Assembly (NCBI GenBank): GCA_944390735.1 | Contig: CALXRL010000031.1 | Coordinates: 8,955 to 72,954 of the forward strand | Origin: an uncultured Victivallales bacterium | GTDB taxonomy: Bacteria > Verrucomicrobiota > Lentisphaeria > Victivallales > UBA1829 | Reading direction: 5' to 3' | Length of the DNA: 64,000 nucleotides | Shown: piece by piece, positions 1 through 64,000 of the stretch | Numbering within the stretch: position 1 is the stretch's first letter | Layout of the letters: each line of letters opens with the position of its first letter | The notes under the pieces: generated by a model | What the model was told of the DNA's origin: nothing | What the model saw: only the letters and a program-made list of their open reading frames with translations | Database searches by the model: none | Translations under genes and position numbers: made by a program

Positions 1-419
1 TTGCCGCCGCGTTCGGACTCTCCGCCGCGGAAGCCAACCTCGCACTGAACAAGACGGTCTCCGCCAGCTCCAGTCAGGACAACAAGATGGTCGCGAAAAA
101 CGCCGTCGACGGCAAGAGCGGCACCCGCTGGTCCTCCCAGTTCAAGGATCCCCAGTGGATCATGGTGGATCTCGGTTCGAATCAGAAGGTCGGCAAAGTG
201 GTTCTCAGCTGGGAAGCCGCTGCCGGAAAGAACTTCAAAATTCAGGTCTCCAAAGATGGAAAAACCTGGAAGGATGTCGCTGTGAAGAAAGACGGCAAGG
301 GCGGAAAGGAAACGTTCTCGTTCAAGCAGGAAGAGGCCAGATATGTCCGCATGTTCGGCGAACAGCGGAAAACCAAGTTCGGCTACTCCCTCTGGGAATT
401 TGAAGTCTACGCGAAATAA
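1..419 (+). CDS. F5/8 type C (discoidin / CBM32-like) carbohydrate-binding domain protein, 5' end outside window
   Basis: The frame is open from nt 3 to TAA at 417-419. The translation AAAFGLSAAEANLALNKTVSASSSQ..AVDGKSGTRWSS..WIMVDLG..YVRMFG..SLWEFEVY has discoidin-domain hallmarks. The M at 87 in the ORF track is internal. Confidence 0.8.
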   Translation, partial: AAAFGLSAAEANLALNKTVSASSSQDNKMVAKNAVDGKSGTRWSSQFKDPQWIMVDLGSNQKVGKVVLSWEAAAGKNFKIQVSKDGKTWKDVAVKKDGKGGKETFSFKQEEARYVRMFGEQRKTKFGYSLWEFEVYAK

Positions 420-433
420 CAGCGCGCGGAACC

Positions 434-461
434 GGGGCGGAATTCTCCGCCCCCTTTTTTT
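434..461 (+). terminator. Rho-independent terminator after the discoidin-domain gene
   Basis: 8-bp GC stem ggggcgga/tccgcccc, loop attc, followed by a T7 run. Confidence 0.7.
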
Positions 462-594
462 GTGTGTGCGGAAATCGGACTCTGCGGGATCGCAAAATCC
501 ACATTTCCGGAAAAACGGAAGCGGATGGGCGCCCGCTGCATTTACCGCAGTGTGGATCGGGAGTGATTTCTTTTCATTACTTTCCATAAAAAAT

Positions 595-623
595 TTGAAT
601 GTTTGCTTTTCCGATAGTAAATT
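595..623 (+). promoter_or_regulatory. Putative sigma70-type promoter of metK
   Basis: TTGAAT, 17-nt spacer, TAAATT, about 50 nt upstream of the metK ATG. SD ggaagga lies before the start. Confidence 0.35.
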
Positions 624-675
624 ATAAGGATGGTGAAACATACAAACCTCTAATACGGAAGGAGTCTTTCCTAGA

Positions 676-1878
676 ATGAGCAAGATTCGCGCAGAACATA
701 TTTTTACTTCGGAGTCCGTTTCCGAAGGTCATCCCGACAAGGTGTCGGATCAGATTTCCGACGCCATTCTCGACGCCTGCCTGGCTCAGGATCCCGAGAG
801 CCGCGTCGCCTGCGAGACTCTCTGCACGACGGATCTGGTTGTCGTTTCCGGAGAAATCACGACGAAAGCTCAGGTGCATTGGGAAAAGATCGTGCGTGAT
901 GTGATTGCCGACATCGGCTATACCTCGCCGGATGTCGGATTTTCGGCTTCGGCCTGCAAAGTGTTTCTCTGCATTCACTCCCAGTCGCCGGACATCTCCC
1001 AGGGAGTCACGGAGGGGCAGGGGCTCTTCAAGGAGCAAGGCGCGGGCGATCAGGGCATGATGTTCGGATACGCCAGCAACGAGACCAGGGAACTGATGCC
1101 GGCCACCATTCTTTACGCGCACAAAATCGTGGAGGAGCTTGCGCGTCTCCGCAAGCAGGAGCCGGAAAAGTACAGCTATCTGCGGCCCGACTCCAAAAGC
1201 CAGGTTTCCATGAAGTACAAGGATGGCAAGCCGGTGGCGGTGACGACCATTGTCGTCTCCCATCAGCATGCGCCTGAAATGGATATCAAGGTCTTTGAAC
1301 AGGTCGTGAAGGATGTGGTGAAGAAGGTCATTCCCGCGGAGTTCCTGAATGACGACATCGAATATTTTGTCAATCCGACCGGACGCTTTGTCGTGGGCGG
1401 ACCGAACGGGGATACCGGACTGACCGGACGCAAAATCATCGTGGACACCTACGGCGGAGTCGGGTCTCACGGCGGCGGCGCGTTCTCCGGCAAGGATCCT
1501 TCGAAAGTGGACCGTTCCGCGGCTTACATGTGTCGTTACATCGCCAAGAACATCGTGGCTGCCGGACTTGCCGACAAGTGTGAAATCCAGGTCGCCTATG
1601 CCATCGGAGTGGCAAAACCGCTCTCCATCAATGTGGATACCTACGGAACCGGCCGAATCGCCAATGACGCCGATCTGGAGAAGGTGGTGGAAAAGGTTTT
1701 TGATCTGCGGCCGGCCGCGATTCTGGAAAAGCTGCAGCTGAAGCATCCGGCGGAAAACGGCTGGGCATACCGTCAGACCGCCTCGTACGGACACTTCGGC
1801 CGTTCCATCTTCCCGTGGGAAAAGACGGATATGACCGAAGCGCTGAAGGCGGCGGCAGCGGAATATCTTGCCCGATAA
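676..1878 (+). CDS. metK: S-adenosylmethionine synthetase
   Basis: 400 aa. N-terminus [37 protein letters not shown], and [25 protein letters not shown] are canonical MetK motifs. Confidence 0.98.
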
Positions 1879-1892
1879 CAGATTCTGCTTTT

Positions 1893-1925
1893 GCGGATGC
1901 CGCGGAACGGCATCCGCGTTTTTTT
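1893..1925 (+). terminator. Rho-independent terminator after metK
   Basis: 10-bp stem gcggatgccg/cggcatccgc, 5-nt loop, then a T-run. Confidence 0.7.
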
Positions 1926-1984
1926 CCGACGCCGCGGCTGCGGCGTCTCCCTCTCCAACCACGCAATAAGGAGACGATACCATA

Positions 1985-2989
1985 ATGGCATCCGGCAAAC
2001 TAAAAGTTCTGGCTCTCGGTTCCACGATTCTTGATATTCTGGCGAATGTGGAGGAGGAGTTTCTTTCGACCATCGACGGGGAAAAGGGCGGAATGGTGAT
2101 GATCGACGCGGAAACGTCCGACCGGCTTGTTGCGCGTCTGCTCTCCTGTCAGAAAATGCTTGGCGGTTCGGCGGCGAACACGCTGTTCGGACTTCAGAGA
2201 CTCGGCGTGCCGACCACCATGCTCGGCAAGGTCGGCACCGATGCCGAGGGGGATTTCTACCGGAGCGAATATGCGAGAATCGGAGGGGATGTCTCCCGGT
2301 TCAAAACGACCTCCGCATGCCGGACCGGTCGCTGCGTCAGCCTGATTACTCCGGATTCCGAGCGCACCATGCGGACCGATCTGGGGGCCGCCTCCACGTT
2401 CAAGGTCACGGAGATCACGGCGGCGGATTTCGAGGGCGTGACGCATGTTCATGTCGAAGGCTACATGATGTTCAATTTCGACGTGTTCCTGCATGTGCTG
2501 AAACTGGCGAAGGATGCCGGAGCGACCATCAGTCTTGATCTCGCCTCCTTTGAGGTAGTGAATCTTTTCCGCGACCGCCTGGACGACATTCTGAAACGCT
2601 ATGTGGACATCGTTTTCGCCAATGAGGACGAGGCCCGTGCCTTCCTCGGGGAGACCGGGGAGCTTTCCGCGAGTGCCGCAACCGCGAAACTCTGTGAATT
2701 CTGCCGGATCTCCGCCGTCAAACTCGGCCGAAAGGGCGCGTGCATCCGTTCCGGCGGCGAGGTGGTTTATCCGGGGGCGGAGCTGGTCACCGCGGTGGAT
2801 ACGACCGGGGCGGGGGATCTCTGGCAGGCGGGTTTCCTCTATGGATGGCTCAATGGATACTCGCTTGAAATCGCCGGAAAAATGGCGGCGATTCTGGGTG
2901 CGGAGGTTGTGCAGGTCATTGGGGCGACCATTCCGCCCTATCGCTGGGAGCCGATTAAAACACGATTTAAAAATCTGATCTTGAAATAA
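1985..2989 (+). CDS. PfkB-family carbohydrate/nucleoside kinase, probably adenosine kinase
   Basis: 334 aa. GGSAANT near the N-terminus and DTTGAGD near the C-terminus are PfkB signatures. The adenosine kinase call is inferred from its position between metK and ahcY. Confidence 0.8.
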   Translation: MASGKLKVLALGSTILDILANVEEEFLSTIDGEKGGMVMIDAETSDRLVARLLSCQKMLGGSAANTLFGLQRLGVPTTMLGKVGTDAEGDFYRSEYARIGGDVSRFKTTSACRTGRCVSLITPDSERTMRTDLGAASTFKVTEITAADFEGVTHVHVEGYMMFNFDVFLHVLKLAKDAGATISLDLASFEVVNLFRDRLDDILKRYVDIVFANEDEARAFLGETGELSASAATAKLCEFCRISAVKLGRKGACIRSGGEVVYPGAELVTAVDTTGAGDLWQAGFLYGWLNGYSLEIAGKMAAILGAEVVQVIGATIPPYRWEPIKTRFKNLILK

Positions 2990-3010
2990 CTTAACACAGG
3001 AAACGAAATC

Positions 3011-4495
3011 ATGCCAAGCAGAAAAACCGCGGCGAAAACCACCGCATCCGTGAAGAAAAAGGGAACCGCATCCAAAGCCGGAGCCGTATTCAGCGACTAC
3101 AAGATCCGCGACCTGGGCCTCGCAGAGGCCGGAAGAAAAGAACTCGACATCGCGGAAAAGGAGATGCCGGGGCTGATGGCCGTCCGGAAAAAATACGGGA
3201 AAAAGAAGCCGCTGAAGGGCGTCAAAATCATGGGAAGTCTCCACATGACCATTCAGACGGCGGTGCTGATCGAGACTCTGCGTGAACTCGGAGCGGACGT
3301 CCGCTGGTGTTCCTGCAACATCTTTTCGACGCAGGATCAGGCGGCCGCTGCCATTGTCAAAACCGGCGTTCCCGTGTTCGCATGGAAGGGCGAAACGCTG
3401 GAAGAGTACTGGGACTGCACCCTCAGGGCGATCACCTGGCCCGACGGATCCGGGCCCGATCAGATCGTCGATGACGGCGGAGACGCCACCCTTCTGATTC
3501 ACTGGGGCGTCAAGGCGGAAAAGGATCCCTCCTTCCTCAAACGCAAGCCCTCCAGCGAAGAGGAGCGCGTGATCCTGAATCTTCTGAAAAAGACGCTGAA
3601 AGAGGATCCGAAACGCTGGAGCAAAGTCGCGGCGCGCGTCAAAGGCGTTTCCGAGGAGACCACCACGGGGGTGCATCGTCTGATTCAGATGGCCGAGCGA
3701 GGCGAACTGCTCTTCCCTGCGATCAATGTCAACGATTCCGTCACCAAATCCAAATTCGACAACATCTACGGCTGCCGTCACTCCCTGACCGACGGAATCA
3801 AACGCGCTCTTGACGTGATGCTCTCCGGCAAGCAGGCGGTTGTCTGCGGCTACGGTGACGTCGGAAAAGGCTGTGCCGAGGCGCTCAAAAACGAGCGCGC
3901 CCGCGTGATCGTGACCGAAATCGACCCGATCTGCGCGCTTCAGGCGTGCATGGCCGGCTTTACCGTCGCCACGGTGGAAGACGCGCTTCCGACCGCCGAT
4001 CTCTATGTGACGACAACCGGCAACTGCCATATCATCACTGCGGAACACATGAAGAAGATGAAAGACCAGGCGATCGTCTGCAACATCGGTCATTTCGACA
4101 ATGAAATCGAGGTTGCCAGACTCAAGGCGATTCCCGGGATTCAGATTGTTGAAATCAAAGGGCACGAGTGTCCGGTGCACATGTACCGCTTCCCGGATGG
4201 TCACTGCATCTATCTTCTTGCGGAAGGCCGTCTTGTGAATCTCGGCTGTGCGACGGGCCATCCCAGCTTTGTCATGAGCTGTTCCTTTGCCAATCAGGTT
4301 CTTGCGCAGATTGCCATTGCGACCAGAAAGCACGAGGTCAAGGTCTATCGTCTTCCGAAGGAGCTCGACGAGGAAGTCGCCGCGCTGCATCTGGAAAAGC
4401 TCGGAGCCAAACTGACCCGTCTGACTCAGGAACAGGCCGATTACATCGGCGTCAAAATCGACGGGCCCTACAAGGCGGATTATTACAGATATTGA
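3011..4495 (+). CDS. ahcY: Adenosylhomocysteinase
   Basis: 494 aa. [54 protein letters not shown] (NAD site), and C-terminal YKADYYRY are typical AhcY motifs. Confidence 0.98.
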
Positions 4496-4524
4496 TCCGC
4501 ATATCCCATCGGATTCCTGTACAG

Positions 4525-4560
4525 GACAGGCGGCGCATGACGGGCCGCCTGTCTGATTTT
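4525..4560 (+). terminator. Probable terminator/attenuator after ahcY
   Basis: 10-bp stem gacaggcggc/gccgcctgtc with a 9-nt loop, followed by tgatttt. It lies only 17 nt before the next start, so it may be leaky. Confidence 0.4.
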
Positions 4561-4576
4561 CGGAGATTATAAATTC

Positions 4577-5332
4577 ATGGATTCTTTTCTGGACGGATTC
4601 ACGATCTGGAACACGGGAGCTCTGATCGCCTCCGCGCTCCTGATCGGACTCAATAAAACGGGCATTCCCGGAATCGGACTGCTTCCGGTTCTGCTTCTGA
4701 CCATGACCTTTCCGACCCGCCTTTCCACGGGACTTCAGCTCGGGATGCTCTGCATGGCGGATGTGATTGCGGTCATCTGGTACCGCCGCAGCGCAAACTG
4801 GCGCCTGATTCTGCGGATGATTCCGGCGGCAGCGGCGGGCCTTTTCGCCGGGACCCTTCTGGTCAATCAGCTGAACGACCGGACAATGGCGGTGACCATC
4901 GGAATCATTGTCCTTTTCCTCTGCGGCATCAGCATTGTCAAGGACTATGTTCTGAAGGATGCCAAACGGATTCCGACGCACTGGGCCTTTGGATCGGCCG
5001 CCGGATTCCTGGCCGGATTTACTACGCTGATCGCGAATGCGGCGGGCCCGGTCATGGCGCTCTATTTCCTGGCGCTGAAACTGGAGAAGAAGGAGTATGT
5101 GGGAACCGGAGCATGGTTCTTTCTGCTGATGAACTGGACGAAACTGCCGATTTTTGTCTGGCAGGAGCGCATTACGATGCAGTCGGCCATCGCGGATCTG
5201 GTCATGCTGCCGTTTATCATTGTCGGCGCAGTCATCGGGATTGTCATGCTGAAACACATCTCGCAGGAGTGGTTCAACAAGATTGTGGTGATTTTCTCGA
5301 TCATAGCCGCGCTGAAGCTGATTTTCTTCTGA
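4577..5332 (+). CDS. TauE/SafE (DUF81) family anion-exporter-like membrane protein
   Basis: 251 aa and strongly hydrophobic with about 7-8 predicted helices. Size and repeat-like halves are typical of the family. Confidence 0.75.
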   Translation: MDSFLDGFTIWNTGALIASALLIGLNKTGIPGIGLLPVLLLTMTFPTRLSTGLQLGMLCMADVIAVIWYRRSANWRLILRMIPAAAAGLFAGTLLVNQLNDRTMAVTIGIIVLFLCGISIVKDYVLKDAKRIPTHWAFGSAAGFLAGFTTLIANAAGPVMALYFLALKLEKKEYVGTGAWFFLLMNWTKLPIFVWQERITMQSAIADLVMLPFIIVGAVIGIVMLKHISQEWFNKIVVIFSIIAALKLIFF

Positions 5333-5369
5333 GTGCGGCGGGAGGAGGGGGAAAAGGGGGAGGCCTGCG

Positions 5370-5780
5370 TCAGAATTCGGCCTTCCCCTGAATATCGAAC
5401 TTGTAGGAGACGGAGAGAATTTTGACGCCCATTCCCATAAACTCCTTGCTGAACTTCAGACCGTTCAGGGTGTTGTCCCCCTGCAGGTTCAGATTCAACG
5501 TGAAGTGATCGGGATTGTTCAGGACGCTCCGGTGATTGCCGTCCCCGGTGTTTTCCGTATAGGTATAGGTGTTGACATGCTCCGTGTTCACCTTCTCCTC
5601 CTTGTTTGCGAGAAGGCCGGTTCCGGAGAACTTCACTTCGATGTCGGAAAGTTTGACTTTCAGATCCAGTTTCAGATCCTTGTGGTCCAGCTCTCCGGAG
5701 AGAACGGAAATATATTTTCTGACATTGTTGTCGATTTCTGATTTCAGAAACGTTTTGATAATGGATCCCAGCATAGACAT
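5370..5780 (-). CDS. Hypothetical small protein (orphan, beta-rich, no signal peptide)
   Basis: Start moved to the internal ATG (MSMLGSIIKTFLK...). The upstream part of the 175-aa ORF is Arg/Ser junk. AT-richer codon usage than neighbours. No recognisable family. Confidence 0.5.
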   Translation of the reverse strand: MSMLGSIIKTFLKSEIDNNVRKYISVLSGELDHKDLKLDLKVKLSDIEVKFSGTGLLANKEEKVNTEHVNTYTYTENTGDGNHRSVLNNPDHFTLNLNLQGDNTLNGLKFSKEFMGMGVKILSVSYKFDIQGKAEF

Positions 5781-6074
5781 GGCAACAGCTCCCGGTTCCG
5801 GTCCAGACAAGTTCCGCGCCGTTCCGGACGTGGCGGACCGCGGATCCACTGTCCGATCGCATTCCCGCTCCGATTCCTTCCGGAACATGCGGCGCATTTA
5901 CGTTCCGTCAATGTAGCCTGCTTCCTCGAAAAATCAAATCTCTCCAAGCGGATTTTTTTCATGCGGGAGTTCTTTTTCTCCGGGAAGAGAGGTGTTCCCG
6001 GAAAATGTTTTTGCCGGATGGAACAATAAAATCCCTCTTTCCCGCGTTTTATGCGCAAAACGGGAGAGCAAAAG

Positions 6075-6683
6075 ATGAAATTTCTTCAGAAAAGACAAAA
6101 CTTTACATTGATGGAACTTCTTATCGTTGTTTCTGTCATTTCCATTCTGGCAGGACTTCTTCTTTCCGCGCTGAATTCGGCGCGGGCGAAGGCGCAGAGC
6201 GTCAGCTGCAGGAGCAATCTCCGGCAGCTGGGAATCGCCTTCAAGACATACAGCGGCGATTACAGGCGGATTCCGACGGTCTGTGTGATGCCCTCCAAAC
6301 GGAGCGAGGCGGAAAAAACCTTCGGGAATCCCTCTTATCTCCCGAGCATCCGGGAACTGCTGGAAAACGAGATTGCCGGCGGCGGGAATGTGTTCCGCTG
6401 CCCGTCCGACCGCGGCGCGGCGGAAGATCCGATCGGTCTCTACACCGATGAGGAGGATGACGACTCCGTGAAAAACACCGGAGCCGATTACTCCGTCAGC
6501 GATGGCGCCAGCGATTTCGAACGCGAGGGTTCCAGCTATGAATTCAACGGTTTTATGCTCCGGGTGAACGACCGGAGCCGCGCAATGCTGATGCACGATT
6601 ACCGTCCTTATCACGGAACGGCGGGAACGCCGGGGGCGGCAAACTATCTTTTCGCCGACGGTCATGTCGGGGATCTTCAATAA
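6075..6683 (+). CDS. Pseudopilin-like protein with prepilin-type N-terminal methylation domain (DUF1559 / H-X9-DG type)
   Basis: MKFLQKRQN|FTLMELLIVVSVISILAGLLLSALNSARAKAQ..C..NLRQLG, and a C-terminal YLFADGHV motif. SD gggagag lies 6 nt before ATG 6075. Confidence 0.85.
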   Translation: MKFLQKRQNFTLMELLIVVSVISILAGLLLSALNSARAKAQSVSCRSNLRQLGIAFKTYSGDYRRIPTVCVMPSKRSEAEKTFGNPSYLPSIRELLENEIAGGGNVFRCPSDRGAAEDPIGLYTDEEDDDSVKNTGADYSVSDGASDFEREGSSYEFNGFMLRVNDRSRAMLMHDYRPYHGTAGTPGAANYLFADGHVGDLQ

Positions 6684-6696
6684 GGATTGTAAAAAA

Positions 6697-7329
6697 ATGG
6701 TCAATTTTCCCGGGAATCATTTGAAATTTCCGCGAATTGCGGTTATTCTGTTGACAGTCATCGGAATGGCAGCCGTTTCCCTTGTGCTCCTTTCGACGCC
6801 TGAGCCGAAGTCGGACAAGCTGGAGGATCTGGCCGCGTTTCTCGCATCGCCGTCGTTCCGGAAACTGCCGGAGGCGAAACAGGAGGAGTATCTCAAGCGG
6901 ATGCGTCCGTCGCGGGAAAACCGCGGAGAGTTCCGCCGGGTCGCCGCGGCCATGACCGACGAACAGCGCAGGGCGATGTTTGAAAACATGCGTATTCTTC
7001 ACGAGAAGAGAAGAGTGGAGGAGCTCCGGGCATATTTCAAACTGTCGAAAGCGGAAAAACAGGAGTTTCTGGACCGGAAGATCGCCGAACAGGACCGCAG
7101 AATGGCCGAGTTCGCCAGACGGCGCGCGGAACGGGAAAACGATGGAAGCCGGGACGGGGCGGCGCGGGAACGCCGTCCCTCCGGAGAACAGAGAGCGGCG
7201 ATGCGGAAGACCCGGCTGGAAACGACTCCTCCGGAAGTCCGGGACGCCAGACAGAGGTTCTTTCAGGACATGTGGAAGCGCCGCGCGGAAACCGGCAGAA
7301 TGCCGGCTCGCGGAGGTCCGCCGCTCTGA
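6697..7329 (+). CDS. Hypothetical membrane-anchored protein with Arg/Glu-rich helical region
   Basis: MVNFPG..IAVILLTVIGMAAVSLVLL is a single TM segment, followed by charged helical repeats (EQRRAMFENMRILHEKRRVEELRAYF..). Follows the pseudopilin-like gene directly. Confidence 0.6.
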   Translation: MVNFPGNHLKFPRIAVILLTVIGMAAVSLVLLSTPEPKSDKLEDLAAFLASPSFRKLPEAKQEEYLKRMRPSRENRGEFRRVAAAMTDEQRRAMFENMRILHEKRRVEELRAYFKLSKAEKQEFLDRKIAEQDRRMAEFARRRAERENDGSRDGAARERRPSGEQRAAMRKTRLETTPPEVRDARQRFFQDMWKRRAETGRMPARGGPPL

Positions 7330-7412
7330 GGATGTTTGACAGGTGATGATCTTGCAGGATGCCCGGATCTTCCGGGCTTTCCGCATGGAGGGAATTCTGT
7401 TTTGTTGTGAAT

Positions 7413-7464
7413 TCAAAGGATGAAGTTTTTTTATGTAATCCACGATGTTATCTTCATCCTTTGA
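7413..7464. promoter_or_regulatory. 13-bp perfect inverted repeat (candidate operator or RNA hairpin)
   Basis: tcaaaggatgaag (7413-7425) and cttcatcctttga (7452-7464), separated by a 26-nt AT-rich stretch. Located in the intergenic region about 200 nt upstream of the regulator gene at 7665. Confidence 0.3.
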
Positions 7465-7664
7465 GTAATCAAGAAAACAGTTTTCTGTCTTTCGGGAAGC
7501 CTGGAAGATCCGGGCATTTTTCATGGGGGGATCCGCCGCTGTGAGGGGAGGAGGAATTTGAATGTCCGGTCGGATCAGAAGGGGCCGACGGGGATGGTGT
7601 CAGAAGAAAAGGTGGAGTTGTACGGATGGGGAAGGAGAAAAACGGTCCGCGGGGAGTAAAGTTC

Positions 7665-8717
7665 ATGACGGAGGATCTGGCCAGCCGGATTCTCTCGGGA
7701 GAACTTCCGGTTCGGAGGCAGCTGCCGACGACGCGGGCGCTTGCCAAACTCTATCAGGTTTCGACGGTGACTGCAAGCCGGAGCATCGGCGAACTCAAGC
7801 GACGGGGACTGGTTGAGGCATATCCCGGAATCGGACTCTTTGTTTCGTCTCCCGGGGAGGAGGAGAAACGGGCCTTCCGGAATGCTCACTGCAGCTTTCA
7901 TGTGGGGCTGATTCATCAGAACAAAGCCGGTTTTCATGTGACGGGGGACATTCATTCGGCCTGGTATATCGATCATCTGATGGATGAGTGGATTCAAGGA
8001 GCGGTGCAGCGCTGCGAGGAGTTCGGGTTCCGGTACACGCTGTTCGATCATTTTCCGGAGAGGGGGGATCCCTGTGACGCCTATCTCTGTTCGACCACGG
8101 TTGTGCGCTGGGAGCTTATTTCGGAAATGACCCGGAAACCGGTTCTGTTTCTGTCCTCTCGTCCGCCGGAGGATTTTTCCATTCGGGAGAGCTGGATCTC
8201 GGCGGATCTTTATGCGATGTCGCGGACCGTTGTCTCCCGGCTGATTGAGCGTGGTTACCGGCGGATCGCCTGCTTGTGCGGGATTGACCTCCCGGCGTAT
8301 CACTCCCGGGTGAAGGCGTACCGGGATGTGCTGGAGGCGGCCGGTCTTCCCTTCCATGAGGAACTGGTCTTCCGTTCGGACAGCAGTGAATGGGAGATCC
8401 GCAAGCAGATCGACAAACTGCTTGCGCTTCCGGAAGAGATCCGGCCCGATGCGGTCTACTGTATCAGCGACCGGCGCGCGATTCTTCTTCAGGAGCGTCT
8501 GAGGGAGTTGAAAATCCGAGTGCCGGAGGAGATGGCTATCATGGGGTTCGACGGCTGTGAAGAGGCGCGGCGACGGGGCATCAGCACCATTACCATTCCT
8601 GTCCGGGATATCGGATCCTGGGGTATTTATTTTCTGAACGGGTGGAAGACGGGAATTCTGCATCCTCCGTTTCACTTTCTGTTCTGTGGAGAGATGTATC
8701 CGGGTGAGACTTGTTAA
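7665..8717 (+). CDS. AraR-type chimeric regulator (GntR winged-HTH + LacI/PBP1-type sugar-binding domain)
   Basis: N-terminus [41 protein letters not shown] (GntR HTH). C-terminal pattern [50 protein letters not shown] (LacI-family effector domain). Confidence 0.8.
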
Positions 8718-8767
8718 AACTTGTTTCACTGATTTTTCTTTTTCCCGTTTTTTTCCCGCGATCCATA

Positions 8768-8796
8768 TTGAATTTTTTTTCGGGGTATCGTATAAT
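8768..8796 (+). promoter_or_regulatory. Near-consensus sigma70 promoter for the pseudopilin-like/CAZyme operon
   Basis: TTGAAT, exactly 17 nt, TATAAT. Located 67 nt upstream of ATG 8863. Confidence 0.55.
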
Positions 8797-8862
8797 GAAA
8801 GCATGGAAACGGAGAACCTCTCCGCTTTTTCCAGAGAGAACAACGAAAAAGGAAGATGTAAA

Positions 8863-9591
8863 ATGAAACGGTGCAGAAAAAAATTTACATTAATAGAACT
8901 TCTGGTTGTGATTGCTGTGATAGCGATTCTTGTTTCACTTCTGCTTCCCGCATTGAGCAAGGCGCGGGAATCCGGAAGAAACATCTCCTGTGTCAGCAAT
9001 CTGAAACAGATCGGAACGGGCCTTGCCATGTACGCAAACGACTACGACTTCTATCCGGCGGCATGTCCGGAAACCGGGGAAACGTATACGCAGAACTACT
9101 GGCATTTCAAGGTGAGGCCCTATCTGGGATATCAGCGGGTTCCGAAAAACTGGACAGAAGCGTCGTTGTTCCGGCGGGAAGGAGTTTTTTTCTGTCCGTC
9201 CACGGACATTCTGTACAATGACAGCGGGTTTTCAGACACGCTCTCCTACTCCATGAATTCCTTCGGTTATCTGGTTTCCTACAAAGCATTTACGCCTGCA
9301 AGTGCTCTGGACGCACCGGCCACTCTTTATACGCCGTATTATACAAAATCCTCCAGCAGAAGCAAGGAATATTCGCCGGGGAAAGTCATTTTTGTCAGTG
9401 AACTGGGACGGAACGTCAGCGACGAAAAGGGGTATACGCATCCGGCCATCCGGAATTATGATTTCTACATCGGAGGCGGCGAAAATTTACCCTCATTCCG
9501 GCATCTGGGGGCAAAAAATTCCCTTCAGTTCGATTTGCATGTGGAACGGGTGATTCTGCCGAGAATCGAATGGTATCTGACACTGAAATAA
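8863..9591 (+). CDS. Pseudopilin-like protein with prepilin-type N-terminal methylation domain (DUF1559 type)
   Basis: MKRCRKK|[44 protein letters not shown]. The C-terminal motif is degenerate (FDLHV). The 59-aa N-terminal extension in the ORF track is non-coding and contains the promoter. Confidence 0.85.
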
Positions 9592-9609
9592 AAGCATTGG
9601 GAGCAAACA

Positions 9610-12543
9610 ATGAATTTCCGCATTCTTTCCGCCGTCTTCTGCAGTCTTCTAATTTCCGGAACACTTTTCGCCGCCGTCGCTGTGGATTTCTCAAAAGATT
9701 CGCTGATCCATTATCCGCTTCCGAATCATCCGGAGGATCGGATTCGGATCGGAAAATCGGAAATTCCGGGAAAAGGAAAAACGGGAGTCTCCCTTTCCTG
9801 GGAGACGGAACATTATCATTACACGCAGACTGGAATTCTCAGGAACCCGCTTCCGGAGTTTCAGAAATTCCGGAAAATGGAACTGATGTTGAATGTGTTT
9901 GTGGAACCGGGAAGCAGGGTTTCCCAGTTCGGACTGCGTTTCCGGGATGCGGAAGGGGAAATCTTTCAGATCTCCTCGGAACGACTGACGTCGGGAAGCA
10001 ATGGAAATCAAAGAATCGCGCTGCTTTTTGATGCGGAAAAACTTCCTCCGTCCTGGGGAACGAAACAGAACCGGAAAATCGACTGGCCGCTGCGATTGTT
10101 CGGCATGACGGTTTCCTTTCCTCCCCAGAGCGGCCGGGGAAGGGTCGTTTTCGAATCCATCGAAACTCTGAATCCGGATCGTCTTCTGGATTCCGTGGAG
10201 GTCAGGACGGATACGGGGCATCCGCTTCATCTGCTGCTTTCCGAACATGGGAATCCGCGTCTTTCCTTCCGGAACACGCTGAATCGGCCGGTCTCTTTTC
10301 TGGCGGAATGGAAGCTTTCCGATTTCCGGGGCAAAACGCTGGCGGCCTCCCGGAAACGGATGAATCTGCCGCCGGAAAATACGATCGCCGTTCCCATTCC
10401 GGGGAAATTTCCACTGGGAATCTTTTATGTCGATTACAGACTGAAGATGACGGACGGTTCCGGAGAAACGTCCGGCAGACGCTCGTTTGCCTTCCTTCTT
10501 TCTTCCGGAGAAAAAAAGGCTCGGCAGGGAGAATTTCTGTTCGGCGTCTGTTCCCATCCGGGACGAATTCCGCCGGAAGAACAGGAGCTGGAGGCTCTTG
10601 CGGCTTCTCTCTGCGGAGCACGGTATCTGCGCACGGGAATCTCCTGGGAAAGTCTCGAACGGCAAAAAGGAAAGCGCGATTATTCCCGTTTCGACCGCGT
10701 TGTCGATACGTTCCTGAAATATGGCATTGAAACGCAGGTCCTTCTTGCATTCACCCCCCGCTGGGCCGTTTCCGGAGAAGGAAGTCCCGTTTATCCCAAG
10801 GACCGCAGGCTCATGTTCCGACTCCCCGATTACGATGCCTATGCCTCTTTCGCAGAGGAAACGGCTCGACGCTACAAAGGAAAGCTGCGCTTTTTTGAGA
10901 TCTGGAACGAACCGGATATCTCATTCGGAAATTTTACAACGGAGCAGTACCTCAAACTTCTCCGTGCCGGATATGAAGGTGTCAAACGGGGGAATCCGGA
11001 AGCCGTCGTCATGACCGGCGGTTTCACCTATATGCCGCTGAGCGATGTGCCTCCGAAACCAGGAATGATGCGCCGGACACTCATCGAAGGAAAAGGCTTC
11101 TATGACATCCATGCGTTTCACGGCCATGGTCCCTTCGAACATTACCGGCCGCAGATTCCCGCCATGCTCGAAATGCGGAGGAACGGCAGGATCTCGGCGC
11201 CATGGTATGCCAATGAGACCGCCGACCATTCGATTCGCGGAGAGGTCCATCAGGCTGTCACGCTGTTTCAGAAACTGATTTTCAGCTGGGCAAACGGAGC
11301 CATGGGCTACAACTGGTACGATCTGCGGAACGATGGATATGATCGTTATGAGAAAGAACATAATTTCGGGATGCTGACACGCGATTTCCAGCCGAAAGCG
11401 GTCTATCCGGTTTACGGGATGCTGACACGATTGTTCGCTCCGGCCTCTTTTCGGAAAACGAGGAATCCCGGCGGAGGAATCTATCTGTATGAGTTCGAGA
11501 CGCCCGGGGCAGTTCTTCTCCCGATGTGGCGCGACGAGGGATCATTGCCCTCCGTCCTGGCATGGAAGACGGATGCCCGGAAAGCGGAGGCGGTGGACCT
11601 GATGGGCAACAGAACCGCGCTTGCCATGGAGGCCGGATTCGTGCTGGCGACTCCGGAACAGATTCCCTGTACGCTGATTCTCCATGGAGCGAAAAAAGTG
11701 GAGTTTGCCGGATTCGCGGTTCAATTCACTCAGCCGGGACTTCAAATTCCGGGGACTCCGGCCTATCTGCCCTTTGTTCTTCAGAATCCGTTCCCGCAAG
11801 AGCGTTCCTTCCGGATCGGAAGCGGATCACATTCCGCCGTGTATCCGCTGAAAGGCGGGGCGGAACAGCGGATTCGTATTCAGACCGATTCTCCGGAGTT
11901 CTGCTGGCAGCTGGGCGACTCCTTCCGGGGAACGCTTCCGGTTTCGTTTCTCCGGGCCCGTGTGATTTCAGCGGAAGCGCACCGGAAACCGGACTTTGTG
12001 CTGAACCGGGATGAGAACCGGGTGGAGCTCTTTCCCAACAATCCCCTGATGCGGCACATGACCTGGAAAGGGCCGGAGGATCTTTCCGCGGAAATCCGGC
12101 TCAGTCTCCGGAAGGATTCCCTGATCCTCGAGGCGGAAGTGGTGGATGACCGGCATGTTCAGCCCTATGCCCGGTCCATGGTCTGGCAGGGGGACAACAT
12201 TCAGGCGGCGTTCCGGTTTCCGAATCAGACCGGGAACTGGGAGATCGGTCTGAGCCGCCTTGATTCCGGGAAGGCGGAAGTCTTTTTCTGGGACGCTCCC
12301 CGGAAGGCGGATCCATCCGCCGTTCGACTCTCGACGGATCGGAAGGGCAACCGGACATGTTACCATGCGGAGATTCCCTTTTCCCTGTTCGGAATCAGAC
12401 GCGGGGATCTCGCCTGCGGATTCCGCTTCAATCTGCTGGTCAACGACAATGACGGCGATGGACGGAAAGGATGGCTGCAGATCGCTCCCGGTCTTGGAAA
12501 AGACAAGTCTCCCGTTCATTACCCCGTTTTGATTTTCCCCTGA
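9610..12543 (+). CDS. Secreted clan GH-A (GH5/GH39-like) glycoside hydrolase with C-terminal CBM9-like domain
   Basis: 977 aa. Signal peptide MNFRILSAVFCSLLISGTLFAA. Acid/base motif FFEIWNEPD, later ANETA. C-terminal NLLVNDNDGDGRKGW is CBM9/DOMON-like. Confidence 0.7.
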   Translation: MNFRILSAVFCSLLISGTLFAAVAVDFSKDSLIHYPLPNHPEDRIRIGKSEIPGKGKTGVSLSWETEHYHYTQTGILRNPLPEFQKFRKMELMLNVFVEPGSRVSQFGLRFRDAEGEIFQISSERLTSGSNGNQRIALLFDAEKLPPSWGTKQNRKIDWPLRLFGMTVSFPPQSGRGRVVFESIETLNPDRLLDSVEVRTDTGHPLHLLLSEHGNPRLSFRNTLNRPVSFLAEWKLSDFRGKTLAASRKRMNLPPENTIAVPIPGKFPLGIFYVDYRLKMTDGSGETSGRRSFAFLLSSGEKKARQGEFLFGVCSHPGRIPPEEQELEALAASLCGARYLRTGISWESLERQKGKRDYSRFDRVVDTFLKYGIETQVLLAFTPRWAVSGEGSPVYPKDRRLMFRLPDYDAYASFAEETARRYKGKLRFFEIWNEPDISFGNFTTEQYLKLLRAGYEGVKRGNPEAVVMTGGFTYMPLSDVPPKPGMMRRTLIEGKGFYDIHAFHGHGPFEHYRPQIPAMLEMRRNGRISAPWYANETADHSIRGEVHQAVTLFQKLIFSWANGAMGYNWYDLRNDGYDRYEKEHNFGMLTRDFQPKAVYPVYGMLTRLFAPASFRKTRNPGGGIYLYEFETPGAVLLPMWRDEGSLPSVLAWKTDARKAEAVDLMGNRTALAMEAGFVLATPEQIPCTLILHGAKKVEFAGFAVQFTQPGLQIPGTPAYLPFVLQNPFPQERSFRIGSGSHSAVYPLKGGAEQRIRIQTDSPEFCWQLGDSFRGTLPVSFLRARVISAEAHRKPDFVLNRDENRVELFPNNPLMRHMTWKGPEDLSAEIRLSLRKDSLILEAEVVDDRHVQPYARSMVWQGDNIQAAFRFPNQTGNWEIGLSRLDSGKAEVFFWDAPRKADPSAVRLSTDRKGNRTCYHAEIPFSLFGIRRGDLACGFRFNLLVNDNDGDGRKGWLQIAPGLGKDKSPVHYPVLIFP

Positions 12544-12586
12544 AATGAAAAGGAACCCAGATGCCGAAAACAGAGAGGTCATCCCG

Positions 12587-14371
12587 ATGAATTCGATCCG
12601 GATCGCTTTCCGCGACTTTCTGCGCCCCGATACCAAAGAGGACGCTTCCGCCGCCTTCCGAGCCCTTTCGGAACAGCTTGCCGGGCTTCCCGGCGACTCT
12701 CCCGTCTCCGTTCACTTCGAGCCCGGAAGGTATGATTTTTATGAAGAAGGCGCCTTCGAACGCGTCTGCTACATTTCCAATCATACGCAAACCCGTCGGA
12801 AAAAGATCGCTCTGCTGATCGAAAACCGCAGAAATGTCATCCTGAACGGCAACGGCGCCCGGTTCCTGTTTCATGGAACGCTCATTCCGGTCGCTTTTCT
12901 CCGGACCGAAAACTGCGTGCTGAAAAATCTCTCCATCGACTATGAGTTTCCGCAGCTTCATCAGCTTGTCATCCGGGAGGTCGATGAGCTCCATGACGAG
13001 CTTGTCTGTGAACTCCTGCCCCGGGAGGAGTTCCGCATCAAGGACGGCTGCCGCCTCCGCTTTCTTCACGAACACAATCCGGAGTATTCCCTTCAGTCAA
13101 TCATGCCTTTTGAGGAAAACGGAAGACTCTGCTGGAACAAGGCGGATCTCTCATTTCAGCCGGAACGGATTGTCGATCTCGGCAGCGGCAGACTCCGGCT
13201 CCTCTCCTGCGGTCTCTCCGGACTCCGGCCCGGCTGCCGACTGGTCCTGCGTCCGGCGCTGCGCCCGACTCCCGGAATTTTTCTTCATCACGCCGACCGC
13301 ACAGAAATCGAACAGGTCACCGTGCACTATGCGTTCGGCATGGGACTTCTCGCCCAGATGACCGAAGACATTACTCTCCGTTCCTTCTCCGTCCGGCGCA
13401 GGAGTCCGGATGATCCCCGCTTCTTCACCACTCAGGCGGACGCCACCCATTTCTCCGGATGCAAAGGCCGGATCCTTTCCGAAAACGGTCTCTACGAGGG
13501 CATGGCCGATGACGCCATCAATGTGCACGGAATCTATCTGCGCATTCTGGAACAACGGGACCGCCGGACTATCCGCGCCTCCTATATGCACCGCGAAACC
13601 TGGGGATTCGACTGGGGGGAAAAGGGGAATGTCGTCTGCTTCCTCCGCTCGCGCACCATGGAATATGAACCGGAGAAACGCCGCATCGCCTCCATCCGGC
13701 CCGTGGATTCCGATACCGAATCGGGGGCGAAGGTGTTTGAAATCGTCTTCGAGCAGGATCTTCCCCCGTTTGCTCCCGGGGAACCGTACGGAATCGAAAA
13801 CCTCACCTGGACTCCGGAAGTCCTGTTCCGCAACAACATCATCCGGAACAACCGTGCTCGCGGGGCTCTGTTCAGCACTCCGAAACGGGTGGTCTGCGAG
13901 AACAACTTCTTCGATCATACCCACGGATCCGCCATTCTGCTCTGCGGGGACTGCAACGGCTGGTTCGAAACCGGAGCCTGTCATGAGGTCTTCATCCGGA
14001 ACAACCGCTTCCGGAACGCGCTCACCGCCATGTATCAGTTTACGGAGGCCGTGATCTCCATCTATCCGGAAATTCCGGACCTGAGTGCGCAGAAACAGTT
14101 CTTCCATTCGAACATCACCATTACGGGAAATACCTTTGAGATCTTTGATGCGCAGGTCCTTTACGCGAAATCAACGGAACACCTTATTTTCTCGGACAAT
14201 ACCATCCTTCACAATCACGATTTTCCGCCATTTCATCGGAACCGGTTTCTGTTCCTGCTGGAAAAAACCGCGGATGTCCGCATCGTGAACAATCATTTCG
14301 ATGTTCCGTTTGTTCCGGAAAAAGACATCTGCATCCGGAACGGCAACCCCGGTGCTGTCACTGTAAGCTGA
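12587..14371 (+). CDS. Right-handed beta-helix glycosidase, GH110 (alpha-1,3-galactosidase)-like
   Basis: GRYDFYEEGAFERVCYISNH...NGNGARFLFHGTLIPVAF..LKNLSIDYEFP, and later NNRARGALFSTP. I recall this pattern from GH110 beta-helix enzymes. An alternative start at ATG 12545 exists; 12587 has the better SD (agagagg). Confidence 0.6.
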   Translation: MNSIRIAFRDFLRPDTKEDASAAFRALSEQLAGLPGDSPVSVHFEPGRYDFYEEGAFERVCYISNHTQTRRKKIALLIENRRNVILNGNGARFLFHGTLIPVAFLRTENCVLKNLSIDYEFPQLHQLVIREVDELHDELVCELLPREEFRIKDGCRLRFLHEHNPEYSLQSIMPFEENGRLCWNKADLSFQPERIVDLGSGRLRLLSCGLSGLRPGCRLVLRPALRPTPGIFLHHADRTEIEQVTVHYAFGMGLLAQMTEDITLRSFSVRRRSPDDPRFFTTQADATHFSGCKGRILSENGLYEGMADDAINVHGIYLRILEQRDRRTIRASYMHRETWGFDWGEKGNVVCFLRSRTMEYEPEKRRIASIRPVDSDTESGAKVFEIVFEQDLPPFAPGEPYGIENLTWTPEVLFRNNIIRNNRARGALFSTPKRVVCENNFFDHTHGSAILLCGDCNGWFETGACHEVFIRNNRFRNALTAMYQFTEAVISIYPEIPDLSAQKQFFHSNITITGNTFEIFDAQVLYAKSTEHLIFSDNTILHNHDFPPFHRNRFLFLLEKTADVRIVNNHFDVPFVPEKDICIRNGNPGAVTVS

Positions 14372-14428
14372 AGCCTTCCATCCGGATGCGGTCACGGAAG
14401 TGTCACATCCGGAAAGTTCCATTCCCTG

Positions 14429-14812
14429 TTACACCGGGGTGTCCGTCTGTCGGTCAAACACCTCCTTGGCGAGAAAGACCGCATTGACCGCGGCGGGAAA
14501 TCCCGCATATACCGCAAGCTGAATAAACACCTCCAGAATCTCTTCCTTCGAGATGCCGACATTCAGCGCCATATTGATATGCGATTTCAGCTCCTCCTTC
14601 GCATACCCCAGGGAAGCAAGAGAAGAGAGAATCACCAGTTCCCGCTCCCGCTTGCCGAGTCCCGGACGGGAATGCACATCCCCGAACGCAAACTCCTTGA
14701 TGTAGGTGTTCAGATCGGGCGCGATCTCACACAGTTTCGCTCCGATGGGGCTGTTGTTGTTCATCTCCCTGAGCCGGTTCCATCCTTTTCGATAGCGTTC
14801 GGATTCTTCCAT
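14429..14812 (-). CDS. Carboxymuconolactone decarboxylase (CMD/AhpD-like) family protein
   Basis: 127 aa. [80 protein letters not shown] is the typical CMD-family core. Confidence 0.85.
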
Positions 14813-15747
14813 TTTTCCTTTTTTCCGTTCTGTTCTGTTTTTGCTGTGTTGATTATGTTCAGACCGAATCCGGAGAGAATCCGTTCGGCGTGTTCCATGT
14901 CCTGCGCGGAGGGCGCGGGGACGGACGGCATGGTGTCCGCATGTCCCACCGTCTCATATTTGGAACGGGCCAGGGAGTGATAGGCCAGCAGCCGGACCGC
15001 AGTGATGTTTTTCCGTCGGGAAAGGAACGTTCCGGCCCCGATGAGATCCGGATCCGACAGATTGTATTCCGGAATCAGCGGCATCCGGATTTCAATCGGC
15101 ACTCCGCATTCGGAAAGGCGGGTCAGGTTTTCCAGAATCCGCTCGTTGGGCGCCCCGGTGAACTCCCTGTGTTTCCGGGAATCAATCTCCTTGAAATCGT
15201 AGAGGAAGAGATCCGTCAGCGGCAGCACGCGCTCGAAGGCCTCCCACGGCACATTGCCGCAGGTATCGACGGCGCAGGAGATGCCTTCCTTCTTCAGAAT
15301 CCGGAACAGTTCCGCGCAGAATTCCGCCTGAAGCAGCGGTTCGCCGCCGGAAACGGTGGCTCCTCCGTTGGAATATTCATAAAAAATGCGATCCTCCAGA
15401 ATCCGGTTCGCGGCCTCTTCCGCGGAGATCGGCTGTCCGTACAGAACCAGAGCGTCGTACAGACAGGCGGAGACGCATTTTCCGCAGGCGATGCATTCGG
15501 AGCGGTCGATCCGGTGTTCGTTCCCGGCAAACGAATGGCAGTGGCGCGGACAGACTCCCGCACACGCTCCGCAGAGCACGCATTTGTTTTTCCGGAAGCC
15601 GAGTTCCGGCTCGCGGCGGACACTCTCCGGATTGTGACACCAGACGCATGCCAGAGGACACCCTTTCAGAAAGAGAGTCGTCCGGATTCCCGGTCCGTCA
15701 TGCACGGCGAAGCGTTTCCATTCGACCATGAATCCTTCGGTTTTCAT
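14761..15747 (-). CDS. Glycyl-radical enzyme activating enzyme (radical SAM)
   Basis: 328 aa. [25 protein letters not shown] (CX3CX2C) plus two ferredoxin-type clusters [12 protein letters not shown] and [15 protein letters not shown] overlap with the upstream GRE gene. Confidence 0.93.
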
Positions 15748-17852
15748 GCGATGTTCTCCGCCTGTGCAATGAAGGTGTTCTGCTCCTCGGGACGCAGGTC
15801 GGTGAACCGCACGTTCCAGCCGCAGACGCGCACCTGAAGATTGGTATACTTTTCCGGATGCCGTTGTGCATCCCGGAGCGTTTCGGCATCGAAGATATTG
15901 AACTGAAGTCCGCTTCCGCCCGCGGCGATGAAGGCCCGGATGATCGCGGTCAGGACCTCGATTCCCTCCTCTCCGCGGACTGCGCTCGGATGAAGCATCA
16001 GATCCAGGCAGGTTCCGCAGGGAAAGGCGGAAAAATCAAGTTTCAGCACGGAATTCATCAGGGAGGTGATTCCGTTTTTATCCATCGGAATGCAGGCGTC
16101 CATGTTTTTGGAAACGGGAGTTCCGGCTTTTCGGCCGTCGGGAAGGGCGCCGATCTGTTTGCCGCGCTCCACGACGGACTGTCCGTAAAGAGAGGCAAAG
16201 AAATGTCCGCCGCGCGCGTTCTCCTGACGGTTGACCAGCGGGGAGACAAATTCGGCGATTTCGCGCCCGATCCGATCCGCCCTTTCATCGTTGTTGCCCC
16301 ATTTCGGCGCACGGTTCCGGGCGATCATCCGGAGCTTTTCCCAGCCGTTCCAGTCGGCGGCAAGCGCTTTGCGCAGTTCCGGAAGCGTGCAGAGCTTCTC
16401 CTGATACACCAGAAATTCCACGGCCGCCAGCGAATCCACCGCCTCGGCGAAGAAGCTGATGACGCATCCGGTGCTGTTGTATTCCACGCCGCCCTGCGAG
16501 ATATCCCGTCCGGTCTCCATGCAGTGGGCGAAGGAGCCGGCGAGAAACGGCGAGGGATTCACTTCGCTCCAGAGTTTCTCGCAGCGGCACTGCTGCTTCC
16601 GCAGAAGAAGAACATCCTCCTCCATCATCTCGAAATACGCATGTTTGAACGCTTCAAACGTGGGATACTCCTTTCCGTTTCGCAGCTCCTGAAGGAGGAT
16701 CGCGGGCAGGTAGAGATGGGTCGCTCCGGAGGTGGAAATCTCCTTGCCGAGCACGGCGGGTTCGTAACAGCCGATGGGAATGAAATTTTCCGCATCCTCG
16801 CGGGTCCGTCCATGCCGGACAAGTCCCTGAATCACGACGTCATTGTTCAGAAAGACGATTCCGTTGCGGCCGTCGCGAATGTTTTTTGCGGCAAGCTCCA
16901 GAAAATCCTGCGGCGTGTCCGGCGTGACCCGGACGGAGAGTTTCGGATCAACCGTGTTCATCTTGTGATACACCTCCATCCCGAGATACGACAGTTCGTT
17001 GATTTCCGGTCCGAAACAGAAATTCTTCCCGAAGCGTGTCCCCTGCCATTTCGCATAGAAGGCGATCCAGAAATATTGAATCAGTTCTTCCGCCGACTCC
17101 CTGGTGAGGCGTCCGGCCTTGAGATCGCGGCGGTAGAAGTCGATGTACAGGCGGTCGAACCAGCCCATGGTGCGGACCTCCTCTCCCTCGATTTCCTGAA
17201 GATCATGAAACAGATACGCCAGCTGAAACGCCTCCCGGAGCGTCTGCGGCGGCCGTTCCGCAAGAGCCAGAAGTGCCTCGTTTCCGGAGGCTTTCCCCAG
17301 ACGGCGGCAGAGTTCAATGGCTCCGTCATACACCATCACCGCGGCACGGTGCAGAGCGGTGGACCCTTTCGCTGCCCGGTCGCGCAGACCGGGAAATCCG
17401 AGTTTCAGAATCGCCATCCAGTCGGGGGAGGTGTGGCTGGTGTCGATCATATAGCCGATGGAATGCTCCATGTCGATTACGAACATCTTCTGATCTCCCG
17501 GCACGGAATGATCGGAAAACTCCTTCGGCCAGAGTTCATCGACCCATTTCCAGCGAAGTTTCTGAAACAGAGATGCGCAGGGATCCACTTTTCCTGCGAA
17601 ATAATTGTCGGGCTCCGGAGCAATCCGCGCTTTTGTGCAGACCAGATGAAGCAGAAAGGCTTTGGTCAGGACATGCTCCTCTCCGGGATTCTCCCGGCAA
17701 TGCGCTTCAAAAAGCGTCTGGATTCCCTGCTCATCCAGGCCGCTTTCCGGATCGTAGACAACATGTTCATACTGTTTTTCCAGACGTTTTCTGGCTGAAT
17801 CAAACAATTCCATAATGGCACTCCTTTCGGGAAAAGGAAATCCCGTTTTCAT
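15744..17852 (-). CDS. Glycyl radical enzyme, PFL2/dehydratase-lyase class, substrate unknown
   Basis: 702 aa. Glycyl-radical motif [12 protein letters not shown] at the C-terminus. Thiyl loop IPIGCYEP (Cys-x-Glu). GGVEYN and ALPDGRKAG are conserved GRE blocks. Confidence 0.93.
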
Positions 17853-17861
17853 TCCAGGTAA

Positions 17862-18560
17862 TTATGTTGTCATCTGGAGGTACGCTTCAAAATAGCGTCG
17901 TCCCAGTTCGCGTGCGGATGCGGAGGAGAAATGCAGTCCGTCGCCCTTGTCCGTCAGGCCCTCCGCGGAGACCAGGGTCAGATCCGACAGTTCGGTGACA
18001 ACGTTCCGGAGATCGGCGTCGATCCGCGGAAAATCATAGGGTCCGCCCTTCCGATAGTGTCCCAGTTCCCCGCAGAGAAACGGAACTTCGGAAAGCGGCA
18101 GATCCTCGCGAAAGTTCCGGATAACCTCTTTCAGATCCTCGGCATAATGAGGATTTTTCTGTTTGGCATCGGTCTCCCCCTGATGCCAGAGCACCGCGGC
18201 GAACCGGCCCCGTTCAAGCGCGGCTTTTGCCCGCCGTACTGCCTCGTCATACGGATGCTCCTGATCGTTCCACGGAGAACATCCGCCCCGTTTCCATGCG
18301 GAAATGGGAGTCCCCCCGACCGCGGTCGGAACTAAACCGACTGTGCAGTCCGGATTGGCCTCCAGCAGAAGTCGTCCGAATGTGCGCCCCGGACCGACGC
18401 CTGCAAATGCGCGGTCCTCCGTCACAGGCTCCACCGCCGGCACCCATTGCAGATCGCGATTGATCTTCATGAGTCCGGGAATTTCCACCCGGTCTTCCTC
18501 TTCCACTTCTCCGCGACCGGCCATGTTGGATTGTCCGGCAAGAAGCACAAGGAGCCACAT
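17862..18560 (-). CDS. SASA-family (sialate O-acetylesterase-like, SGNH) esterase, no signal peptide
   Basis: MWLLVLLAGQSNMAGRG (GQSNM block), ..WHQGETD... Only the C-terminal 232 aa of the 560-aa track ORF look coding. A GTG 5 codons upstream (18575) is an alternative start. Confidence 0.8.
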   Translation of the reverse strand: MWLLVLLAGQSNMAGRGEVEEEDRVEIPGLMKINRDLQWVPAVEPVTEDRAFAGVGPGRTFGRLLLEANPDCTVGLVPTAVGGTPISAWKRGGCSPWNDQEHPYDEAVRRAKAALERGRFAAVLWHQGETDAKQKNPHYAEDLKEVIRNFREDLPLSEVPFLCGELGHYRKGGPYDFPRIDADLRNVVTELSDLTLVSAEGLTDKGDGLHFSSASARELGRRYFEAYLQMTT

Positions 18561-18710
18561 TCCTTTTGTTTTCACCTTTCCGTTCCCCTTTGTTTTCTGA
18601 AGAACCGTTTTCCTTTTTCTGTTCTTTATTATAGCTTTTCCGAATGAAAATGGAATGCACGAATCCATCAGAATATTATGATTTTGTGACATTGCCGGAA
18701 AAAAGAACAG

Positions 18711-18739
18711 TTGAAAAAATATGAGAAACGCGGTATAGT
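18711..18739 (+). promoter_or_regulatory. Sigma70-type promoter of the AraC regulator
   Basis: TTGAAA, 17 nt, TATAGT, then SD aaggag and ATG 18762. This argues against the TTG start at 18711 used by the ORF track. Confidence 0.5.
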
Positions 18740-18761
18740 CCGAAAGCAAGGAGATTCTCTT

Positions 18762-19583
18762 ATGGCCGTCGAAGATAAAAAAGACATCTATCGCCTGGCA
18801 GACAGTCTGAACATGCGGTTTTCCCATTTTGCCAGAGGGACGTATCCCTGTTGTTCCCGCACCCGTTTCACGGTCAACCGCCTGATTCTGGTTCTGGAAA
18901 ATCCGAACGGGGAGGAGAACTGCATGGCGGATGATTCGGAACATCATGTCATGGTTCCGGGAAACTTCTATCTGGCTCCGGCGTTTCACAGCACCATTTT
19001 TCATTTTGACGAGGGGGTGCGTTTTTTTTCCATCCACTTCAATCTGGAGCTGTTTCCGGGAGTGGATCTGTTTTCCCGTCAGAACCGGATTCTTCACGGG
19101 AGTGCGGAGAATGTCATGGAGCGGACGGAATCGGCGTTCTCCAACCGGAGCGGACTGGCGGGCGCGCTGGAACTGAAAACCCTGATCTATGATCTGGTCT
19201 CGGGCTGTCTGAAACAGATGGATCCCGGGAGTCTGGAACTTGTTTCGCGATTCGCTCCCTATCAGAAGCTCATCGACTACATTTCCGGTCACTGCACCGC
19301 TTTGCTCACCGTGGAGGATCTGGCGCAGCAGATGAAGATGCGGCGCGATGTCTTTTCCCGCAAATTTAAAGCCGACACGGGCATTTCGCCGAAACGCTTT
19401 TTCCACCGTCTTCTTGTCGACCGGGCGACGCAGCTTCTCCGGATGCCGGACATCACCGCCCAGGAGGTCGCCTTTCAGCTGAACTTCAGCAGCGAATACT
19501 ATTTTTCCCGTTTTTTCAAACAGCATCTGGGGATTTCCCCGCATCGGTTTCAGCAGCAGTACCGGATTCGGAAAATGGTGTGA
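18762..19583 (+). CDS. AraC family transcriptional regulator
   Basis: C-terminal double HTH: TVEDLAQQMKMRRDVFSRKFKADTGISPKRFF..AQEVAFQLNFSSEYYFSRFFKQHLGISPHRF. N-terminal cupin-like sensor. Confidence 0.9.
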   Translation: MAVEDKKDIYRLADSLNMRFSHFARGTYPCCSRTRFTVNRLILVLENPNGEENCMADDSEHHVMVPGNFYLAPAFHSTIFHFDEGVRFFSIHFNLELFPGVDLFSRQNRILHGSAENVMERTESAFSNRSGLAGALELKTLIYDLVSGCLKQMDPGSLELVSRFAPYQKLIDYISGHCTALLTVEDLAQQMKMRRDVFSRKFKADTGISPKRFFHRLLVDRATQLLRMPDITAQEVAFQLNFSSEYYFSRFFKQHLGISPHRFQQQYRIRKMV

Positions 19584-19622
19584 AAATGCGGAAAATCCTC
19601 ATGTTTTTATTCCGATTTTCCA

Positions 19623-19651
19623 TTCCTTTTTCATGGATTCTGTGCTATAAT
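19623..19651 (+). promoter_or_regulatory. Putative extended -10 promoter upstream of the DUF4965-like gene
   Basis: TGcTATAAT (TATAAT at 19646-19651) with a weak -35 (ttcctt), 32 nt upstream of ATG 19684. SD aaggag. Confidence 0.4.
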
Positions 19652-19683
19652 CTATTTCATACAACCGGAAAAAGGAGTGTTGC

Positions 19684-21711
19684 ATGAGTTGTGAATCTGT
19701 TCGTTATCCCGCGTATCCTCTTGTGGTGCATGATCCGTATTTTTCAATCTGGTCGCGAACCGACCGTCTTTCCGATTCCTTCACCTGTCACTGGACGGGG
19801 AAGGGACAGACCATCGCCGGACTGATCCGGATCGACGGCAAAGCCTTCTGTTTCATGAGCGACATCCCCGGCGCTCCGAAGATGAACCAGACTTCCGTCC
19901 GCGTCCTGCCGACCCGGACGATCTATACGTTTGAAGAGTGCTCTGTCCGTTTCCGCCTGACCTTTCTGACGCCCGCTCTTCTTCACAAGCTCAACGTTCT
20001 TTCGCGCCCGATCACCTATCTCTGTTTTGACGCGGAATCGCTCGACGGGAAAACGCACGATCTTGCCGTCTATTTCGACGCCGACGGCGCAATCGCCGTC
20101 AACGAACCCACCGACAAGATCACCTGGAGCCGCTATCGTCATTGCGATCTGGATCTGATGTGCTCCGGTTCCGCCGAACAGAAAATTCTCTCCAGAGCGG
20201 GCGACGACCTGCGCATCGACTGGGGCCATCTTTACCTCGGGCTCCCCTGGAAGTTCCACGGGACAACCGCGCTGGAATCGAATCGTGTGACCCGGAATCA
20301 GTTCCTCTCCTCGGGAACGCTTCCGCAGACCGACAATCTCAACATGCCGCAGGCCGCAAAACGCGAATGGCTCTGCATGGCGGCTGTCCTCCCGATGAAG
20401 GCGGAAGCGGGAAGAACCGATTCCGCGTATGGCATTCTGGCCTATCATGATGCCTTCTCCATTGAATACCTGTATCGCAAACTGCCCGGATACTGGACCA
20501 TGGAGACCGCCTCGTTTTCGGAACTGCTCTCCCTCGCGGTCCGCGAAAAGGAGGCTCTGGCGGAGGAGTGCGCCCGGTATGATGCGGAACTGCTTGCGGA
20601 TGCGGAACGCCTTGGCGGAAAACAATACGCCGATCTCTGTGCCGGGACTTTCCGACAGGCGATCGGGGCGCACAAACTTGTCGCCGATCTCGACGGAACT
20701 GCGCTCTTCTTTTCCAAGGAGAACTTTTCGAACGGCTGCATTGCCACGGTGGATGTCACCTATCCTTCGGCTCCGCTTTTTCTTCTCTGTCAGCCGGAGC
20801 TTGTGAAGGGGATGCTGATTCCGATTCTGGAATATGCGTCCAGCCGGAGCTGGAAGTTCCCGTTTGCTCCGCACGATCTGGGGACCTATCCGCTGGCAAA
20901 CGGGCAGGTCTATGGCGGCGGAGAACGCTCCGAACAGAATCAGATGCCGGTGGAGGAGTGCGGCAATCTGCTGATTCTGGCCGCCGCTCTCGCCAAATTC
21001 CATCACGAGACGGACTTCATCCGGAAATACTGGGAAAAACTCACCCAGTGGGCGGAATATCTTCTGGAAAAGGGGTACGATCCGGAAAACCAGCTCTGCA
21101 CCGACGACTTTGCCGGACATCTTGCCCACAATACGAATCTTTCCATCAAGGCGATCGTGGCGCTGGGCGGATATGCGCTCATGGCCCGGATGCTCGGCGA
21201 GAAGGAGCGTGCGGACCGATACGCCGCAACCGCCCTCGACTATGCCCGCCGCTGGGTCAGAGACGCCGACGACGGAAATTGTTTCCGTCTTGCATTCGAC
21301 CGGAAGGGCACCTGGAGCCAGAAGTACAATCTGGTCTGGGACCGTCTTCTGGAGCTCCATCTTTTTCCCGCGTCTGTGGCGGAAAAGGAGCTTGCGCATT
21401 ACCGGTCGGTGCAGAACCGGTATGGTCTTCCGCTGGACAGCCGCAGAACCTATACCAAAATCGACTGGATTCTCTGGAGCGCCGTGCTGACCGGAAAAGA
21501 GGACGATTTCAAAGCGCTTGTCGAGCCCGTTCATCGCTGGATGACGGAAACGGTTTCCCGGGTTCCGATGACCGACTGGTATGAGACGGTCGGGGATGGC
21601 CGTCAGGTCGGGTTCCAGGCGAGGTCCGTGGTCGGCGGTCTCTTCCTCCGTCTGCTTGCCGACGAAGAGGTTCGGGAGAAATGGAGGAAGAAAAGCAGCC
21701 TCCAACGCTGA
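19684..21711 (+). CDS. DUF4965/DUF1793 (glutaminase A-like) putative glycoside hydrolase, cytoplasmic form
   Basis: 675 aa. N-terminus YPAYPLVVHDPYFSIWS..HWTGK..GLIRIDGKAF and a C-terminal (alpha/alpha)6-like region are typical of this family. No signal peptide. Confidence 0.7.
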   Translation: MSCESVRYPAYPLVVHDPYFSIWSRTDRLSDSFTCHWTGKGQTIAGLIRIDGKAFCFMSDIPGAPKMNQTSVRVLPTRTIYTFEECSVRFRLTFLTPALLHKLNVLSRPITYLCFDAESLDGKTHDLAVYFDADGAIAVNEPTDKITWSRYRHCDLDLMCSGSAEQKILSRAGDDLRIDWGHLYLGLPWKFHGTTALESNRVTRNQFLSSGTLPQTDNLNMPQAAKREWLCMAAVLPMKAEAGRTDSAYGILAYHDAFSIEYLYRKLPGYWTMETASFSELLSLAVREKEALAEECARYDAELLADAERLGGKQYADLCAGTFRQAIGAHKLVADLDGTALFFSKENFSNGCIATVDVTYPSAPLFLLCQPELVKGMLIPILEYASSRSWKFPFAPHDLGTYPLANGQVYGGGERSEQNQMPVEECGNLLILAAALAKFHHETDFIRKYWEKLTQWAEYLLEKGYDPENQLCTDDFAGHLAHNTNLSIKAIVALGGYALMARMLGEKERADRYAATALDYARRWVRDADDGNCFRLAFDRKGTWSQKYNLVWDRLLELHLFPASVAEKELAHYRSVQNRYGLPLDSRRTYTKIDWILWSAVLTGKEDDFKALVEPVHRWMTETVSRVPMTDWYETVGDGRQVGFQARSVVGGLFLRLLADEEVREKWRKKSSLQR

Positions 21712-21723
21712 AAGTCAACCACA

Positions 21724-23283
21724 ATGGAGCGGAAAATGAAAACGATCTACTTCAATGAGGACAACGAACATTTTTATGCGTGCCACCCCGCATCCGACAT
21801 GACGGCGGAGGGTCTGCGCGCCCTTGTCGATTCCTACGCGGAAACGGGGGTTGTCAAAGGCATTCTCTTCTGTACGAATCTTCAGCGCGCGCTGTTCGAC
21901 AGCCGTGTCTGGGAGCGTTTCCGCGACATTGAACATGCCGGGCCGCTTCCCTATGCGGACAATCTTCGGCTGCTTTCGGAACGGGGAATCGATCAGTTTT
22001 CCGTCTGGCTGAAGCGCTGTTCCGAGCTGGGAATCGAGGGCTGGCTCTCCATGCGCATGAACGATTCGCATGGACTCAAGGAGGCGCGGATCAACAGGAC
22101 CGAATCGCGTCTTCATCTCTGGCCGAGCCGGAAATGGCGGGAGAATCCGCAACTCCGCCGGGCGCCGTACCGTTCCGAACGCAGCTGGGAGGGGTCCTAC
22201 AACTATCTTCTTCCCGAAGTGAGGGAGCATCATCTGGCGCTGGTTGCGGAACTGCTCGAACGATACGATCTCTTCGGACTGGAACTCGACTGGATGCGGT
22301 GGGGGATGATGTTTCCGCCCGGATTCGAGCGGGAGGGACAGGCGGTCCTGACGGATTTTGTCAAAGAGGTGCGCCGTCTGGCGGATCAGGCGGAACGGCG
22401 TCTGGGACATGCGGTCCGACTGGCCCACCGCCTGCCCGCGCATCCGGAATCCTGCCTGAACTTCGGATACGATGTCATCGCCTGGGGGGAGGCCAGATGC
22501 GTGGATATGGTCACGCTCTCCTCCTTTCTGAACTGCAACTCCATGGATCCGCCGATCGCCATCTGGCGGAAGATGCTTCCGGAAGGAACGTTCATCAACT
22601 ATTATGCGGAACCGGCGACAATTCCGTTTCCCCGTCCGGGGGCCGTGGTCATCCGCGACGAGATCCTGCTTGCCGCCGCCTCCGCCGCCTTTTCCTGCGG
22701 CGCGGATCACATCTATCTTTTTAATGAGTGCTACCGCGAAAGCGAGGATCTGCCCCGGCTTCAGCACCTGATGAGAGCCATGTCGGATCCGGAAGCGCTG
22801 AAGCATGAGATTCGTCTTTTTCCCGTCACCTACACTCCCGCGATCATTCCGGGAGAATCCAACCGCACCGTTCTTCCCGTTGCGCTGATGCAGGAGGGGA
22901 TGGGGTACGATCTCGGACGCATGGAGGACAACATCACGTTGCGTCTTCCCGCGGGCCGATGGGAGCCCGATTCGCGCTGTTATCTGCGGCTCGGATTTTC
23001 CGGAGAGACTCCGATGGAGGCGTTGAGGGATCTTCCGGTCCGTGTGAACACCGTGCCGGTGGAGCGGGCGGAATGGCCGATGGCTTCGGAATTTCCCGCC
23101 GGACGCTCCTTCTATACGCCGTATCCGTTTCTGCCGCCGGAGGCCGTGCATTCGCTGGCCTGGAAAGTGCCGGTACGACTGCTGCACGAGACATTCAACG
23201 CCGTGGAAATTCTTCCTCCGCATGTTGCGGGAAAGATTGTTTGGGCGGATCTTCTGCTTCTGCCCGCAAAGCGGGAATTGTGA
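21724..23283 (+). CDS. Hypothetical protein, glycoside-hydrolase-like TIM barrel (GHL-type), cytoplasmic
   Basis: 519 aa. WLSMRMNDSHG, NYLLPEVREHHLALVAELLERYDLFGLELDWMRW resemble GHL6/GHL10-type barrels. Alternative start at ATG 21736. No signal peptide. Confidence 0.5.
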   Translation: MERKMKTIYFNEDNEHFYACHPASDMTAEGLRALVDSYAETGVVKGILFCTNLQRALFDSRVWERFRDIEHAGPLPYADNLRLLSERGIDQFSVWLKRCSELGIEGWLSMRMNDSHGLKEARINRTESRLHLWPSRKWRENPQLRRAPYRSERSWEGSYNYLLPEVREHHLALVAELLERYDLFGLELDWMRWGMMFPPGFEREGQAVLTDFVKEVRRLADQAERRLGHAVRLAHRLPAHPESCLNFGYDVIAWGEARCVDMVTLSSFLNCNSMDPPIAIWRKMLPEGTFINYYAEPATIPFPRPGAVVIRDEILLAAASAAFSCGADHIYLFNECYRESEDLPRLQHLMRAMSDPEALKHEIRLFPVTYTPAIIPGESNRTVLPVALMQEGMGYDLGRMEDNITLRLPAGRWEPDSRCYLRLGFSGETPMEALRDLPVRVNTVPVERAEWPMASEFPAGRSFYTPYPFLPPEAVHSLAWKVPVRLLHETFNAVEILPPHVAGKIVWADLLLLPAKREL

Positions 23284-23320
23284 AGACGTTTCCGATCCTT
23301 CCCGTACTCTTTCGGGGGGA

Positions 23321-23722
23321 TCACTCTTCGGCGCGCTGGAAGAGAAGCTGAACGTGCCGTGTGCGGGGCCCGTCGTATTCGCAGAAATAGACGCCCTGCC
23401 AGGTTCCGAGGGAGAGCCGGCCGTTGCGGATCGGAAGCGTCAGGGAAAATCCGGTCAGGATGGCTTTCAGATGGGCGGCGCTGTTGCCTTCACAGTGCTG
23501 ATAGAAGGGTTCATCCTGCGGAATCAGGGAGGAGAGCTTGGCCAGAACATCGTGTTTGACATCCGGATCGGCATTTTCGTTGACCGTGATTCCGGCCGTC
23601 GTATGAGGACAGAAAATATGACAGATTCCGCAGACGATCTCTCCGGGAATCCGCTCATTGATCCGTTCGGTAATGTCCTGAATTTCACAGGTCCGGCTTG
23701 TTCGGATTGAGAATTCCGGCAT
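23321..23722 (-). CDS. yjbQ: YjbQ/UPF0047 family protein (secondary thiamine-phosphate synthase enzyme)
   Basis: 133 aa. CHIFCPHTTAGITVNENADPDV..DL, HCEGNSAAHLKA, and LGTWQGVYFCEYDGPR are family hallmarks. Confidence 0.9.
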   Translation of the reverse strand: MPEFSIRTSRTCEIQDITERINERIPGEIVCGICHIFCPHTTAGITVNENADPDVKHDVLAKLSSLIPQDEPFYQHCEGNSAAHLKAILTGFSLTLPIRNGRLSLGTWQGVYFCEYDGPRTRHVQLLFQRAEE

Positions 23723-23844
23723 AAAAGTTCTCCTTTCCCGCGTTTTGCGTTTGTTCTCCAGAAACTATACCGGTCCTCCGGAAAAAGTCAATCTTTTCCC
23801 GGAGGAGTTCGTTTCCGGAATTCGCGCTGCGGAATCGGGGATCC

Positions 23845-24246
23845 TCAGCGTCTGCCGCGATGCAGGGGCGGAGGAGGACCGGGACGATGGCGCGGACCGC
23901 GATTATACGGACCGGGACGAACCACCACCGTGGAGGGCTGTGTATAAATCACAGTCGTCTGCGGATAGATCACGGGAGGCTGTTCATAGACCACTGTCGG
24001 CTGCTGGACCACCACGGGCTGCTGAACCACCGCCGGCTGCTGGACCACCACGGGTGCCGTTTCGCGCACCACCACGGTCGGCGGCGCAATCACACTCTTG
24101 ACCAGATCCACGATCTGCGTGGCAAGCACCACTCCGTCGCTTCCCCCGTGATGCCGCGGCGGAGGCCCGTGGGGACCTGCCATCAGACTGCCGGTTACCA
24201 GAACGCCGCATACCGCCGCCAGGAAAAATTTTACTGCATCCATCAT
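23845..24246 (-). CDS. Small secreted Pro/Val/Gln repeat protein
   Basis: SD aaggag lies 5 nt before ATG 24246. Signal peptide MMDAVKFFLAAVCGVLVTGSLMA, then PVVVQQPAVVQQPVVVQQPTVVYEQPPVIYPQTTVIYTQP and a Pro/Arg-rich tail. Confidence 0.6.
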   Translation of the reverse strand: MMDAVKFFLAAVCGVLVTGSLMAGPHGPPPRHHGGSDGVVLATQIVDLVKSVIAPPTVVVRETAPVVVQQPAVVQQPVVVQQPTVVYEQPPVIYPQTTVIYTQPSTVVVRPGPYNRGPRHRPGPPPPLHRGRR

Positions 24247-24443
24247 ACACACTCCTTTTCTTCATCGGTTGCCGCAGGACTTCTTGCTGCACCTGCGTTG
24301 ACCATGAAACGCGGGAAAAGAAGTTTTATTGTCCAAATAATAAAAAAATCCTAATTATTTGTTTTTTTTATCTTTTTGATCTCTTCTTCCCGGAGTTGCT
24401 GGAACGCGGGAAGAAGAGAGATCGGAGGGGATCGGAGAAGCGG

Positions 24444-25064
24444 CTAGTCGATCTGATGGACGGTGATGTCTTTGAAGAGGACCCTACCGGTCCCCTGTTC
24501 CAGGCCATAGATCAGGCAGAATGTTGCGCCGTGGGGAAGACGGTATGTGAAGGAACACTTTCTCCAGTCGAATTTTCCCGCTCCGACTTCGCAGGCGGGC
24601 CATTGGGTCTTTCCTCCCGAGACAGGGACAAATCCGCCGAACTTGACGTTTTTGACATTTTCCGAGTGTTCCAGCCGAATCATTCCTTCAAAGAGATAGG
24701 TCTTTCCGGGTTCCAGCTTCAGCCAGCGGTGGACGACGGAGCGTTTGCCGCTTTTTGTGTTGTCGATCACATTCGGCTGTTTTGTTTCAAAACGGTACAG
24801 GATATTTCCGTCGGGTTGGTCGACCGGCGGTTTTTCCTGTTTTCCGGAGAGGAGATCGCGGGTGGTTTCGAGGGTCAATTTCGTCTCTTTGAGTCGGGAG
24901 GATTCCTCCAGAAGGGCGTTTTTCCGGGATTGAAGGTTCGCGAGCTCGCGGCGCAGCGACCGGTTGCGTTGCAGCGGATTGTTTGCCCATGCCGGAACGG
25001 TCGGCAAGGCGAGGCATGCAAGCAGAAAAAACAGCATTGATTTCATCGGTTGTTTCCTTTTCAT
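24444..25064 (-). CDS. Secreted protein with coiled-coil segment + CBM4/9-like jelly-roll domain
   Basis: Signal peptide MKSMLFFLLACLALPTVPAWA. Heptad-like LRRELANLQSRKNALLEESSRLKETKLTLETT. C-terminal beta-rich domain ending GRVLFKDITVHQID. The start abuts the stop of the upstream GH2-like gene (TGAATG). Alternative start at 25046. Confidence 0.6.
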   Translation of the reverse strand: MKRKQPMKSMLFFLLACLALPTVPAWANNPLQRNRSLRRELANLQSRKNALLEESSRLKETKLTLETTRDLLSGKQEKPPVDQPDGNILYRFETKQPNVIDNTKSGKRSVVHRWLKLEPGKTYLFEGMIRLEHSENVKNVKFGGFVPVSGGKTQWPACEVGAGKFDWRKCSFTYRLPHGATFCLIYGLEQGTGRVLFKDITVHQID

Positions 25065-28000
25065 TCAGTTTGCGTTCCGGAGGCGGTAATACGGAATGTT
25101 TCCAAATCCCGGTTTATTCACATACCCTTTGCGGTCGCCGAGGTGGAGAGTTTTGGATGCGGTTCCGTCGGTGAACGTGTAGGTTCCGGGAGAGTCGAAC
25201 TGGAACCAGGCTTTGCCATTGCGGTCGGAACGGACGCCGTACCGCTCCCCGGTGGCGGAGAGGCTCCAGACATCGGTTGCCGGCGCGGTCTCGACAATGC
25301 ACTCCGCGTCGCTTCCGGTGCGAAGGGGCGGCTGTGGAATCAGCGTTTCCCGGTAAGCGTCGTTGACCGCGTTGCGGATATGCGAGGGGTAGCGCTCATC
25401 AAACCAGTTGAATGCGGTATTGGCGTAGTTTTTGGCCACGATGGACGTGGAGATCTTCCGTTCGCCTCTGCCGGAATAGGCCGGCCACGGGATTCGGAAT
25501 TTCGGATACTCATCCGCTTTTCTTCCCGGGGGAAGGATTTTGCTGCGGTCGTATTTATCCATCATGCTCCGGGTGATGCCCCAGGGATTGCCCTTGCCGG
25601 AATCGTCCCAGATAATGAACCCGTCAAGACCGAGTCCCATGTAGATCTGGGCAGGCACCCCGAGACGGCGGTAGAGACCGGCGACTTCACGGACTCGCAG
25701 CGCCTTTTTGCGAACCTGGTCCGGAATCGCGCCGATCCATTTGTCCCATGCTCCATAGGAGCAGTAGAGCGTCTCTCCGAAAATCACGGGGCGGTATTCA
25801 TAGACCTTCTGCCAGTTTCTTACCTGACGGTCGATATTGAAATCCGGATAGTGATAATTGGCCGTGTCGCAGGGGGGATTTTCAAACCAGCGGCCTTTTG
25901 AATTCTGAGTGCCGACATCGCCGTTTCGGGTAAGCACCAGATCATGATCCAGCGTCTTCATGAATTTCTCGTACATGGCTCCGATTCTGTCATTTCGGAG
26001 ATTGAACGGCGCCTTTTCGACGGTATCCCATGCCTGCGTGAGAATTTCGTTGTCCGTGGACCAGATCACCACGCTGGGATTGTTGCGATACATGCGGAAC
26101 CACCGCCGGTAATTTCCCAGATTCCACTGGTGTGTTGCCGTTTCCGGCCAGGTCTCCAGCGGAGAGAAGTTCTTTTCATACGGTTTTTTCGTCCCCGGTT
26201 CATGAAGTTCCGGATACATCTGAACATAGGAGAGCATTCCCATCCGGTCTGTGGTGCGTGCCGCGGTTGCGCTCCAGTAGTCGGAGTCATGATAGCGCAG
26301 GATATTGATGTTGTCGTACCGGTAGAGCGGCCAGAGGACATCGCGGAAACGGGCTTCATTGCATCCGGCATGTCCGACGTCTCCCTGAAGAATGATCCGT
26401 TTTCCGTTCAGGAAGAAATCGGTGCGGTGGATCCAGAACTCCCGGAAGCCGAACGGCTGAATGTGACGATCGGCCAGTTTTCCATCCAGGTAGACATCGG
26501 TAACGAGGTCGTACATATCGGGATTTCCATATTTTCCTCCGATTCCCCAGATCAGCGGATCGGCCCAGCCGGAACGCGTTTCCACTTCCGCCGTTTTCCC
26601 GGCAGGAATCACCGTCCGGACCGGAGGAAGTTTCAAACGGATGATTCCCTCTCTCGCGGCATACTGCCGGATCTCCGCCTTGACCGGGGCGGCGGTATGG
26701 TTGACCAGTTCCGCGGAGACGTCCAGCTTGGCCTTCCGCCAGCTTGGTTTCACATACACGTCCGCCACCCGGACCGAAGGAACAAAATCAAAATAGAGGT
26801 CTCCGAGAATCCCGTACCGGGTGCTGATTCTTCCCACCTCGAATTCCAGCTCAAAAACGTTCCTTCCCTTCCGGAGATTTTTCAGTTCGATGTTCAGGAT
26901 TCCGATTCTTCCGTCATATTCTCCGCAGGGCGTGCCGTTGCAGAAAAACTTTGCCCTGCCCATGATTCCTTCCGAGACAAACACGACGCTTCCGGTCCCG
27001 TCATACTGGAAGGGAATCCGGAAAAAGGCCCGTTTTGCCGTAATGACCGGACTCAGACGGAAATCCTCATAGCCTTTATCCACCTCATAGGCTCCATATA
27101 CGTTTTTCGGGTTTTTCGGATGAACAGGGAAAGTCCCTCTGAGGAAAAAGCGGTTCATCATGCGCAGCGGCAGCAGAACCTTGTGCCAGTTTTTCCGATC
27201 CGTCGAGGCCTCCCACTCTCCATTGATGCAGAGGCGGGAGCGCAAGGTCGCGGGAGAGAGTTTTTTCGCAATGGATTTCGGGGCGTTTCCGGCGTTCCAC
27301 GCCCGCTCCTGCGCATAGCTTTTTTCCAGAGAATCATACGTCTGATTCAGCGATTTTTCCGCTGATTTGACCTCCTCCTTCAGGCGTTTGACGAGTTGTT
27401 CCAGCTTCGGAAGGGTCTGTTTCATGGAGGCGATCTGCCGTTCAAGAGTACGGTTTTCCTGTTCCAGTTTTGCTTTTGAGTAAACGGTCACCTGATCCGT
27501 CAGGACGGCGACTCTCCTTCCCTTTTCAAAGAACTCCAGTTTCAGAGGATGGGTTCCCTCTTTCAAATTCAGATCAAGTTCACGTTCAAGCAGTTTTTTC
27601 CCGTTGAAGAGAATTTCGTATTTCCGGGAAGGGCTGGTTTTGATTTTCAGTTTGTTTTTTCCTTCGAACAGAGTGGTTCCGGCGAACTGGAACGTCGCGG
27701 CACATCCGTTGTTGTACAGCGCATATCCGAGCTTCCTGCCGGGATGGTCGGAATGCACCTTCAAGCCGGGAATCGGTTTCCCGGAACGGTCCATGACGGT
27801 AAGACAGAAACCGCATCCATGCGTGCGGTCGACAACTTTCAGCAGAATCCGGTTGATTCCCGCCTCCAGACGGACCGGATAGCGGAAATTGTTCGGTACA
27901 GCCCCCTGTGAACTGTATTGCCGGCCGACCATCTTTCCGTTCAGAAAAAGTTTGTGGTCGTCGTCGGATCCGACCCCAAGAACGGCATCCATTGCATTCG

Positions 28001-28421
28001 GGACCTCCAGATAGCAGAGAGCGTAGGTTGCAAAGTAATCATCAATCGGGAGAAATTTCTTATCCAGCATAATGATGTCTTCTGAAAAGGAACAGGCTTT
28101 CCAGTCGGCGTCAAACGACTTGGTTTCCGTGAATCCCCACTCGTTGGTGGAACCGATTCCGGCGATCAGTTTTGCCTTGTCCGCAAGGAAGGTGCTTTTT
28201 GCCCTGAGTCCGGGATAAGGCTTTGCCTCTGCTTCCCCATCTAGAAAATCGGTGTCCAGTGCTGTTCCCTCACCGTTTACCTGATAACTCGGATAGGGGC
28301 CGCTGATCAGCCAGTCGCGGATAAAGCCCTTCTCCGTGACGGTTCCCGGCCCGGCATTTACGCACAAAGCCACACACAATAAGATCCAGATAGCCGACCA
28401 TTTGTTCTTCATCACTCTCAT
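25065..28421 (-). CDS. Secreted GH2-like (clan GH-A TIM barrel) glycosidase with N-terminal PA14/lectin-like domain and internal coiled coil
   Basis: 1118 aa. Signal peptide MKNKWSAIWILLCVALCVNA. FFLNGKRIILQGDVGH, NINILRYH, and NNPSVVIWSTDNE match the GH2 sugar-binding and TIM-barrel blocks. Confidence 0.7.
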   Translation of the reverse strand: MRVMKNKWSAIWILLCVALCVNAGPGTVTEKGFIRDWLISGPYPSYQVNGEGTALDTDFLDGEAEAKPYPGLRAKSTFLADKAKLIAGIGSTNEWGFTETKSFDADWKACSFSEDIIMLDKKFLPIDDYFATYALCYLEVPNAMDAVLGVGSDDDHKLFLNGKMVGRQYSSQGAVPNNFRYPVRLEAGINRILLKVVDRTHGCGFCLTVMDRSGKPIPGLKVHSDHPGRKLGYALYNNGCAATFQFAGTTLFEGKNKLKIKTSPSRKYEILFNGKKLLERELDLNLKEGTHPLKLEFFEKGRRVAVLTDQVTVYSKAKLEQENRTLERQIASMKQTLPKLEQLVKRLKEEVKSAEKSLNQTYDSLEKSYAQERAWNAGNAPKSIAKKLSPATLRSRLCINGEWEASTDRKNWHKVLLPLRMMNRFFLRGTFPVHPKNPKNVYGAYEVDKGYEDFRLSPVITAKRAFFRIPFQYDGTGSVVFVSEGIMGRAKFFCNGTPCGEYDGRIGILNIELKNLRKGRNVFELEFEVGRISTRYGILGDLYFDFVPSVRVADVYVKPSWRKAKLDVSAELVNHTAAPVKAEIRQYAAREGIIRLKLPPVRTVIPAGKTAEVETRSGWADPLIWGIGGKYGNPDMYDLVTDVYLDGKLADRHIQPFGFREFWIHRTDFFLNGKRIILQGDVGHAGCNEARFRDVLWPLYRYDNINILRYHDSDYWSATAARTTDRMGMLSYVQMYPELHEPGTKKPYEKNFSPLETWPETATHQWNLGNYRRWFRMYRNNPSVVIWSTDNEILTQAWDTVEKAPFNLRNDRIGAMYEKFMKTLDHDLVLTRNGDVGTQNSKGRWFENPPCDTANYHYPDFNIDRQVRNWQKVYEYRPVIFGETLYCSYGAWDKWIGAIPDQVRKKALRVREVAGLYRRLGVPAQIYMGLGLDGFIIWDDSGKGNPWGITRSMMDKYDRSKILPPGRKADEYPKFRIPWPAYSGRGERKISTSIVAKNYANTAFNWFDERYPSHIRNAVNDAYRETLIPQPPLRTGSDAECIVETAPATDVWSLSATGERYGVRSDRNGKAWFQFDSPGTYTFTDGTASKTLHLGDRKGYVNKPGFGNIPYYRLRNAN

Positions 28422-28430
28422 ACTCCTTTT

Positions 28431-29117
28431 TTATCGGTATTGCACAACTGGGGGTATTTTTGAAGATGGAGAAAAAGACCCCGGATCGTAAATACTTGTT
28501 CCATTGAATCGCAAGGTTCGCGCATGTCCATCCACATAGCTTATGTTGAAAAACATATTGTTGTTATGACGCCGCATGAGTTTATCATTATTCAATCCTT
28601 CTTCGACATCTCCAACATACCATTTTGCATACATCCCAATAATTCCGTTTTTGGCTGTTACATCACCGATGAGTACTTTCTGACTGGGAAGGACAAAGTC
28701 TTTTAGAGCTGTATACTCAAGTTCCACATGCCCAAGTTTTCCTGCTTGATTGTAGCCATAAGTACCAATGGTTCCGGCTGGACATTTTGCCACTCCATAT
28801 GGCGTCCAAGTCCCTGTTTGTGAATCCGGTTGCGAAATATATTTATATTCTGCTAGTTGCCTCCACCAGGACTTCTGAGTTCCGGATGTGATATTTCGGA
28901 CAGCACTTCCGGTTTCACTATCATAAAGGATAAAAGCTGTTGTCAATTGTTTGATGTTTCCTACACAACTTATCGTTCGAGCCTTGTCTCTGGCGCTGTG
29001 CAGAGCAGGAAGAAGAAGTCCTGCAAGAATTGCTATAATAGTAATTACAACAAGAAGCTCAATCAATGTAAAAAATTTCTTTGTCTGCTGAGAAGCATAT
29101 CCGTTGTTCATCATCAT
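28431..29117 (-). CDS. Pseudopilin-like protein with prepilin-type N-terminal methylation domain (DUF1559 type)
   Basis: ..QQTKKF|[44 protein letters not shown]-terminal ISYVDGHA motif. Visibly AT-richer than flanking genes. Confidence 0.85.
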
Positions 29118-29132
29118 GATTCCTCCTTTGGT

Positions 29133-30113
29133 TTATTTTTTTAGGAATTTCAATGGAATAAGTTGTTGGTCTGGTTTCTGTTTCCCCTGGAAAAGTTCCT
29201 TCAGACGGACTACCATGATGCGCGCCCGTTCCTCATGCGGATAGAAATATTTCCCGGAAAACGTCTCCAAACGGTAAAAAAATGAGAAATCTGCATGGCA
29301 TTGTTCGACAAGCATTGAGAGATGGGAATGTCGCTTGTAGTTGCTGATGATGACTCCACGTTTTTCCATCCGGAAATACTCTTCCAGAGAAGCTCCGGAT
29401 TTTTCCCACTCCTTTGCAAGAGTAATCCGGCACTTTTTTCCGGCATCCCGGTACGCCTGTTTTATCATCCTCAGATCATGCCGGACAAACCACTCCGATA
29501 AATCATAGAAAATGGCCGATACATTCCGGTTTGCAAATTCTTTTCCGATCTCATAGCAGGCGGTGTCGGTATCATAGACCACGGTATCCACCTGTGAAAA
29601 ACCGGAATTGTCGCAGATTACCGGCAGACCGGCATCCGCAAGGCGTTTCATGAGAGACTCTTTCAGCATAAGATTATCGATCCAGATGAGCGCATCCACC
29701 TTGTTGCTCAGAATCTCCTCGGAGATCTCATCCTCATCCATCCCGGAGAGCGAAATGATGCGCAGATTGTATCCTTCCTGAATGACCGCGTCACAGGTTG
29801 CCCGCAGACTTTCCCATCCGGAACTGTTGATGTAGTAGCTTCTTCCGCTTTCCAGCACAACTCCGATCAGTTTTGGCATTTTTCCGTTTTGCGGCGAAAA
29901 AAACATTTTCGGGTTCGTGAAATTGCCGATTCCGTGTTTCGGAATCAAAAAACCCTCGTCAATCAGCTCCTTCAGCGCCAGCGAGACGGTGCTTCGGGCG
30001 ATTCCGAATCGCGCGGCAAGCTCCCGGGAGGAGAGAATCTGAACGGACGCATTCCCCGCATGATACAGGATTCCCATCACATAATGCCGGATTCTCAAAG
30101 TCTCTTTCATCAT
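29133..30113 (-). CDS. AraR-type chimeric regulator (GntR HTH + LacI-type sensor domain)
   Basis: Start set at MMKETL. ILSSRELAARFGIARSTVSLALKELIDEGFLIPKHGIGNF (GntR HTH), followed by a PBP1-like domain. 15-nt gap to the downstream pseudopilin-like gene. Confidence 0.75.
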   Translation of the reverse strand: MMKETLRIRHYVMGILYHAGNASVQILSSRELAARFGIARSTVSLALKELIDEGFLIPKHGIGNFTNPKMFFSPQNGKMPKLIGVVLESGRSYYINSSGWESLRATCDAVIQEGYNLRIISLSGMDEDEISEEILSNKVDALIWIDNLMLKESLMKRLADAGLPVICDNSGFSQVDTVVYDTDTACYEIGKEFANRNVSAIFYDLSEWFVRHDLRMIKQAYRDAGKKCRITLAKEWEKSGASLEEYFRMEKRGVIISNYKRHSHLSMLVEQCHADFSFFYRLETFSGKYFYPHEERARIMVVRLKELFQGKQKPDQQLIPLKFLKK

Positions 30114-30323
30114 TAGCGCTTCCCTGAATAATTCGGACCACCATCGGACCACCAACCTAATTATAGCAGATTTCTTCCGGTTTGTCAAGAGGGTTTAATA
30201 TGGTTTTTCTTTTTTTTCAGGAAAATGAGCTGGGATTTATGCAGGGAGAGAGAGGGAACGGGGAACATTTGACATTCCGCCGTTCCTTTCCGGTTCATCG
30301 TTTCAGGTGGTTTTTGAGGGGGG

Positions 30324-31865
30324 TTAAGGGGTCAGTTTGAAAATCCAGCCGTCCTTTCCCTGATAGAGGGGACGCCAGCCGCAGAGCGTCAGGAACCGGC
30401 CGCAGTAGTTGTTTTCAAAGAGAACGACGGCATAATCGGCACCGGTAAGAGTATGGAGTTCCGAGGGACTGCGCCGTTTTCCGTCGGCGGCAATGGAACC
30501 GATGGCGGAAACCTTTGCGGAATCGAACGCATAACCGAACATCGGATCCAGCGCCCAGGTGTATTCGTATTCCGGGGCCGTGAAATAAAGGTACGGGAAA
30601 TCGCTCCAGATGATGTTGACCACCCGCGATCCCTTCGGCACATTCTTATGCAGAGCCTCCGCCAGTTCGACCGGCGCCGGACGGCACCAGTCCCGCAGAT
30701 TCGTCATGCATTGACGAAGCGTGAAAAATCCGCAGATCAGAATGGCCAGCGACACCAGAAGCAGAGGTTTCCACGGCTTCTCAAAAAACGCAAAAAGCTT
30801 CTCCTCCCCGGCATATTGGATCAGCAGAAATCCGGCAAGACAGAGCATCGGCACCGCGTATTCCACCGGACGGATCGAAACCGAACACATTGCACAGATC
30901 CAGAAGAACGCCGAAAGAGTCAGCGCCAGAATCTTCGGCGGAATCGAGCGCAGGGAGTGCTTCTCCGCCGCCCGGATCACAATCATCAGACAGAAATACA
31001 TCCCGATCAGCGCCGGAAGCGCCAGCAGAATCCATCGGAAGCGCGGCGGAAGCAGTTCCCGCGCAAACGGAATATGGGTCACACTTCCGGCAATCGGGGC
31101 CAGCAGCGCGTCCAGCGCCTGAATTTTCCAGATCAGCAGCGTGTTCGGCGTCTGCGGATGAATCAGAAGTCCGCAGAACACCCCCGCCACGGACGCCGCA
31201 AACGCGGAAAACGTCCTCCACCGGTCCCGGGAAAAATACGCCGCGCCGAACAGAAACGCCGTCACACAGACCAGATGCGGACTCGAATAGCTCCACGAAT
31301 ACAGAAAGGAGAGGCCGAACATCCACGCGCAGGTCCGTTTCCGCGCGGGCCCGTCCGCCAGAATCGCCACGCCGAACATCATCAGCGCCATCGAAAGAAC
31401 ATGCGGACGCATCATCAGAAGACGATAGGTGAAATTCGGCAGAAACGCACAGCAGAGCAGGGAGGCCGCCAGAACATTCGGCGGCGAGATCCCCAGCGAA
31501 TTCGCCGCCGTCACAAACGCAAGGAAAAACAGGAAAATGAAAAACACCGCGGCTCCGTTGAATGGCGGAAAAAGCTCCGAATGAAACAGCGCCTTGATTT
31601 CACAATATCCCTTCAGAAGAAAATGAAACAGAAGCTCCTTGTCCGCATAGTGATCGCGCCAGACGGAGAGGGTCAGGGGAAAGGTTTTCGCGAGCATTTC
31701 CGATGTGCTCCGTCTTCCCGCGGCGGCGTGCCAGAAGGCGTCCTCCGAACTCTCCTGGCCGTAGGGAGTGAATCCGATCCGCAGCGCGCCGAGAAGAATC
31801 GTCGGCAGAAGCACCGCCAGCAGAAGCGGCAGGTGGGTTTTCCAGTTGCGCAGCAGCTTCCGCAT
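30324..31865 (-). CDS. Polytopic integral membrane protein (possible GT-C-fold glycosyltransferase)
   Basis: 513 aa with more than 10 hydrophobic segments and a soluble C-terminal about 120 aa. Function not recognisable. Confidence 0.65.
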   Translation of the reverse strand: MRKLLRNWKTHLPLLLAVLLPTILLGALRIGFTPYGQESSEDAFWHAAAGRRSTSEMLAKTFPLTLSVWRDHYADKELLFHFLLKGYCEIKALFHSELFPPFNGAAVFFIFLFFLAFVTAANSLGISPPNVLAASLLCCAFLPNFTYRLLMMRPHVLSMALMMFGVAILADGPARKRTCAWMFGLSFLYSWSYSSPHLVCVTAFLFGAAYFSRDRWRTFSAFAASVAGVFCGLLIHPQTPNTLLIWKIQALDALLAPIAGSVTHIPFARELLPPRFRWILLALPALIGMYFCLMIVIRAAEKHSLRSIPPKILALTLSAFFWICAMCSVSIRPVEYAVPMLCLAGFLLIQYAGEEKLFAFFEKPWKPLLLVSLAILICGFFTLRQCMTNLRDWCRPAPVELAEALHKNVPKGSRVVNIIWSDFPYLYFTAPEYEYTWALDPMFGYAFDSAKVSAIGSIAADGKRRSPSELHTLTGADYAVVLFENNYCGRFLTLCGWRPLYQGKDGWIFKLTP

Positions 31866-31867
31866 GG

Positions 31868-32752
31868 TCAGTCCAGACGGTTTCCGATGATCAGCGCCAG
31901 TTCCTCCCTGCGCTTCCGCGGGATCGCCGATTTTTCCGTAATGATGGCAAAGTCAAGCGCATGGGCGCATTCGCAGTTCCGGTCCAGCGAATCGAATTCC
32001 GTCGCGACATTCCGGACGATCTCCTTGGCCAGCACCGCGTTGGCCCGCAGATTTTCCACCACCATTTCGACGGTCACCGCTTCGAAATCCGTATGCCAGC
32101 TGTCGTAATCGGTCACCATGGCGACCGTGGAGTAGCAGATGCCCGCCTCGCGCGCCAGTTTCGCTTCCGCCAGATTCGTCATGCCGATCACATCCAGTCC
32201 CCATGCCTTGTAGATCTGCGATTCGGCCTTGGTGGAAAACGCCGGTCCTTCGATGTTCACATAGGTTCCTCCCCGGTGCACCTTCGGGCGCTTCATGGAC
32301 GCCACACGCACCGCGGCCCTTTCCGCCGCCCGGTACGCAAGATCCGAGAGATTCGGGCAGACCGGATGGGCAAAACTGATGTGCGCCACCACGCCGTCCC
32401 CGAAAAAGGTGTGCGCGGAGGTCCGGGTGGTCCGGTCGAAGTACTGATCCACGATGACCACGTCGCGGGGAGCGTAGTCCTCGCGCAGACTCCCCACCGC
32501 GGAAATGCTGAGAATGTGAGTCACGCCGAGCTTCTTCATGGCATAGATGTTCGCCCGGTGATTCAGTTCATGGGGCGCAATGGAATGTTCCCGTCCGTGC
32601 CGGGCGAGGAACACGATCTCCGCACCGTCCAGCGTTCCCTGCAGAAACGGCGACGGCGCCGTCCCGAACGGAGTCTCCACGAACTCCTCCTTCTTCAGCG
32701 TGAAATGATCAATCGAGCAGAGACCGCTTCCTCCGATGATGCCCAGCTTCAT
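31868..32752 (-). CDS. mtnP: S-methyl-5'-thioadenosine phosphorylase
   Basis: 294 aa. MKLGIIGGSG, FLARHGREHSIAPHELNHRANIYAMKKLGV, VGSL, and GGTYVNIEGPAFST are typical MTAP/PNP-family motifs. Confidence 0.9.
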   Translation of the reverse strand: MKLGIIGGSGLCSIDHFTLKKEEFVETPFGTAPSPFLQGTLDGAEIVFLARHGREHSIAPHELNHRANIYAMKKLGVTHILSISAVGSLREDYAPRDVVIVDQYFDRTTRTSAHTFFGDGVVAHISFAHPVCPNLSDLAYRAAERAAVRVASMKRPKVHRGGTYVNIEGPAFSTKAESQIYKAWGLDVIGMTNLAEAKLAREAGICYSTVAMVTDYDSWHTDFEAVTVEMVVENLRANAVLAKEIVRNVATEFDSLDRNCECAHALDFAIITEKSAIPRKRREELALIIGNRLD

Positions 32753-32908
32753 AACCTCTTCATCCTTCTTCTGTAAATGCTTTTCTGTTTTGGAAAAATA
32801 CCATGGCTCGGGAGCTTTGGCAAATCCGTCCGGAAAAAATCTTTTTCAAATTCAGTCCGCATCGTCGGTTCCGGACCGGCCGGTGCGGACACTTTTCTGA
32901 AAATGCGC

Positions 32909-33370
32909 TTAAACTTCGGGTTCTTCGGCGGGAGCGTCTCCCGGCTGATTGTCGAGTTTGAGATGTTTCCGGATCTTTTCGGCGATTTCCGCCCGGGCGT
33001 CGTCGGACTCATATTTCAGCTGGCGCCAGTTCCAGTGGAATCCGTCGTCGGTCCAGCGGGGAACCACGTGGAGATGAGCGTGCATGACCACCTGTCCGGC
33101 GACCGTTCCGTCGGAAAGATGAAGATTGAATCCGTCGCAGTCCAGTCCGCGGCGCATGGCCACGCCGAGGCGAGAGCCGACGCGGAACATGCGTCCGGCA
33201 ATCGTCTCCGGCACCGTCGCAACGCTGGTGTGATGCTCCTTCGGAATCACAAGCGTGTGCCCGAAATTGATCGGGGAAATGTCCAGGAACGCATAAACAA
33301 GCTCGTCCTCGTAGAGTTTGACCGAGGGAATCTCCCCGGCGATGATTTTACAGAAAATGCAGTTTTTCAT
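32909..33370 (-). CDS. HIT (histidine triad) family protein
   Basis: CIFCKIIAGEIP..YEDE and the histidine triad VMHAHLHVVPRW. Confidence 0.92.
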   Translation of the reverse strand: MKNCIFCKIIAGEIPSVKLYEDELVYAFLDISPINFGHTLVIPKEHHTSVATVPETIAGRMFRVGSRLGVAMRRGLDCDGFNLHLSDGTVAGQVVMHAHLHVVPRWTDDGFHWNWRQLKYESDDARAEIAEKIRKHLKLDNQPGDAPAEEPEV

Positions 33371-33403
33371 GGCAGCCTCCTTCCGACTGTGTGTTTTCCT
33401 GTT

Positions 33404-34333
33404 TCAAGGTTCCAGTTTCATCAGTTTCCAGATGGTTTTCAATGCGATGGCGGCGGAGATCCCGAGGCTCTCCGCGGAAATTTTGTCGATCGTGTCCCCC
33501 TCCGTATGCCAGTAGAGATTCCCGGGTCCGTAGGAGAAATCGATCAGATCCACCGCGGGAACGCCCTCTTTTGCGAACGCCGTATGATCGTCCAGCATGA
33601 GTGGTCCGCCGGATGCGGCATGCGATCCGTATCCGAGTTCGCGCGCGGAACGAAGCACCAGCGACTGAAGAACAGGATCCGTATCGGAGGGCAGTTTCAG
33701 ACAGAGATCCCGGTCGCCGACCATATCCAGAAGAATCATGGCGCGGCAGTTCCGGAGCCGCCGGTTCCGTTTCAGTTCGGCAACGCAGCGGCGGCTGCCG
33801 TGGAATCCGTCGTTTTCGGAATAGTCGATCAGCGCCTCCTCTCCGTCGAAGAAGACGAATTTCAGCGTCAGCGGGAGCGTCTGTTTCGTTTCGGAGACCG
33901 CCTTCATCACCGCGAGCAGCGCGCCGACACCCGAGCCGCTGTCGTTCGCTCCCGCAAACCGGGGGACGGTGGCGAGTTTCTTGGTATCGTAATGGGCGCC
34001 GATCACCAGGAACTCCTCCGATTTCCCCGGCCGTTCGGCGATGACATTGCGGAAGGTCTTTTCCCCTTCCGGGGTTTGATCCCGGAAGACGTCCACGCGG
34101 ACGCGGAATCCGGGCAGGCTTCCGGCCGTTTCCGCGATCCGGGAAGCGCTCTTTTCCGCCCCCGGGGAGCCGGAAAAGCGGGGGATGATTTCCGTAATCG
34201 CAACCGTCTGATTCCAGGCGAAGGCCGGGTCGGGATGCGGACAGGGCACGGAGGCTTCCCGTTCCGGACAGGCTGTCAGCCCTCCCGTCAGCAGAAGCGC
34301 AGAAAGCAGTTTCACAATCCGTCCCGCACGCAT
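33404..34333 (-). CDS. M28 family metallopeptidase (glutaminyl-cyclase-like)
   Basis: Signal/lipoprotein-like N-terminus. VIGAHYDTK, GANDSGSGVGALLAV, FVFFDGEEA, and LDMVGD are M28 zinc-ligand blocks. Confidence 0.85.
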   Translation of the reverse strand: MRAGRIVKLLSALLLTGGLTACPEREASVPCPHPDPAFAWNQTVAITEIIPRFSGSPGAEKSASRIAETAGSLPGFRVRVDVFRDQTPEGEKTFRNVIAERPGKSEEFLVIGAHYDTKKLATVPRFAGANDSGSGVGALLAVMKAVSETKQTLPLTLKFVFFDGEEALIDYSENDGFHGSRRCVAELKRNRRLRNCRAMILLDMVGDRDLCLKLPSDTDPVLQSLVLRSARELGYGSHAASGGPLMLDDHTAFAKEGVPAVDLIDFSYGPGNLYWHTEGDTIDKISAESLGISAAIALKTIWKLMKLEP

Positions 34334-34343
34334 GGTTCCCGCC

Positions 34344-35546
34344 TCACTTTGACGTGGTTCCCTTGTTGATCATCGCTTCGCGCCGCTGGTAGGTCGGGAT
34401 GTCGAGATCCTCCCCTTTGAAGAGGGTGGGCGCCACATTGGCAAACGCGCCCTTGTTGAAGATCTGCAGTTCAAAAACACCCTGTTCCAGCGGGACGGAT
34501 GCCGCTTCCGCCGCGGAAGAGGGCTGCGGCGGTTCCGTCACGGGCGCGGTCCAGGCGGTTTCCCGTCGCGCCGGCTGGGGAAGCTGTTCATATTTGATGC
34601 AGATCACGGTCACCTGAAGTCGCTCCTCCGCCGTGGACCCCACGTTCACTCCCGTCAGCACCGACGCCGTTTTCGGAAGCAGTCCGCCGATGATTTCCAA
34701 AGTCCGCTTGATCTCTCCGATCTGCAGATCCGCTCCTCCGGTCACCGTGACGATTGCCGCATCGGCGTTTTCCAGTTTTCCGCTTCCTCCCAGGAACGGC
34801 GATTCGAGCATGCGTTCCACCGCGATTCCGCAGCGGTCGAGTCCCTCGGAATTTTCCGCGCATCCGACGCCGAGTCCGCAGGAACATTTTTTCCCCTTCA
34901 GCATTGCCATGAAACCGGCGTAGTCGGAATCGAGGGAGTTTTCACAGTTGAGCAGTCCGCAGATTCCGGTCGCGCTTCTGGCCAGCTCTTCGCAGGATTT
35001 GGCGAACGCCTCCTCAAACGGCGTTTCGGAGGGAAGCATGGAGAAGAGCAGATCGTTGGGGATCCGCATGACAATATCCGCAATCGGCAGCAGATCGTCG
35101 ATGCACTCTTCGGCGTTTTTCCTCCGGGCGAACGATTCAAAGGAGAAGGGGGTCACCAGCAGGAAGACGGCGGGAATCTTCTGAGCGCGCGCCACGCTGG
35201 CGATCGTCCGGCAGCCGCCGGTGGCGACGCCTCCCCCAAGTCCGGCCACCGTCACAATGAGTTTTTTCCCCTCCATCAGAGCGGTGATGGCGTGCCGTTC
35301 CTTGGCCACCGCCTGTTCCCCGCGGATCACATCTCCTCCGCATCCGCTTCCTTCGCGCCAGGTCCATCCGGATCCGGCAAGGATGCAGGCGGTCCGTGCG
35401 CTTTCCTGCAGCGGCGCCAGCGCTTCGCGGTCCGTGTCGATTGCGCCCAGCGCGAACGGGCACGTCCCGGAGGAGAGCAGATTGCGAATCACCCGGCAGC
35501 CCGCGCCGCCGATTCCTAAAATCAGAACATCTTCCGGTTTGCTCAT
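34344..35546 (-). CDS. ftsZ: Cell division protein FtsZ (divergent)
   Basis: 400 aa. VLILGIGGAGCRV (T1), AIDTD, VAGLGGGVATGG (T4 position), VTPFSFE, IPND, and C-terminal peptide EDLDIPTYQRR. ATGA overlap with ftsA. Confidence 0.85.
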   Translation of the reverse strand: MSKPEDVLILGIGGAGCRVIRNLLSSGTCPFALGAIDTDREALAPLQESARTACILAGSGWTWREGSGCGGDVIRGEQAVAKERHAITALMEGKKLIVTVAGLGGGVATGGCRTIASVARAQKIPAVFLLVTPFSFESFARRKNAEECIDDLLPIADIVMRIPNDLLFSMLPSETPFEEAFAKSCEELARSATGICGLLNCENSLDSDYAGFMAMLKGKKCSCGLGVGCAENSEGLDRCGIAVERMLESPFLGGSGKLENADAAIVTVTGGADLQIGEIKRTLEIIGGLLPKTASVLTGVNVGSTAEERLQVTVICIKYEQLPQPARRETAWTAPVTEPPQPSSAAEAASVPLEQGVFELQIFNKGAFANVAPTLFKGEDLDIPTYQRREAMINKGTTSK

Positions 35547-36808
35547 ATCTTGAAGGCCTTCGTTACATCTTTGAGTTTGTTGAAGATTCCGCCGAGCCCC
35601 TCCAGGGCGTCCGCGACTTTTTCGATTCCGATCATGGAACCGCCCCGGCCCTCGATCTGGATCGAATAATTCAGCGCTCCGAGAAGAGCCGCGTAGCGCG
35701 GATCGTCAAGTCCCGTGACCGCGCCGCTGAATTCCAGCGGATCTCCGCGCCGCACATGGGTTCGCAGCACGCCCCGTGCGCACTCCAGCACCGCGGGAAT
35801 CCTGGCGCCCCCGCCCGTGATGACCACGCCGCCATTCATGTAAGGGGAGAGCTTGCGCGCCTCCAGCTCCTGCCGGAGGATGGAGAACATCTCATTGAGC
35901 CGCAGCTCCATGATCTTTTCAAACGAACCGACCGGAATGTTGCGGTACAGTTCCGAAGAGACCGGAAGACGCAGAAACGCCTCCCCGCTGCGTTTCAGCT
36001 GATCGATCTTCCCTTCCAGAAGGAATTTCCGCGCCTGCTCCTGAGTCAGATCCAGCCCGACGGCAAGATCGTTGACAAGATTGTCCATTCCGACCGGCAG
36101 CACTCCGCTGAGGAACACCCCTTCGTCGTGAACGAAGATATAGTCCATCGTTCCTGCTCCGATGTCGATCAGCAGCGTTCCCTGTTCCTTTTCATCGTGA
36201 GTCAGAGTTCCGTAGGCGGCGGCGATTCCGGCGAACACGGGAATGATCTCCTGTTCGAAACCCAGCTCCCGGATGGCGGTCTGCATGGTGCCCAGGCGGT
36301 TCCGTTCCGCAAGAATGATGTGAATGAACGCGTCCAGGCGGCTCGCCGAATGACCGACGGGATCCTTGACGCGCGTGTTCATATCCAGCATGAAATAGGA
36401 GGTGAACGACTCAATGTGCATCTGTTCCGGCGCCAGCGAAATGCTTGAAGCCTTTCCGATCGCCTCCTCCACATGCTCTTCCGTAATATGGCGGTCGGGA
36501 CCGTACAGCATGACGTTTCCCTCGCCCTGACGCGACGTGATCCCCCTTCCGGAAACCAGATAGTAGACACGTTCGCGCTCAAAGGTGCTGCCTGCGGAAT
36601 TGTCCGCATCCTCCAGGGCGCCGGCGAGGGCGGCGGTTGCGGCATGCAGATCCACAATTTCACCTTTGACGATACATCCGGCGGAATCGCGGCTGCCGGA
36701 ACCGAACACCGTCGGAGTGCCGCCCTTGTCGCGTCCGCCGTGCAACGCGCATATTTTGGAAGTTCCGAATTCAACAATTGTGAAAAAATCTCTTCCTTTC
36801 AATGCCAT
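35543..36808 (-). CDS. ftsA: Cell division protein FtsA
   Basis: Start set at MALKGRDFFTIVEFGTSKI. Actin-fold blocks LLIDIGAGTMDY and VVITGGGARIP. C-terminal amphipathic helix GIFNKLKDVTKAFKI. Confidence 0.9.
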   Translation of the reverse strand: MALKGRDFFTIVEFGTSKICALHGGRDKGGTPTVFGSGSRDSAGCIVKGEIVDLHAATAALAGALEDADNSAGSTFERERVYYLVSGRGITSRQGEGNVMLYGPDRHITEEHVEEAIGKASSISLAPEQMHIESFTSYFMLDMNTRVKDPVGHSASRLDAFIHIILAERNRLGTMQTAIRELGFEQEIIPVFAGIAAAYGTLTHDEKEQGTLLIDIGAGTMDYIFVHDEGVFLSGVLPVGMDNLVNDLAVGLDLTQEQARKFLLEGKIDQLKRSGEAFLRLPVSSELYRNIPVGSFEKIMELRLNEMFSILRQELEARKLSPYMNGGVVITGGGARIPAVLECARGVLRTHVRRGDPLEFSGAVTGLDDPRYAALLGALNYSIQIEGRGGSMIGIEKVADALEGLGGIFNKLKDVTKAFKI

Positions 36809-36939
36809 AACCACCACCAGTCGATATTCTGCTCTTGTCAATCGAAGAAATATTACATCAGAATTTGTTTTTTTCGAGCGTTTTTGCAAAAAAAGATGTT
36901 TTTTTTCATTCGGAGAAGGGAAAAGCTCCGTTTCCCCCA

Positions 36940-36968
36940 TTGACAAATCCCGGGATGGTCTCTATACT
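36940..36968 (+). promoter_or_regulatory. Consensus-like sigma70 promoter of the first DUF4886-like gene
   Basis: TTGACA, 17 nt, TATACT. Located 45 nt upstream of ATG 37013. SD aaaggag. Confidence 0.55.
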
Positions 36969-37012
36969 ATATGATATCCGTTTTTCAACAAATCGAATGG
37001 AAAGGAGATTAG

Positions 37013-37957
37013 ATGAAGGCGTTACTTCTCGCTGCCGCCGCAATGCTCGCACTGACATGCGGGGCAAAGGAACTCAAGGTTCTGATGGTCGGGAACAGCT
37101 TTTCCCAGAGCGTGCTGACCTATCTGCCGAAACTTGCGGCGGGCGCACCCGACTGCAAACTCAAACTCGGACAGGCCATGATCGGCGGCTGCACCATGGA
37201 ACGTCATTGCAGCGAATTCAAAAAGGCCGAAAAGAATCCGAACTACAAACCCTACTGGACCAATCTTTCGCTGGATCCGAAGAATCCGAAAAACCACAAA
37301 GTCAACCTCAAGGATCTGCTGACCGCCGACAAGTGGGACATCGTCACCATTCAGCAGGGCAGCCATCAGAGCTGGATGCCGGAAAAGTTCGGTCCGTACG
37401 CGGAAGAGCTGATCGGCATCATCCGGAAATATGCGCCGCAGGCGGAAATCGTCGTTCATCAGACCTGGGCGTACCGCTCCGACGATCCCCGTATCGCACC
37501 CGGAAAACCCGGCTGGAAATTCGAACAGAAGGGAATGTACGACCGTCTCACCAAAAACTATACCGATCTTGCGAAAAAGCATAACTTCCGGATCATTCCG
37601 GTCGGATATGCCGTTCAGCTGACCCGGGAAAAATCCCCGCTGAAATTCCGCAACTACGATCCCGCGCTTCTGAAGACGCTGAACTTCCCGGATCTTCCGA
37701 GCCAGGCCGGCGACGTCGTCGGCAACATGTACTGGACAAAGGACAGAAAGTCCGGAGAAATGCAGATCCGCCGCGACTCCATCCATCTCAACAACCGCGG
37801 AAACTATCTGCAGGGATGCACCTGGTTCATGTTCCTCTTCAACAAAAAGGCCGCCGACGTGAAATTCATCCCGAACAACATCGGCAACAAGGATGCCGGA
37901 TTCCTTGCCGGATGCGCGGAAGAGGCCGTCGCCAAATTCCCGCAGGTTAAGAAATAA
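37013..37957 (+). CDS. DUF4886-like SGNH-fold hydrolase, secreted/lipoprotein (paralog 1)
   Basis: 314 aa. MKALLLAAAAMLALTCGA signal, LKVLMVGNSFS (block I-like), WDIVTIQQGS, and VHQTWAY. Confidence 0.75.
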   Translation: MKALLLAAAAMLALTCGAKELKVLMVGNSFSQSVLTYLPKLAAGAPDCKLKLGQAMIGGCTMERHCSEFKKAEKNPNYKPYWTNLSLDPKNPKNHKVNLKDLLTADKWDIVTIQQGSHQSWMPEKFGPYAEELIGIIRKYAPQAEIVVHQTWAYRSDDPRIAPGKPGWKFEQKGMYDRLTKNYTDLAKKHNFRIIPVGYAVQLTREKSPLKFRNYDPALLKTLNFPDLPSQAGDVVGNMYWTKDRKSGEMQIRRDSIHLNNRGNYLQGCTWFMFLFNKKAADVKFIPNNIGNKDAGFLAGCAEEAVAKFPQVKK

Positions 37958-38075
37958 CCCCCTCTCCGCTTCCGCCGGGAACGATCCCGTTTCCGGCGGA
38001 TTCCCTTTCTTTCCCGTTCCACCCAGAACAGGATCGTTTCCGTTTTATTTTCTTCCCCCCTCGAAAGGAGAGTGC

Positions 38076-39020
38076 ATGAAAGCATTTTTATTCGCGGCGG
38101 CCGTAATGACTGCATTGACATGCGGTGCCAAAGAGCTCAAGGTCCTGATGATCGGAAACAGTTTCTCCCAGAGTGTTCTCACCTATCTGCCCGAAATCGC
38201 CGCGTCTGCGCCCGACTGCAAACTGAAACTCGGCCAGGCCATGATCGGCGGCTGCACCTTTGAACACCACTGCAAAGTGTTCCGGCAGGCGGAACGGGAT
38301 CCGGCTTTTCGTCCCTACTGGACCAATCTCCGGTTTGATCCGAAACAGCCGAGGAACCATCAGGCGAACCTCAAGGAACTGCTGACCGCCGACAAGTGGG
38401 ACATTGTCACCATTCAGCAGGGCAGCCATCAGAGCTGGCGGCCGGAATCCTTCGGAACCCACGCCGATGAGCTCATCCGCATCGTCCGGAAGTATGCGCC
38501 GCAGGCGGAAATTGTCGTTCATCAGACCTGGGCGTACCGGGCCGACGATTTCCGGATCGCGCCGGAGAACCCCGCCTGGAAAATCAGCCAGAAGGAGATG
38601 TACGACCGACTGACGGAAAATTACATTCAGCTGGCGAAACGGTACCGTTTCCGGATCATTCCCGTGGGATATGCCATTGAGCTGAGCCGGAAAAACACGC
38701 CGGTCAAGTTCCGCTTGTACGATCCGGCCATTCTGGATACATTGAATTTCCCGGATCTTCCGAGTCAGGCCGGGGATGTCGTCGGCAACATGCACTGGAG
38801 AAAAAGCGCAAAAACCGGGGAAATGGAGATCCGCCGCGACACCTTTCACCTCAACTGCCGCGGAAAATATCTTCAGGCTTGCACCTGGTTCCTGTTCCTG
38901 TTCGACAAAAAGCCTGAAGACGTGAAGTTCATTCCCAATGACATCGGCGACAAGGATGCCGGATTCCTTCTGCAATGTGCGGCGGAAGCGGTTGCCGGCT
39001 TCCCGCAGGTCGGAAAATAG
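38076..39020 (+). CDS. DUF4886-like SGNH-fold hydrolase, secreted/lipoprotein (paralog 2)
   Basis: 314 aa and colinear with paralog 1 without gaps. SD aaaggag before ATG 38076. The 61-aa upstream extension in the ORF track is Pro/Ser junk. Confidence 0.75.
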   Translation: MKAFLFAAAVMTALTCGAKELKVLMIGNSFSQSVLTYLPEIAASAPDCKLKLGQAMIGGCTFEHHCKVFRQAERDPAFRPYWTNLRFDPKQPRNHQANLKELLTADKWDIVTIQQGSHQSWRPESFGTHADELIRIVRKYAPQAEIVVHQTWAYRADDFRIAPENPAWKISQKEMYDRLTENYIQLAKRYRFRIIPVGYAIELSRKNTPVKFRLYDPAILDTLNFPDLPSQAGDVVGNMHWRKSAKTGEMEIRRDTFHLNCRGKYLQACTWFLFLFDKKPEDVKFIPNDIGDKDAGFLLQCAAEAVAGFPQVGK

Positions 39021-39059
39021 CACGATCCGGTCCTCCGGCGCGGAAGGGACCGGATGCGA

Positions 39060-41144
39060 TCACGGTCCCGTTTTTCTCATCGCAGGTCCGGGAGGAAAGA
39101 CGGGAGAGCTCTCCGCTTTTCTGCGAATTTCCTGTTCAATCTTGCGCTGTTTTTCCATACGGGCCCTGTTGGCGGAGTTTTCGGCAGCCATGCGTCGGCT
39201 GGCTTCGGAGATTTTTCGGAGAAGTTTCTGACGGGCCTTGCGCTTTTCGGCGGCTTTGCGACGGGCTTCCTCGCGCCGTTTGGCGTCCTGAGCGGCACGA
39301 CGGAGGGCGGCGAGATCGTCGCGGATCGTCTCCAGACGGGTCAGATCACTCTGAAGAAGCTGATCGTTCTCCGGATTGATCCGGTTCAGAATCTCGCGGC
39401 GTTCGCTTTGAAGAAGATTCCGGCTGTCGGCAATCGGAAGCACCTTTTCCCGTTTCGGTCCAAGACGGATGATTTCATAACTGGTGAGCGGGACAGGCTC
39501 TTTTCTCGGACGGTAGCGGCTGGCGTCCCGTTTGAGCTCCCGGAGCAGCCATGCCGGACGGGTTCCTGTGATGCCGCCCGCCTTCTCCGTCTCGAAATAC
39601 CGGTAGAAGACCCGCTGGAACTGATTCACCTCCCAGCCTCGTCCGAGGAAATAAACCGGATGCCCCTCCTTCTGCTGACGTTCAAAGAATTCCCGCAAAT
39701 ACTTGTACAACTGTCCGTAGTTGAACGCCCCCAGCTGTTTGTCGAGCGCTCTGGCGCGGCTCTGCTGGAGTCCCGCCGCCTGCGAATCCAGCGAACGCTT
39801 CACGATGTTCCGGATCTCGCGCGGATTCATAATGTAGGAAGGATACAGATGCCAGCGTTTTTCAAAATCCAGTTCATTCAAAAGTCCCGCATTGGCAATT
39901 AGAACGGCACCCTCCGGAATATGCTGGCGGGCACTTTCCACCACCACGGCCTTCTGGAGGTCTCCCGCCGCTTTCGGTTCTCCCATTTTTGTGATCCGCG
40001 CCCAGCCCCAGGTCCCCTGCAGCAGAAGCAGCAGAGTCAGCGAACAGAAAAACGCTCCGCGATACGGAAGAATTTTCGTCCTCAGGCGGCGGAGCGAAAG
40101 AATCGTCAGAAGGATCACCGCGGGAATCAGCGGACAGAGAAACCGCATGGCTCCGGTTCCTTCTCCATCGGGCGCCCAGTAATACATCAGGTAAAGGACA
40201 AAAGTCGGCAGAATCCAGATGCTCCAGAAAACCGCTCTGCGCCACCGGAGTCGCCAGACCGCCAGCGCAAACACTCCGAGCGGTCCGATCACACCCGTGA
40301 AAAATTCCGGGACATAGATCAGAAAGTTCGCCGGAATGAACCTCCATTCAAACGCGCTGGATTCGGAGGTTAGCGAATATCCGCTTCTCCATGGCGCCCC
40401 GTATGCCTGCGTATGGAACCATGCCAGCGCCGCATAGGGAATCGCGGCTCCCAGACAGACCGCCAGTGTCAGACTCCATTTTCTCCGTCCGGGGATCAGA
40501 AACAGCCCATACGCCAGCGGAATGAAAATCAGCAGAAAATCCGTGTATCGGATCCCGACCGTGAATCCGATCAGCGCTCCTCCGAGAACGGCCCGGAACA
40601 GCGCCGTTCGCGAACGGCACCTCGAAGCAGACACCACCGCCGCCATCCCCCAGAGAAAAAAAGCGAGACTCGGAGTATGCGAATTCTTCGCAATGCCCAG
40701 GATCGCCACCACCGGAGACAGCGCCATCATCCCCGCCGCCAGCAGTCCCCACCATCCTCCTGCCCAGAAGCGTCCCAGCACAAACATTCCTCCGACCGCA
40801 AGCACCGCGCCCCAGACGGTCGCATAAAACCCTCCTCCTTCTCCCAGCAGCCAGTTCATTCCCGCCGCCACCGCCGGATAAAACGGCGGATATTTCGGAT
40901 AATACTCCCCCCGCTCGTTCACCACCCACATATGCCCGATAAACTGAAGATCATCCACCGGTTTCTGATAACAGACTCCCTTCAGATTCAGCATCCGCGC
41001 ACAGACATGATATCCGTTCTGATCGGTCCCTCCCGTCACGGGAACCATATAGGTCAGGAGAAGTTGGGTATAGAGAATGAGAAGCACCCCGAGAATCAGA
41101 AGGGGCAGTTGTTTCAGAAATGTGGTTTTCCAGTTCTGGTTCAA
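39060..41144 (-). CDS. GT-C fold glycosyltransferase (GT39/GT83, ArnT/PMT-like) with long charged C-terminal tail
   Basis: 694 aa. N-terminal loop GGTDQNGYH and KYPPFYP motif with about 11 TM segments. The last about 110 aa are Arg/Lys/Glu-rich helical (AQDAKRREEARRKAAEKRKARQKLL..). Confidence 0.75.
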   Translation of the reverse strand: MNQNWKTTFLKQLPLLILGVLLILYTQLLLTYMVPVTGGTDQNGYHVCARMLNLKGVCYQKPVDDLQFIGHMWVVNERGEYYPKYPPFYPAVAAGMNWLLGEGGGFYATVWGAVLAVGGMFVLGRFWAGGWWGLLAAGMMALSPVVAILGIAKNSHTPSLAFFLWGMAAVVSASRCRSRTALFRAVLGGALIGFTVGIRYTDFLLIFIPLAYGLFLIPGRRKWSLTLAVCLGAAIPYAALAWFHTQAYGAPWRSGYSLTSESSAFEWRFIPANFLIYVPEFFTGVIGPLGVFALAVWRLRWRRAVFWSIWILPTFVLYLMYYWAPDGEGTGAMRFLCPLIPAVILLTILSLRRLRTKILPYRGAFFCSLTLLLLLQGTWGWARITKMGEPKAAGDLQKAVVVESARQHIPEGAVLIANAGLLNELDFEKRWHLYPSYIMNPREIRNIVKRSLDSQAAGLQQSRARALDKQLGAFNYGQLYKYLREFFERQQKEGHPVYFLGRGWEVNQFQRVFYRYFETEKAGGITGTRPAWLLRELKRDASRYRPRKEPVPLTSYEIIRLGPKREKVLPIADSRNLLQSERREILNRINPENDQLLQSDLTRLETIRDDLAALRRAAQDAKRREEARRKAAEKRKARQKLLRKISEASRRMAAENSANRARMEKQRKIEQEIRRKAESSPVFPPGPAMRKTGP

Positions 41145-41276
41145 TGGACACTCTCCGGAGAATTGTGTTTTCTGAAAACCATACCACCATCTGCGGCAGA
41201 TTGCAAATCCGGCAGGGGATTCCGTCGATTTTCCTTCTCCGCGGATTTGTGACGGATTCCGCCCGTCACGGATCCG

Positions 41277-42167
41277 TCATTTCAGATTTTGAACTGAAAT
41301 TTTATCCGTCATTTTTCGAAAACGTCCGGGAGGCATCCCGTAATGGCGGGCAAAAGCCCGGTTGAAACAGAACTCGTTCGGATATCCGACGGCCCCGGCG
41401 ATGTCCGAGAGTTTCCGGTCGCTTCCCAGCAGCAGCGCCCGTGCGCGCAGCATCCGTTCCTCTTCCAGCAGGTCGCGGAAACTCCTTCCGCAGAGCTCCC
41501 GGACCAGATGCCGCGCCCGCTCCGGAGAGAGGGAGAGCTCCGCGCCGAGCTCCTTCAACGTCACCGTCTTATGCGCGGATCTCCGGATCACTTCCAGAAT
41601 CCGCGTCATCCGGCGGTCCGCTGCCGGAAGTGAGAGATGCGCCTCGCACTCCTCCAGCAGTCCCAGACCGACCGTCCGCAGAAGATCCGTCAGTTCGGCG
41701 ATCCGCGTCTCGTTGATCTCCGGCAGCTCCGCATACCGGATTCGGAACCACTCCGGCAGAAATCCCGGCAGGGATTCCGGGGGGACGTTCTCCGACCGGA
41801 AAACGCCTGCAAACATCGTCAGCTGTCTGCTTCCCTTCCGGAGGACCGGAACGACCAGTTCCGTCAGGAATTTCCAGCATCGCTTCCGATGCGGCACCGG
41901 TTCCCGGTCCAGCAGCGCCTCCGTTTCCCGAAAGCACTCTTCGACGCACCGCGTATTCCAGAAGGGAAGCTGATATCGTCCCCGGGAACAGCACTCATGC
42001 GCATGGAGGTTCCGGGCCGGAAGCAGGGGCGAGCCGTCGGGACCGCGCAGCTTCCCGTAAAGATCATGAACCGTCAGGCGGACTCCGTACCTCGCTTCAA
42101 TTCCCCGGAGGAGACGTTCCGGACCGGAAATCCCCTCCGGCGGTTCCCGAAGTTTGAAAAATTCCAT
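41277..42167 (-). CDS. AraC family transcriptional regulator with Cys-rich N-terminal sensor domain
   Basis: C-terminal HTH TLKELGAELSLSPERARHLVRELCGRSF..LSDIAGAVGYPNEFCFNRAFARHYGMPPGRF. The N-terminus contains HAHECCSRG..NTRCVEEC. Confidence 0.85.
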   Translation of the reverse strand: MEFFKLREPPEGISGPERLLRGIEARYGVRLTVHDLYGKLRGPDGSPLLPARNLHAHECCSRGRYQLPFWNTRCVEECFRETEALLDREPVPHRKRCWKFLTELVVPVLRKGSRQLTMFAGVFRSENVPPESLPGFLPEWFRIRYAELPEINETRIAELTDLLRTVGLGLLEECEAHLSLPAADRRMTRILEVIRRSAHKTVTLKELGAELSLSPERARHLVRELCGRSFRDLLEEERMLRARALLLGSDRKLSDIAGAVGYPNEFCFNRAFARHYGMPPGRFRKMTDKISVQNLK

Positions 42168-42289
42168 TTTCCCGTTCTTTCAGCCGTTTTTGATAAAAAT
42201 ACAACCGTTTCAGAAATTGTCAAATCGGGAAACAGGAGCTAAAATGGCAATCGGGAGCAAGGTTCTGAACAGAAAGGAGAAGATCATCC

Positions 42290-43573
42290 ATGGATTTCGT
42301 GCAGGAGCAGGCGAGAAGAATCCCTGTCAAAGGGACGTTTGATGTCATTGTCGCGGGAAGCGGTCCCTCCGGAGTCTCCGCGGCGCTGAGAGCGGCGGAG
42401 TGCGGAGCGGAAACGCTGCTGATCGAACAGAACGGATGTCTCGGCGGCATGTGGACCGCGGGACTGCTCGGATGGATGATCGACCACGATAAAACCGAAA
42501 GCCGTCTGCTGATCCGTCTGAAAACGGAACTTCGGAAGCGCTGTTCCGCAGCGGGTTCCCCTCCGTGTTCCGGATCGTTCGCCTTTGAACCGGAGTGCAT
42601 GAAGCTGCTGCTGGAGGAGCTCTGCGAGGAAGCGGGCGTTCATCTCCGGCTTTATACGACGGTTGCGGGAACGATTCTCCGCGAGGGCGGCGCCATCGAC
42701 TGCGTCCTTACGGAATCCAAATCGGGACGCGAGGCCTGGAGAGCGAAACTCTTCCTTGATGCGACCGGAGACGGGGATCTGGGAGCTCTCTCCGGAGCCT
42801 CCTTTGATGCCGGAAGTTCGGAGGAGGGACGCTTTCAGCCGATGTCGATGCTCGCCGTTCTGACCGGAATCCGTCTTCCGGAGATCCTCCGGTATGTCAA
42901 CGGCTGCACGCCTCGCGCGGAGGCGGTCGGCAATCTTCACGATCTTCTTGCGGCGAACGGTGCGGAACCAAGCTATCACGACGCTTCGCTCTTCTTCCTT
43001 TCCGATGAGCTTTTCCTTCTGATGGCGAATCACGAGTACCGGGTTTCCGGCTGCGACGCCGATGATCTGACCCGATCCGCCATCGCCGCACGCCGGGAGA
43101 TCCATTCGCAGATTGCCGCGCTGCGGCGGAGCGGTCCCGAATGGAGACATCTCACGGTGGCGTGCACGGCGGAGCGGATCGGCGTCCGGGAGGGCCGGCG
43201 CATCCGGGGACTCTATTCGGTTTCGCTTGCGGATCTTCTGGAGGGGCGCCGTCAGCCGGACGCCATCTGTCATGTCAGGGCGGGAATTGATGTCCACGCG
43301 CTGAATCCCTCCTTTTCCAACGGATTTGCCGACCACAAATACAAGTCGAAGCCCTACGACATCCCCCTGCGGTCACTGATCTCCGCGGATGTCCCGAACC
43401 TGATCCTCACCGGACGGTGCATCAGCGGCGATTTTTACGCTCATGCCAGCTACCGTGTCACCGGCAACATGGTTCCGCTGGGAGAGGCCGCCGGCGTTCT
43501 GGCCGCATTGTCCGCGCGGGAAAACCGGCCCCCTGCGCGGATCCCGTATGAACGACTCAGACAGAATCTCTGA
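42290..43573 (+). CDS. FAD-dependent oxidoreductase (FAD_oxidored/GIDA-like family)
   Basis: FDVIVAGSGPSGVSAALRAAECGAETLLIEQNGCLGGMWTAG is a Rossmann GxGxxG dinucleotide-binding N-terminus. 427 aa. Confidence 0.85.
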   Translation: MDFVQEQARRIPVKGTFDVIVAGSGPSGVSAALRAAECGAETLLIEQNGCLGGMWTAGLLGWMIDHDKTESRLLIRLKTELRKRCSAAGSPPCSGSFAFEPECMKLLLEELCEEAGVHLRLYTTVAGTILREGGAIDCVLTESKSGREAWRAKLFLDATGDGDLGALSGASFDAGSSEEGRFQPMSMLAVLTGIRLPEILRYVNGCTPRAEAVGNLHDLLAANGAEPSYHDASLFFLSDELFLLMANHEYRVSGCDADDLTRSAIAARREIHSQIAALRRSGPEWRHLTVACTAERIGVREGRRIRGLYSVSLADLLEGRRQPDAICHVRAGIDVHALNPSFSNGFADHKYKSKPYDIPLRSLISADVPNLILTGRCISGDFYAHASYRVTGNMVPLGEAAGVLAALSARENRPPARIPYERLRQNL

Positions 43574-43583
43574 AGCCGAAAGC

Positions 43584-45926
43584 TTACCGGTCCGGAAAGA
43601 TCCGTTTCCCCGCCCGTTCCGCCCGGAGGGAGAAGTCCCGTTTCGCAATCGTGAGAAGCAGTTCGCCCTTCCGGTCGGGAACCCGGACGATCCAGGCATC
43701 GCGCGCATCCCGGACCGACGCGCTCTTCCCGACTTCGGACTCCTCCGAGGTCCGGTACGGACGGATCAGGGTGATGAACACCCCGTGTTCCGTTTTTTCC
43801 GGGGAATCGGCGGTCAGATGGTGCTGAACGAGTTTCAGATACGGCATCGGCGGAGGATCGAACCTGTCGGTCTGACTCAGACGAAGTCCGGCGGGATGGA
43901 GAAACTCCACACGGCAGTGGAAATCGCCGTTGTGTACGCGGATATCGCGCTGATCTTTGATCTCCATCCGGTTCAGCGCGTGAAGATGCCAGTTGAAAAT
44001 CGAAGGAGTCTTTGCTTCCAGCGTATCCACGATCAGAATCACGGAGGGTTTCAGAAAAAGAATCTGACGGCGGAAGGAACGGAGGCGTCCCTCATAGGAT
44101 TCCGCGGCCTCGCCGCAGACGTAGTCGGCTTCCCGGGAGGAGGAGAAACCGGTGATTGCGCCTCTTGCCGAACGCGACATCTTTTTCTGCCCGATTCCGT
44201 TGACCGTAATGTTGTTTTCGGATTTGGTCTCCCACATCCAGTTGCGATGAAACTCGCTGGCCCAGTTGTCCCGCTCTCCGGAGCGGATCAGCAGACGCTC
44301 CCCGCCCATGCTCAGAAGAAAACTGTTGTTGGCGTCGTATCCATGACTGGTTGTCCCGTTCGCGGGCGATGACTTGAACTGAATCTGCGTGTTCTCTTTC
44401 GCATCGGTAAGACTGGTATTCAGAATGGCCAGTCCGTTCCCGCGGAACAGACGCGAAAGCGGAAGATCGGTCGGAGCCCTGGACGGAACGGCGGGACGCG
44501 ACGCCCGCAAAAATTCAAGATAACAGACCTCCTTCTGCGCAGGTCCGATCCGTTCGGCATACCACTGGTAATACGGATTGTTGGAAAGCGAGGCAAGACT
44601 TTTCATCGTCAATGCGTGCTGGCGGCGTTCCTTGTGAGCCAGATCCCCGAATCCGCCGCCCCGGGTGAAGGGGGGCATCTGATAGAGAGCGTAATCGCCG
44701 GTTCTGCGGAAAAACGGTTTGCGGGAAATGTCGATCCGGAAGGTGTTTTCCAGAATGTCGCCCCACCAGAAAAAACGGTCGAGATATTCCCGCCAATACC
44801 AGATGCCCTCGTGCCAGCCGCCGTCGTTGTCGCCCCAGACGGGATAGACGCAGAAATAGACGTTCATGGCTCCGTCGATCCAGTCGGCCGCCTCGGGAAT
44901 CTCGCGGTAAAAGACCACGCCCGCCTCCCCGAGAAAGTGCCACAGCCGGTTTTTATGACTGTTGTACGGACGATAGAAATGACTCGGATACAGCATCCGG
45001 TACGCCTCCTGTCCGCGAATGCGGATCACGTTCCGGCACTGTTCGCGTTCCGCTTCCGAAAGCAGATCATGAACAAAACTGTATGTCCGGGAGAAGCGGG
45101 AAAGATACGGCATTCCGGCCTCGTCATTGTAGCGGATGGAGGTGGAGCCGCGGGGATCCCATTTTGCGCATTCAAGCAGAATCTTTTTGGCGGCGTCGCC
45201 GTACCGCCGGTCGCCGGTGATCCGCCACGCATACCCCAGTTCGGCGGCTCCGCCGAGCGTCTTCAGAATGCGCATCCGGTTCCCCCACCAGATCTTCTGC
45301 CACTGACGGGAGGGACTTTTCACGTCCGGTGGATATCGGGGCGGTTCCGAGGTCTCCGGCGGATTCTTCAGCAGAGCTTCGCAGACCGCGGTCATGCGGG
45401 AGGTCTCCTGCTTCAGTTTCCCCTCAGCCAGCCGGCGGAACTCCGGAAGCTGTTCCGGACGGATGAAGATCCGGGGATGTTCCGACGGAATGCGCGAAAG
45501 CAGTTCCCGCTGTTCCGGTTTCGGATTGGAAAGCGCGTCGGATGAAATTTCAAACCGGCGGACGGAGCTCCAGTTCGATTTCCGTCCGTCCTTCCCCGTA
45601 AACCGGACTCGCCAGAACCAGCGTCCCGACTCCATCTCCCGCGAAGGACAATAAACATTCCAGCGGAGTTTGGAAACGGTCTGTGCATTCTGAAAATCGC
45701 CGGTCCGGGCATACTGAAGTTCATAGGAGACTGCGCCTGTCTGATCTTTCCAGACAAAGGGCGCCGGGGTCACTTCGCAGACCTCTCCCGTCGCCGGATG
45801 GAATCCCCATTCATCTTCCCGCGCGGGCCCCTCCGGAAATTTCCTCTGCGCTCCTTCCGCCGCCAGTGTGACAAGGACAAAAAGAATGAAACAAAATTTC
45901 GCTTTCATCAGAAAAGAATCCTCCAT
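43584..45926 (-). CDS. Secreted heparinase II/III-like polysaccharide lyase (DUF4962 + Hepar_II_III domains)
   Basis: Signal peptide MKAKFCFILFVLVTLAAEGA (alternative start 45908). FVWKDQTGAVSYELQYA..WFWRVRF (DUF4962), NSHKNRLWH, GGWHEGIWYW, and HGYDANNSFLLSMGGERLL. Confidence 0.85.
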   Translation of the reverse strand: MEDSFLMKAKFCFILFVLVTLAAEGAQRKFPEGPAREDEWGFHPATGEVCEVTPAPFVWKDQTGAVSYELQYARTGDFQNAQTVSKLRWNVYCPSREMESGRWFWRVRFTGKDGRKSNWSSVRRFEISSDALSNPKPEQRELLSRIPSEHPRIFIRPEQLPEFRRLAEGKLKQETSRMTAVCEALLKNPPETSEPPRYPPDVKSPSRQWQKIWWGNRMRILKTLGGAAELGYAWRITGDRRYGDAAKKILLECAKWDPRGSTSIRYNDEAGMPYLSRFSRTYSFVHDLLSEAEREQCRNVIRIRGQEAYRMLYPSHFYRPYNSHKNRLWHFLGEAGVVFYREIPEAADWIDGAMNVYFCVYPVWGDNDGGWHEGIWYWREYLDRFFWWGDILENTFRIDISRKPFFRRTGDYALYQMPPFTRGGGFGDLAHKERRQHALTMKSLASLSNNPYYQWYAERIGPAQKEVCYLEFLRASRPAVPSRAPTDLPLSRLFRGNGLAILNTSLTDAKENTQIQFKSSPANGTTSHGYDANNSFLLSMGGERLLIRSGERDNWASEFHRNWMWETKSENNITVNGIGQKKMSRSARGAITGFSSSREADYVCGEAAESYEGRLRSFRRQILFLKPSVILIVDTLEAKTPSIFNWHLHALNRMEIKDQRDIRVHNGDFHCRVEFLHPAGLRLSQTDRFDPPPMPYLKLVQHHLTADSPEKTEHGVFITLIRPYRTSEESEVGKSASVRDARDAWIVRVPDRKGELLLTIAKRDFSLRAERAGKRIFPDR

Positions 45927-45929
45927 TCG

Positions 45930-46757
45930 TCAATTGTTCGCAGCCGTGGACCAGAAATAACCGAGAGTCGAATTGTACCAGAAGTTTTCCGGTATGACCG
46001 GATACTTCATCAGAACACTGTGACCGTCGGCGAAGGCGACGTTTGCCCCCATTTTTCCGGAATGCCGCCAGCTTCCGGTCCCGGTGGTCGCGGACATGAC
46101 CATCTGCGCCCGTTCGATCGCTCCGGGATCGGGCGAGTAGGTCTTCCAGATGGAGACATCAAAAAACGCCGCTCTTGCCGAAGGTCGCTTGATCCTGGTG
46201 ATCTTCATCTCCGGCCCTCCCACGGCGGAGGCAAATCCGCTGCGCTTTCCGTCGCTTCCGGCATTGATCCCGTAGTGGATTCTCGAACAGGTGGGGGAAA
46301 ACGGTCCGCTGGACGGACAGGCAAACACTTTCCGTGGCAGATAGAGCTGTGACTCATAGGAACTGCCCGGATTCAGCGCCTTCAGGGAACAGTTGTCGGA
46401 AATCGTTCCTCCTCCGCCCGCTTCCGGAAGAAAGGAGCCCGCAAGCACATCCTGCCACTTCGCCGCATAAGGATTTTCCGCCGTCGGCAGATTCCGGCTG
46501 ACGGCGGGGACCACATCGTTGTTCTGGGAAACATACATTGTCATCATCACTCCGATCTGTTTCAGATTCGATGCACACTGGATCTCCCGCGCTTTCTCCC
46601 GGGCGCTGCTCAGGGCGGGAAGCAGAAGACCGGCAAGAATGGCAATGATTGCAATTACTACCAGAAGTTCAATTAATGTAAAACTTTTCAGCGCGTTTCG
46701 GAATGAAAAAAGGGATATGCCGTTTTTTCGTTTCTGTTTCATTTTCTCCATCCTCAT
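45930..46757 (-). CDS. Pseudopilin-like protein with prepilin-type N-terminal methylation domain (DUF1559 type)
   Basis: [25 protein letters not shown]|[45 protein letters not shown]-terminal VAFADGHS. The upstream 102 aa of the track ORF are rejected. Confidence 0.85.
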
Positions 46758-46791
46758 TATTTGATTGGTTTGCAAACTTCCGCATACGGGT

Positions 46792-47862
46792 TCAAGTTGG
46801 TTTCGACGGCGGCCGGCAGGTGCCCGCATCGACGAATTCATAATTCCGGACGCAGGGTTTCTCCGGTTTTTCCCCCCGGATCTTCCGTAACAGATATTCC
46901 GCCGCCTGCACGGAGAAATCCGCCACATTGATCCGGAAACAGGTGTATTCCCTGACAATTTTGAGCGTTTCCCTGCTGTAAAGTTCAAAATAATCGTCCA
47001 GCACCACCACGGAGAGATCCCCGGGGACGTGGAGTTTGCAGGCTTCGAGTCCGCGGCTGACAAGTGGCTGTGTCAGTCCGCTCCCGAGAATTACCGCATC
47101 GGGCCGTTCCCGCGAAGCAAAATACCGGGGCAGCTGCTCCTCCAGACCGTTGGTCACCACCCATTCCGGATTGACCGGAAGACGCAGTTCCCACATCGTC
47201 TTCAGGAAAAATTCCCGCCGGAACCGATTGGGAATGATGTTGTCGCGATCCAGCAGAAATCCGATCTTCGTATGGCCCAGCGAGGCCAGATACCGGACCG
47301 CATCATGAACCAGCTCCTCGTTGGAGTATCCGAACGAGTAATCGGCAAGCTCCTCCTGAACCGTGCTCAGCAGGAAAAGCGGAACCCCCTTTGCATGAAT
47401 CCTCTGAATCGCCTCCCGGGAGAAATTTCCCTGATTGTAAACGAGCAGACCGTTCAGACGATATTCCGCAATCGCGGATTCCAGCTGGTCAAAGGTTCGG
47501 ATCAGCGGCAGAAGATCACATTCGTTCCGATGACAGAAGGTCCAGAGCTCCCCGAAAATGCGCTTGCTGTAATCATGAGGCTCCGCGACGAATCCGATTC
47601 GCGGACGGCGCAGCGGTTCCGGATTCGCTATGTACGTTCCCGATCCGCGCCTCCGGACTGCGTATCCTTTCGACTCCAGATCGTTCATGACGGCAATCAC
47701 GGTTGCCACGGAAAGACCGGTCTGTTTTGCAAACGCCCTCTCTCCGGGCAGACGTTCCCCGGGCTTCAGCTTGCCCGCGGCAATCTGACTGATCAGCTGA
47801 TCGGCAATCCGGCGGTACTTCGGTCCCTTTCCCGTCTCCGTCTGTAACAGCAGGTGCTCCAT
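46792..47862 (-). CDS. AraR-type chimeric regulator (GntR HTH + LacI-type sensor domain)
   Basis: Start at [70 protein letters not shown], then [31 protein letters not shown]. Confidence 0.8.
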
Positions 47863-47949
47863 GTGTTGTCTTCCTTGTGTTTCGCAGGTATCATTATACT
47901 CCAAAACAAAAAAAATGTCAATAGAATAGATGTAGTTTTTTAGAAAAAT

Positions 47950-47967
47950 AATTACACTGGTGTAATT
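47950..47967. promoter_or_regulatory. Palindromic candidate operator AATTACAC-TG-GTGTAATT
   Basis: Perfect 8-bp arms with a 2-nt spacer in the AT-rich divergent intergenic region. It lies between the AraR-type regulator (start 47862) and the IscU-like gene (start 48138). Confidence 0.4.
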
Positions 47968-48055
47968 TAGAAAACCGGATCCATTCCCGTCCAGAGGGGA
48001 GAGCGGCATGGAATGCGGAAAAAGAAAATTCGATTCCGAAGTTTCGGGGTCCAGC

Positions 48056-48084
48056 TTGTAATTTTGCATTTTTCCGTGTATATT
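48056..48084 (+). promoter_or_regulatory. Putative sigma70 promoter of the IscU-like/GGGtGRT bicistron
   Basis: TTGTAA, 17 nt, TATATT. Located 54 nt upstream of ATG 48138. SD aaggag. Confidence 0.45.
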
Positions 48085-48137
48085 TTCGCGAAGAGGAAAG
48101 GCAACATTCAACCCAACCAAACCCAAGGAGTAGAAAA

Positions 48138-48845
48138 ATGCAATTTACTCATGAAGTCGAGCAGATGTGCTGCGTCGCCAAGGGGCCGAAAAACCCTCCC
48201 GCTCCGATTCCGCAGGAAGGCGGATGGACCCACGTTAAGGAAATCAATCAGATTTCCGGTCTTACCCACGGCGTGGGCTGGTGCGCCCCGCAGCAGGGCG
48301 CCTGTAAGCTGACGCTGAACGTCAAGGACGGCATCATTCAGGAAGCTCTGGTGGAGACCATCGGCTGCTCCGGCATGACACACTCCGCCGCCATGGCCGC
48401 GGAAATTCTTCCGGGCAAAACCATTCTGGAAGCGCTGAACACCGACCTGGTCTGCGATGCGATCAACACGGCCATGCGCGAACTCTTCCTTCAGATCGTC
48501 TACGGTCGCACCCAGACGGCTTTCTCCGAAGGCGGACTGCCCATCGGCGCCGGACTCGAGGACCTCAAACAGCTTCGTTCCATCACCGGAACCATGTACG
48601 GAACCAGTGCAAAGGGCGTCCGGTATCTGGAAATGGCCGAAGGGTATGTCACAGGGCTTGCGCTCGATGAGGAAAACAAGGTCATCGGCTATGAATTCGT
48701 CAATCTCGGCAAGATGATGGAAGCCGTCAATTCCGGCAAGGAAGACGTCCTCAACATGCCGGTCAAGGATTTCGTCAAGAAGTTCCAGAAGACCTACGGA
48801 CGCTTCGCCGACGCTGTGAAAGTCATCAACCCGCGCAAAGCATAA
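48138..48845 (+). CDS. IscU/NifU N-terminal-domain-like Fe-S scaffold homolog with N- and C-terminal extensions
   Basis: 235 aa. Three scaffold-type Cys contexts: GVGWCAPQQGACKLTLNV, ETIGCSGMTHSAAMAAEIL, and DLVCDAINTAMREL. Extra N-terminal CC pair (QMCCVAKG). Confidence 0.7.
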   Translation: MQFTHEVEQMCCVAKGPKNPPAPIPQEGGWTHVKEINQISGLTHGVGWCAPQQGACKLTLNVKDGIIQEALVETIGCSGMTHSAAMAAEILPGKTILEALNTDLVCDAINTAMRELFLQIVYGRTQTAFSEGGLPIGAGLEDLKQLRSITGTMYGTSAKGVRYLEMAEGYVTGLALDEENKVIGYEFVNLGKMMEAVNSGKEDVLNMPVKDFVKKFQKTYGRFADAVKVINPRKA

Positions 48846-48857
48846 GGAGTAGTCATC

Positions 48858-49862
48858 ATGCCATTGTTTGAAAGCTATGAACGCCGGATCAAACAGATCA
48901 ACAAATTTCTGAATGATAACGGAATCGCTTCCATTGAAGAAGCGGAAAAAATCTGCAAGGACAAAGGCCTCGACATCTATCAGCGGGTCAAGGATATTCA
49001 GCCGATCTGCTTTGAAAATGCCTGCTGGGCTTATCTGGTCGGTGCCGCTGTCGCGATCAAGCGCGGTCAGACGGTTGCATCCGAAATCGCCAAGACTCTG
49101 GGTGAAGGGCTTCAGTCCTTCTGCATTCCCGGATCCGTTGCCGATGACCGCAAAGTCGGTATCGGACATGGAAATCTCGCATCCATGCTTCTTCAGGACA
49201 AGACCAAATGCTTTGCGTTCTGTGCCGGTCATGAGTCCTTTGCCGCCGCGGAAGGCGCCATCGGACTGGCAAAATCCGCCAACAAAGCGCGGAAAGAGCC
49301 TCTCCGCGTCATTCTGAACGGCCTCGGCAAGGATGCGGCGGAAATCATCTCCCGCATCAACGGCTTCACCCATGTCGAAACCAAATTCGACTACAAGACC
49401 GGAGAACTCAAGGTCACGAAGGAAAAAGCCTACTCCACCGGTGCCCGTGCCGCGGTTCGCTGCTATGGCGCTGACGATGTCCGCGAAGGCGTCGCCATCA
49501 TGTGGAAAGAGGATGTGGATATTGCCATCACCGGAAACTCCACCAATCCGACTCGTTTCCAGCATCCTGTCATGGGAACCTACAAGAAAGAGCGTATTGA
49601 AGCTGGCAAGCCCTTCTTCTCCGTTGCCTCCGGCGGCGGAACGGGCAGAACTCTTCATCCGGACAACATGGCTGCCGGTCCCGCCTCCTATGGCATGACG
49701 GACACCATGGGAAGAATGCACTCCGATGCTCAGTTCGCCGGGTCCTCTTCCGTTCCCGCCCACGTCGAAATGATGGGATTGATCGGGATGGGCAACAACC
49801 CGATGGTCGGTGCGTCTGTTGACGTCGCCGTCGCTGTCGAACAGGCAATGAAGAAGGCGTAA
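48858..49862 (+). CDS. GGGtGRT family protein (function unknown)
   Basis: 334 aa. Contains the eponymous motif FSVASGGGTGRTLHPDN. Size matches the family (about 330 aa). 12-nt gap after the IscU-like gene. Confidence 0.85.
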   Translation: MPLFESYERRIKQINKFLNDNGIASIEEAEKICKDKGLDIYQRVKDIQPICFENACWAYLVGAAVAIKRGQTVASEIAKTLGEGLQSFCIPGSVADDRKVGIGHGNLASMLLQDKTKCFAFCAGHESFAAAEGAIGLAKSANKARKEPLRVILNGLGKDAAEIISRINGFTHVETKFDYKTGELKVTKEKAYSTGARAAVRCYGADDVREGVAIMWKEDVDIAITGNSTNPTRFQHPVMGTYKKERIEAGKPFFSVASGGGTGRTLHPDNMAAGPASYGMTDTMGRMHSDAQFAGSSSVPAHVEMMGLIGMGNNPMVGASVDVAVAVEQAMKKA

Positions 49863-49893
49863 GACTTCTTTCCCCTGCTTGAAAGCTGAAGAC

Positions 49894-49929
49894 AGAGCCG
49901 TTCCATGAAAACTGGAACGGCTCTTTTTT
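49894..49929 (+). terminator. Rho-independent terminator after the GGGtGRT gene
   Basis: 12-bp stem agagccgttcca/tggaacggctct, 7-nt loop, T5 run. Confidence 0.8.
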
Positions 49930-49941
49930 ATTTGCAGAAAA

Positions 49942-50318
49942 ACTTCCGGTATTTGTCTGCCGGAGGAATCAGAACGGGAAAATGCGGGAGCATTTTTCCC
50001 GGGTCAAGGACGGTGTCCTTGTCGCGGTCCAGCGGCGAGACGCTGGCCGTGCGCAGCACGGAATCTTTTGAACAGTCGTAAAAAAACGAAAAAAATCTTC
50101 CCGCATGGGAAATGAGAGTTTTACTTCCGGTACTTGTCTGCCGGAGGAATCAGAACGGAAAAATGCGGGAGCATTTTTCTCGGGTCAAGGACGATGTACT
50201 TGTCGCGGTCCAGCGGCGAGACGCTGGCCGTGCGCAGCACGGAATCTTGTTTTTCAAGAAGGAATGCGCCTGCGGGAAGATGCGCAGCACGGAATCTTGT
50301 TTTTCAAGAAGGAATGCG
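49942..50318. repeat. Non-coding duplicated element: 126-nt unit x2 (49942-50067, 50123-50248) plus 37-nt sub-repeat x2 (50232-50268, 50282-50318)
   Basis: Direct comparison shows the two 126-nt copies differ at 5 positions. The 37-mer gcgcagcacggaatcttgtttttcaagaaggaatgcg recurs with a 50-nt period. An 11-bp inverted repeat atcttcccgca (50095-50105) / tgcgggaagat (50271-50281) brackets copy 2. Confidence 0.85.
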
Positions 50319-50319
50319 A

Positions 50320-50353
50320 GAGAAGAAAACCGCTTTGAAAAGCGGTTCTTCTC
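50320..50353. terminator. Hairpin between convergent genes (possible uxuA terminator, weak U-tract)
   Basis: aaccgctt/aagcggtt 8-bp stem with a tgaa loop, extendable by 6 bp across a 2-nt bulge. About 97 nt downstream of the uxuA stop. The flanks are only moderately T-rich. Confidence 0.3.
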
Positions 50354-50449
50354 CCCTCGCGCTCCCCTCTTTCCCGAAACTTCTGACGCCTTTGCATCAT
50401 CCGCAAAGGCTCTCACTTCGTGTTCCGTTTTCCAGGAGGGATGGAAATA

Positions 50450-51655
50450 TTAGGCGTTCAACGCCTCGGGATACAGCGATTTGATGATTCCCAATTCCAG
50501 ACCGCGAATTTCCGCAAGACCTTTCAGGCGGCCGATCGCCGTATAACCGGGATTCGGACACGGGGGTTTGGAAAGATCATCCAGCATGGTGTGTCCATGA
50601 TCGGGGCGGAAAGGAATCCGCCAGTCGGGACGACCCTCTTTTTTGCGGCGGAGCTGCTCTTCAATAATCGCTTTGACAAGGCCGTACATATCGACACAGC
50701 CTTCCAGATGATTCGCTTCAAAGAAGTTGCCCTCGCTGTCATGCTGAGTGCTCCGAAGATGAATGAAGCCGACACGCGAAGCACAGGATTTGAACATTTC
50801 CACGATGTTGTTGTCGAGTCTTCCGCTGAAGCTTCCCGCACAGAAACAGATGCCGTTGGCCGGAATATCGACCATATTCAGAAGAACTTTGATATCCTCC
50901 TGCGTGCTGAAGATGCGCGGCAGTCCGAGAATGGAACGCGGCGGATCATCCGGATGAATCACCATCACACAACCCGCCTCCTGCGCCACGGGAGCAACTT
51001 CGGAAAGGAAATATCGGAGATTCGCCTTGAGATCCTCTCGGGTCACATCGGCATAACGGGCAAGCATCGCGCGGATGTCATCCAGCGTAACGCCCTTGAA
51101 GCCCGGGAAGTTGTCAATGATGCCGCGAGTCAGCGTATCGCGCTGCTCTTCCGAGAGACTTTTGAAATACTCTTCCGCTTTTTTCACCATTTCGGGCGCA
51201 TAATCCATTTCCGCGCCGGCGCGTTTCAGAATAAAGATTTCAAACGCGGCAAACTCTTTCTGATTGAAGAAGAGCGCCTCGGACCCATCGGGAAGCTTGT
51301 AATGCAGATCCGTCCGGATCCAGTCCAGCACGGGCATGAAATTGTACGTGATGATCTTCACGCCGCATTTTCCGAGATTGCGCAGAGACGTTTTGTAGTT
51401 TTCAATGTATTGGAGATAGTTTCCGGAGCGGACCTTGATGTCCTCGTGAACCGGAAGACTCTCCACCACGTTCCAGATCAGTCCCGCATCCTCGATTTTC
51501 TTCTTGTAAGCCAGAATCTCCTCGACGGGCCAGACCTCTCCGTAGGGAATATGATGAAGCGAACTGACCACACCCTTCGCCCCCGTCTGCCGCACATACT
51601 CCAGAGGCACCGGATCCTTGGGTCCGTACCAGCGGAACGATTCTTCCATGAACAT
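50450..51655 (-). CDS. uxuA: Mannonate dehydratase
   Basis: 401 aa. MEESFRWYGPKDPVPLEYVRQTGAKGVVSSLHHIPYGEVW..NFMPVLDWIRTDL aligns by eye with E. coli UxuA (MEQTWRWYGPNDPVSL..NFMPVLDWTRTDL). Confidence 0.95.
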   Translation of the reverse strand: MFMEESFRWYGPKDPVPLEYVRQTGAKGVVSSLHHIPYGEVWPVEEILAYKKKIEDAGLIWNVVESLPVHEDIKVRSGNYLQYIENYKTSLRNLGKCGVKIITYNFMPVLDWIRTDLHYKLPDGSEALFFNQKEFAAFEIFILKRAGAEMDYAPEMVKKAEEYFKSLSEEQRDTLTRGIIDNFPGFKGVTLDDIRAMLARYADVTREDLKANLRYFLSEVAPVAQEAGCVMVIHPDDPPRSILGLPRIFSTQEDIKVLLNMVDIPANGICFCAGSFSGRLDNNIVEMFKSCASRVGFIHLRSTQHDSEGNFFEANHLEGCVDMYGLVKAIIEEQLRRKKEGRPDWRIPFRPDHGHTMLDDLSKPPCPNPGYTAIGRLKGLAEIRGLELGIIKSLYPEALNA

Positions 51656-51945
51656 AATTTTATTCTCCTTCCTTGTTTTGGAAAATCACTACGCATAGTT
51701 TATCATCTCATCTCCCTTTTTACAAGCCGGACCCGTCCGGCTTCCAATGCAAAAATATGGAGAAAATGATTCCGGGATCTTCCGCGGATTCCAAACCTCA
51801 TCCGCTCCTTCCATCCTCTCGAGGGAGTTTCTTCGGGAAAGATGGAAAACGTGGTTGACTTTTCTTTTTTTATGGTATGATTAGAATCGGCGGAGCGGTT
51901 TCCGCCTGAAAAACAACCATTCAACATCAACAAGGAGAGAAACAC

Positions 51946-52533
51946 ATGAAAAAACTTTTGGCTCTTGCACTTCTGGCAGCCGGATTCGTTGCGCTCCATG
52001 CGGCGGACGCGACCTTCCGGGTTGACGTGAACGGCGTCAAGGACAAAGTGAGCTTCACGATCCACCCGAACGAGGAGATGAACGCAGCTCCCCAGGGCTG
52101 GGTCAAACAGAACAAGGAATGCACCATCACTTACTGGGCGAAAAAGAAGGTCACTTCCTCCGACTGGGAAGATTATGAAATCAGCTTCACTCCCAAAACC
52201 TCCGGAACGGTGGGGATTTCGGTCGCCGGTCAGTGGGCACAAACGCAGGCTGCCCGCGCATGGGTTCTTGTCAACAAGGTGGAACTGAACGACAAACTGT
52301 ACCCGAACGGCAATTTCACCAAGACTTTCAAAACCAAAAACGGTCAGGTGATTCCGAGTGGGTTCTGGCTTTCCGGCAAGGCGAAATATCTGCCGACGGC
52401 CGGGGAAAAAGGCACTCCCGCGGTTCTTGTCAACCATGACAACCGTCTTTCCTTCAATGTCAAGGTGGAAGCGGGAAAGAAATATGTGTTTGAATTCGAA
52501 GTCAAAGCGGCAACGCCGGATCAGGTGAAATAA
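51946..52533 (+). CDS. Secreted hypothetical protein, beta-sandwich/CBM-like
   Basis: Signal peptide MKKLLALALLAAGFVALHA. 195 aa, beta-rich. Followed by a strong terminator. No family recognised. Confidence 0.65.
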   Translation: MKKLLALALLAAGFVALHAADATFRVDVNGVKDKVSFTIHPNEEMNAAPQGWVKQNKECTITYWAKKKVTSSDWEDYEISFTPKTSGTVGISVAGQWAQTQAARAWVLVNKVELNDKLYPNGNFTKTFKTKNGQVIPSGFWLSGKAKYLPTAGEKGTPAVLVNHDNRLSFNVKVEAGKKYVFEFEVKAATPDQVK

Positions 52534-52563
52534 TCCGTCTGGCGGATTTTTCAGCTGAAATTC

Positions 52564-52608
52564 AGGGCGGCCATATCCCGGAAGATGTGGCCGCCCTTTC
52601 TATATTTT
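52564..52608 (+). terminator. Rho-independent terminator
   Basis: 10-bp GC stem agggcggcca/tggccgccct, followed by ttctatatttt. Confidence 0.6.
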
Positions 52609-52742
52609 CCCCGAATCCGATTTGATTTGTTTTTTTACTGACAGTATAGTACCACTTTCTGAAAAATCAGCTCAGAGAGGTGCTCCGAATCGGTTTTTCA
52701 GAGACTCTTTGAACTGGAAACCAACACGGAAGGTCCGTGAAA

Positions 52743-53219
52743 ATGAAATGTCCGAGATGCGCATGCCAGGATGACAAGGTGATTGATTCGCGTTCCATTA
52801 AAGATGGAGCCGGCGTCCGGAGACGGCGGGAATGCACCGGATGCGGATATCGGTTCACTACGTGCGAGGAGATCATTCCCAATGAACTCAAGGTTCTCAA
52901 ACGCAGCGGACAGCGGGAAAACTTCGACCGGGAAAAACTCCGCGCCGGACTGGAAAAAGCCTGCTGGAAACGCGAAATCACTCAGGAACAGGTCGATGCT
53001 CTGGTGAACAAGCTGGTCTCGTCGATCGAAAACGACTACGACCGGGAGGTCTCCTCCGTGGAGATCGGAGCCCGCGCCATTGAGGCGCTCCGCGAACTGG
53101 ACGAAGTGGCCTGCATCAGTTTCGCCTCCGTCTACAAGGATTTCAAAAATCTGGACGAGTTCATCAAGGAGATCCGAACGATGAACCGGGTCAAGAAAAA
53201 AGCGCTGGGCGGCAAATAA
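52743..53219 (+). CDS. nrdR: Transcriptional repressor NrdR (zinc ribbon + ATP-cone)
   Basis: MKCPRCACQDDKVIDSRSIKDGAGVRRRRECTGCGYRFTTCE is the Zn ribbon. VLKRSGQRENFDREKLRAGLEKAC.. is the ATP-cone. The track start at 52737 is a GTG too close to the SD. Confidence 0.93.
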   Translation: MKCPRCACQDDKVIDSRSIKDGAGVRRRRECTGCGYRFTTCEEIIPNELKVLKRSGQRENFDREKLRAGLEKACWKREITQEQVDALVNKLVSSIENDYDREVSSVEIGARAIEALRELDEVACISFASVYKDFKNLDEFIKEIRTMNRVKKKALGGK

Positions 53220-55018
53220 TGAGCGATCGGAAGAGACGCTTTCTGAGATATGCCGGCCTGAGCCTTGTCCGCTGCGAGGATTTCCTGCGCCAGTGGCTCG
53301 GCAATCAGGGATATATTCTTCTGCTCAGCGTTGTGGTGGGACTGCTTTCGGGACTGGCGGCGGTCACGCTGAAAACACTCACGGAATCCTGTCATCATCT
53401 GGCGCGTCAGGCGGAAGGCAACTGGGTGGAATGGATCGCTCCGGCCCTGCCGGCGGCCGGCATTCTTTTCTGTGTGATTTTTGTCAAACTGTTTGTGAAG
53501 GGCTCCTACGACAAAAGCCTTGCCAATGTGATTGTCGCAACCACGAACGGCACCAGCGATATTCCGAAGCAGAAGACCTATTCCCATATCATCACCAGCG
53601 GGATCTGTGTCGGGCTCGGCGGTTCGGCGGGACTGGAGGCGCCGATTGCGCTGACCGGTTCGGCCATCGGATCCAACGTCGCCAAAGTGCTGCGCACGGG
53701 ACTGGAGACCAGAACTCTGCTGCTGGCATGCGGAGGCGGCGCGGGAATTTCCGCCATTTTCAACAGTCCGGTGGCGGGAGCTTTGTTCGCCTGCGAGATT
53801 CTTCTTCCCTCCTTTTCGGTTCCGGCGCTGGTGCCTCTGCTTCTGGCATCGGCCACGGCGGCGGTGCTTTCGGAAACGCTGTATGACAATCAGCCGTTTG
53901 TTCAGCTCAGCAGCGGCTGGAGCTCGGTGAACATTCCGTTCTATGTGGTGCTCGGCGTTCTTGCGGGACTGGTTTCGGCTTATACCATCAAGGGGTCGAT
54001 CTATCTGGGAAAGCGGTGGGCAGTCCTGAAAAATCCGTGGCTGAAGGCTCTGACGGGCGGAGCGATTCTGTATGTCCTGTTCCTGTTTCTTCCCGCGCTG
54101 AAAGGGGAGGGGTACGCCTTTATTTCCGCCATTGTGGACGGCAATGACAGCGTCATTATGAAATACTCTCCGTTCGGGGAGTATATCGGCACGGGCTGGC
54201 TTTTCCTGGGAATCTGCGTGCTGCTGGTTCTGCTGAAGGTGTTTACGGCGTCGGCGACGCTGGAATCGGGGGGCGACGGCGGAATCTTTGCTCCGTCGAT
54301 GTTCATTGGAGCGTTCACGGGGTTCTGTCTGGCGCGGTTTGTGAACATGGTGGCGCCGTCGCATCAGCTGAGCGAAGTCAACTTCATTGCGGTCGGCATG
54401 GGCGGCGTGATCGCCGGCGTCATGCACGCGCCGATGACGGGAATGTTTCTGATTGCGGAGATCACGGGAGGATACCGATTGTTCATTCCGCTGATGATCG
54501 TCGCCTCGCTTTCCTGTTTCATTTCGAAGAAGATCGCGAAATACAACGTTTACAAATCGGTGATTCAGCTTCGCGGGGGCGCACCGGAGCCGAATCCGAC
54601 GGCGCTGATGCTGGATCGGGTCAAGGTGGGCGACCTGGTGGAAAACGACTACCTTCCGGTTTCGGTTTCCGACAATCTGCGGACGCTGCTGAAAGATGTG
54701 ATGACCTCCCGGCGGAACATCTTTCCGGTTCTGGATGAGAACGGGAAAATCGTGGGGATCGTGACGCTGGACGATGTGCGGCCGTTTCTGCTGGATTCGA
54801 ATCTGTACGATGTGGCGCTGGTTTACGATGTGATGTCCAACGCGCCGCCTGTGCTGGATGCCAGCGACACCCTTGCCGCGGCGACCCGTTTGTTCGAGAG
54901 TCTGAACACCTGGCTGGTGCCGGTCACCAGGGAGGGGCGGTATATCGGCTTCGTCTCGAAAACCGGCGTTTTCGACAAGTACCGGGAACTGCTGAGAAAT
55001 CAGAAGGAGCTTTTCTGA
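53219..55018 (+). CDS. ClC family chloride channel/antiporter with C-terminal CBS pair
   Basis: GLGGSAGLEAPI, GGGAGISAIFNSPVAGALFACE, and GGIFAPSMFIGA are selectivity-filter blocks. Two CBS motifs at the C-terminus. The start overlaps the nrdR stop (TAATG). Confidence 0.93.
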   Translation: MSDRKRRFLRYAGLSLVRCEDFLRQWLGNQGYILLLSVVVGLLSGLAAVTLKTLTESCHHLARQAEGNWVEWIAPALPAAGILFCVIFVKLFVKGSYDKSLANVIVATTNGTSDIPKQKTYSHIITSGICVGLGGSAGLEAPIALTGSAIGSNVAKVLRTGLETRTLLLACGGGAGISAIFNSPVAGALFACEILLPSFSVPALVPLLLASATAAVLSETLYDNQPFVQLSSGWSSVNIPFYVVLGVLAGLVSAYTIKGSIYLGKRWAVLKNPWLKALTGGAILYVLFLFLPALKGEGYAFISAIVDGNDSVIMKYSPFGEYIGTGWLFLGICVLLVLLKVFTASATLESGGDGGIFAPSMFIGAFTGFCLARFVNMVAPSHQLSEVNFIAVGMGGVIAGVMHAPMTGMFLIAEITGGYRLFIPLMIVASLSCFISKKIAKYNVYKSVIQLRGGAPEPNPTALMLDRVKVGDLVENDYLPVSVSDNLRTLLKDVMTSRRNIFPVLDENGKIVGIVTLDDVRPFLLDSNLYDVALVYDVMSNAPPVLDASDTLAAATRLFESLNTWLVPVTREGRYIGFVSKTGVFDKYRELLRNQKELF

Positions 55019-55027
55019 GGAGGCATC

Positions 55028-55993
55028 ATGATTCAACTGAGCAATACCGCGATAATGATTGTCCGGCCGGATTCCTCTTCGATTCCGTTCGATGTGGAGG
55101 ACATCCAGACCCGGATTATCCGGGCGTGCATTGCGGCGGGCGAGACCGAATCATGGATTGCGGGCGACATTTCGCTTTCCGTGGAGTTCGCGCTGCTCTC
55201 GACCAAGAGCAGATTCATCAAGGAGAGCGATCTGAATCATCTGATTGTCCGGGCGCTGGAGGACTCCGGATATCCTCATGTGGCGGCGGAGTTCAAGCGG
55301 AGCGCCCCGGTTGCGCCGCCTTCCGACCTTCCGGTGAATGAGAAGTCGATCCGGACCACCGTGGCCGCCAGTCTCTCCCTCTCCGGGGAGAAACTGGAGA
55401 CGATTGTTTCCAAAGTGGAAGCGGCCTTGCGCGCGATCGGATTCGACCGCTGCTCCCCCCGTCTGATGCTGGAGCTTGCCCGGCAGTTCCGCGACCGGGA
55501 GACCGCGGTCCTTCCGCCGCTGGCGCTCAAGACCCATCCGCTGAAACCGGGGGGAGACATTCTGCTTCTTCAGCAGTCCGATTTCCGGGAGCTGGGGTCG
55601 CTGAACCTGAAGGATCTTTTTGCGGGGGGCTCGCTTCGTCTTTACGGGATCAGCCGTCTGTTTCCGGCTTTGCGGATCGACGTCTCCTTTCCGTGCTTTG
55701 CCGATGCGATGGAGCTCTCCAAGCCGGTATCGGAGCTGGCGCTGCTTGCTTCCTGGAACCGTCTTCTTTCCGGAATCGACGAGCTCTGCGAAAAGGCCGA
55801 TCATTTCTGTCGTTCGGAGGAGCTGCCGGTGGCGCTTCCGCTCCCGCTCTGCCTGAACTTCCGCGAAGCGCTGCGCTTTGCGGCGGAGTACATGAACTGT
55901 ACGCCGACGACCGTCACCGAGTGCATCCGCGGCGTTCTGAACGACTTCACCGGCGCACTCGAACGCAAACCCTTCAAAATCAACGTGGACTGA
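55028..55993 (+). CDS. Hypothetical protein with ATP-cone-like N-terminal domain
   Basis: IMIVRPDSSSIPFDVEDIQTRIIRACIAAG..ISLSVEFAL..IKESDLNHLIVRALEDSGYPHVAAEF follows the ATP-cone spacing pattern. The remaining about 230 aa are unrecognised. SD gaggagg. 9-nt gap after the ClC gene. Confidence 0.6.
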   Translation: MIQLSNTAIMIVRPDSSSIPFDVEDIQTRIIRACIAAGETESWIAGDISLSVEFALLSTKSRFIKESDLNHLIVRALEDSGYPHVAAEFKRSAPVAPPSDLPVNEKSIRTTVAASLSLSGEKLETIVSKVEAALRAIGFDRCSPRLMLELARQFRDRETAVLPPLALKTHPLKPGGDILLLQQSDFRELGSLNLKDLFAGGSLRLYGISRLFPALRIDVSFPCFADAMELSKPVSELALLASWNRLLSGIDELCEKADHFCRSEELPVALPLPLCLNFREALRFAAEYMNCTPTTVTECIRGVLNDFTGALERKPFKINVD

Positions 55994-56036
55994 CCGGTTA
56001 TCCGGGACAGGGTTCCCGTGGAGGATCCTCCGCAGA

Positions 56037-56861
56037 ATGCCGCAACTGATTGAAACGCTCTTCCAGCTTCCCGAATCGAACTTTCCGACACCGTTGAAAC
56101 TCTATTCGGCGGGCATCACGCATCCGGATCCGAACTACCGGATCCACCGGGAGAAGCCGGATCTGATTGTTCTGGAATATGTGGTTTCCGGAGAGGGGCA
56201 TCTGGAGATCGACGGTCTGCGTTACGATGTGACCGCGGGCGATGTCTATCTTCTGCACCCCTACACCTGTCAGGACTATTGGTCCGACCGCTCCCGTCCC
56301 TGGGAGAAGATCTGGTTCAATCTGAACGGAGATCTTGTGAAGAATCTGATTGACGCTTATCAGCTGAAGAACATCACGCTCTTCCGCCGGTGTCCGCTGG
56401 AAGGGGAGTTCCGCGCGGCGCTGGAAATCGTGCGGAAGCGGGAAAAGGGCGCCTATACGGAACTGGCCCTTGCGCTGCATCGGATCTTCGCGGCGTTGAA
56501 TGAATGGCGCCAGGAGCATCCTGAGACGCGGAAGTCGCCGGAGGGACTGAAACTGAAGGAGTTTCTGGACCGGAACTGGCGGAGGGACATTTCCCTGGAG
56601 GAACTCGGAAGGCAGATTTCGCGTTCGCGCTCGCAGGCGATCCGGATCTTCCGCCGCGACTGGCGGACCACGCCGTATCACTACATTCAGGAACAGCGCT
56701 ACCGCCTCGCCCGGGAGTATCTGGAAAACACGGACTGCAAAATCGCCGAAATCGCGGAACTGACCGGTTTCAAGGATGAGTTCTATTTTTCCAACTGGTT
56801 CAAGAACATCGCCGGGATGTCTCCGGCGTTCTACAAGAAGAAGTTCCGCAGTCCTTTCTGA
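56037..56861 (+). CDS. AraC family transcriptional regulator (cupin sensor + HTH)
   Basis: LVLEYVVSGEGHLEIDGLRYDVTAGDVYLLHP is the cupin. ISLEELGRQISRSRSQAIRIFRRDW..IAEIAELTGFKDEFYFSNWFKNIAGMSPAFY is the HTH. Confidence 0.9.
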   Translation: MPQLIETLFQLPESNFPTPLKLYSAGITHPDPNYRIHREKPDLIVLEYVVSGEGHLEIDGLRYDVTAGDVYLLHPYTCQDYWSDRSRPWEKIWFNLNGDLVKNLIDAYQLKNITLFRRCPLEGEFRAALEIVRKREKGAYTELALALHRIFAALNEWRQEHPETRKSPEGLKLKEFLDRNWRRDISLEELGRQISRSRSQAIRIFRRDWRTTPYHYIQEQRYRLAREYLENTDCKIAEIAELTGFKDEFYFSNWFKNIAGMSPAFYKKKFRSPF

Positions 56862-57013
56862 CGCTGCGCAACACCCCCTGCGCTTGGATCGGAAAAACGG
56901 AAGAAACAACGGGAGCGGATTTTCGAACTTGAAAAATCACAATCCGGAAGTATCTTACAGAGAAGATCATCAGGAACGTCTTAACGATTCAACAGCAAAG
57001 AGAGGGCTCAATT

Positions 57014-57730
57014 ATGAAAAAAGCAATGCTGGCTTTTCTTGCGGCAGTACTCGCGGTCACCTGCGGAGTTTCCTTCGCGGCGGAACAGGCGCAGAACGAT
57101 GCGGCCAATCCGGCAAAACGATCCATCTTCCAGATCGGATTCTTTCCGGGGGTTCCGGGCTCGACCAAGTATTACAATGTCTACGGGTTCAAAATCGGCG
57201 CGCCGATGGTTGACGGCTACAACTGGGTTTACGGTGTGGAGGCGTCGGTCCTTTACAGCGGAACGTTCCATATCAAAGGCTGTCAGGCGACTCTGGCGGG
57301 GCCGACCATTGCGATCCGTGTGGAAGGAATGCAGGCGGCCACCGGACCGGCGTTTGTCAAACAGCTGATCGGTTTTCAGGCGTCGCCGTCTCCGGTGATT
57401 CTGGAGTACGGGTACGGCTGTCAGGCGGGTGCGGCCTCCATTGCCAACCGTTTCAAGGGATTCCAGACCGGCGCGGTTACGGTGGCGTACAACCAGCTCG
57501 ACGGTTTCCAGTTCGGCGTGGTGAATATTGTGGATGAGGTTTTCCGGGGCTGCCAGGTGGGTGGAGTCAACATTGTGACCGGTTCGTTCAAAGGCTGTCA
57601 GGTGGGCGTGGTGAATATTGCAACGCAGGGCGGCTTCCAGGTCGGCGGAATCAACATCATGCCCGATGCGCTGATTCCGGTTCTTCCGTTCTTCAACTAT
57701 GCTCCGGCGCCGGAAAAGGCCGCCAGATAA
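57014..57730 (+). CDS. Secreted/lipoprotein-like G-x-Q-x-G-x-x-N repeat surface protein (paralog 1)
   Basis: Signal MKKAMLAFLAAVLAVTCG. Nine G-[CFM]-Q repeats (KGCQATLAG, DGFQFGVVN, RGCQVGGVN, KGCQVGVVN, GGFQVGGIN..). C-terminus IPVLPFFNY. Confidence 0.7.
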   Translation: MKKAMLAFLAAVLAVTCGVSFAAEQAQNDAANPAKRSIFQIGFFPGVPGSTKYYNVYGFKIGAPMVDGYNWVYGVEASVLYSGTFHIKGCQATLAGPTIAIRVEGMQAATGPAFVKQLIGFQASPSPVILEYGYGCQAGAASIANRFKGFQTGAVTVAYNQLDGFQFGVVNIVDEVFRGCQVGGVNIVTGSFKGCQVGVVNIATQGGFQVGGINIMPDALIPVLPFFNYAPAPEKAAR

Positions 57731-57757
57731 CGTCCCATTCAAAGAGGAGAAAAAAAC

Positions 57758-58231
57758 ATGAAATTTTTTCTTTCCATTCTGACGGTGTTTGCTCTGCTGA
57801 CTTCCGTTTATGCGCAGACGGCGCAGAAAGCCGCCGCGCAGGCCCCGGAAAAAACGGGGAGCGATTATGAATTTTTCTCGCTGGCGTTCTTCCCCGGGGT
57901 TTCCACCTCGCCGGACTATGTGGATGTGTATGGAGTGAGACTGGGTGCGCCCGTCTCCTTCGGCGATCATTCGTTTGTGGCGGGTGCGGAACTGGCGGTG
58001 CTTGCCGCGATGACCTCCGGAATTTACGGACTTCAGTCGGCCGGTCTGTTTGTCACGGCGGACCGGGTGGAAGGCGTTCAGTTTTCCATTGTGAACAATG
58101 CGAAAAAGGTGTATGGTCTGCAGCTGGGGCTGGTGAATCTTTCCGAGGATGCGGCGTTCCAGATCGGTCTGGTCAACTACATCAAGAACAGCAAGGTTCC
58201 GTTTCTTCCGATTCTCAATGTCTGCTTCTGA
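57758..58231 (+). CDS. Secreted G-x-Q-x-G-x-x-N repeat surface protein (paralog 2)
   Basis: Signal MKFFLSILTVFALLTSVYA. Repeats YGLQSAGLF, EGVQFSIVN, YGLQLGLVN, AAFQIGLVN. C-terminus VPFLPILNV parallels paralog 1. Confidence 0.7.
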   Translation: MKFFLSILTVFALLTSVYAQTAQKAAAQAPEKTGSDYEFFSLAFFPGVSTSPDYVDVYGVRLGAPVSFGDHSFVAGAELAVLAAMTSGIYGLQSAGLFVTADRVEGVQFSIVNNAKKVYGLQLGLVNLSEDAAFQIGLVNYIKNSKVPFLPILNVCF

Positions 58232-58248
58232 GAGAGGCGCTTTGTTCG

Positions 58249-58282
58249 AACGGACGGCTTTTCCGCCGTCCGTTTTTTTTTA
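58249..58282 (+). terminator. Rho-independent terminator (overlaps the stop of convergent folK)
   Basis: 10-bp stem aacggacggc/gccgtccgtt with a 6-nt loop, followed by a T9 run. Confidence 0.75.
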
Positions 58283-58789
58283 TTTTCCGCTGCAGGGAAC
58301 GCATTCGATTTTCCGGGACCGCCTCCAGATGTCGGCGAGTTCGGAAAAGGTCATATTGAGTCCGGGAAGCGGAAGATCGGGAGCGATTTCCGCGGAGGGC
58401 AGAATCACGAAATCGCGCCTGGTGATCTCCGGATGCGGCAGGGTCAGGCGCTCGGTTTTCCGGATCAGATTTCCCATCACCAGAATATCAATGTCCAGCG
58501 GGCGCGAGACCCAGTGCGGATGATTTGCGGGACGTCCCGCCTCCACTTCCAGACGCTGAATCAGAGTCAGCAGATCCTCCGGCGCCGCGTTCCAGGTTCC
58601 GAGAACAGATCGGTTCCGGAAATCGGGCGCTCCCGGCTCGCATCCCATCGCCGCGCTGCGGTAGATCCGCGAGCATGCGGTCGGATGAAATCCGCCTTTT
58701 TCCAGATTCCGCAGCGCGGAATCAAACGTTTTCTCCACATTGCCGAGATTTCCACCGAAGGAAAGCAGAACCGGATTGGCATCGGTCAT
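58280..58789 (-). CDS. folK: 2-amino-4-hydroxy-6-hydroxymethyldihydropteridine diphosphokinase (HPPK)
   Basis: Start at MTDANPVLLSFGGNLGN. IYRSAAMG, RPLDIDIL, LTLPHPEITRRDFVILP are HPPK blocks. The upstream 96 aa of the track ORF are rejected. Confidence 0.9.
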   Translation of the reverse strand: MTDANPVLLSFGGNLGNVEKTFDSALRNLEKGGFHPTACSRIYRSAAMGCEPGAPDFRNRSVLGTWNAAPEDLLTLIQRLEVEAGRPANHPHWVSRPLDIDILVMGNLIRKTERLTLPHPEITRRDFVILPSAEIAPDLPLPGLNMTFSELADIWRRSRKIECVPCSGK

Positions 58790-59031
58790 GACCGTTATCT
58801 CCTTTTTTGTCTGAAGCGCGGGAAAAGAGAGTTTTTCCCATGTCACGGGATCATACTGCGCAATTCCGGAGGAATCAAGCCGGAAAACGGAGCCGGCCTC
58901 TTTTTTTTCGCATTTTCCTGCGCACGGAAACGGAGAACAGGAAAAGGAGGCTGGAGGGATCGGCAGAGACGTTTTTGAAGTGAAATGTTTCACAATCAAA
59001 AGGTCCCCCATTCTTTCCAATGCGCGGAAAC

Positions 59032-59060
59032 TTGAAAAAAAGCCGGATTGGTGGTATAGT
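59032..59060 (+). promoter_or_regulatory. Sigma70-type promoter of pckG
   Basis: TTGAAA, 17 nt, TATAGT. Located 41 nt upstream of ATG 59101. SD ggagg. Confidence 0.5.
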
Positions 59061-59100
59061 ATGTATTTAAGGTACAAACAACTCTAACCGGAGGTTACGA

Positions 59101-60939
59101 ATGAAAGAAATCAATGCAGCCCCGAACCACGCGAAACTCGTGGCCTGGGTCAAGGAATGGGCCGCCCTGTGCGAGCCTGACGCCATCTACTGGTGCAACG
59201 GAACAAACACGGAATACTATGGACTGTGCGAGGAAATGGTTCAGTCCGGCCTTGCGACCAGACTGAACAGCAAGCTCCGTCCGGACTGCGTTCTTTTCCG
59301 CAGTGATCCGTCCGACGTCGCCCGCGTCGAAGCCCGTACCTTCATCGCTTCCGAAAAAGAGGAAGACGCCGGCCCGACCAACCACTGGATTGATCCCAAG
59401 AAACTCAAAGCGGAAATGACCGCTCTGTACAAGGGCTGCATGCACGGCAGAACCATGTATGTGATTCCGTTCTCGATGGGCCCGGTGGGTTCGAACATTG
59501 CGAAAATCGGCGTGGAGATCACGGACTCCGCTTACGTTGTGATCAACATGCATGTGATGACGCGCGTCGGTGATGCGGTCCTGGATGTTCTCGGCACGGA
59601 TGGGGAATTCGTTCCGTGCGTGCACTCCGTCGGCAAGCCGCTGGAAAACGGCGCGAAGGACAACGGCGTCTGGCCGTGCGCTCCGATGGAAAAGAAATAC
59701 ATCGCCCAGTTCCCGGAAACGAAAGAGATCTGGTCGTTCGGTTCGGGATACGGCGGAAACGCGATTCTCGGAAAGAAATGCCTTGCGCTGCGTATTGCGT
59801 CGGTTCAGGCCCGCGAAGAGGGCTGGATGGCCGAGCACATGCTGATCCTCAAGCTGACGAATCCGGAAGGCAAAGTCAAATATGTCACGGGTGCGTTCCC
59901 GTCGGCCTGCGGCAAGACCAACCTCGCGATGCTCATTCCGACGATTCCGGGCTGGAAAGTCGAAACGATCGGCGACGATATCGCCTGGATGAAGTTCGGC
60001 AAGGACGGCAAACTCTATGCCATCAATCCGGAAAACGGTTTCTTCGGTGTTGCGCCGGGAACCTCGATGCACTCGAACAAGAACGCGATGCTCTCCTGCA
60101 GAAAAGAGACAATCTTCACGAACTGCGCTCTCCGTTCCAACGGCGACATCTGGTGGGAAGGCATCGACATTCCGCTGGAGCCGGGCGAAAAGCTCATCGA
60201 CTGGAAGGGCAATGTCTGGGAAATGGGTCAGACCGATGCGGACGGCAAACCGGTGAAGGCGGCGCATCCGAACGCCCGTTTCTCCGCCCGTGCGAAGAAC
60301 TGCCCGGCGATCGCGTCCAACTGGGAAGATCCTGCCGGCGTTCCGATTGATGCGTTCCTCTTCGGCGGACGTCGTCCCTCTACGCTTCCGCTGGTCTATC
60401 AGGCGCTCTCCTGGGAACATGGTGTGATGATCGGTTCCTCGGTCGGATCCGAAGTGACGGCCGCCGCGCTCGACGTGAAGGCCGGAACGGTCCGTCGCGA
60501 CCCGTTCGCCATGCTTCCGTTCTGCGGCTACAACATGGGCGACTACTTCCAGCACTGGCTCGACATCGGGAAACATCCGGGAGCCCAGCTGCCGAAGATC
60601 TTCTGCGTGAACTGGTTCCGCAAGACCGCCGACGGCAAGTGGCTCTGGCCCGGATTCGGCGACAACAGCCGTGTCCTCAAATGGATCTTCGAACGCTGCG
60701 ACGGCGAAGGCAAAGCGGTGGAAACCCCGATCGGCTACATGCCGACCCTGGATGCCATCGACCGCACCGGCATCGAAAACGAAGTCACCGAAGCCGATAT
60801 GAAAGAGCTTCTCTACTTCGACAAGGAAGGCTGGAAGAAAGAAGTTGAGATGATCAAGGAGCACTACAAGAAGTTCGACCGTCTTCCGGTGGAACTCGCC
60901 AATCAGCTCAAGGCTCTTGAAGCCCGTCTTGAAAAATAA
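59101..60939 (+). CDS. pckG: Phosphoenolpyruvate carboxykinase (GTP)
   Basis: 612 aa. [28 protein letters not shown] (kinase-1a), IGDDIAWM, and [13 protein letters not shown] are GTP-PEPCK signatures. Confidence 0.97.
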
Positions 60940-60958
60940 TACCGCAATTGCGGCAACA

Positions 60959-60995
60959 GCGGGCCTGCCGGATTCTGACCGGCAGCCCGCTTTTT
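60959..60995 (+). terminator. Rho-independent terminator after pckG
   Basis: GC stem gcgggc(c)tgccgg/ccggcagcccgc with one bulge, a 7-nt loop, and a T5 run. Confidence 0.7.
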
Positions 60996-61265
60996 CCTCT
61001 CTCTCCGCACTCCGGACAACGCGGTCCGGATGACGGAAATCTGGCGGGAACAACCGCGGACTGAATCCGCGGAAAGCCGGCCCCGTCCGACAGAGCAGGA
61101 TTCCCTTCACACTTCCCGTTCCGCAGATCGCCGGGAACCATTTTCCGGAGTCCGGACAGGAAATTTTTCCAGAAATTCCGCCGGCTGTTTTTCCCGATGC
61201 CGGGACTTCACCGGAACCAGTTCCGCATCGTCCGGCAACCACGATTCCGGGAAGAAATACAGCAG

Positions 61266-62018
61266 ATGCAGCGGGAAACGAACATTCGATATCTGGAAAG
61301 CGTCGATTCCACAAACACCTATGCGGCCGACCACTTTGACTCGCTGGCTGATGGAACGCTGATCGTTGCCGAAACCCAGAGTTCCGGTCATGGCCGACTG
61401 GGAAGAAAATGGCACTCTCCGCGGGGCAACATCTATGCCTCCTTTGTCATGAAGGATCTGTTCGGGGAGCCGTTTCATGCAACGATGGTCTCCTCCCTGG
61501 CGGTTCTGTCGGTTCTGAACGATCTGGTTCCGGGGCATGGGGCCTACATCAAGTGGCCGAATGACATTTTCATCGGGAACCGGAAACTGAGCGGAGTTCT
61601 CTGCGAAGGCGTGCTCCGGAAGGGAGCGCTGGCGGGGATTATCTGCGGGATCGGAGTGAACGTCAATCTTCCCGAAGAGGAGCTGGAACGGATCGGCCAG
61701 CCGGCAACCTCGCTCCTGATCCAGACAAAATGCAAAATTAATTTAAAAATCTTTGCGGAAAAACTGGCTGTTTATCTGAACTGGTATTATATTATCGGGA
61801 TTAACGACCGGGAACGTCTGTTCGGCTTATGGAAACGGGAAAACCGGATCATCGGCCGGCGCGTAACGCTTCAGCCGCCGCACGGACCAGCCTGCGAAGC
61901 CCTCGTCAGGGATATTTCCGACGACGGCAAACTGCGGATTGAAAAGGAGGACGGCTCCCAGCAGGAATTTGCCTGCGGCGATGTGAAACTCCTTCCCGGC
62001 ATGGAAAACGGTGCGTGA
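61266..62018 (+). CDS. birA: Biotin--[acetyl-CoA-carboxylase] ligase (group I, no HTH)
   Basis: Start at MQRETNIRYLESVDSTN. AETQSSGHGRLGRKWHSPRG, KWPNDI, and KLSGVL are BPL catalytic motifs. The upstream 23 aa of the track ORF are rejected. Confidence 0.9.
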   Translation: MQRETNIRYLESVDSTNTYAADHFDSLADGTLIVAETQSSGHGRLGRKWHSPRGNIYASFVMKDLFGEPFHATMVSSLAVLSVLNDLVPGHGAYIKWPNDIFIGNRKLSGVLCEGVLRKGALAGIICGIGVNVNLPEEELERIGQPATSLLIQTKCKINLKIFAEKLAVYLNWYYIIGINDRERLFGLWKRENRIIGRRVTLQPPHGPACEALVRDISDDGKLRIEKEDGSQQEFACGDVKLLPGMENGA

Positions 62019-62103
62019 CGTCAGATCCTCACGGCGGCCTGTCGCGGGAATCTGACGGAATACACCCGAAAAGAAACACCCCAACAACCAAAGGAAGCAA
62101 GTT

Positions 62104-62340
62104 ATGATCTTGGATGGAATCAAACTGATGGTGCTTGGCATGGGCACCGTGCTGGTGTTCCTGGTCGTGATGATTTTCTTCATGAATCTCCTCGCGAAGG
62201 CTCTGGCTCCGTTTGCCGGCGTTCTGGAAAAAGCAGCGCCCGCTCCGAAAAAGAAAGCCGGAGCAAAAAAGACCGGCGACGACTCTCTGAAAGCGGCAGC
62301 CGCGGCCGCCGCGCTTCAGGCGTATGAATCAGGCAAATAA
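62104..62340 (+). CDS. oadG: Oxaloacetate decarboxylase gamma subunit (OadG family)
   Basis: 78 aa. A single N-terminal TM (LMVLGMGTVLVFLVVMIFFM) followed by an Ala/Lys/Pro-rich tail, placed directly upstream of the carboxyltransferase subunit. Confidence 0.75.
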   Translation: MILDGIKLMVLGMGTVLVFLVVMIFFMNLLAKALAPFAGVLEKAAPAPKKKAGAKKTGDDSLKAAAAAAALQAYESGK

Positions 62341-62370
62341 ACACGAAATATTACTTTGAAAGGACGACAA

Positions 62371-64000
62371 ATGCCAAAAAAAATCAAATTCATGGACTGC
62401 TCTTTCCGTGACGGATTCCAGTCCTGCCTCGGCGCCCGTGTCAAAACCGACGATTTCCTTCCCGCTCTTGAAGCTGCGGTGAAAGCGGGGATCAATCACC
62501 TTGAAATCGGTGGCGGCGCCCGTTTCCAGAGCCTCTATTTCTACTGCCAGGAAGACGCCTTTGAAATGATGGACAAATGGCGCGCGACGGTCGGACCCGG
62601 CGTCAATCTTCAGACCCTTTCCCGCGGCGTGAACGTGGTCGGACTCTCCTCCCAGCCCAGCGACATCATTGATCTGCATGCCAAACTCTTCAAGAAACAC
62701 GGCATGACCACCATCCGCAACTTCGATGCGCTCAACGACGTGCGCAATCTGGATGTTTCCGGAAAAGCCATCGCCCGTCACGGCCTCAAGCACCAGATCA
62801 CCATCACGATGATGGGACTTGCGCCGAACCTGCATGAACCCTATGCGCATACGCCCCAGTTCTACATCGACCGTCTGAAAGAGATCCTCGCCAGCGACAT
62901 TCCGTTTGACAGCCTTGCCTTCAAGGATGCGTCCGGAACCTCCACTCCGGCGACCGTCTACGAGACCATCAAAATGGCGCGCGCCCTTCTCGGCAACGAC
63001 AAGGAGATCCAGTTCCATACGCATGACACCGCCGGAATGGCCGTCTCCTGCAACATGGCCGCGATCGAAGCGGGCGCGGATGTGATCGACCTCGCCATGG
63101 CTCCCCTTTCCGGCGGAACCTGCGAAGCGGATATCCTCACCATGTACCAGAGACTTCGCGGCACCGACTACACGCTCGACATCGATCCGGAACGGATCCT
63201 CGGCGTGGAAAAGATCTTCAAGGAGTGCCTCAAGAACTACTTCATGCCGCCGGAATCCATGCAGGTTTCCCCGGAAATCATCTTCAGCCCGATGCCCGGC
63301 GGAGCGCTGACGGCCAACACCCAGATGATGCGCGACAACAACTGCCTCGACAAATACGACGCCTGTATCGCGGAAATGCGCGAAGTCGTGGCCAAGGGCG
63401 GATTCGGCACCTCTGTGACGCCGGTTTCCCAGTTCTACTTCCAGCAGGCGTTCCGCAACGCCGTCATGGGCAAGAACGCGGACGGCTCCTGGAAACTCGA
63501 TCCGAAAGGCTACGGCAAAATGGTTCTCGGCTACTTCGGCAAAACGCCGGTGGCTCCGGATCCGCAGGTCGTCAAATGGGCGTCCGAGCAGCTCGGTCTT
63601 GAACCGACCACGAAGTCCGTCGTCGAACTGAACGATGCGAATCCCGCGCTCGGAATCAAGCCCGCCACGGAAACGCTGCAGAAGAACAATCTGCCTGTCA
63701 CCGATGAGAACATCTTCATCATCGCCGCCTGCGGAGACAAGGGCCTTGCCTATCTCAAAGGCGATCGTCCGCTTGGAATCCGCTACAACGAGGAGAAGAA
63801 GAAAGCCGCTCCCGCCGGCAAGCTGCCCGCGTCCTATACCGCCACGGTCGATGGAAAATCCTTCAACGTTCAGGTTGTTTCCGCGGATACGGTCACGGTC
63901 GACGGCAAGACCTTCAAGGTCAACGTTGCCACCGGTGCCGCAGCCGCCGCTCCGAAACAGGGTGCCGCTTCTTCCGGCAAGACCTACGAAGTCACCTCTC
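62371..64000 (+). CDS. oadA: Biotin-dependent decarboxylase alpha subunit (OadA/PycB-like carboxyltransferase), 3' end outside window
   Basis: Not in the ORF track because there is no stop within the window. My translation from ATG 62371 gives MPKKIKFMDCSFRDGFQSCLGARV..HLEIGGGARFQ..FHTHDTAGMAVSCNMAAIEAGADVIDLAMAPLSGGT.. and is open to nt 64000. The biotinyl domain is expected beyond the edge. Confidence 0.85.
   Translation, partial: MPKKIKFMDCSFRDGFQSCLGARVKTDDFLPALEAAVKAGINHLEIGGGARFQSLYFYCQEDAFEMMDKWRATVGPGVNLQTLSRGVNVVGLSSQPSDIIDLHAKLFKKHGMTTIRNFDALNDVRNLDVSGKAIARHGLKHQITITMMGLAPNLHEPYAHTPQFYIDRLKEILASDIPFDSLAFKDASGTSTPATVYETIKMARALLGNDKEIQFHTHDTAGMAVSCNMAAIEAGADVIDLAMAPLSGGTCEADILTMYQRLRGTDYTLDIDPERILGVEKIFKECLKNYFMPPESMQVSPEIIFSPMPGGALTANTQMMRDNNCLDKYDACIAEMREVVAKGGFGTSVTPVSQFYFQQAFRNAVMGKNADGSWKLDPKGYGKMVLGYFGKTPVAPDPQVVKWASEQLGLEPTTKSVVELNDANPALGIKPATETLQKNNLPVTDENIFIIAACGDKGLAYLKGDRPLGIRYNEEKKKAAPAGKLPASYTATVDGKSFNVQVVSADTVTVDGKTFKVNVATGAAAAAPKQGAASSGKTYEVTS

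Follow-up and report, generated by a model that had tools for sequence, protein, structure and literature searches.

In the Lentisphaerota, the small residue that precedes the cleavage site of type IV pilin-like proteins appears, from the sequences that we compared, to be missing across the phylum, and the four pilin-like genes of the 64 kb window (the whole stretch of DNA analysed here) are not peculiar in lacking it. In textbooks, it is Gly or Ala at this position (-1) that determines cleavage by prepilin peptidases, and every pilin predictor (PROSITE, PilFind, TIGR02532) has this residue built in. A phylum that lacks the -1 residue and keeps the other pilin features invariant is a natural experiment on how A24 aspartyl peptidases choose their cut site. 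Either the specificity of the peptidase has changed or the proteins are no longer cut.

A six-frame motif scan of the window recovered exactly four pilin-type N-termini, in which FTL(I/M)ELL is preceded by Asn, Lys, Phe and Ser and in no case by Gly or Ala. Gene 1 (6075..6683, forward strand; 202 aa counted from the ATG at 6075) begins with the leader MKFLQKRQN, followed by FTLMELL, and has Asn at -1 (codon AAC, 6099-6101), FTLME at 6102-6116 and a C-terminal H-X14-DGH motif at 6612-6665. The leader of gene 2 (8863..9591, forward strand; 242 aa) is MKRCRKK, which places Lys at -1 (AAA, 8881-8883) before FTLIELL, with FTLIE at 8884-8898 and H-X9-DLH at 9502-9540. The other two genes lie on the reverse strand. 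Gene 3 (28431..29117; 228 aa) has a 15-residue leader ending in QQTKKF, then FTLIELL, with Phe at -1 (TTT, 29073-29075), FTLIE at 29058-29072 and H-X11-DGH at 28524-28568. In gene 4 (45930..46742, with an alternative ATG at 46757; 270 aa), a leader of 20 residues ending in RNALKS precedes FTLIELL, Ser is at -1 (AGT, 46683-46685), FTLIE is at 46668-46682 and H-X11-DGH is at 46020-46064.

The four codons bear out the first-pass annotation of this DNA, which had reported that none of these genes encodes Gly at -1. All four proteins have a short basic leader, Phe+1, Glu+5 and about 20 uncharged residues beyond, so that the Glu+5 and hydrophobic helix described in that annotation are intact throughout, and Phe+1 with them. 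Its count of a C-terminal DGH in three of the four proteins also agrees with our reading, as genes 1, 3 and 4 encode H-X(11-14)-DGH. The corresponding 13-residue motif of gene 2 retains the canonical H-X9 spacing, with Leu in place of Gly.

Wrong starts, sequencing errors or pseudogenes could in principle hide a true Gly, an explanation to which we give almost no credence. Start calls did differ among gene callers (6051, an in-frame ATG on the forward strand, or 6075 for gene 1; 8803 or 8863 for gene 2; 46757 or 46742 for gene 4). However, the alternative starts are all upstream and leave -1 unchanged, and no in-frame start places Gly or Ala at -1, which disposes of the earlier proviso that the true starts might lie elsewhere with a Gly before the motif. 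Shine-Dalgarno-like motifs are found upstream of the ATGs at 6075, 8863, 29117 and 46742, and that of gene 3 is strong (AAGGAGG). The ORFs are intact, and their Pfam and NCBIfam matches extend to the C-terminal motif. Because the same leaders were found again in independent metagenome assemblies (L001, L083-L085), the lack of Gly(-1) is not an artefact of sequencing or gene calling; the same or equally non-Gly residues occur in the independent assemblies and in hundreds of homologues. On the strength of the motif scan, the -1 codons and the independent assemblies, we rejected the artefact reading, barring a systematic assembly error across data sets.

The -1 residue varies even within the species. 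Among independent assemblies of the same species, which are 3-7 nt apart per gene, position -1 is polymorphic for Asn and Lys in genes 1 and 2: a change from Asn to Lys at -1 is the sole amino-acid difference between gene 1 and its counterpart in assembly L085, and gene 2 has Asn instead of Lys at -1 in three other assemblies. The species was found again in ENA metagenome assemblies. We read a human-gut origin for these from their sample names, but an explicit human-gut label is attached only to L144, which is another contig.

The four genes are, for this phylum, ordinary members of a very large family of the PVC superphylum, in which a type IV pilin/pseudopilin N-terminus is joined to a DUF1559/SBP_bac_10 globular domain and a C-terminal H-X9-DG hairpin. 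In many PVC genomes no other paralogous family is as large. Planctopirus limnophila has 68 paralogues, reported as of unknown function (PMC10632474). Among cluster representatives at 50% identity, our profile of the family matches 31,449 with an E-value of 1e-30 or less and 238,766 when the limit is E<=1e-10. Where homologues carry a name at all, it is Victivallales, Victivallis or Lentisphaeria. A tblastn search of the family against the PLSDB plasmids gave no match. Gene 1 falls into a separate, short orthologue group whose members terminate at the H..DGH motif.

Comparison with profiles supports this assignment. The DUF1559 (SBP_bac_10) model PF07596 scored above its threshold of 23.3 for gene 1 (35.9), gene 2 (40.9) and gene 4 (33.2); gene 3 had no PF07596 match at E<=0.01 and still has the helix, Cys+36 and the DGH motif. 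The H-X9-DG model TIGR04294 reported gene 1 alone, at 17.9 bits, slightly below its cut-off of 19, and in an alignment of 72 sequences H227, D239, G240 and H241 are invariant or nearly so. TIGR02532 (IV_pilin_GFxxxE; cut-off 16.3) recognised all four proteins, with scores of 17.6, 19.5, 20.6 and 22.0, but each alignment begins at profile position 4 (Phe) and leaves the Gly column unmatched. The N_methyl model PF07963 exceeded its cut-off of 21.2 only for genes 1 and 4 (22.7 and 29.0), with genes 2 and 3 below it. Predictors that rely on the motif will report too few of these proteins in Victivallales from the gut and the environment.

The relationship to solved pilins runs through the helix. 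A profile of the 72 homologues matched Thermus PilA (6xxd, 1e-16), GspG (5wda), geopilin and M. xanthus PilA in this way, and the GspG, ComGC and PilA models likewise aligned with the N-terminal helix only, far under their cut-offs. For the GspG equivalog TIGR01710, the scores were 29-38 against a cut-off of 88.85, and positions 2-62 of 134 aligned. An AlphaFold2 model of gene 4 (pLDDT 91) predicts a disordered leader, a single helix over residues 23-73 (51 residues) and then a beta domain, with the DG of the C-terminal motif between the last two strands. Foldseek comparison of the predicted fold with the PDB returned weak pilin matches only (E>=0.56) and no strong solved relative of the globular part. 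A lipobox at the conserved Cys+36 was considered and rejected because this Cys forms a pair with another invariant Cys and falls within the predicted helix, 12 residues past the hydrophobic segment.

Like canonical class III signal peptides (the substrates of PilD and GspO), the proteins have a leader that is short and basic, Phe at +1, Glu at +5 and a long helix whose hydrophobic alpha1-N contains Pro22. They differ from canonical type IV pilins and GspG-K in lacking the defining Gly/Ala(-1), and their genes adjoin regulators and CAZymes rather than T2SS or T4P operons. The DUF1559/H-X9-DG proteins of Planctomycetota and Verrucomicrobiota (PF07596, TIGR04294, TIGR02532) belong to the same family: the first 24 mature residues are alike, and Cys at mature position 36, the globular domain, the H..DGH hairpin and massive paralogy are common to these and the Lentisphaerota members. 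The two sets differ at -1, which is Gly or Ala in 58/60 proteins of the sister phyla and any residue in Lentisphaerota, and in their leaders, which are longer in the former (median 9-15) than in the latter (median about 6-7, down to 3 residues).

The comparison of -1 between this lineage and Planctomycetota that had been proposed in the first-pass annotation revealed a clear lineage split. We scanned 80 taxon-named loci from GTDB species genomes for every pilin-type N-terminus; the Lentisphaerota loci among them were labelled Victivallales, Lentisphaerales and Oligosphaeraceae. Gly or Ala was present at -1 in 41/43 N-termini from Verrucomicrobiota and 17/17 from Planctomycetota but only 4/34 from Lentisphaerota (58/60 versus 4/34, p=6e-18, Fisher's exact test), and Armatimonadota and other labelled phyla have Gly or Ala here as well. 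Both Verrucomicrobiota exceptions come from one MAG with Lentisphaerota-like sequences. If the rate of Gly/Ala in the sister phyla (58/60) held, four misses in four genes would have a probability of about 1e-6; at the Lentisphaerota rate of about 12%, they are the expected outcome.

The sister phyla favour Ala over Gly at -1 (34 versus 24). The PilD cleavage rule accepts either residue (PMC3244431), and the earlier description of Gly(-1) as nearly invariant was therefore too narrow in leaving out Ala. Because Ala outnumbers Gly in the sister phyla, the family is already at the permissive end of the Gly-or-Ala rule.

The information content of the N-terminus locates the difference precisely. 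Position -1 carries 2.9 bits in the sister phyla versus 0.14 bits in Lentisphaerota, and positions +1 to +24 carry about 3.5-4 bits in both, so that in Lentisphaerota the canonical cut site coincides exactly with a step in conservation, with about 0.1 bits before it and about 3.9 bits after it. In these alignments, Lentisphaerota conserve F1-T2-L3-I4-E5 and the stretch of about 24 hydrophobic residues on the mature side as well as the sister phyla do, and -1 has lost all constraint and been absorbed into a short basic leader, typically MKKx.

Larger sets of homologues gave the same picture. Among the best 118 homologues of gene 4, the -1 residues were R (15), K (13), G (13), S (12), N (11), A (9), L (8) and others, with Gly or Ala again in the farthest ones; Phe+1 was invariant, as was Glu+5, which is fixed by the search motif itself. 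A pooled non-redundant set of Lentisphaerota-type sequences (n=158) contained 19 residue types at -1, with 12.7% Gly plus Ala and 31% Lys plus Arg, and had F+1 and E+5 in 158/158. Gly plus Ala fell to 5.7% in a separate set of 123 representatives (50% identity). In the orthologue group of gene 1, the Victivallales members have N, K, I, S, F, D or R at -1, and members that are probably from other phyla (two labelled Bacillota and Omnitrophica) have Gly or Ala.

The first-pass annotation had left two options side by side, a peptidase of altered specificity or uncleaved N-terminal anchors. Both are still live, but the evidence is not neutral between them, as the conservation step and the retention of Phe+1 and Glu+5 favour cleavage. 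We consider it somewhat better than an even chance that the proteins are cut by a peptidase that has no requirement at P1. The proteins would enter the membrane N-in, and a prepilin-type (A24) peptidase, or a replacement for it, that ignores P1 and recognises the invariant prime side FTLIELL would cut them at the canonical site, on the cytoplasmic side of the membrane. Work on PilA and PilD of P. aeruginosa has established that Phe+1 and Glu+5 are important at steps that come after cleavage, namely N-methylation and the assembly of filaments. During assembly, Glu5 contacts the neighbouring N-terminus; in a plain anchor, it is hard to see what a buried Glu would do. We infer continued cleavage because the conserved block begins precisely at the canonical scissile bond, because these two residues that matter after cleavage are invariant across paralogues otherwise less than 40% identical, and because phyla with Gly/Ala at -1 have this same mature N-terminus.

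Drift at -1 is nevertheless also exactly what abandoned cleavage would give. The Lentisphaerota proteins may instead be bitopic inner-membrane proteins, N-in with the globular domain in the periplasm, that use the old pilin helix as an anchor, with -1 having drifted once processing ended; we regard this as possible and clearly less probable than cleavage. It would account for a -1 position with about 0.14 bits, a composition like that of -2 and -3 (31% Lys/Arg) and polymorphism within the species, and for leaders that go down to 3 residues (median about 6), the minimum for a positive-inside anchor. Pro, Asp and Trp at P1 are unprecedented for PilD, and we know of no bacterial prepilin peptidase that cuts after Arg, Lys, Asp, Pro, Ile or Trp. 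Moreover, the surroundings of the four genes contain no T2SS or T4P ATPase, platform protein, secretin or peptidase. However, an uncleaved anchor offers no reason for an invariant Phe+1, Thr+2, Leu+3 and buried Glu+5 over hundreds of paralogues, or for a conserved block that starts at the exact canonical cut site, and the identity of the first 24 mature residues with those of the phyla that keep Gly/Ala suggests the same downstream handling. Very improbable, in our view, is a third reading, that the helix serves as a long signal peptide of the Sec pathway, with signal peptidase I cutting after Pro-Ala-Leu-x-x-Ala (LLPALSSA|REK) to release a soluble periplasmic product, for which -1 would be irrelevant. 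The basic n-region, the hydrophobic core, a Pro at about -6 and small residues at -1 and -3 in some members (SSA, SKA) are as such a site would have them, but -3 is frequently Asn or Gln (NQA, NKA), the hydrophobic stretch of 21-24 residues is of signal-anchor length, and Pro22 and the A-x-x-A pattern also occur in genuine pilins. The AlphaFold2 helix runs unbroken from 23 to 73 through the putative site, and the invariant Glu+5 and Phe+1 would be left unexplained.

We searched for a candidate peptidase using phmmer with the E. coli Gsp proteins and the full-length PilD of locus L166 as queries, together with a GxGD[x]K regular expression. The phmmer queries were weak, since E. coli GspO scored only E=0.01 against a bona fide PilD. 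In the window and 1.95 Mb of loci, the only A24 peptidase recovered was that of L166, an unrelated organism of low GC content in which every pilin has Gly at -1. Neither the window nor the roughly 0.5 Mb of Lentisphaerota loci yielded an A24 peptidase, GspE or GspF, but this sample is far too small to argue for absence.

If cleavage by a relaxed peptidase is the true reading, the closest parallel is the PibD/bindosome system of Sulfolobus solfataricus (GlcS/AraS), in which a relaxed peptidase acts on many non-pilus, sugar-linked substrates with leaders of 3-4 residues (PMC4187195). Whereas archaeal FlaK requires Gly-1, changes near the PibD cut site are tolerated, and this enzyme handles sugar-binding proteins as well as such short leaders (PMC4187195). 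The likeness that we draw is one of mode of action. The system is archaeal, and its substrates are ABC-transporter binding proteins unrelated to DUF1559. Furthermore, the flexibility of PibD was established by mutagenesis of one substrate, whereas the loss of the -1 residue described here is natural and phylum-wide.

The family and its motifs are already catalogued (PF07596, TIGR04294, TIGR02532), and its paralogy in Planctomycetes is known. The robust phylum-wide departure from the textbook Gly/Ala(-1) rule is apparently new: the open-access literature that we searched, outside which most subscription journals lie, is silent on the -1 position in these proteins and on any unusual Lentisphaerota prepilin peptidase. 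Establishing whether the proteins undergo pilin-like processing is the first step toward the role of the family beside polysaccharide-degrading enzymes.

Three of the four genes (2, 3 and 4) occur in one cassette order, in which a regulator is followed by the pilin-like gene and then, after a gap of 3-18 bp, by a large exported CAZyme. The regulators are of the GntR type, and two of the three have a LacI-like sugar-binding domain. Directly 5' of gene 2 is a regulator with a GntR HTH and a Peripla_BP_3 (LacI-like sugar-sensor) domain (7626..8717, forward strand), and two genes follow gene 2 on the same strand (9610..14371). The first of these begins 18 bp after gene 2, and its 977-aa product has a Sec signal peptide-like N-terminus and matches GH39 weakly; the product of the second is a right-handed beta-helix protein of 608 aa. 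Gene 3 is directly preceded on the reverse strand by a GntR/MarR-type wHTH regulator (29133..30113) and followed, 9 bp 3' of its end, by a gene for a 1118-aa protein with a Sec signal peptide-like N-terminus and a GH2 match (25065..28421). For gene 4, also on the reverse strand, the regulator (GntR plus Peripla_BP_3) is at 46792..48069, directly 5', and a gene 3 bp to the 3' side (43584..45926) encodes a 780-aa heparinase II/III-like polysaccharide lyase (DUF4962 plus Hepar_II_III_C), again with a Sec signal peptide-like N-terminus.

A pilin-like gene directly before a large glycoside hydrolase gene is also found just past the 3' end of the window and in another Lentisphaerota genome. In L086 and L172, the pilin-like gene and the glycoside hydrolase are preceded by GHL6 protein and AraC/FAD-oxidoreductase genes. 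When the window was extended by 10 kb on each side, the added sequence contained further CAZyme/pilin-like pairs and no pilus machinery. A secretin beside a pilin-like gene in L144 was considered as a lead to a T2SS and rejected, as it is always in a secretin/YknX-like adaptor/ABC/MacB cassette.

This gene order is the basis for a speculative CAZyme-linked role. Processed proteins might act as pseudopilin-like modules, either held in the membrane or taken into a pseudopilus. A local sugar-sensing regulator would govern the expression of each together with a single exported carbohydrate-active enzyme, and the role of the modules might be in glycan capture, enzyme docking or secretion. In its boldest form, which we think doubtful, a Lentisphaerota prepilin-type peptidase, or a non-homologous replacement, that lacks P1 specificity and reads FTLIELL alone would serve hundreds of pilin-like proteins per genome, and these would form a bindosome-like pseudopilus apparatus for glycan capture or enzyme display that replaces SusC/D-type systems. 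In that case each pilin-like protein would have its own sugar-sensing regulator and its own exported enzyme, a glycoside hydrolase or a lyase.

Gene 1 has a different partner, an ORF (6697..7329, forward strand) that encodes about 210 aa with one TM segment and a highly charged region and has no Pfam match. Its product is 33% identical to that of the ORF after the gene 1 orthologue in another Victivallales genus (L174), where the pair recurs amid housekeeping genes.

Within the species, the codon for the residue immediately before the canonical prepilin peptidase cut site (position -1, where FTL(I/M)ELL begins at +1) is polymorphic between Asn and Lys, as seen when three independent assemblies of the species (L083, L084 and L085) are compared with window positions 6099-6101 and 8881-8883. 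The strains that differ at this codon are only 3-7 nt apart per gene, and for gene 1, the pilin-like gene at 6075-6683 (+), the -1 residue is the sole amino acid difference between the window and L085. Outside the Lentisphaerota, Ala is more common than Gly at this position among members of the H-X9-DG family, the DUF1559-type pilin-like proteins to which all four pilin-like genes of the window belong (34 Ala versus 24 Gly in the Verrucomicrobiota and Planctomycetota loci L003-L081).

H-X9-DG genes directly adjoin two T2SS-like operons, one from a Verrucomicrobia locus (L045, 10862-15172 (-)) and the other on a metagenome contig (L111, 14243-18621 (-)). Both operons have the gene order GspF, a GspH-like gene, I, J and K, and no recognisable copy of GspG was found in either. 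The H-X9-DG family might fill the role of the major pseudopilin. Approximately 50-60 codons upstream of intact FTLIELLV N-terminal modules there are decayed versions of the module (L051, 2575 and 2761; L079, 2580 and 2433 (-)), which suggests that the highly conserved 5' end of pilin-like genes has undergone duplication or recombination.

Gene 1 and the next ORF form a pair kept across Victivallales genera (window, 6075-7329; L174, from another genus, 10001-11237; L083, 11713-12991), surrounded by housekeeping genes without linkage to CAZymes or regulators. The partner ORF encodes approximately 210 aa with a TM and a charged region, and had no Pfam matches.

The secretin of a conserved Lentisphaerota cassette is short (450-530 aa) and is encoded together with a periplasmic adaptor resembling YknX/HlyD, an ATPase of the ABC type and a MacB/FtsX permease (L169 and L170, both 10001-15190; L172, 10001-15040; L173, 10001-14937; human gut contig L144, 1-1368); none of these loci contained GspE/F in the cassette. 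A MacB-type pump with a coupled secretin is unusual. In L169, L170 and L144, a pilin-like gene of 223 aa and one for a GT2 glycosyltransferase are found upstream in divergent orientation.

Elsewhere in the window, two CAZyme clusters flank a 702-aa glycyl-radical enzyme (PFL-like plus Gly_radical) and its radical-SAM activase (14761-17852 (-)). At 34344-36940 (-), an FtsZ/tubulin-family gene (400 aa) comes after an FtsA-like one (465 aa); both reach only modest Pfam scores (72 and 53 bits) and are thus divergent homologues. A GGGtGRT-family protein (PF14057; 48138-48845 (+); 223-1227 in the independent metagenome assembly L001) adjoins the regulator of gene 4. Naive longest-ORF calling is misleading in the window: within 1-5900 and many other stretches, long shadow ORFs, such as one of 1085 aa at 2000-5257 (-), overlap real plus-strand genes (metK, ahcY and a PfkB kinase).

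Follow-up and report, generated by a model that had tools for sequence, protein, structure and literature searches.

Genes for pilin-like proteins of the DUF1559 family recur between a gene for a GntR-type regulator and a gene for an exported carbohydrate-active enzyme (CAZyme) in the 64,000-nucleotide stretch of DNA from a gut Lentisphaerota genome analyzed here, hereafter called the window. This order, in which a regulator is followed by a pilin-like gene and then by a CAZyme gene with a signal peptide, had been proposed from the sequence letters (the original prediction), and we confirmed it in three cassettes. The recurrence is well beyond chance, because the density of pilin-like genes in related loci is approximately 0.037 per kb, yet four of nine regulators sampled without regard to pilins have such a gene immediately after them. 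Judging from gene content and order, part of the DUF1559 family is wired into CAZyme operons whose regulation by sugars is predicted.

DUF1559/prepilin-type proteins number in the dozens to hundreds per PVC genome, and we know of no function for them. The regulator-pilin-CAZyme order in Lentisphaerota is a testable clue to that function. Moreover, among the major degraders of complex and sulfated glycans, in the gut as in the ocean, are Lentisphaerota, Kiritimatiellota, and Planctomycetota, and to our knowledge these phyla are without SusC/D systems. How they organize the capture, secretion, and uptake of glycans is a question on which the cassettes may bear.

Gene content of the three cassettes

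The window carries four pilin-like genes, the fourth of which (pilin 4) lies outside any cassette. Cassette 1 is encoded on the plus strand, and cassettes 2 and 3 on the minus strand:

6051-6683, plus strand: pilin 4, DUF1559, 210 aa, with an H-X9-DG motif; not behind a regulator
6697-7329, plus strand: membrane-anchored protein of 210 aa, next after pilin 4; no family assigned
7626-8717, plus strand: regulator 1, AraR-like, with a GntR winged-helix HTH and a LacI/GalR-type sugar-binding domain
8768-8796, plus strand: candidate promoter TTGAAT-17-TATAAT
8807-8827, plus strand: inverted repeat AAACGGAGA-n3-TCTCCGCTT, 3' of the candidate promoter
8863-9591, plus strand: pilin 1, DUF1559, 242 aa
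9610-12543, plus strand: exported enzyme of 977 aa with a Sec signal peptide and a TIM-barrel, GH-A-like core
12545-14371, plus strand: GH110 alpha-1,3-galactosidase homolog, 608 aa, without a signal peptide
24444-25064, minus strand: exported protein of 206 aa, last gene of cassette 2, signal peptide visible in the sequence
25065-28421, minus strand: GH2-like exported enzyme, 1118 aa
28431-29117, minus strand: pilin 2, 228 aa, whose start lies 15 nt past the stop codon of regulator 2
29133-30113, minus strand: regulator 2, GntR-type HTH (GntR, 26.6 bits)
43584-45926, minus strand: exported protein of 780 aa, DUF4962 and heparinase II/III-like, polysaccharide-lyase type
45930-46742, minus strand: pilin 3, DUF1559, approximately 270 aa, with the canonical RH..DGH C-terminal motif
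46792-47862, minus strand: regulator 3, GntR HTH and Peripla_BP_3 chimera (GntR 2.8e-15, Peripla_BP_3 2.6e-14)

Each enzyme gene starts shortly after the stop codon of its pilin-like gene, with gaps of 18 nt (cassette 1), 9 nt (cassette 2), and 3 nt (cassette 3). The regulator of each cassette had been described as a chimera of a GntR HTH and a LacI-type sensor. This description holds for regulators 1 and 3, in which GntR and Peripla_BP_3 domains are joined in one protein as in AraR (for regulator 1, Pfam matches GntR 1.6e-10, Peripla_BP_3 6.1e-21, and Peripla_BP_1 1.1e-7). Regulator 2 is verifiable as a GntR-type HTH protein: its PDB matches are the DNA-binding domains of YvoA/NagR and AraR, its C-terminal portion of approximately 260 aa has no domain assigned, and BLAST finds no significant similarity to regulator 1 or 3. 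The start of regulator 1 was placed at 7665 in the first reading and is at 7626 in the ENA gene call (locus L001).

The candidate promoter and the inverted repeat, a possible operator, both fall within the 145-nt spacer between regulator 1 and pilin 1. The promoter sequence exists as predicted, but such matches are not more common in the region than in shuffled sequences (2 versus 3.0 +/- 1.5), so that it is the position of the element that suggests a promoter.

The enzymes had been summarized as secreted glycosidases, which is accurate in part. Export signals are present on the 977-aa, 1118-aa, and 780-aa proteins, but the GH110 protein lacks a signal peptide, and the 780-aa protein is of the lyase type rather than a glycosidase (DUF4962 7e-52, Hepar_II_III_C 1e-14). 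The 608-aa protein, originally called a GH110-like beta-helix enzyme, proves to be a true GH110 member by homology. Its best PDB match is the alpha-1,3-galactosidase 9i4f (E 5.1e-163, residues 27-586), further matches are 8pvs (1e-111) and 7jw4, and Beta_helix and GLAA-B barrel domains are recognized by Pfam. Full-length homology to a characterized GH110 enzyme thus makes it a predicted alpha-1,3-galactosidase. The ENA call starts this gene at 12587.

Assignments for the 977-aa protein are weaker. The clan GH-A call corresponds to a GH39 score of 24.5 bits, short of the cutoff of 26, the best PDB match is an uncharacterized protein (5jvk, 3e-18) with weak beta-xylosidase matches at E ~1e-3, and the proposed CBM9-like tail has a CBM9_1 match (E 0.0063) below the cutoff. 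The 1118-aa enzyme of cassette 2 matches Glyco_hydro_2 (5.4e-8) and Glyco_hydro_2_C as well as NCBIfam beta-galactosidase models (1e-14), and it includes a coiled-coil segment at residues ~316-370; the 206-aa protein encoded after it has a weakly CBM4_9-like C-terminus (CBM_4_9_1, E 0.011). An exact-sequence look-up of the 1118-aa and 780-aa proteins returned no record, probably due to differing start codons.

None of the three cassettes includes a transporter gene. A susC-like TonB-dependent transporter or a susD-like gene is likewise absent from the cassettes and from the Pfam-scanned ORFs of the window. With no susC/susD pair adjoining them, the cassettes do not qualify as polysaccharide utilization loci (PULs) of the Bacteroidota type. 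Genes for T2SS or T4P machinery are absent from the window.

Gene neighborhoods in other genomes

An enrichment of DUF1559 genes behind GntR/LacI chimeras and before CAZymes had been anticipated across related phyla, and it is found in Lentisphaerota-type loci but not in the other phyla sampled. A GntR/LacI-type regulator lies directly upstream of 11 of 26 focal pilin genes in Lentisphaerota-type loci, and of 0 of 63 in loci from Planctomycetota, Verrucomicrobiota, Armatimonadota, and Methylomirabilota. Pfam domains of upstream neighbors (n=36) are dominated by Peripla_BP_3 (13), GntR (11), and LacI (3). Regulators diverge fast (14-24% identity), too far for a regulator-centered scan, and therefore the pilin-blind sample introduced above was drawn from regulators found by HMM in locus flanks. 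Beyond the four with an adjacent pilin gene, two more of these nine have one in the same operon. For comparison, DUF1559 accounts for ~4% of genes in Lentisphaerota flanks, and the regulator class for ~2% of genes.

On the downstream side, CAZymes, sulfatases, or lectin-like proteins make up 15 of 23 neighbors in named Lentisphaerota loci, and a Sec signal peptide begins approximately 80% of the immediate downstream genes. The median gap between pilin and downstream gene in related Lentisphaerota loci is ~30 nt and sometimes -4, and such short or overlapping gaps are consistent with translational coupling. The cassette is not a PVC-wide arrangement: glycan-related downstream genes number just 2-3 of 21 in Planctomycetota and Verrucomicrobiota, and the usual downstream partner in Planctomycetota is a small lipoprotein. 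Across PVC phyla, a DUF1559 gene is nevertheless typically followed by a gene for an exported protein, which fits a module composed of a pilin and an exported partner.

The original prediction also made the pilin-like gene the invariant first structural gene, and this generalization fails. The gene is last in L087, second or later in L022 and L026, and an orphan in L088, and tandem pilin pairs are present in L006, L009, L026, and L079. Certain cassettes combine a single pilin with multiple enzymes or place it at the end (L087, L089). Locus L082 has one pilin per large enzyme: AraC, pilin, and a 773-aa beta-helix protein; pilin and a 1064-aa GH5+CE protein; pilin and an 1818-aa GH2 protein.

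Cassette 1 is conserved across genomes and inherited as a unit, with protein identities of 31-46%. One relative of pilin 1 (P0006, 46% identity) follows a GntR/PBP regulator and is itself followed by a 937-aa homolog, and another (P0007, 39%) precedes a homolog of the 977-aa enzyme. Homologs of this enzyme are found downstream of pilin-1 relatives in L085 (32% identity, 1e-129; weak Cellulase and GH39 matches) and L092. The closest relatives of pilin 1 precede two unrelated enzyme folds, one of GH-A type and the other a GH110-like beta-helix.

Stems, heads, and candidate functions of the pilin-like proteins

All four window pilins exceed the cutoff of the TIGR02532 model (16.3 bits; pilin 1 scores 19.5 and pilin 2 scores 20.6), and in all of them a short, basic leader is followed by Phe at +1, Glu at +5, and ~20 residues of hydrophobic alpha1-N segment; the motif that includes (I/V)IAIL is invariant or nearly so. 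Pilins 1, 3, and 4 belong to DUF1559 by PF07596 score (40.9, 33.2, and 35.9 bits; cutoff 23.3), and pilins 3 and 4 have N_methyl scores of 28.9 and 22.7 bits, with a TIGR04294 match in pilin 4. Pilin 2, whose N-terminus is GspG-like, has no PF07596 match at E <= 0.01, yet all family motifs including RH..DGH align, and we assign it to the family by these shared conserved columns. Pilin 1 begins with the leader MKRCRKK followed by FTLIELLVV, has residues C43, N46, Q49, Y57, and C111 that are conserved in family alignments, and ends with RH..FDLH in place of RH..DGH.

The N-terminal 60 residues of the four paralogs are 40-53% identical, and pairwise sequence comparison finds no significant similarity between their heads. 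An AF2 model of pilin 1 (pLDDT 83.9) consists of a 50-residue alpha1 helix and a beta-sheet, and its fold matches are type IV pilins only. Profile searches with the pilin-like protein match pilins and GspG over the stem alone, and neither structure nor profile searches reveal a recognizable SusD-like, lectin, or CBM fold in the head. GspG is the best NCBIfam match of the window pilins, and the F1/E5 helix is common to them and GspG/PulG. Scores for this model (TIGR01710) reach only 29-38 bits, with a cutoff of 88.85, and the alignment is confined to residues ~1-60, which rules out identity as GspG. Apparent "pilins" of 410-845 aa, which resemble fusions of pilin and enzyme, proved to be artifacts of ORF extension upstream in GC-rich DNA.

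In a class III signal peptide, the residue just before the prepilin peptidase site (-1) is Gly or, in rare cases, Ala. In the window pilins this residue is instead K, F, S, and N. Among Lentisphaerota copies, 3 of 40 have Gly at -1, whereas G/A is present in 59 of 59 copies from Planctomycetota and Verrucomicrobiota. This difference makes canonical prepilin-peptidase processing doubtful in Lentisphaerota, and such processing is a prerequisite for filament assembly in studied systems. Pilin 3 as sole query yielded no relatives in metagenomes, and an alignment query gave distant family members only; the loci from this rescan were reused as an independent, taxonomy-blind sample. In these contigs, 4 of 9 pilins without G/A at -1 lie behind a regulator, versus 0 of 44 with G/A.

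The reading we favor, tentatively and as somewhat short of probable, is that each protein is an operon-specific head subunit on a shared type IV filament or T2SS-like machine, where it would partner the exported enzyme encoded with it. We infer that each cassette is a sugar-inducible operon, in which the cytoplasmic AraR-like regulator would sense an imported breakdown product and free the promoter before the pilin-like gene. The N-terminal helix would insert the pilin-like protein into the inner membrane, and its near-identity among paralogs would let any of them enter one shared machine, either a T2SS endopilus or a type IV pilus, whose genes would lie elsewhere in the genome. The head, different in each operon, would serve as the interface to the Sec-exported enzyme encoded next downstream, and their pairing would either carry the enzyme through the outer membrane or keep it attached to a short filament at the surface, such that the machine is re-programmed for the glycan sensed. 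There is a precedent in Klebsiella, where MalT, a sugar regulator, induces the secreted glycan-debranching pullulanase PulA together with the pul pseudopilin genes. The one-pilin-per-enzyme arrangement of L082 counts for an enzyme partnership. Against it count the loci in which a single pilin accompanies multiple enzymes or occupies the final position, and also the result of an all-against-all BLASTP among 47 downstream proteins, which found no shared domain to which docking could be ascribed.

It is possible, in line with the original prediction, and we judge it nearly as likely as the enzyme-partner role, that the variable head instead binds the target polysaccharide, and that a retractile type IV pilus or short surface fiber brings the glycan to the surface or periplasm in a manner functionally like SusD. 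Hypervariable heads on a conserved stem would be expected, and the pilin-1 clade tracks the enzyme pair of one cassette rather than one fold, as anticipated for specificity at the level of the substrate; the two unrelated folds after pilin-1 relatives are easier to reconcile with a head that recognizes a shared glycan than with one that recognizes a single enzyme. Import of oligosaccharides is also implied by a GH110 enzyme without a signal peptide and by cytoplasmic regulators, and there are PVC precedents in the Akkermansiaceae MUL2 pilus locus and in the fibers and crateriform structures of Planctomycetes, as summarized in PMC12673574, that were proposed for polysaccharide uptake (Boedeker 2017). 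However, capture does not require the L082 arrangement or tight coupling to the next gene, no recognizable binding fold is present in the head, the cassettes are without transporters, and the non-canonical -1 residue puts filament assembly in question here as well. This last feature would be explained if the proteins form no filament, and each remains an uncleaved bitopic inner-membrane protein whose periplasmic head tethers, chaperones, or scaffolds the periplasmic enzyme encoded with it, with degradation in the periplasm. Position -1 is unconstrained in Lentisphaerota, the class without G/A is precisely the one that lies behind regulators in the metagenome contigs, and in T. immobilis the N_methyl+SBP_bac_10 proteins are located in the membrane fraction (PMC8567305). 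We nevertheless consider this unlikely. A membrane anchor alone would hardly account for the invariance of F+1, E+5, and the entire alpha1-N segment, a pattern typical of subunits that a filament machine must extract and pack.

Very improbable, in our assessment, is the absence of any cassette-specific function, wherein adjacency would arise from sheer abundance or the pilins would raise general T2SS capacity. The family is indeed very large (84,176 clusters at 50% identity, E <= 1e-30), and the genomes that carry these common genes are rich in CAZymes. But the enrichment behind regulators is far above what gene density predicts, cassette 1 has been kept as a unit, and the divergence of the heads speaks against a generic dosage role. 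Returning to the enzyme-partner and capture roles, the GH110 cassette, owing to its predictable specificity, is a concrete, putatively inducible test case, for which Victivallis vadensis is a cultivable relative. A second handle is that the regulator-linked subclass is exactly the one that has lost the canonical Gly at its cleavage site.

Relation to known systems

The literature on the DUF1559 family and on PVC/Lentisphaerota pilins yielded no published account of a regulator-pilin-CAZyme cassette. This agrees with the original prediction that the architecture had not been described as a system, but flanking genes with signal peptides were already reported for T. immobilis, which has 91 N_methyl + SBP_bac_10 paralogs, as was a membrane-fraction location (PMC8567305). 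P. limnophila has 68 DUF1559 paralogs, two of them essential (PMC10632474). The published work leaves the family unexplained and reports no such cassette. The window proteins share with the published family (PF07596; TIGR04294, H-X9-DG) the stem, the Cys pair, and the RH..DGH motif, whereas Lentisphaerota copies differ in lacking G/A at -1 and in being paired with large CAZymes rather than small lipoproteins.

Compared with the Klebsiella pul system, there is one pilin-like gene per cassette, the machine genes are not in the cassette, and many cassettes are present per genome. Modular or adhesive type IV pilins such as PilB/PilC of S. sanguinis (PMC8179133) and the cellulose-associated pilins of Ruminococcus (PMC3672088) likewise embody the idea that the binding specificity of a filament comes from a variable functional head on a conserved stem. 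Their heads are recognizable grafted modules in one pilus operon, whereas the heads described here have no fold match and their genes are scattered among catabolic operons. The closest published concept is the type IV-like pilus locus MUL2 of Akkermansia (Amuc_1099-1102; Davey 2023, as summarized in PMC13174399 and PMC12418764), also a PVC case of pilus-type proteins tied to complex-glycan use. As these summaries present it, MUL2 differs in several respects: it is one conserved locus rather than a paralog repeated in each operon, it contains PilM and an archaeal-type pilin, it belongs to another protein family, and no CAZyme or regulator adjoins it.

PULs of Bacteroidota are likewise substrate-specific, regulator-linked CAZyme operons with one repeated, fast-evolving, non-enzymatic component. 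That component is pilin-like here, in place of a TonB-dependent transporter and a SusD-like protein, and the regulators are cytoplasmic GntR/LacI chimeras rather than hybrid two-component or ECF/anti-sigma systems. It is conceivable, if doubtful, that Lentisphaerota possess a PUL equivalent built on the type IV filament principle, in which at least 100 pilin-like subunits, interchangeable with one another but allotted singly to glycan operons and each with its own sugar sensor, would share a common stem and assembly machine and carry substrate-specific heads for enzyme export, display, or glycan capture. If true, this would assign a function to DUF1559, which is among the largest unexplained paralog families of PVC bacteria, and foraging by type IV filaments would become a third general solution to polysaccharide use beside Sus-like systems and cellulosomes.

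Regulator, pilin-like and enzyme genes in the window

As the original prediction held, a regulator gene is followed by a pilin-like gene (DUF1559, PF07596) and then an enzyme gene three times in the window, and an ORF listing combined with Pfam and NCBIfam scans confirms that the genes of each such cassette are co-directional. The observation also extends to related Lentisphaerota genomes. The window matches a metagenome scaffold in ENA, and by the names of its homologues it belongs to Victivallales/Lentisphaerota.

Genes of the three cassettes and of neighboring elements (coordinates, strand, description)
Cassette 1
7626/7665-8717, +, regulator, GntR HTH with Peripla_BP_3/Peripla_BP_1
8863-9591, +, pilin-like gene (pilin 1), PF07596/DUF1559, 40.9 bits
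9610-12543, +, 977-aa protein with signal peptide, 18 nt after pilin 1
12545-14371, +, 608-aa protein, GH110 homologue
Cassette 2
29133-30113, -, regulator, GntR-type HTH
28431-29117, -, pilin-like gene (pilin 2)
25065-28421, -, 1118-aa protein, GH2-like
24444-25064, -, 206-aa secreted protein
Cassette 3
46792-47862, -, regulator
45930-46742, -, pilin-like gene (pilin 3)
43584-45926, -, 780-aa protein, DUF4962 and heparinase II/III-like
Outside the cassettes
6051-6683, +, fourth pilin-like gene (pilin 4), from motif and HMM scan, no regulator upstream
41277-42167, -, AraC regulator
42290-43573, divergent, FAD-dependent oxidoreductase, PF12831
39060-41144, 694-aa membrane protein, no family match

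Several functional assignments required revision. The 608-aa protein is a true homologue of GH110 (PDB 9i4f, E 5e-163), but it had been described as secreted and carries no signal peptide; imported oligosaccharide in the cytoplasm is therefore its probable substrate. For the 977-aa protein, previously read as a clan GH-A enzyme with a CBM9-like tail, both matches are weak and below cutoff, and the cassette 3 enzyme is of the lyase type rather than a glycosidase. The GntR-type HTH is the sole verifiable domain of the supposed GntR/LacI chimera in cassette 2. The promoter-like site at 8768-8796 is present and well placed in the 145-nt spacer of cassette 1, but such matches are not enriched over shuffles; an inverted repeat (8807-8827) directly follows it. 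A coiled coil is predicted in each of the two exported proteins of cassette 2 (residues ~316-370 of the 1118-aa protein, ~31-60 of the 206-aa protein), a feature unusual for glycosidases that could provide protein-protein contact sites.

Other features lie near the cassettes. Pilin 4, which has an H-X9-DG motif, forms a pair with the next gene directly upstream of cassette 1 (6051-7329). This next gene overlaps pilin 4 or begins within 14 nt of it and encodes a membrane-anchored, highly charged protein of 210-221 aa, for which no family match was obtained. The stretch at 14761-17852 (-) encodes a 702-aa protein that has a C-terminal glycyl-radical fingerprint and no Pfam match on record. Its gene, with a radical-SAM/4Fe-4S activase gene next after it, has a CMD-family gene on one side and a SASA sialate O-acetylesterase gene (17862-19544) on the other, and the product may represent a glycyl radical enzyme not yet classified and connected with sugar catabolism. 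The AraC regulator, oxidoreductase and 694-aa membrane protein just past the 3' end of cassette 3 (39060-43573) may belong to its glycan pathway. Finally, an FtsA-FtsZ gene pair (34344-36946, -) marks the window as chromosomal DNA and shows FtsZ to be retained in this Lentisphaerota lineage.

Gene neighborhoods in Lentisphaerota and other phyla

We retrieved 80 loci from GTDB species genomes with a family alignment and scanned them using a custom ORF finder and HMMs for pilins and regulators. Of the focal pilins in the Lentisphaerota set (26 loci, 374 kb), 11 have a full-length chimeric regulator of the GntR/LacI type directly upstream, and Pfam domains among 36 upstream neighbors include Peripla_BP_3 (13), GntR (11), LacI (3) and AraC (1). 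When flank regulators were chosen independently of the focal pilin, the next gene was pilin-like for four of nine (binomial p ~3e-4, given a background density of 0.037 pilins per kb), and another two of the nine have a pilin within the same apparent operon. The 29 downstream neighbors comprise 11 firm CAZymes or sulfatases (GH16, GH78, GH20, two GH123, two DUF4838/GH67N, two heparinase-type, a CE15-like esterase and a sulfatase), four softer cases (LamG, CBM, beta-helix), eight proteins with no Pfam match, mostly large and with signal peptides, and six others; the firm and softer cases together represent 15/23 within named Lentisphaerota loci. Most downstream enzymes bear export signals. Gene order recurs and is conserved, with a regulator of the sugar-sensor type upstream of the pilins.

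The expectation that both associations would be enriched across phyla is borne out in Lentisphaerota (11/26 for regulators, 15/23 for glycan-active neighbors) but not elsewhere, a comparison that involves crude gene calling, small samples and Lentisphaerota loci picked by similarity to pilin 1. Among 63 pilin-like genes from Planctomycetota, Verrucomicrobiota and a few Armatimonadota and Methylomirabilota, none has a GntR/LacI-type regulator upstream, and of 21 downstream genes of appreciable size, only 2-3 are glycan-related. The usual downstream gene in Planctomycetota and Verrucomicrobiota encodes not a CAZyme but a small lipoprotein of 110-200 aa (for example at loci L021, L047, L078, L045, L024, L060, L027 and L066), and some of these are mutually homologous. 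A pilin-like gene plus an exported partner may be a general PVC theme.

Contexts annotated with Pfam in an independent resource bear out the regulator, pilin and exported-protein pattern. Four loci (L085, L089, L090, L091) have this order, L086 has a divergent AraC gene and then a pilin followed by LamG/GH123, the pilin is last in L087, and L088 carries an orphan pilin. The clearest case of one pilin per enzyme is L082 (8903-20735), where a single AraC gene precedes three consecutive pilin-enzyme pairs whose enzymes have 773 aa (beta-helix), 1064 aa (GH5+AXE1) and 1818 aa (GH2+LamG).

The cassette context is also retained around the closest relatives of pilin 1. P0006 (46% identity to pilin 1) is preceded by a GntR/Peripla_BP_3 regulator and followed by a homologue (937 aa, 32% identity, E 1e-129) of the 977-aa enzyme, and P0007 (39%) is likewise followed by a homologue of this enzyme (31.5% identity, E 4e-45). 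A GntR/PBP regulator precedes P0004 (47%). P0003 (50%) lies between an AraC regulator and a beta-helix protein that has a signal peptide and is a distant relative of the GH110 homologue of the window (23% identity, E 2e-16). The pilin 1 clade thus travels with cassette 1 enzymes, though these can have one or the other of two unrelated folds.

Features of the pilin-like proteins

In all four window proteins a short basic leader precedes FTL(I/M)ELL(V/I)V, after which comes a hydrophobic helix. A Cys/Asn/Gln/Tyr set is conserved at the helix C-terminus, a second conserved Cys lies within a (V/F)xCP(S/A) motif, and a conserved C-terminal RH..N..DGH motif is degenerate in pilin 1 (FDLH). Between paralogues, the stems (N-terminal ~60 residues) share 40-53% identity, and the remainders, or heads, are variable, with no significant pairwise similarity among the window paralogues. 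An AlphaFold model from a 117-sequence alignment (pLDDT 83.9, pTM 0.83) combines a helix spanning 10-60 and two short ones with a sheet of six strands, and its Foldseek matches in the PDB, although weak, are exclusively type IV pilins. PDB searches by sequence and by profile matched pilins, geopilin and GspG in the stem alone, with no match covering the head. The window proteins are members of DUF1559, a family of 84,176 clusters (50% identity, E <= 1e-30), with most hallmarks of type IV pilins; they lack Gly at -1, the residue before the conserved Phe (+1), and fall short of the GspG equivalog cutoff.

In systems studied so far, the prepilin peptidase requires Gly at -1. Comparing the window copies with loci L002-L081, we found Gly or Ala at this position in 59/59 Planctomycetota and Verrucomicrobiota copies, and an essentially unconstrained residue in Lentisphaerota (Gly in 3/40). 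In the four copies of the window (8842-8865, 29070-29075, 46680-46685 and 6100-6105) it is K, F, S and N. Either the Lentisphaerota prepilin peptidase has relaxed specificity, or these proteins remain unprocessed. Despite the variable -1, no variation is seen in Phe+1, Glu+5 or the remainder of alpha1-N; this invariance speaks for continued use of the stem by a filament-type machine. In a second, independent and taxonomy-blind sample of 80 metagenome loci, a regulator lies upstream of 4/9 pilins without Gly or Ala at -1 versus 0/44 with either residue (Fisher p ~4e-4).

Possible functions and relation to known systems

We infer a mechanism in which a sugar-responsive regulator would control the pilin-enzyme operon, the stem would insert the pilin-like protein into the inner membrane, a shared type IV filament or T2SS-like machine encoded elsewhere would handle it, and the head would supply operon-specific recognition. 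We tentatively favor the view that the head partners the exported enzyme encoded beside it for outer-membrane passage or surface display, because coupling is tight, L082 has one pilin per enzyme, and DUF1559 genes pair PVC-wide with exported-protein genes (PMC8567305). Glycan capture by the head is nearly as likely, and it is favored by the pilin 1 clade, which tracks two enzyme folds of one cassette. The -1 anomaly speaks for an uncleaved, membrane-anchored periplasmic partner that forms no filament, which we consider improbable. Chance adjacency or a generic dosage effect is so implausible as to be effectively excluded.

The original interpretation is partly supported. The cassette appears undescribed as a system: we found no account of it in full-text literature, a coverage that excludes most subscription journals. 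With it, the long-standing puzzle of DUF1559 becomes accessible to specific experiments on an inferred mechanism. In outline it resembles a PUL, in that a regulator and CAZymes occur with a non-enzymatic component that is repeated and evolves fast, but it is not a Sus-type PUL because SusC/D is absent. Among the nearest known ideas is the Klebsiella Pul regulon. Published ideas that come closest are the Akkermansia MUL2 pilus locus (PMC13174399, PMC12418764), Planctomycetes fibers proposed for polysaccharide uptake (PMC12673574) and modular pilins (PMC8179133), and family expansion, membrane location and flanking signal-peptide genes have already been noted in Planctomycetes (PMC10632474, PMC8567305).

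Follow-up and report, generated by a model that had tools for sequence, protein, structure and literature searches.

The CXE motif (Cys-X-Glu) is the hallmark of glycyl radical enzyme (GRE) 1,2-eliminases and isomerases, and its Glu hydrogen bonds to the substrate hydroxyl (PMC13450708). Two such isomerases, YbiW/PflD (8ID7, 8ID0, and 8YJO), open the ring of 1,5-anhydroglucitol-6-phosphate or 1,5-anhydromannitol-6-phosphate, a sugar C-O cleavage that belongs to "anhydroglycolysis" (PMC13450708). The B12-independent glycerol dehydratase (GD) of Clostridium butyricum (1R8W/1R9D) and propanediol dehydratase (PD; 5I2A/5I2G) also carry CXE, and HypD, the trans-4-hydroxy-L-proline dehydratase (6VXC), is a CXE eliminase too. 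Reference structures for the proteins that accompany the GRE studied here are 1ZMB and 2APJ (SASA/DUF303) and NanS (3PT5) for the esterase, and 2AF7, an archaeal PcaC-like protein, and 4G9Q for the PcaC and carboxymuconolactone decarboxylase (CMD) family. Literature searches found no description of an esterase-GRE-activase-CMD combination, in keeping with the original prediction, which was aware of none.

The combination lies in a 64,000-nucleotide stretch of DNA (the window) from an uncultured gut bacterium that is placed in Victivallales/Lentisphaeria. On the minus strand, a SASA esterase gene is followed by genes for a GRE, a radical-SAM activase, and a CMD/PcaC-like protein. The features of the region are as follows.

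12545-14371, plus strand: right-handed beta-helix protein with a weak GLAA-B-type barrel match; convergent neighbor, syntenic in close relatives (context only)
14429-14812, minus strand: CMD/PcaC-like protein, 127 aa, without CxxC (PF02627, E 5e-21)
14761-15747, minus strand: GRE-activating radical-SAM enzyme, 328 aa (TIGR02494, 325 bits versus a cutoff of 174)
15744-17813, minus strand: GRE, 689 aa from Met14 (PF02901 and PF01228; homologue starts; Shine-Dalgarno)
15804-15839, minus strand: glycyl radical loop with Gly665 (translation; homologue alignment)
16752-16781, minus strand: Cys loop with Cys349, Tyr350, and Glu351 (translation; homologue alignment)
17862-18560, minus strand: SASA/SGNH carbohydrate esterase, cytoplasmic, 232 aa from ATG 18560 (PF03629)
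18711-18739, plus strand: sigma-70-like promoter match TTGAAA-17-TATAGT, 5' of araC (10 of 12 matches)
18762-19583, plus strand: AraC-family regulator, divergent, 273 aa (HTH_18/HTH_AraC; ATG 18762 with an AAGGAG Shine-Dalgarno)
19684-21711, plus strand: DUF4964-DUF5127-GtaA six-hairpin protein, putative glycoside hydrolase, syntenic in close relatives (context only)

The four minus-strand genes are one operon. Their open reading frames and that of the divergent araC were all found where they had been predicted, and domain searches backed the family assigned to each of the five. The ATGA overlap of GRE and activase (15744-15747) is real. The 52-nt overlap of the activase and CMD reading frames (14761-14812) is present in the window but absent in relatives at 87 to 89% identity (L005 and L013), which keep a TAA stop 5 to 12 nt ahead of the CMD ATG. 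The activase is 308 aa long in those relatives, and the window protein, which has lost that stop codon, runs about 20 aa further at its C terminus. Its CX3CX2C motif (CPLACVWC; 15637-15660) and two ferredoxin-type Cys cluster motifs are present. As for the GRE, the mechanically called reading frame reaches 17852 (15744-17852) and encodes the 702 aa first reported. Because homologues of 676 to 691 aa have their first residue at query Met14, whose ATG (17813) is preceded at 7 nt by an AAGGAG Shine-Dalgarno, translation most likely starts at Met14 and gives 689 aa instead. Counted from Met14, the gap between esterase and GRE is likely 48 nt, not 9 nt. The GRE is indeed short for its superfamily, below the length of all solved GREs.

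The GRE is predicted to be a catalytically intact CXE-type enzyme. Both GRE domains were matched (PF02901, E 1.7e-78; PF01228, E 6.5e-22), and every hallmark motif listed by the original prediction, ALPDGRKAG included, stands in the translation. The protein has the features of the PFL-like GRE superfamily: a barrel with a C-terminal glycine radical domain, a radical glycine in RVxG[FWY], a catalytic Cys in the Cys loop, and a cognate radical-SAM activase that adjoins it by the ATGA overlap. By sequence, C349-Y350-E351 places it in the 1,2-eliminase/isomerase class. RVCGW (Gly665) and GCYEP (Cys349) were invariant in 34 homologues, and G-C-Y-E-P-A was unchanged in 34 of 34 aligned homologues and in every subclade; the Tyr between Cys and Glu, singled out earlier as unusual, is real and a family invariant. 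In an AlphaFold model (pLDDT 93, pTM 0.92), both the barrel and the glycyl radical domain were complete, and the model superposed on solved GREs with a TM score of 0.85 at 21 to 25% identity. A decayed or nonradical homologue without catalysis might be short, as this GRE is, and might tolerate an aberrant C-terminal extension on its activase. Decay is extremely improbable, however, as about 100 positions besides the Gly loop, Cys loop, and CXE are invariant in homologues down to about 51% identity, the activase scores well over its cutoff with all cluster motifs kept, and the modeled barrel and glycyl radical domain are whole.

Comparison with known GREs supports the view that the enzyme belongs to no characterized clade. 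It scored below every NCBIfam equivalog cutoff and was 18 to 25% identical to solved GREs, as would be expected if, as first proposed, it lies outside the functionally characterized clades. Pyruvate formate-lyase was rejected, as a single Cys is followed by Tyr-Glu with no Cys-Cys, and TIGR01255 gave 84 bits versus a cutoff of 994. HypD was the second NCBIfam match after the PFL2-3 model and the top equivalog for both GRE and activase, but the scores were 257 bits versus 1100 for the GRE and 315 versus 425 for the activase, GRE identity to HypD was 23%, and no proline metabolism genes were found near the GRE. Scores for CutC (199 bits), HpsG/HpfG (217 to 221), HPAD (165), and IAD (150) likewise fell short of equivalog cutoffs of 1000 to 1150. 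Of the 150 best 50%-identity clusters, 121 carried the signature G-C-Y-E plus R(V/L)CGW, and the GRE is, judged by its sequence, part of a large uncharacterized metagenomic radiation.

The best sequence and fold matches of the GRE are GD and PD. All share the PFL-like ten-stranded barrel, the C-terminal glycyl radical domain, the CXE Cys loop, and a multicluster type of activase. Moreover, GD and PD were the top PDB sequence matches (226 bits for GD with a single sequence and 354 bits with a family profile), and a conserved His127 aligned with GD His164. Propanediol arises, for example, from fucose or rhamnose, and one related GRE locus adjoins a GH95 fucosidase-like gene. Thus, the GRE could be a dehydratase of the glycerol or 1,2-propanediol type that acts on a small polyol from glycan fermentation, with its neighbors unrelated. 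We think this quite unlikely. Identity to GD/PD was 22 to 25%, not above that to CutC, HypD, and PflD, and the PFL2-3/glycerol dehydratase model TIGR01774 gave 292 bits versus a cutoff of 678. The GRE is about 100 residues shorter and reads C-Y-E and RVCGW where GD and PD read C-V-E and RVAGY. When GD substrate residues were compared by profile alignment, His164 and Tyr640 (Tyr543 in the GRE) were kept, but the invariant Gly363 stood opposite Asp447, and the Tyr339 segment was deleted in the GRE family. In sequence alignments, Glu212 and Arg214 fell on the GD 281-283 strand; the invariant Arg214 distinguishes the GRE from GD/PD, and in HypD, Asp278 aligns with Glu212 and a Phe with Arg214. Family-invariant residues at pocket-aligned positions were polar, as aligned by sequence to solved GREs, and at these positions the window, S2, and mid groups differed from the GFO/SDR-associated and deep groups. 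Unlike that of GD and PD, the context of the GRE was free of microcompartment and aldehyde-handling genes: as the original prediction held, none of the open reading frames scanned from 676 to 29117 encoded a microcompartment shell protein or an aldehyde dehydrogenase, and no alcohol dehydrogenase gene was found among those scanned near the GRE. Finally, the recurrent links of the family to esterases, GFO enzymes, and CAZyme fusions point to larger sugar substrates.

Neighborhoods were surveyed at 94 GRE loci with home-made open reading frame calling on mostly short metagenomic contigs. The activase was 3' of the GRE at 50 of the 94. The exact four-gene order was conserved in relatives at 87% identity or higher, in which the flanks are syntenic as well, but nowhere else surveyed. 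Beyond close relatives the neighborhoods were highly variable, some copies had no adjacent activase, and most family members had neither esterase nor CMD; esterase and CMD are therefore accessory to the GRE family, not core, and the pathway logic may differ among subclades. The commonest partners were instead a GFO/IDH/MocA oxidoreductase (next to the GRE at 10 loci) and a short-chain dehydrogenase/reductase (SDR; at 14 loci), which were paired at 8 loci and lay mostly directly 5' of the GRE in the same orientation. The GFO partners were most like inositol 2-dehydrogenase, levoglucosan dehydrogenase, DgpA, and 1,5-anhydro-D-fructose reductase. Such partners suit a YbiW/PflD-like isomerase that opens the ring of a nonphosphorylated anhydro-sugar or cyclitol, with the GFO-type reductases or dehydrogenases of other members supplying or consuming its substrate. 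PflD was also the second-best fold match (TM 0.85 to 0.88 for YbiW/PflD), and the two isomerases, both CXE GREs, break a C-O bond within a sugar ring (PMC13450708). This activity, a subcase of the explanation favored below, nonetheless seems unlikely: the GRE scored 210 bits versus the PflD-type cutoff of 1109, identity was 21 to 23%, and the middle Cys-loop residue differs. Moreover, the operon has no PTS, kinase, or aldolase gene, the phosphosugar context of YbiW/PflD being missing, and no GFO or SDR gene.

Might the esterase and CMD genes be chance, or merely coregulated, neighbors of a GRE with a noncarbohydrate substrate? The confinement of the four-gene order to close, syntenic relatives and the variable neighborhoods elsewhere, some without an adjoining activase, would fit. 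We consider this rather improbable, however, and judge that the neighbors are not there by chance. Four lineages, with GRE identities as low as 48%, had a CMD gene directly 3' of the activase, the slot being repeated at L014/15, L026, and L044/46. In a second lineage (57 to 59% identity), a SASA gene and one or two GDSL-like esterase genes were directly 5' of the GRE; SASA was 5' of the GRE in two lineages, and GDSL-like esterases were found at L017, L025, L026, L052, and L086. Furthermore, the same superclade contains fusion proteins: SASA-GRE, AXE1-GRE, AXE1-SASA-GRE, GH78-like-GRE, GH2-like-GRE, and PF06439-GRE. Independent contigs were recovered for three of seven fusion clusters (SASA-GRE, GH2-like-GRE, and an unknown-domain fusion), and all three fusion loci examined lay within glycoside hydrolase arrays. 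The SASA domain of the fusion protein P0237 shares 39% identity with the esterase of the window and precedes the GRE, as in the operon. The recurrent partners are all carbohydrate-type enzymes, and putative glycoside hydrolases lie on both flanks of the operon.

The esterase contains a full-length SASA domain (PF03629, E 2.2e-57, residues 5 to 229 of 232) with the Ser motif GQSN at residue 9 (18525-18536), features it has in common with 1ZMB, 2APJ, and NanS. Its best PDB match was 1ZMB ("acetylxylan esterase related"; 103 bits), and a NanS-type sialate O-acetylesterase was rejected at 25 to 27 bits to 3PT5 and 7KMM. Unlike those proteins, it is cytoplasmic and cotranscribed with a GRE, and it has relatives fused to one. 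As originally reported, no signal peptide was predicted, whether from ATG 18560 or from an alternative ATG at 18692 that gives 276 aa, and none was found in any operon esterase examined.

The CMD protein matched 2AF7 best in the PDB (114 bits, over the full CMD domain). It had been labeled CMD/AhpD-like; the CMD family holds, but an AhpD-type alkylhydroperoxidase was rejected, as the 127 aa contain one Cys and no catalytic CxxC. PcaC itself, 4-carboxymuconolactone decarboxylase, was also rejected, with 79.6 bits versus 155.7 for TIGR02425 and no pca/protocatechuate genes among the neighbors. Unlike PcaC, the window type of CMD always directly follows a GRE activase. We know of no tie between CMD proteins and sugar chemistry.

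We think it somewhat probable that the operon, under AraC control, encodes a radical C-O eliminase or isomerase of the CXE type that acts on a de-O-acetylated carbohydrate. Its genes include no transporter, kinase, or aldolase that would point to a particular substrate. The signal peptide-less esterase would act first, removing O-acetyl groups and exposing the free hydroxyl that the GRE needs. The activase would install the radical on Gly665, and Cys349, converted to a thiyl radical, would take hydrogen from the carbinol carbon of a carbohydrate-derived substrate while Glu351 deprotonates the hydroxyl of that carbinol. The ketyl radical could then expel the adjacent C-O substituent, be it hydroxide, ring oxygen, or glycosidic oxygen, and hydrogen return from Cys349 would give a deoxy-keto product. 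The PcaC-like CMD protein would be accessory, probably in product processing by tautomerization or decarboxylation. Related genomes, esterase-GRE fusions included, point to oxygen-free radical chemistry on deacetylated sugars.

The surroundings were also said to lack sulfite-handling genes. This is true of the immediate neighborhood only, as a separate gene block some 9 kb from the operon contains a gene of the TauE/SafE family ("sulfite exporter"; 4577-5332). The divergent regulator is an AraC/XylS protein with a C-terminal double helix-turn-helix (PF12833, E 7e-18; PF00165, E 2e-13). The sequence proposed as its promoter, TTGAAA-17-TATAGT, is there, but such sites are no commoner than chance in the region (2 found versus 1.7 expected). 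TTG 18711 was rejected as the araC start in favor of ATG 18762, as it is part of the -35-like hexamer. A divergent AraC gene was 5' of the GRE at 29 of the 94 loci.

The window operon occupies minus-strand positions 14429 to 18560, where an ORF scan found four closely spaced genes, and it is faced by a divergent regulator:

17862-18560, minus strand: SASA-family esterase (PF03629, E 2e-57)
15744-17852, minus strand: glycyl radical enzyme (GRE) ORF (PF02901, E 2e-78; PF01228, E 7e-22)
14761-15747, minus strand: GRE-activating radical-SAM enzyme (TIGR02494, 325 bits against a cut-off of 174)
14429-14812, minus strand: CMD/PcaC-like protein (PF02627, E 5e-21)
start ATG at 18762, plus strand: divergent AraC-family gene, 273 aa (HTH_18), with its own AAGGAG

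Every GRE motif named in the original prediction (Cys loop, Gly loop, GGVEYN, and ALPDGRKAG) was found in the translation, with Cys349-Tyr350-Glu351 held in a Cys loop of 10 residues and Gly665 in a Gly loop of 12. The activase carries CPLACVWC (CX3CX2C) and two ferredoxin-type CxxCxxCxxxC motifs, and its start overlaps the GRE stop as ATGA, as had been described. The GRE itself was thought to be 702 aa long. Because its homologues (676 to 691 aa) align from query Met14, and because AAGGAG lies 7 nt 5' of the Met14 ATG, the protein most likely begins there and is 689 aa long (15744-17813); with that start, the gap to the esterase gene grows from the predicted 9 nt to 48 nt. The 52-nt overlap between the activase and CMD genes (14761-14812) is present in the window but has no counterpart in relatives of 87-89% identity, where a TAA stop lies 5-12 nt ahead of the CMD start and the activase is 308 aa. 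In the window, that stop codon is lost, and the activase reads on for about 20 codons into the CMD gene. The TTGAAA-17-TATAGT promoter proposed for AraC, beginning with the TTG at 18711, is present as a 10/12 match, but such sites occur in the region at chance frequency (2 found against 1.7 expected). Rfam returned no RNA family, riboswitch or leader, in 14000-20000.

The window GRE lies outside every characterised clade, as judged by its scores against NCBIfam equivalogs, its profile scores against the PDB, and its identities in Foldseek. In NCBIfam it fell well short of all curated cut-offs, with 292 against a cut-off of 678 for the PFL2-3 subfamily, 257 against 1100 for HypD, 221/217 against 1000 for HpfG/HpsG, 210 against 1109 for the PflD type, 199 against 1050 for CutC, and 84 against 994 for PFL. 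The top PDB sequence match was B12-independent glycerol dehydratase (GD), at 226 bits, or 354 bits with the family profile, and propanediol dehydratase (the enzyme of PDB entry 9RCO), A. fulgidus PFL2, PflD, HypD, and others followed close behind. An AlphaFold model built from 34 homologues (pLDDT 93, pTM 0.92) resembled all solved eliminases and isomerases about equally in Foldseek (TM ~0.85, identity 21-25%), with no favoured partner. By profile alignment, some 100 residues are absent from the window GRE; these do not make up one domain but are scattered across the N-terminus and a number of surface insertions. The enzyme could be a decayed one, but the conservation is strong and the activase is intact, and we consider decay scarcely credible.

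The window GRE belongs to a large family. A word-indexed search returned 529 relatives, all of about 680 aa, and when 1.84 billion cluster representatives were searched exhaustively with HMMER, the best 150 scored 255-835 bits, all over the 226 bits of the top characterised GRE in the PDB search. C-Y-E was found in 121 of those best 150 and an R(V/L/I)CGW Gly loop in about 110, and the clade comprises at least 120 clusters at 50% identity. Invariant in the closer family are G-C-Y-E-P-A, His127, Trp132, Glu207, Arg214, Glu358, and the Gly loop. Pocket positions were taken from profile alignment to solved enzymes, with residue roles from PMC13450708. His127 aligned to GD His164, Tyr543 to GD Tyr640, the invariant Gly363 to GD Asp447, and Glu212-Val213-Arg214 to both GD His281-Ser282-Ile283 and HypD Asp278-Ala-Phe; GD Tyr339 falls in a segment absent from the family. 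From these aligned positions, and not from inspected coordinates, we infer that the pocket of the family is polar and unlike every known one. The window group, its sister S2, and the "mid" group (at least 53% identity) have nearly the same residues at the pocket-aligned positions, and farther subclades differ there. The top PDB match might suggest a glycerol or propanediol dehydratase. That reading is weakened, however, by scores under the thresholds, by the altered pocket positions, and by the lack of microcompartment shell and aldehyde dehydrogenase genes, which had been reported missing nearby and were indeed not found in the ORFs scanned.

Whether the partner genes belong with the GRE was judged from 93 related loci and the window, using stop-to-stop ORFs, phmmer, and cross-locus BLAST clustering; greedy longest-ORF calling was dropped, as long antisense ORFs in the 56% GC DNA gave miscalls. 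The predicted order of esterase, GRE, activase, and CMD is conserved in relatives of at least 87% identity but nowhere else among the 94 loci, and by itself it says little, because the flanks of those relatives are syntenic too. The activase lies 3' of the GRE in 50 of the 94 loci (many contigs stop there), a divergent AraC gene precedes the GRE in 29, and in some family copies the activase is not adjacent. Four lineages have CMD immediately 3' of the activase and on its strand: the window group, L014/L015 (65% GRE identity), L026 (57%), and L044/L046 (48%). A second lineage (L017, L024, L025, L026, and L052) has a SASA esterase gene directly 5' of the GRE and in its orientation; the GREs of this lineage are 57-59% identical to that of the window and ~80-85% among themselves, and one or two genes for GDSL-like SGNH esterases come after the SASA gene. 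All of these operon esterases, in the window and in the second lineage, lack signal peptides. The second lineage also encodes, after the activase, an extra and distant GRE paralogue of 731 aa, which scores ~290-311 bits against the window GRE. Overall, the GRE is most often accompanied by a GFO/IDH/MocA oxidoreductase (10 loci) and an NAD-dependent epimerase/SDR (14 loci), paired in 8 and mostly directly 5' of the GRE and co-oriented; the partner oxidoreductases are most closely related to inositol 2-dehydrogenase, levoglucosan dehydrogenase, DgpA, and 1,5-anhydrofructose reductase. We conclude that the esterase and CMD recur as accessories and do not belong to the core. Their presence beside the window GRE could be chance adjacency, but that explanation is weakened by their recurrence across lineages and by the existence of natural fusions.

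Long proteins with a C-terminal GRE were present among the best representatives (P-numbers denote cluster representatives):

P0237: SASA-GRE, 1025 aa
P0274: AXE1-SASA-GRE, 1440 aa
P0208 and P0225: AXE1 (CE7)-GRE
P0141: GH78-like-GRE
P0213: GH2-like-GRE
P0220: PF06439 (3-keto-disaccharide-hydrolase-like)-GRE
P0239: GRE after an 840-aa region without an assigned domain

All fusions keep the C-Y-E and Gly motifs. Three of the fusion clusters were recovered on independent contigs (SASA-GRE type, five full-length members; P0239 type, nine; GH2 type, three), which is evidence that these three are real. Three fusion loci (L094 624-3701, L095 8001-12530, and L096 8001-12323) sit in co-directional GH2, GH127, GH92, and GH39 arrays with AraC regulators, and no activase was found within 6-8 kb of them. 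In P0237, the SASA domain shares 39% identity with the window esterase (E 3e-43), the GRE domain and the window GRE can be aligned over their full length, and the domains follow the order of the window's adjacent genes. Because this fusion mirrors the adjacent genes, it constitutes Rosetta-stone evidence that the esterase and GRE may act together and that the clade may work on carbohydrates. The N-termini of all seven fusion clusters are hydrophobic and signal-peptide-like, and those of stand-alone members are not. Such N-termini are hard to reconcile with cytoplasmic installation of the radical, and to our knowledge, an exported GRE would be unprecedented. Where and how the glycyl radical is installed in these fusions is a separate question.

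GREs run key anaerobic reactions of the gut microbiome, including conversion of choline to TMA, dehydration of hydroxyproline, conversion of isethionate to sulfite, and anhydro-sugar glycolysis. In the literature searched, neither the present clade nor its gene combination was found described. The enzyme class is already known and unassigned clades are expected; a 2026 review of the superfamily states that whole clades are still unassigned and is silent on fusions, signal peptides, and periplasmic GREs (PMC13450708). GRE 1,2-eliminases and isomerases have CXE as their hallmark; in these enzymes, Cys takes H from a carbinol carbon, the hydroxyl is deprotonated by Glu, and the resulting ketyl radical expels a neighbouring C-O, C-N, or C-S substituent, and YbiW and PflD already perform such chemistry on sugar rings (PMC13450708). 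From this hallmark and precedent, we propose that the cell takes up an acetylated glycan-derived sugar, sensed by AraC; that the cytoplasmic SASA esterase would unmask its hydroxyl group(s); that the activated GRE would carry out radical C-O elimination or ring-opening to a deoxy-keto product; and that CMD, only in lineages having it, may handle that product. As a general statement, unmasking by an esterase followed by radical C-O elimination or ring-opening on a sugar seems to us somewhat probable. If true, sugar-directed C-O cleavage would give Lentisphaerota and their relatives an additional, radical means of breaking down glycans anaerobically and would offer enzymologists a tractable stand-alone GRE and activase pair to reconstitute. 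A bolder and rather unlikely proposal is that the C-Y-E / R(V/L)CGW GREs are an unrecognised class of radical carbohydrate-active enzymes, cleaving sugar or glycoside C-O bonds after deacetylation (by radical dehydration, ring opening, or glycosidic-bond elimination), with some fused members extracytoplasmic. Were it so, recalcitrant linkages could be broken by oxygen-free radical chemistry instead of hydrolysis, and the esterase and glycosidase fusions behind signal-peptide-like N-termini would mean that glycyl radicals also act outside the cytoplasm. The window locus is a clean, complete example of one uncharacterised clade (regulator, esterase, GRE, activase, and accessory protein) with its own active-site signature and with a tie to carbohydrate processing that operon structure and natural gene fusions suggest.

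A single-protein scan of genome contigs found four near-identical loci (87-89% identity) in MAGs labelled uncultured Victivallales or Lentisphaeria, and homologues with names were without exception Lentisphaerae or Victivallales. By Pfam, the operon neighbours are putative glycan-degrading genes:

near the operon: GH39-like protein, 977 aa
near the operon: right-handed beta-helix protein, weak GLAA-B-type match
near the operon: DUF4964-DUF5127-GtaA six-hairpin protein

Farther off lie a GH2-like protein, metK, ahcY, and a GntR/LacI-type regulator accompanied by a prepilin-like DUF1559 gene. At 7626-12543, the regulator and the DUF1559 protein, which has a prepilin N-methylation motif, form a cassette with a third, very large protein that is unannotated or GH-like. 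Such cassettes recur beside other GRE loci (downstream regions of L001-L004, L014 4545-5339, and L029 2538-3326) and look like a typical Lentisphaerota glycan-utilisation unit. Within 676-5332, a methyl-cycle block encodes SAM synthetase (676-1878), a PfkB kinase (1985-2989), and SAH hydrolase (3011-4495), followed by a TauE/SafE-family exporter (4577-5332), the sole sulfite-type gene in the vicinity. The exporter prompted us to consider a sulfonate or sulfate C-S/C-O lyase. That candidate was unsupported, as TauE lies ~9 kb from the GRE operon in another gene block, and, as we ourselves read the alignment, the family has His127 and Asp131 where the Arg/Gln sulfonate-binding residues of IslA/HpsG would fall.

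Operon form varies among the relatives. The commonest form is GFO/IDH/MocA, NAD-epimerase/SDR, GRE, and activase (L004 5977-10927, L031 5847-10954, L042 1718-6826, L047 3412-8369, and others); L031 additionally encodes a short-chain dehydrogenase, a URO-D-like protein, and another GRE, and L042 has a transketolase N-terminal subunit downstream. The distant paralogue, GRE2 (L017 10970-13165, L026 11375-13570; also L020, L024, L025, and L036), has C-Y-E / RVCGW too, scores under all NCBIfam cut-offs, and lies directly 3' of the shared activase, giving the form esterase(s)-GRE-activase-(CMD)-GRE2. A 713-aa protein of L044, grouped with the SASA esterases by BLAST (cluster c4), was rejected, as neither Pfam nor phmmer found a SASA domain. 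In a deep subclade of ~40% identity (L073 and L077-L082), a small Sm_multidrug_ex membrane protein (PF06695; e.g., L081 1263-1814) and two small unannotated ORFs precede the GRE, and the activase is not adjacent. Nor is it adjacent in L008 (3858-8052), L019, and L057, where the GRE follows same-strand DUF58, GDSL lipase, low-molecular-weight phosphatase, and PAP2 genes and a 1,965-aa Peptidase_C10/LRR protein is convergent. In the window, antisense ORFs at 15858-17798 (plus strand), 19744-21705 (minus), and 21715-23223 (minus), of 646, 653, and 502 aa, lie opposite real genes without family support and are composition artefacts of 56% GC DNA. Finally, a 519-aa ORF 3' of the GtaA-like gene (21724-23283, plus strand) has no Pfam or NCBIfam match, is syntenic in close relatives, and adjoins a UPF0047-family gene (23321-23722, minus strand).

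What the first reader, a model, noticed from the sequence alone, without database searches (positions are those of the whole stretch)
47950..49929. Self-contained IscU-like + GGGtGRT bicistron of unknown function, with a perfect palindrome in its control region
A 235-aa protein retains the three Cys contexts of IscU/NifU-N scaffolds, with extra N-terminal (CC pair) and C-terminal extensions. It is followed after 12 nt by a 334-aa protein carrying the eponymous SGGGTGRTLHPDN motif of the uncharacterised GGGtGRT family. The pair has its own TTGTAA-17-TATATT promoter and a strong terminator (49894-49929), so it is an isolated two-gene unit. About 90 nt upstream of the divergent AraR-type regulator start lies AATTACAC-TG-GTGTAATT, a perfect 8+8 palindrome that could link the pair to sugar-responsive control. 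As I recall, the IscU-like/GGGtGRT pairing recurs in anaerobes, but no function is established. The scaffold-like partner suggests an Fe-S- or sulfur-transfer-dependent activity.
Basis: partly seen in the sequence, partly recalled or inferred. Interest (0 to 1): 0.6.

Follow-up and report, generated by a model that had tools for sequence, protein, structure and literature searches.

The report
Conserved IscU-like/GGGtGRT gene pair
This is a real, self-contained two-gene operon for an IscU-fold cysteine protein and a "GGGtGRT" protein that always occur together and are almost unchanged across many bacterial phyla, yet their function is still unknown and the neighbouring sugar regulator is probably unrelated.

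Summary
There are two ORFs (235 aa and 334 aa, 12 nt apart), each with an AAGGAG ribosome-binding site. A TTGTAA-17-TATATT promoter lies upstream, a strong intrinsic terminator downstream, and an 8+8 palindrome sits in the divergent intergenic region.

The pairing is obligate. In 76/76 genome loci and 78/78 metagenome loci with enough DNA, the IscU-like gene lies directly upstream of GGGtGRT. No third gene is conserved.

GGGtGRT is 75-91% identical across Lentisphaerota, Desulfobacterota, Acidobacteriota, Bacteroidota, Bacillota, Spirochaetota and Planctomycetota. It has no sequence or Foldseek relative in the PDB.

The small protein has the IscU fold but fails most IscU scaffold hallmarks:
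- the canonical first Cys is Gln;
- Asp39, His105 and LPPVK are missing;
- no cysteine desulfurase is linked.

Its conserved cysteines are C49, C77 and C106, plus C56 in most members. The N-terminal CC pair is not conserved.

The AraR-type regulator occurs in 0/160 related loci. The palindrome lies nearer the regulator's own perfect promoter, so sugar control of the pair is not supported.

Published work shows high abundance, strong down-regulation under iron limitation and dispensability in B. thetaiotaomicron. My best reading is an obligate heteromeric Fe-S protein, probably an enzyme, of unknown reaction.

The parts
48056..48084 (+). Sigma-70-type promoter of the bicistron, TTGTAA-17-TATATT with TG immediately before the -10. 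The inferred transcription start is near 48091.
   Evidence: Found by the consensus scan. By my reading, three Lentisphaerota relatives (L001, L002, L037) carry a comparable -35/17-nt/-10 element about 50-90 nt upstream of their start codon, although the rest of the upstream sequence is unrelated. The start site itself is inferred, not shown.
48125..48130 (+). AAGGAG ribosome-binding site of the IscU-like gene, 7 nt before the ATG. It follows an A/C-rich, weakly structured leader.
   Evidence: Read directly from the sequence. The leader fold is -9.3 kcal/mol, z = -1.0.
48138..48845 (+). Small subunit, 235 aa. It has an IscU-fold core (about residues 40-122), a conserved segment that cannot be modelled (124-168), and a small C-terminal alpha/beta domain (169-230). 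Cysteines C49, C56, C77 and C106 are invariant in 74 orthologues.
   Evidence: Pfam NifU_N 21.9 bits against a cut-off of 22. hhalign against E. coli IscU gives 88% probability. Foldseek finds ISCU/IscU/SufU at probability 1.0, E = 1.8e-4. Conservation; AF2 model.
48844..48849 (+). AAGGAG ribosome-binding site of the GGGtGRT gene. It overlaps the TAA stop codon of the upstream gene, which suggests translational coupling.
   Evidence: Read directly from the sequence. In related loci the distance from the end of the NifU-like tblastn match (which stops short of the stop codon) to the GGGtGRT start is mostly 13-55 nt.
48858..49862 (+). Large subunit, 334 aa, a full-length PF14057 GGGtGRT protein. 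It has a helical N-domain (7-112) and an alpha/beta domain (118-257). A beta-strand/GGGTGRT/helix element is followed by an almost invariant, unmodelled segment (259-299) and then C-terminal helices.
   Evidence: Pfam 628.6 bits. AF2 mean pLDDT 78, pTM 0.80, with residues 259-299 below 50. 46% of columns are invariant across 81 sequences from many phyla, with a run of 23 invariant residues ending at 307.
49894..49933 (+). Intrinsic terminator of the bicistron: a 12-bp stem, a 7-nt loop and a T-run.
   Evidence: Terminator scan. RNA fold -25.5 kcal/mol, z = -4.98, matched or beaten by 0 of 200 shuffles.
47950..47967 (.). 8+8 palindrome AATTACAC-TG-GTGTAATT. It is most likely an operator for the leftward regulator operon, if it is functional at all, and probably not part of the IscU-like/GGGtGRT unit.
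   Evidence: Unique in the window. Chance of about 0.04 in the intergenic region. In 7 same-species contigs the arms are constant and the centre varies TG/CG/CA. Absent upstream of the pair in relatives.
47893..47921 (-). Perfect TTGACA-17-TATAAT promoter of the divergent regulator gene. This is a neighbouring feature, not part of the unit.
   Evidence: Consensus scan, 12 of 12 positions.
46792..47862 (-). AraR-type regulator (GntR HTH plus Peripla_BP_3), 356 aa. It heads a leftward gene row with a DUF1559/prepilin-like gene and a DUF4962/heparinase II/III-like gene. It is a neighbour, not a conserved partner.
   Evidence: Pfam. The same gene order occurs in same-species contigs. There is no homologue in 160 related loci.

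Best explanation
The two genes encode the two subunits of one obligate heteromeric iron-sulfur protein. It is made as a stoichiometric pair from a single, strongly translated and self-terminated transcript.

The small subunit uses the IscU fold but is not a transient assembly scaffold. It has lost Asp39, His105 and the LPPVK chaperone motif, and no cysteine desulfurase is linked to it. It offers Cys49, Cys77 and Cys106, plus Cys56 in nearly all members, in the same pocket where IscU binds its cluster. I therefore infer a permanently bound cluster ligated only by cysteines.

The large GGGtGRT subunit has a helical domain and a Rossmann-like alpha/beta domain. Its beta-strand/GGGTGRT/helix element looks like a phosphate- or anion-binding loop. 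The roughly 40 invariant residues that follow it (259-299) cannot be modelled for the isolated chain, and nor can the conserved 124-168 segment of the small subunit. I infer that these two segments fold against each other and close over the cluster to form a shared active site.

I take the complex to be an abundant, iron-costly and conditionally dispensable enzyme of anaerobic central metabolism. It probably acts on a phosphorylated or nucleotide-type ligand. Its expression follows iron supply rather than the adjacent sugar regulator.

Shown: the gene structure, the obligate pairing, the extreme conservation, the IscU fold with altered ligands, and the absence of any known relative for GGGtGRT.

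Inferred: cluster binding, complex formation, the ligand type, and enzymatic rather than carrier function.
For: - Pairing: 76/76 genome loci with enough upstream DNA have the IscU-like gene directly upstream on the same strand. The reciprocal search from the IscU-like protein gives 78/78. A Vibrio orthologue at only 64% identity is also paired.
- No third conserved gene: the most frequent neighbour cluster occurs in 9/160 loci and is lineage-specific.
- Conservation: 75-91% identity across at least seven phyla. 46% of GGGtGRT columns are invariant. At 50% clustering the family collapses to essentially one full-length cluster.
- IscU fold: Foldseek probability 1.0; hhalign 88%.
- Altered ligand set: C37 becomes Q53 and D39 becomes A55. 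LPPVK and His105 are absent. C49, C56, C77 and C106 are invariant in 74 sequences.
- The most conserved segments are the least well modelled: GGGtGRT 259-299 has pLDDT 24-36 with block invariance of 0.6-1.0, and the small subunit's 124-168 is below 50.
- Iron dependence: B. thetaiotaomicron BT0173-74 falls 11-12.8-fold under iron depletion (PMC10434189). The C. pasteurianum GGGtGRT protein is 7.1-fold higher with excess iron (PMC5395762).
- Abundance in vivo: PMC11204068 and PMC7035244.
- Dispensability and a mild glucose-signalling phenotype of BT0173-4::Tn: bioRxiv 10.64898/2026.04.10.717545.
- Expression signals in the window: both genes have AAGGAG sites, the terminator is strong, and the effective number of codons (ENC) is 38.7 for the pair, towards the low end of the 35.5-52.8 range of the window's ORFs.
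Against: - No metal, cluster or complex has been demonstrated for any member.
- Cys56 is Ala in the Vibrio orthologue, so the four-Cys site is not universal.
- One divergent GGGtGRT homologue (P0269, 54% identity) lacks Cys89 and Cys118.
- The idea that the GGGTGRT loop binds phosphate rests only on its position after a strand and its composition. hhalign against MogA and DnaK gave nothing, and Foldseek found no confident fold relative.
- Low pLDDT may partly reflect the very shallow alignment (Neff about 1.4-1.6) rather than folding on binding.
- The B. thetaiotaomicron phenotype is only 2-fold and could be indirect.
Confidence: 0.5

Rival explanations
1. The pair is a dedicated Fe-S cluster assembly or delivery module. 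The IscU-like protein would be a true, transient scaffold or carrier. GGGtGRT would be its nucleotide-dependent partner, loading or unloading clusters for the very abundant Fe-S enzymes of anaerobes.
For: The small subunit has the IscU fold with three universally conserved cysteines in the cluster pocket. A glycine-rich loop in the partner could bind a nucleotide. Public annotation already calls the small protein an 'iron-sulfur cluster assembly scaffold protein'.
Against: No cysteine desulfurase, chaperone or A-type carrier is a conserved neighbour in 160 loci. LPPVK, Asp39 and His105 are missing. NCBIfam IscU/NifU/SufU equivalog scores are 19-27 bits against cut-offs of 92-192. The pair is strongly down-regulated, not induced, under iron limitation. 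B. thetaiotaomicron transposon mutants grow normally on glucose minimal medium.
Confidence: 0.2
2. The pair is an iron/sulfur buffer or a stress-protection protein. It would be an abundant reservoir or repair factor for oxidatively damaged clusters in anaerobes, expressed when iron is plentiful.
For: It is very abundant in gut and rumen metaproteomes and was detected alongside rubrerythrins. Expression tracks iron availability in two phyla. It is dispensable in vitro.
Against: 46% invariant columns and runs of more than 20 invariant residues across phyla are far more constraint than storage proteins usually show. It has no ferritin-, rubrerythrin- or RIC-like domain. The strict 1:1 two-gene architecture suggests a defined catalytic complex.
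Confidence: 0.12
3. The pair would be placed under sugar-responsive control by the divergent AraR-type regulator acting at the AATTACAC-TG-GTGTAATT palindrome.
For: The regulator and the pair are divergent neighbours that share a 275-nt intergenic region. The palindrome is unique in the window and nominally unlikely, at about 4%. BT0173-4 insertions mildly affect a glucose-dependent regulatory read-out in B. thetaiotaomicron.
Against: No regulator homologue occurs in 160 related loci. The palindrome is absent upstream of the pair in the four Lentisphaerota loci inspected. Its centre is at about -72 from the regulator's own inferred start but about -132 from the pair's inferred start. The regulator sits at the head of a same-strand row with a DUF1559 gene and a heparinase-like gene, which are the more natural targets. 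Across the window, 8+8 palindromes number 13 against 7.7 expected, a weak enrichment.
Confidence: 0.08

Closest known systems
IscU / NifU N-terminal domain / SufU Fe-S scaffold proteins (Pfam PF01592; PDB e.g. 3lvl, 2z7e, 5wlw, 6jzv)
   Same: Both have the same fold (Foldseek probability 1.0). The central beta-sheet plus 'GC[GS]' helix segment is detectably homologous (hhalign 88%, 39% identity over 51 residues). By my reading of the AF2 secondary structure, cysteines sit at the strand-loop, at the N-terminus of helix 2 and at the N-terminus of the last helix, as in IscU.
   Different: The canonical Cys37 is Gln, with replacement cysteines at -4 and +3. Asp39 becomes Ala, His105 becomes Val, and LPPVK is deleted. 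About 110 extra C-terminal residues and about 30 extra N-terminal residues are present. Scores fall below the Pfam and NCBIfam cut-offs. It is never linked to a cysteine desulfurase and is always linked to GGGtGRT.
GGGtGRT protein family (Pfam PF14057), e.g. B. thetaiotaomicron BT0173 with its NifU homologue BT0174
   Same: The window protein is a full-length, typical member (628.6 bits). It has the same two-gene arrangement that is reported, though not analysed, for BT0173-4.
   Different: Nothing material. This is a Lentisphaerota (Victivallales-like) copy, 98% identical to proteins in public MAGs. The family itself has no assigned function, structure or fold relative.
Rossmann-like nucleotide- or phosphate-binding domains (universal stress protein / HUP class, dehydrogenase N-domains)
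   Same: The central alpha/beta part of the AF2 model gives weak Foldseek matches to USP domains (TM 0.44-0.51 on the target) and to GAPDH/E4PDH N-domains. A glycine-rich loop follows a beta-strand, as in such phosphate-binding sites.
   Different: No match reaches E <= 1e-3, and the TM-score on the query is at most 0.27. There is no sequence similarity. The resemblance is a lead only.

Membership tests
IscU/NifU_N scaffold family | Score above the curated family thresholds (Pfam PF01592; NCBIfam IscU, NifU_clost, SufU) | tested here: not met
   Pfam gives 21.9 bits against a cut-off of 22. NCBIfam gives 19.2-26.7 bits against cut-offs of 92.5-192.4.
IscU/NifU_N scaffold family | IscU three-dimensional fold | tested here: met
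   Foldseek of the AF2 model matches ISCU/IscU/SufU chains at probability 1.0, best E = 1.8e-4. The model core has pLDDT of about 70-84.
IscU/NifU_N scaffold family | Three canonical ligand cysteines in their contexts (GAPAC-GD, GCG, LPPVK-HC) | tested here: not met
   Only the GC[GS] context is retained (Cys77). Cys37 aligns to Gln53 and Asp39 to Ala55. LPPVK and His are absent. Alternative cysteines C49, C56 and C106 are invariant in 74 orthologues.
IscU/NifU_N scaffold family | Genomic linkage to a cysteine desulfurase (IscS/NifS/SufS) and/or HscAB chaperones | tested here: not met
   No such conserved neighbour occurs in 160 loci. The most frequent neighbour cluster is in 9/160 loci and is unrelated.
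IscU/NifU_N scaffold family | Binds a labile [2Fe-2S]/[4Fe-4S] cluster and transfers it to apo-proteins | not testable with these tools
   This needs anaerobic purification, UV-vis/EPR spectroscopy and cluster-transfer assays.
GGGtGRT (PF14057) | Full-length match to the family model above the gathering score | tested here: met
   628.6 bits against a cut-off of 27, covering model positions 1-327 of 327.
GGGtGRT (PF14057) | Conserved GGGTGRT motif | tested here: met
   S258-GGGTGRT-L266 is present. The block is invariant in 81 orthologues.
AraR-type (GntR HTH + LacI-like sensor) regulon member | A cognate regulator and operator conserved next to the target genes in related genomes | tested here: not met
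   The regulator is found in 0/160 loci. The palindrome is not found upstream of the pair in relatives.
AraR-type (GntR HTH + LacI-like sensor) regulon member | The regulator binds the palindrome at 47950-47967 | not testable with these tools
   This needs EMSA or footprinting. Position alone favours the regulator's own promoter.

The most novel reading that the evidence does not exclude
The IscU-like/GGGtGRT pair is a previously unrecognised kind of two-subunit metalloenzyme. In it an IscU-fold protein has been recruited as a permanent cluster-bearing subunit, and a fold with no solved relative supplies the substrate site. It would carry out an unassigned, iron-costly reaction common to fermentative and syntrophic anaerobes. 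That would make it one of the most conserved and abundant bacterial proteins still lacking a function.
Probability: 0.4. Interest if true: 0.85.

Novelty: new member of a known kind. Interest (0 to 1): 0.55.

Why it matters
The window copy is an ordinary member of a catalogued family, but the family deserves attention. Its sequence is 75-91% identical between phyla. It ranks among the abundant proteins of gut and rumen anaerobes, responds strongly to iron, and has no known function, structure or fold relative.

Three results here turn a vague 'NifU + hypothetical' annotation into a testable target:
- the pairing is obligate;
- the IscU-like partner is not a canonical scaffold;
- the most conserved segments of both proteins are the ones that cannot fold alone.

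The test is to co-express and purify the two proteins anaerobically, look for a cluster, and solve the complex.

The work also removes a misleading lead, namely sugar control by the neighbouring regulator.

Tried and rejected
1. Known RNA elements in the leader or operon. Rfam found nothing at gathering thresholds across the window and only noise at E <= 5 locally.
2. PDB sequence relatives of GGGtGRT. phmmer gave only a chance hit at E = 1.3, and the profile search gave none.
4. Remote Pfam hits for the separate domains at E <= 10: none meaningful.
5. Motif-based ideas. I considered a MogA/MoCF 'GGTG' loop and an ASKHA/Hsp70 'adenosine' motif. hhalign against E. coli MogA and DnaK gave probabilities of 0.1-0.2%, so I rejected these as unsupported.
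6. Natural fusions of the two proteins, which would have proved physical association. The long 'homologues' (P0241, P0250, P0279, P0294) are assembly chimeras or duplications, and P0336 is frameshift-ridden. No fusion was found.
7. Guilt by association from neighbours: no conserved third gene.
8. Mobile-element carriage as an explanation for the cross-phylum identity. The plasmid hits are large non-mobilizable replicons, and the phage hits are unannotated faecal contigs. This gives no support for a mobile element.
9. An 11-nt perfect inverted repeat (48064-48074 / 48133-48143) as a start-codon-sequestering hairpin. Its 5' arm lies inside the promoter spacer, upstream of the inferred transcription start, so I did not pursue it.
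Full report
**1. What is in the sequence**

The region holds two same-strand ORFs. The first is 48138-48845 (235 aa) and the second is 48858-49862 (334 aa), with a 12-nt gap between them.

Each ORF is preceded by AAGGAG. The second site overlaps the TAA stop codon of the first gene.

A sigma-70-like TTGTAA-17-TATATT element lies at 48056-48084. A 12-bp stem-loop with a T-run lies at 49894-49933 and folds at -25.5 kcal/mol, z = -5.0.

The second protein is a full-length PF14057 GGGtGRT protein at 628.6 bits. The first matches NifU_N over residues 55-113 at 21.9 bits, just under the cut-off of 22.

On the other strand, a 356-aa regulator (GntR HTH plus Peripla_BP_3) starts at 47862. It sits behind a perfect TTGACA-17-TATAAT promoter at 47921-47893.

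The palindrome AATTACAC-TG-GTGTAATT is at 47950-47967.

**2. Organism and context**

The closest proteins come from Lentisphaeria and Victivallaceae MAGs. Six public contigs of the same species carry the identical gene order: a heparinase-like gene, a DUF1559 gene, the regulator, then the divergent pair, then a convergent uxuA.

**3. The pairing is obligate and nothing else is conserved**

The best 80 loci span Lentisphaerota, Desulfobacterota (Smithella, Syntrophobacter), Acidobacteriota, Myxococcota, Bacteroidota, Clostridia, Bacilli/Erysipelotrichia, Spirochaetota and Planctomycetota, at 75-91% identity.

In all 76 loci with enough upstream DNA, a full-length orthologue of the 235-aa protein (62-87% identity) lies immediately upstream on the same strand. 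The other four loci are cut off by contig ends.

The reverse search used the small protein against metagenome contigs. GGGtGRT lay directly downstream in 78/78 loci with room. The distance from the end of the NifU-like match to the GGGtGRT start was mostly 13-55 nt.

A more divergent Vibrio orthologue (64% identity) is also paired.

Clustering all flanking ORFs shows no conserved third gene. The commonest neighbour cluster occurs in 9/160 loci and is lineage-specific. The unit is therefore a self-contained bicistron that moves between unrelated genomic contexts.

**4. Degree of conservation**

Across 81 orthologues, 46% of GGGtGRT columns are invariant and 65% are at least 90% conserved. Residues 254-316 are almost entirely invariant, with a run of 23 invariant residues ending at 307.

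In a library clustered at 50% identity, the family reduces to essentially one full-length cluster plus fragments. The only real outlier is P0269 at 54% identity. P0336 and the long 'homologues' are frameshifted or chimeric assemblies.

Identity does not follow taxonomy. The window protein is 84% identical to Smithellaceae proteins but 80% identical to Victivallis. This fits saturation of the few free sites, exchange between lineages, or both.

**5. The small subunit: IscU fold, not an IscU scaffold**

Foldseek of the AF2 model hits ISCU, IscU and SufU chains at probability 1.0. hhalign against E. coli IscU gives 88% probability over residues 50-100.

That alignment puts canonical Cys37 opposite Gln53 and Asp39 opposite Ala55. 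Only Cys63 is matched, by Cys77.

The LPPVK-His105-Cys106 region is replaced by a shorter 'NTDLVCDAIN'. Cys106 still sits at the start of the last core helix.

C49, C56, C77 and C106 are invariant in 74 orthologues. The N-terminal CC pair is not conserved, with C11 in 55/74 and C12 in 29/74. In Vibrio, C56 is Ala, so the universal set is C49, C77 and C106.

NCBIfam IscU/NifU/SufU equivalog scores fall far below their cut-offs.

The protein also carries a conserved segment (124-168) that AF2 cannot place, and a small C-terminal alpha/beta domain.

**6. The large subunit**

The AF2 model has mean pLDDT 78 and pTM 0.80. It shows a helical N-domain (7-112) and an alpha/beta domain (118-257).

Strand 254-257 is followed by the GGGTGRT loop and a short helix. 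Residues 259-299 have pLDDT 24-36 although they are the most conserved part of the protein.

I found no relative of this protein by any route:
- no PDB sequence relative, by phmmer or by profile;
- no Foldseek match at E <= 1e-3, with TM <= 0.27;
- no remote Pfam hit.

Invariant Cys89, Cys118 (80/81) and Cys202 could serve metal or substrate chemistry, as could many invariant His, Asp and Glu residues (H104, H125, E126, H236, H267, D269, H288, D290, H302, E304). Cys89 and Cys118 are lost in P0269.

**7. What is published**

The library holds 13 papers that mention GGGtGRT, and none assigns a function. A 2025 paper states that its role 'remains unclear'.

The informative data are as follows.
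- B. thetaiotaomicron BT0173-74 (GGGtGRT plus NifU) falls 11-12.8-fold under iron depletion (PMC10434189).
- The C. pasteurianum protein is 7.1-fold higher with excess iron (PMC5395762).
- In the rumen it co-varies with NifU and central carbon enzymes (PMC7035244).
- BT0173-4 transposon mutants grow normally on glucose. They show a 2-fold de-repression of a Cur-dependent reporter in a screen that also recovered pfkA (bioRxiv 10.64898/2026.04.10.717545).

**8. Mechanistic reading**

Several facts point to a heteromeric complex with a shared site:
- the co-occurrence is strict;
- the gene order is fixed;
- the second ribosome-binding site overlaps the first gene's stop codon;
- both proteins carry highly conserved segments that do not fold alone.

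The IscU pocket has only cysteine ligands and lacks the residues that make IscU clusters labile and chaperone-transferable. This suggests a permanent Fe-S centre.

Down-regulation under iron limitation and dispensability argue against a housekeeping assembly scaffold. They fit an iron-costly, conditionally useful enzyme. The extreme sequence constraint argues against a mere store.

I therefore favour an Fe-S enzyme with a phosphate- or nucleotide-type ligand site on the GGGtGRT subunit. The reaction is unknown. Cluster binding, complex formation and ligand type are all inferences.

**9. The palindrome and the regulator**

The palindrome is real and unique in the window. It is mildly unlikely by chance, at about 4% for the intergenic region. 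Across the window there are 13 such palindromes against 7.7 expected.

Its centre is about 72 nt upstream of the regulator's inferred transcription start and about 132 nt upstream of the pair's.

No homologue of the regulator occurs in any of 160 related loci. The four Lentisphaerota loci I inspected (L001, L002, L007, L037) have unrelated upstream sequence, and three of them (L001, L002, L037) share only the promoter geometry.

Among seven same-species contigs the arms are constant and the centre reads TG, CG or CA. These are C-to-T changes at a CCGG site, as is another polymorphism nearby. They may reflect a mutational hot spot rather than selection.

The simplest reading is that the palindrome, if functional, serves the regulator's own leftward operon of regulator, DUF1559 gene and heparinase-like gene. 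The adjacency to the pair is then incidental.

**10. Verdict**

The regulatory interpretation is not supported. The 'scaffold' label needs to be changed to 'IscU-fold subunit with an altered, all-cysteine site'.

The window copy is an ordinary member of a catalogued but uncharacterised family pair. The family is a strong candidate for experimental work.

Noticed in passing
window 49942-50318: The spacer between the GGGtGRT terminator and the convergent uxuA contains direct repeats. A 126-nt unit occurs twice (96% identical, 181 nt apart) and a 38-nt unit occurs twice (100% identical, 50 nt apart), each carrying the small hairpin CCGTGCGCAGCACGG. The spacer length differs between same-species contigs: 408-410 nt in L081, L083 and L085, 636 nt in L082, L084 and L086, and 587 nt in the window. 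This suggests repeat copy-number variation.
   Followed up: partly
window 47958-47959 and 47993; L081-L086 aligned in A3: Several of the few polymorphisms in the 291-nt intergenic alignment are CCGG to CTGG or CCAG changes, including the centre of the palindrome. Most strains read AATTACACCGGTGTAATT, a perfect 18-nt palindrome. The pattern resembles deamination at 5-methylcytosine in CCGG sites.
   Followed up: no
window 48064-48074 and 48133-48143: An 11-nt perfect inverted repeat (TTGCATTTTTC / GAAAAATGCAA) pairs the promoter spacer with the start-codon region of the IscU-like gene. The 5' arm lies upstream of the inferred transcription start, so an RNA role is doubtful.
   Followed up: partly
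window 48108-49763 (- strand): A 551-aa antisense ORF runs opposite both genes. It has no support as a gene and is most likely a by-product of the codon bias of the sense genes. A longest-ORF caller picks it instead of the real genes.
   Followed up: partly
L169 6254-6973 (Vibrio sp. THAF191d, 1.85-Mb replicon): A facultative gammaproteobacterium carries a divergent copy of the pair (GGGtGRT 64% identical). Its IscU-like protein has Ala in place of Cys56. The pair sits next to what look, by eye, like phenylalanine hydroxylase and pterin dehydratase genes (not checked against any family library). The family is therefore not confined to strict anaerobes.
   Followed up: partly
L021, L026, L028, L030, L052 (downstream of the pair); L164 5574-5993 and three other loci: A C_GCAxxG_C_C-type cysteine-rich protein (identified by eye from its motifs) follows the pair in five Bacteroidota loci in the genome-only clustering and in four in the 160-locus clustering. 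A protein that looks like a DtxR/MntR-type metal regulator neighbours the pair in 4 of 160 loci. These are possible lineage-specific hints of redox or metal context.
   Followed up: no
window 43584-47862 (- strand): The AraR-type regulator is followed on the same strand by a DUF1559/N-methyl prepilin-like protein and a DUF4962 plus heparinase II/III-like protein. This looks like a glycosaminoglycan or polysaccharide utilisation row and a plausible true target of the regulator.
   Followed up: partly
P0241, P0250, P0279, P0294, P0336: Public 'GGGtGRT' proteins of unusual length or divergence are assembly artefacts: an internal duplication, chimeras with ABC ATPase, SusD-like or Tex-like N-termini (my reading of the sequences, not checked), and a frameshift-ridden copy. 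They inflate the apparent diversity of the family.
   Followed up: yes
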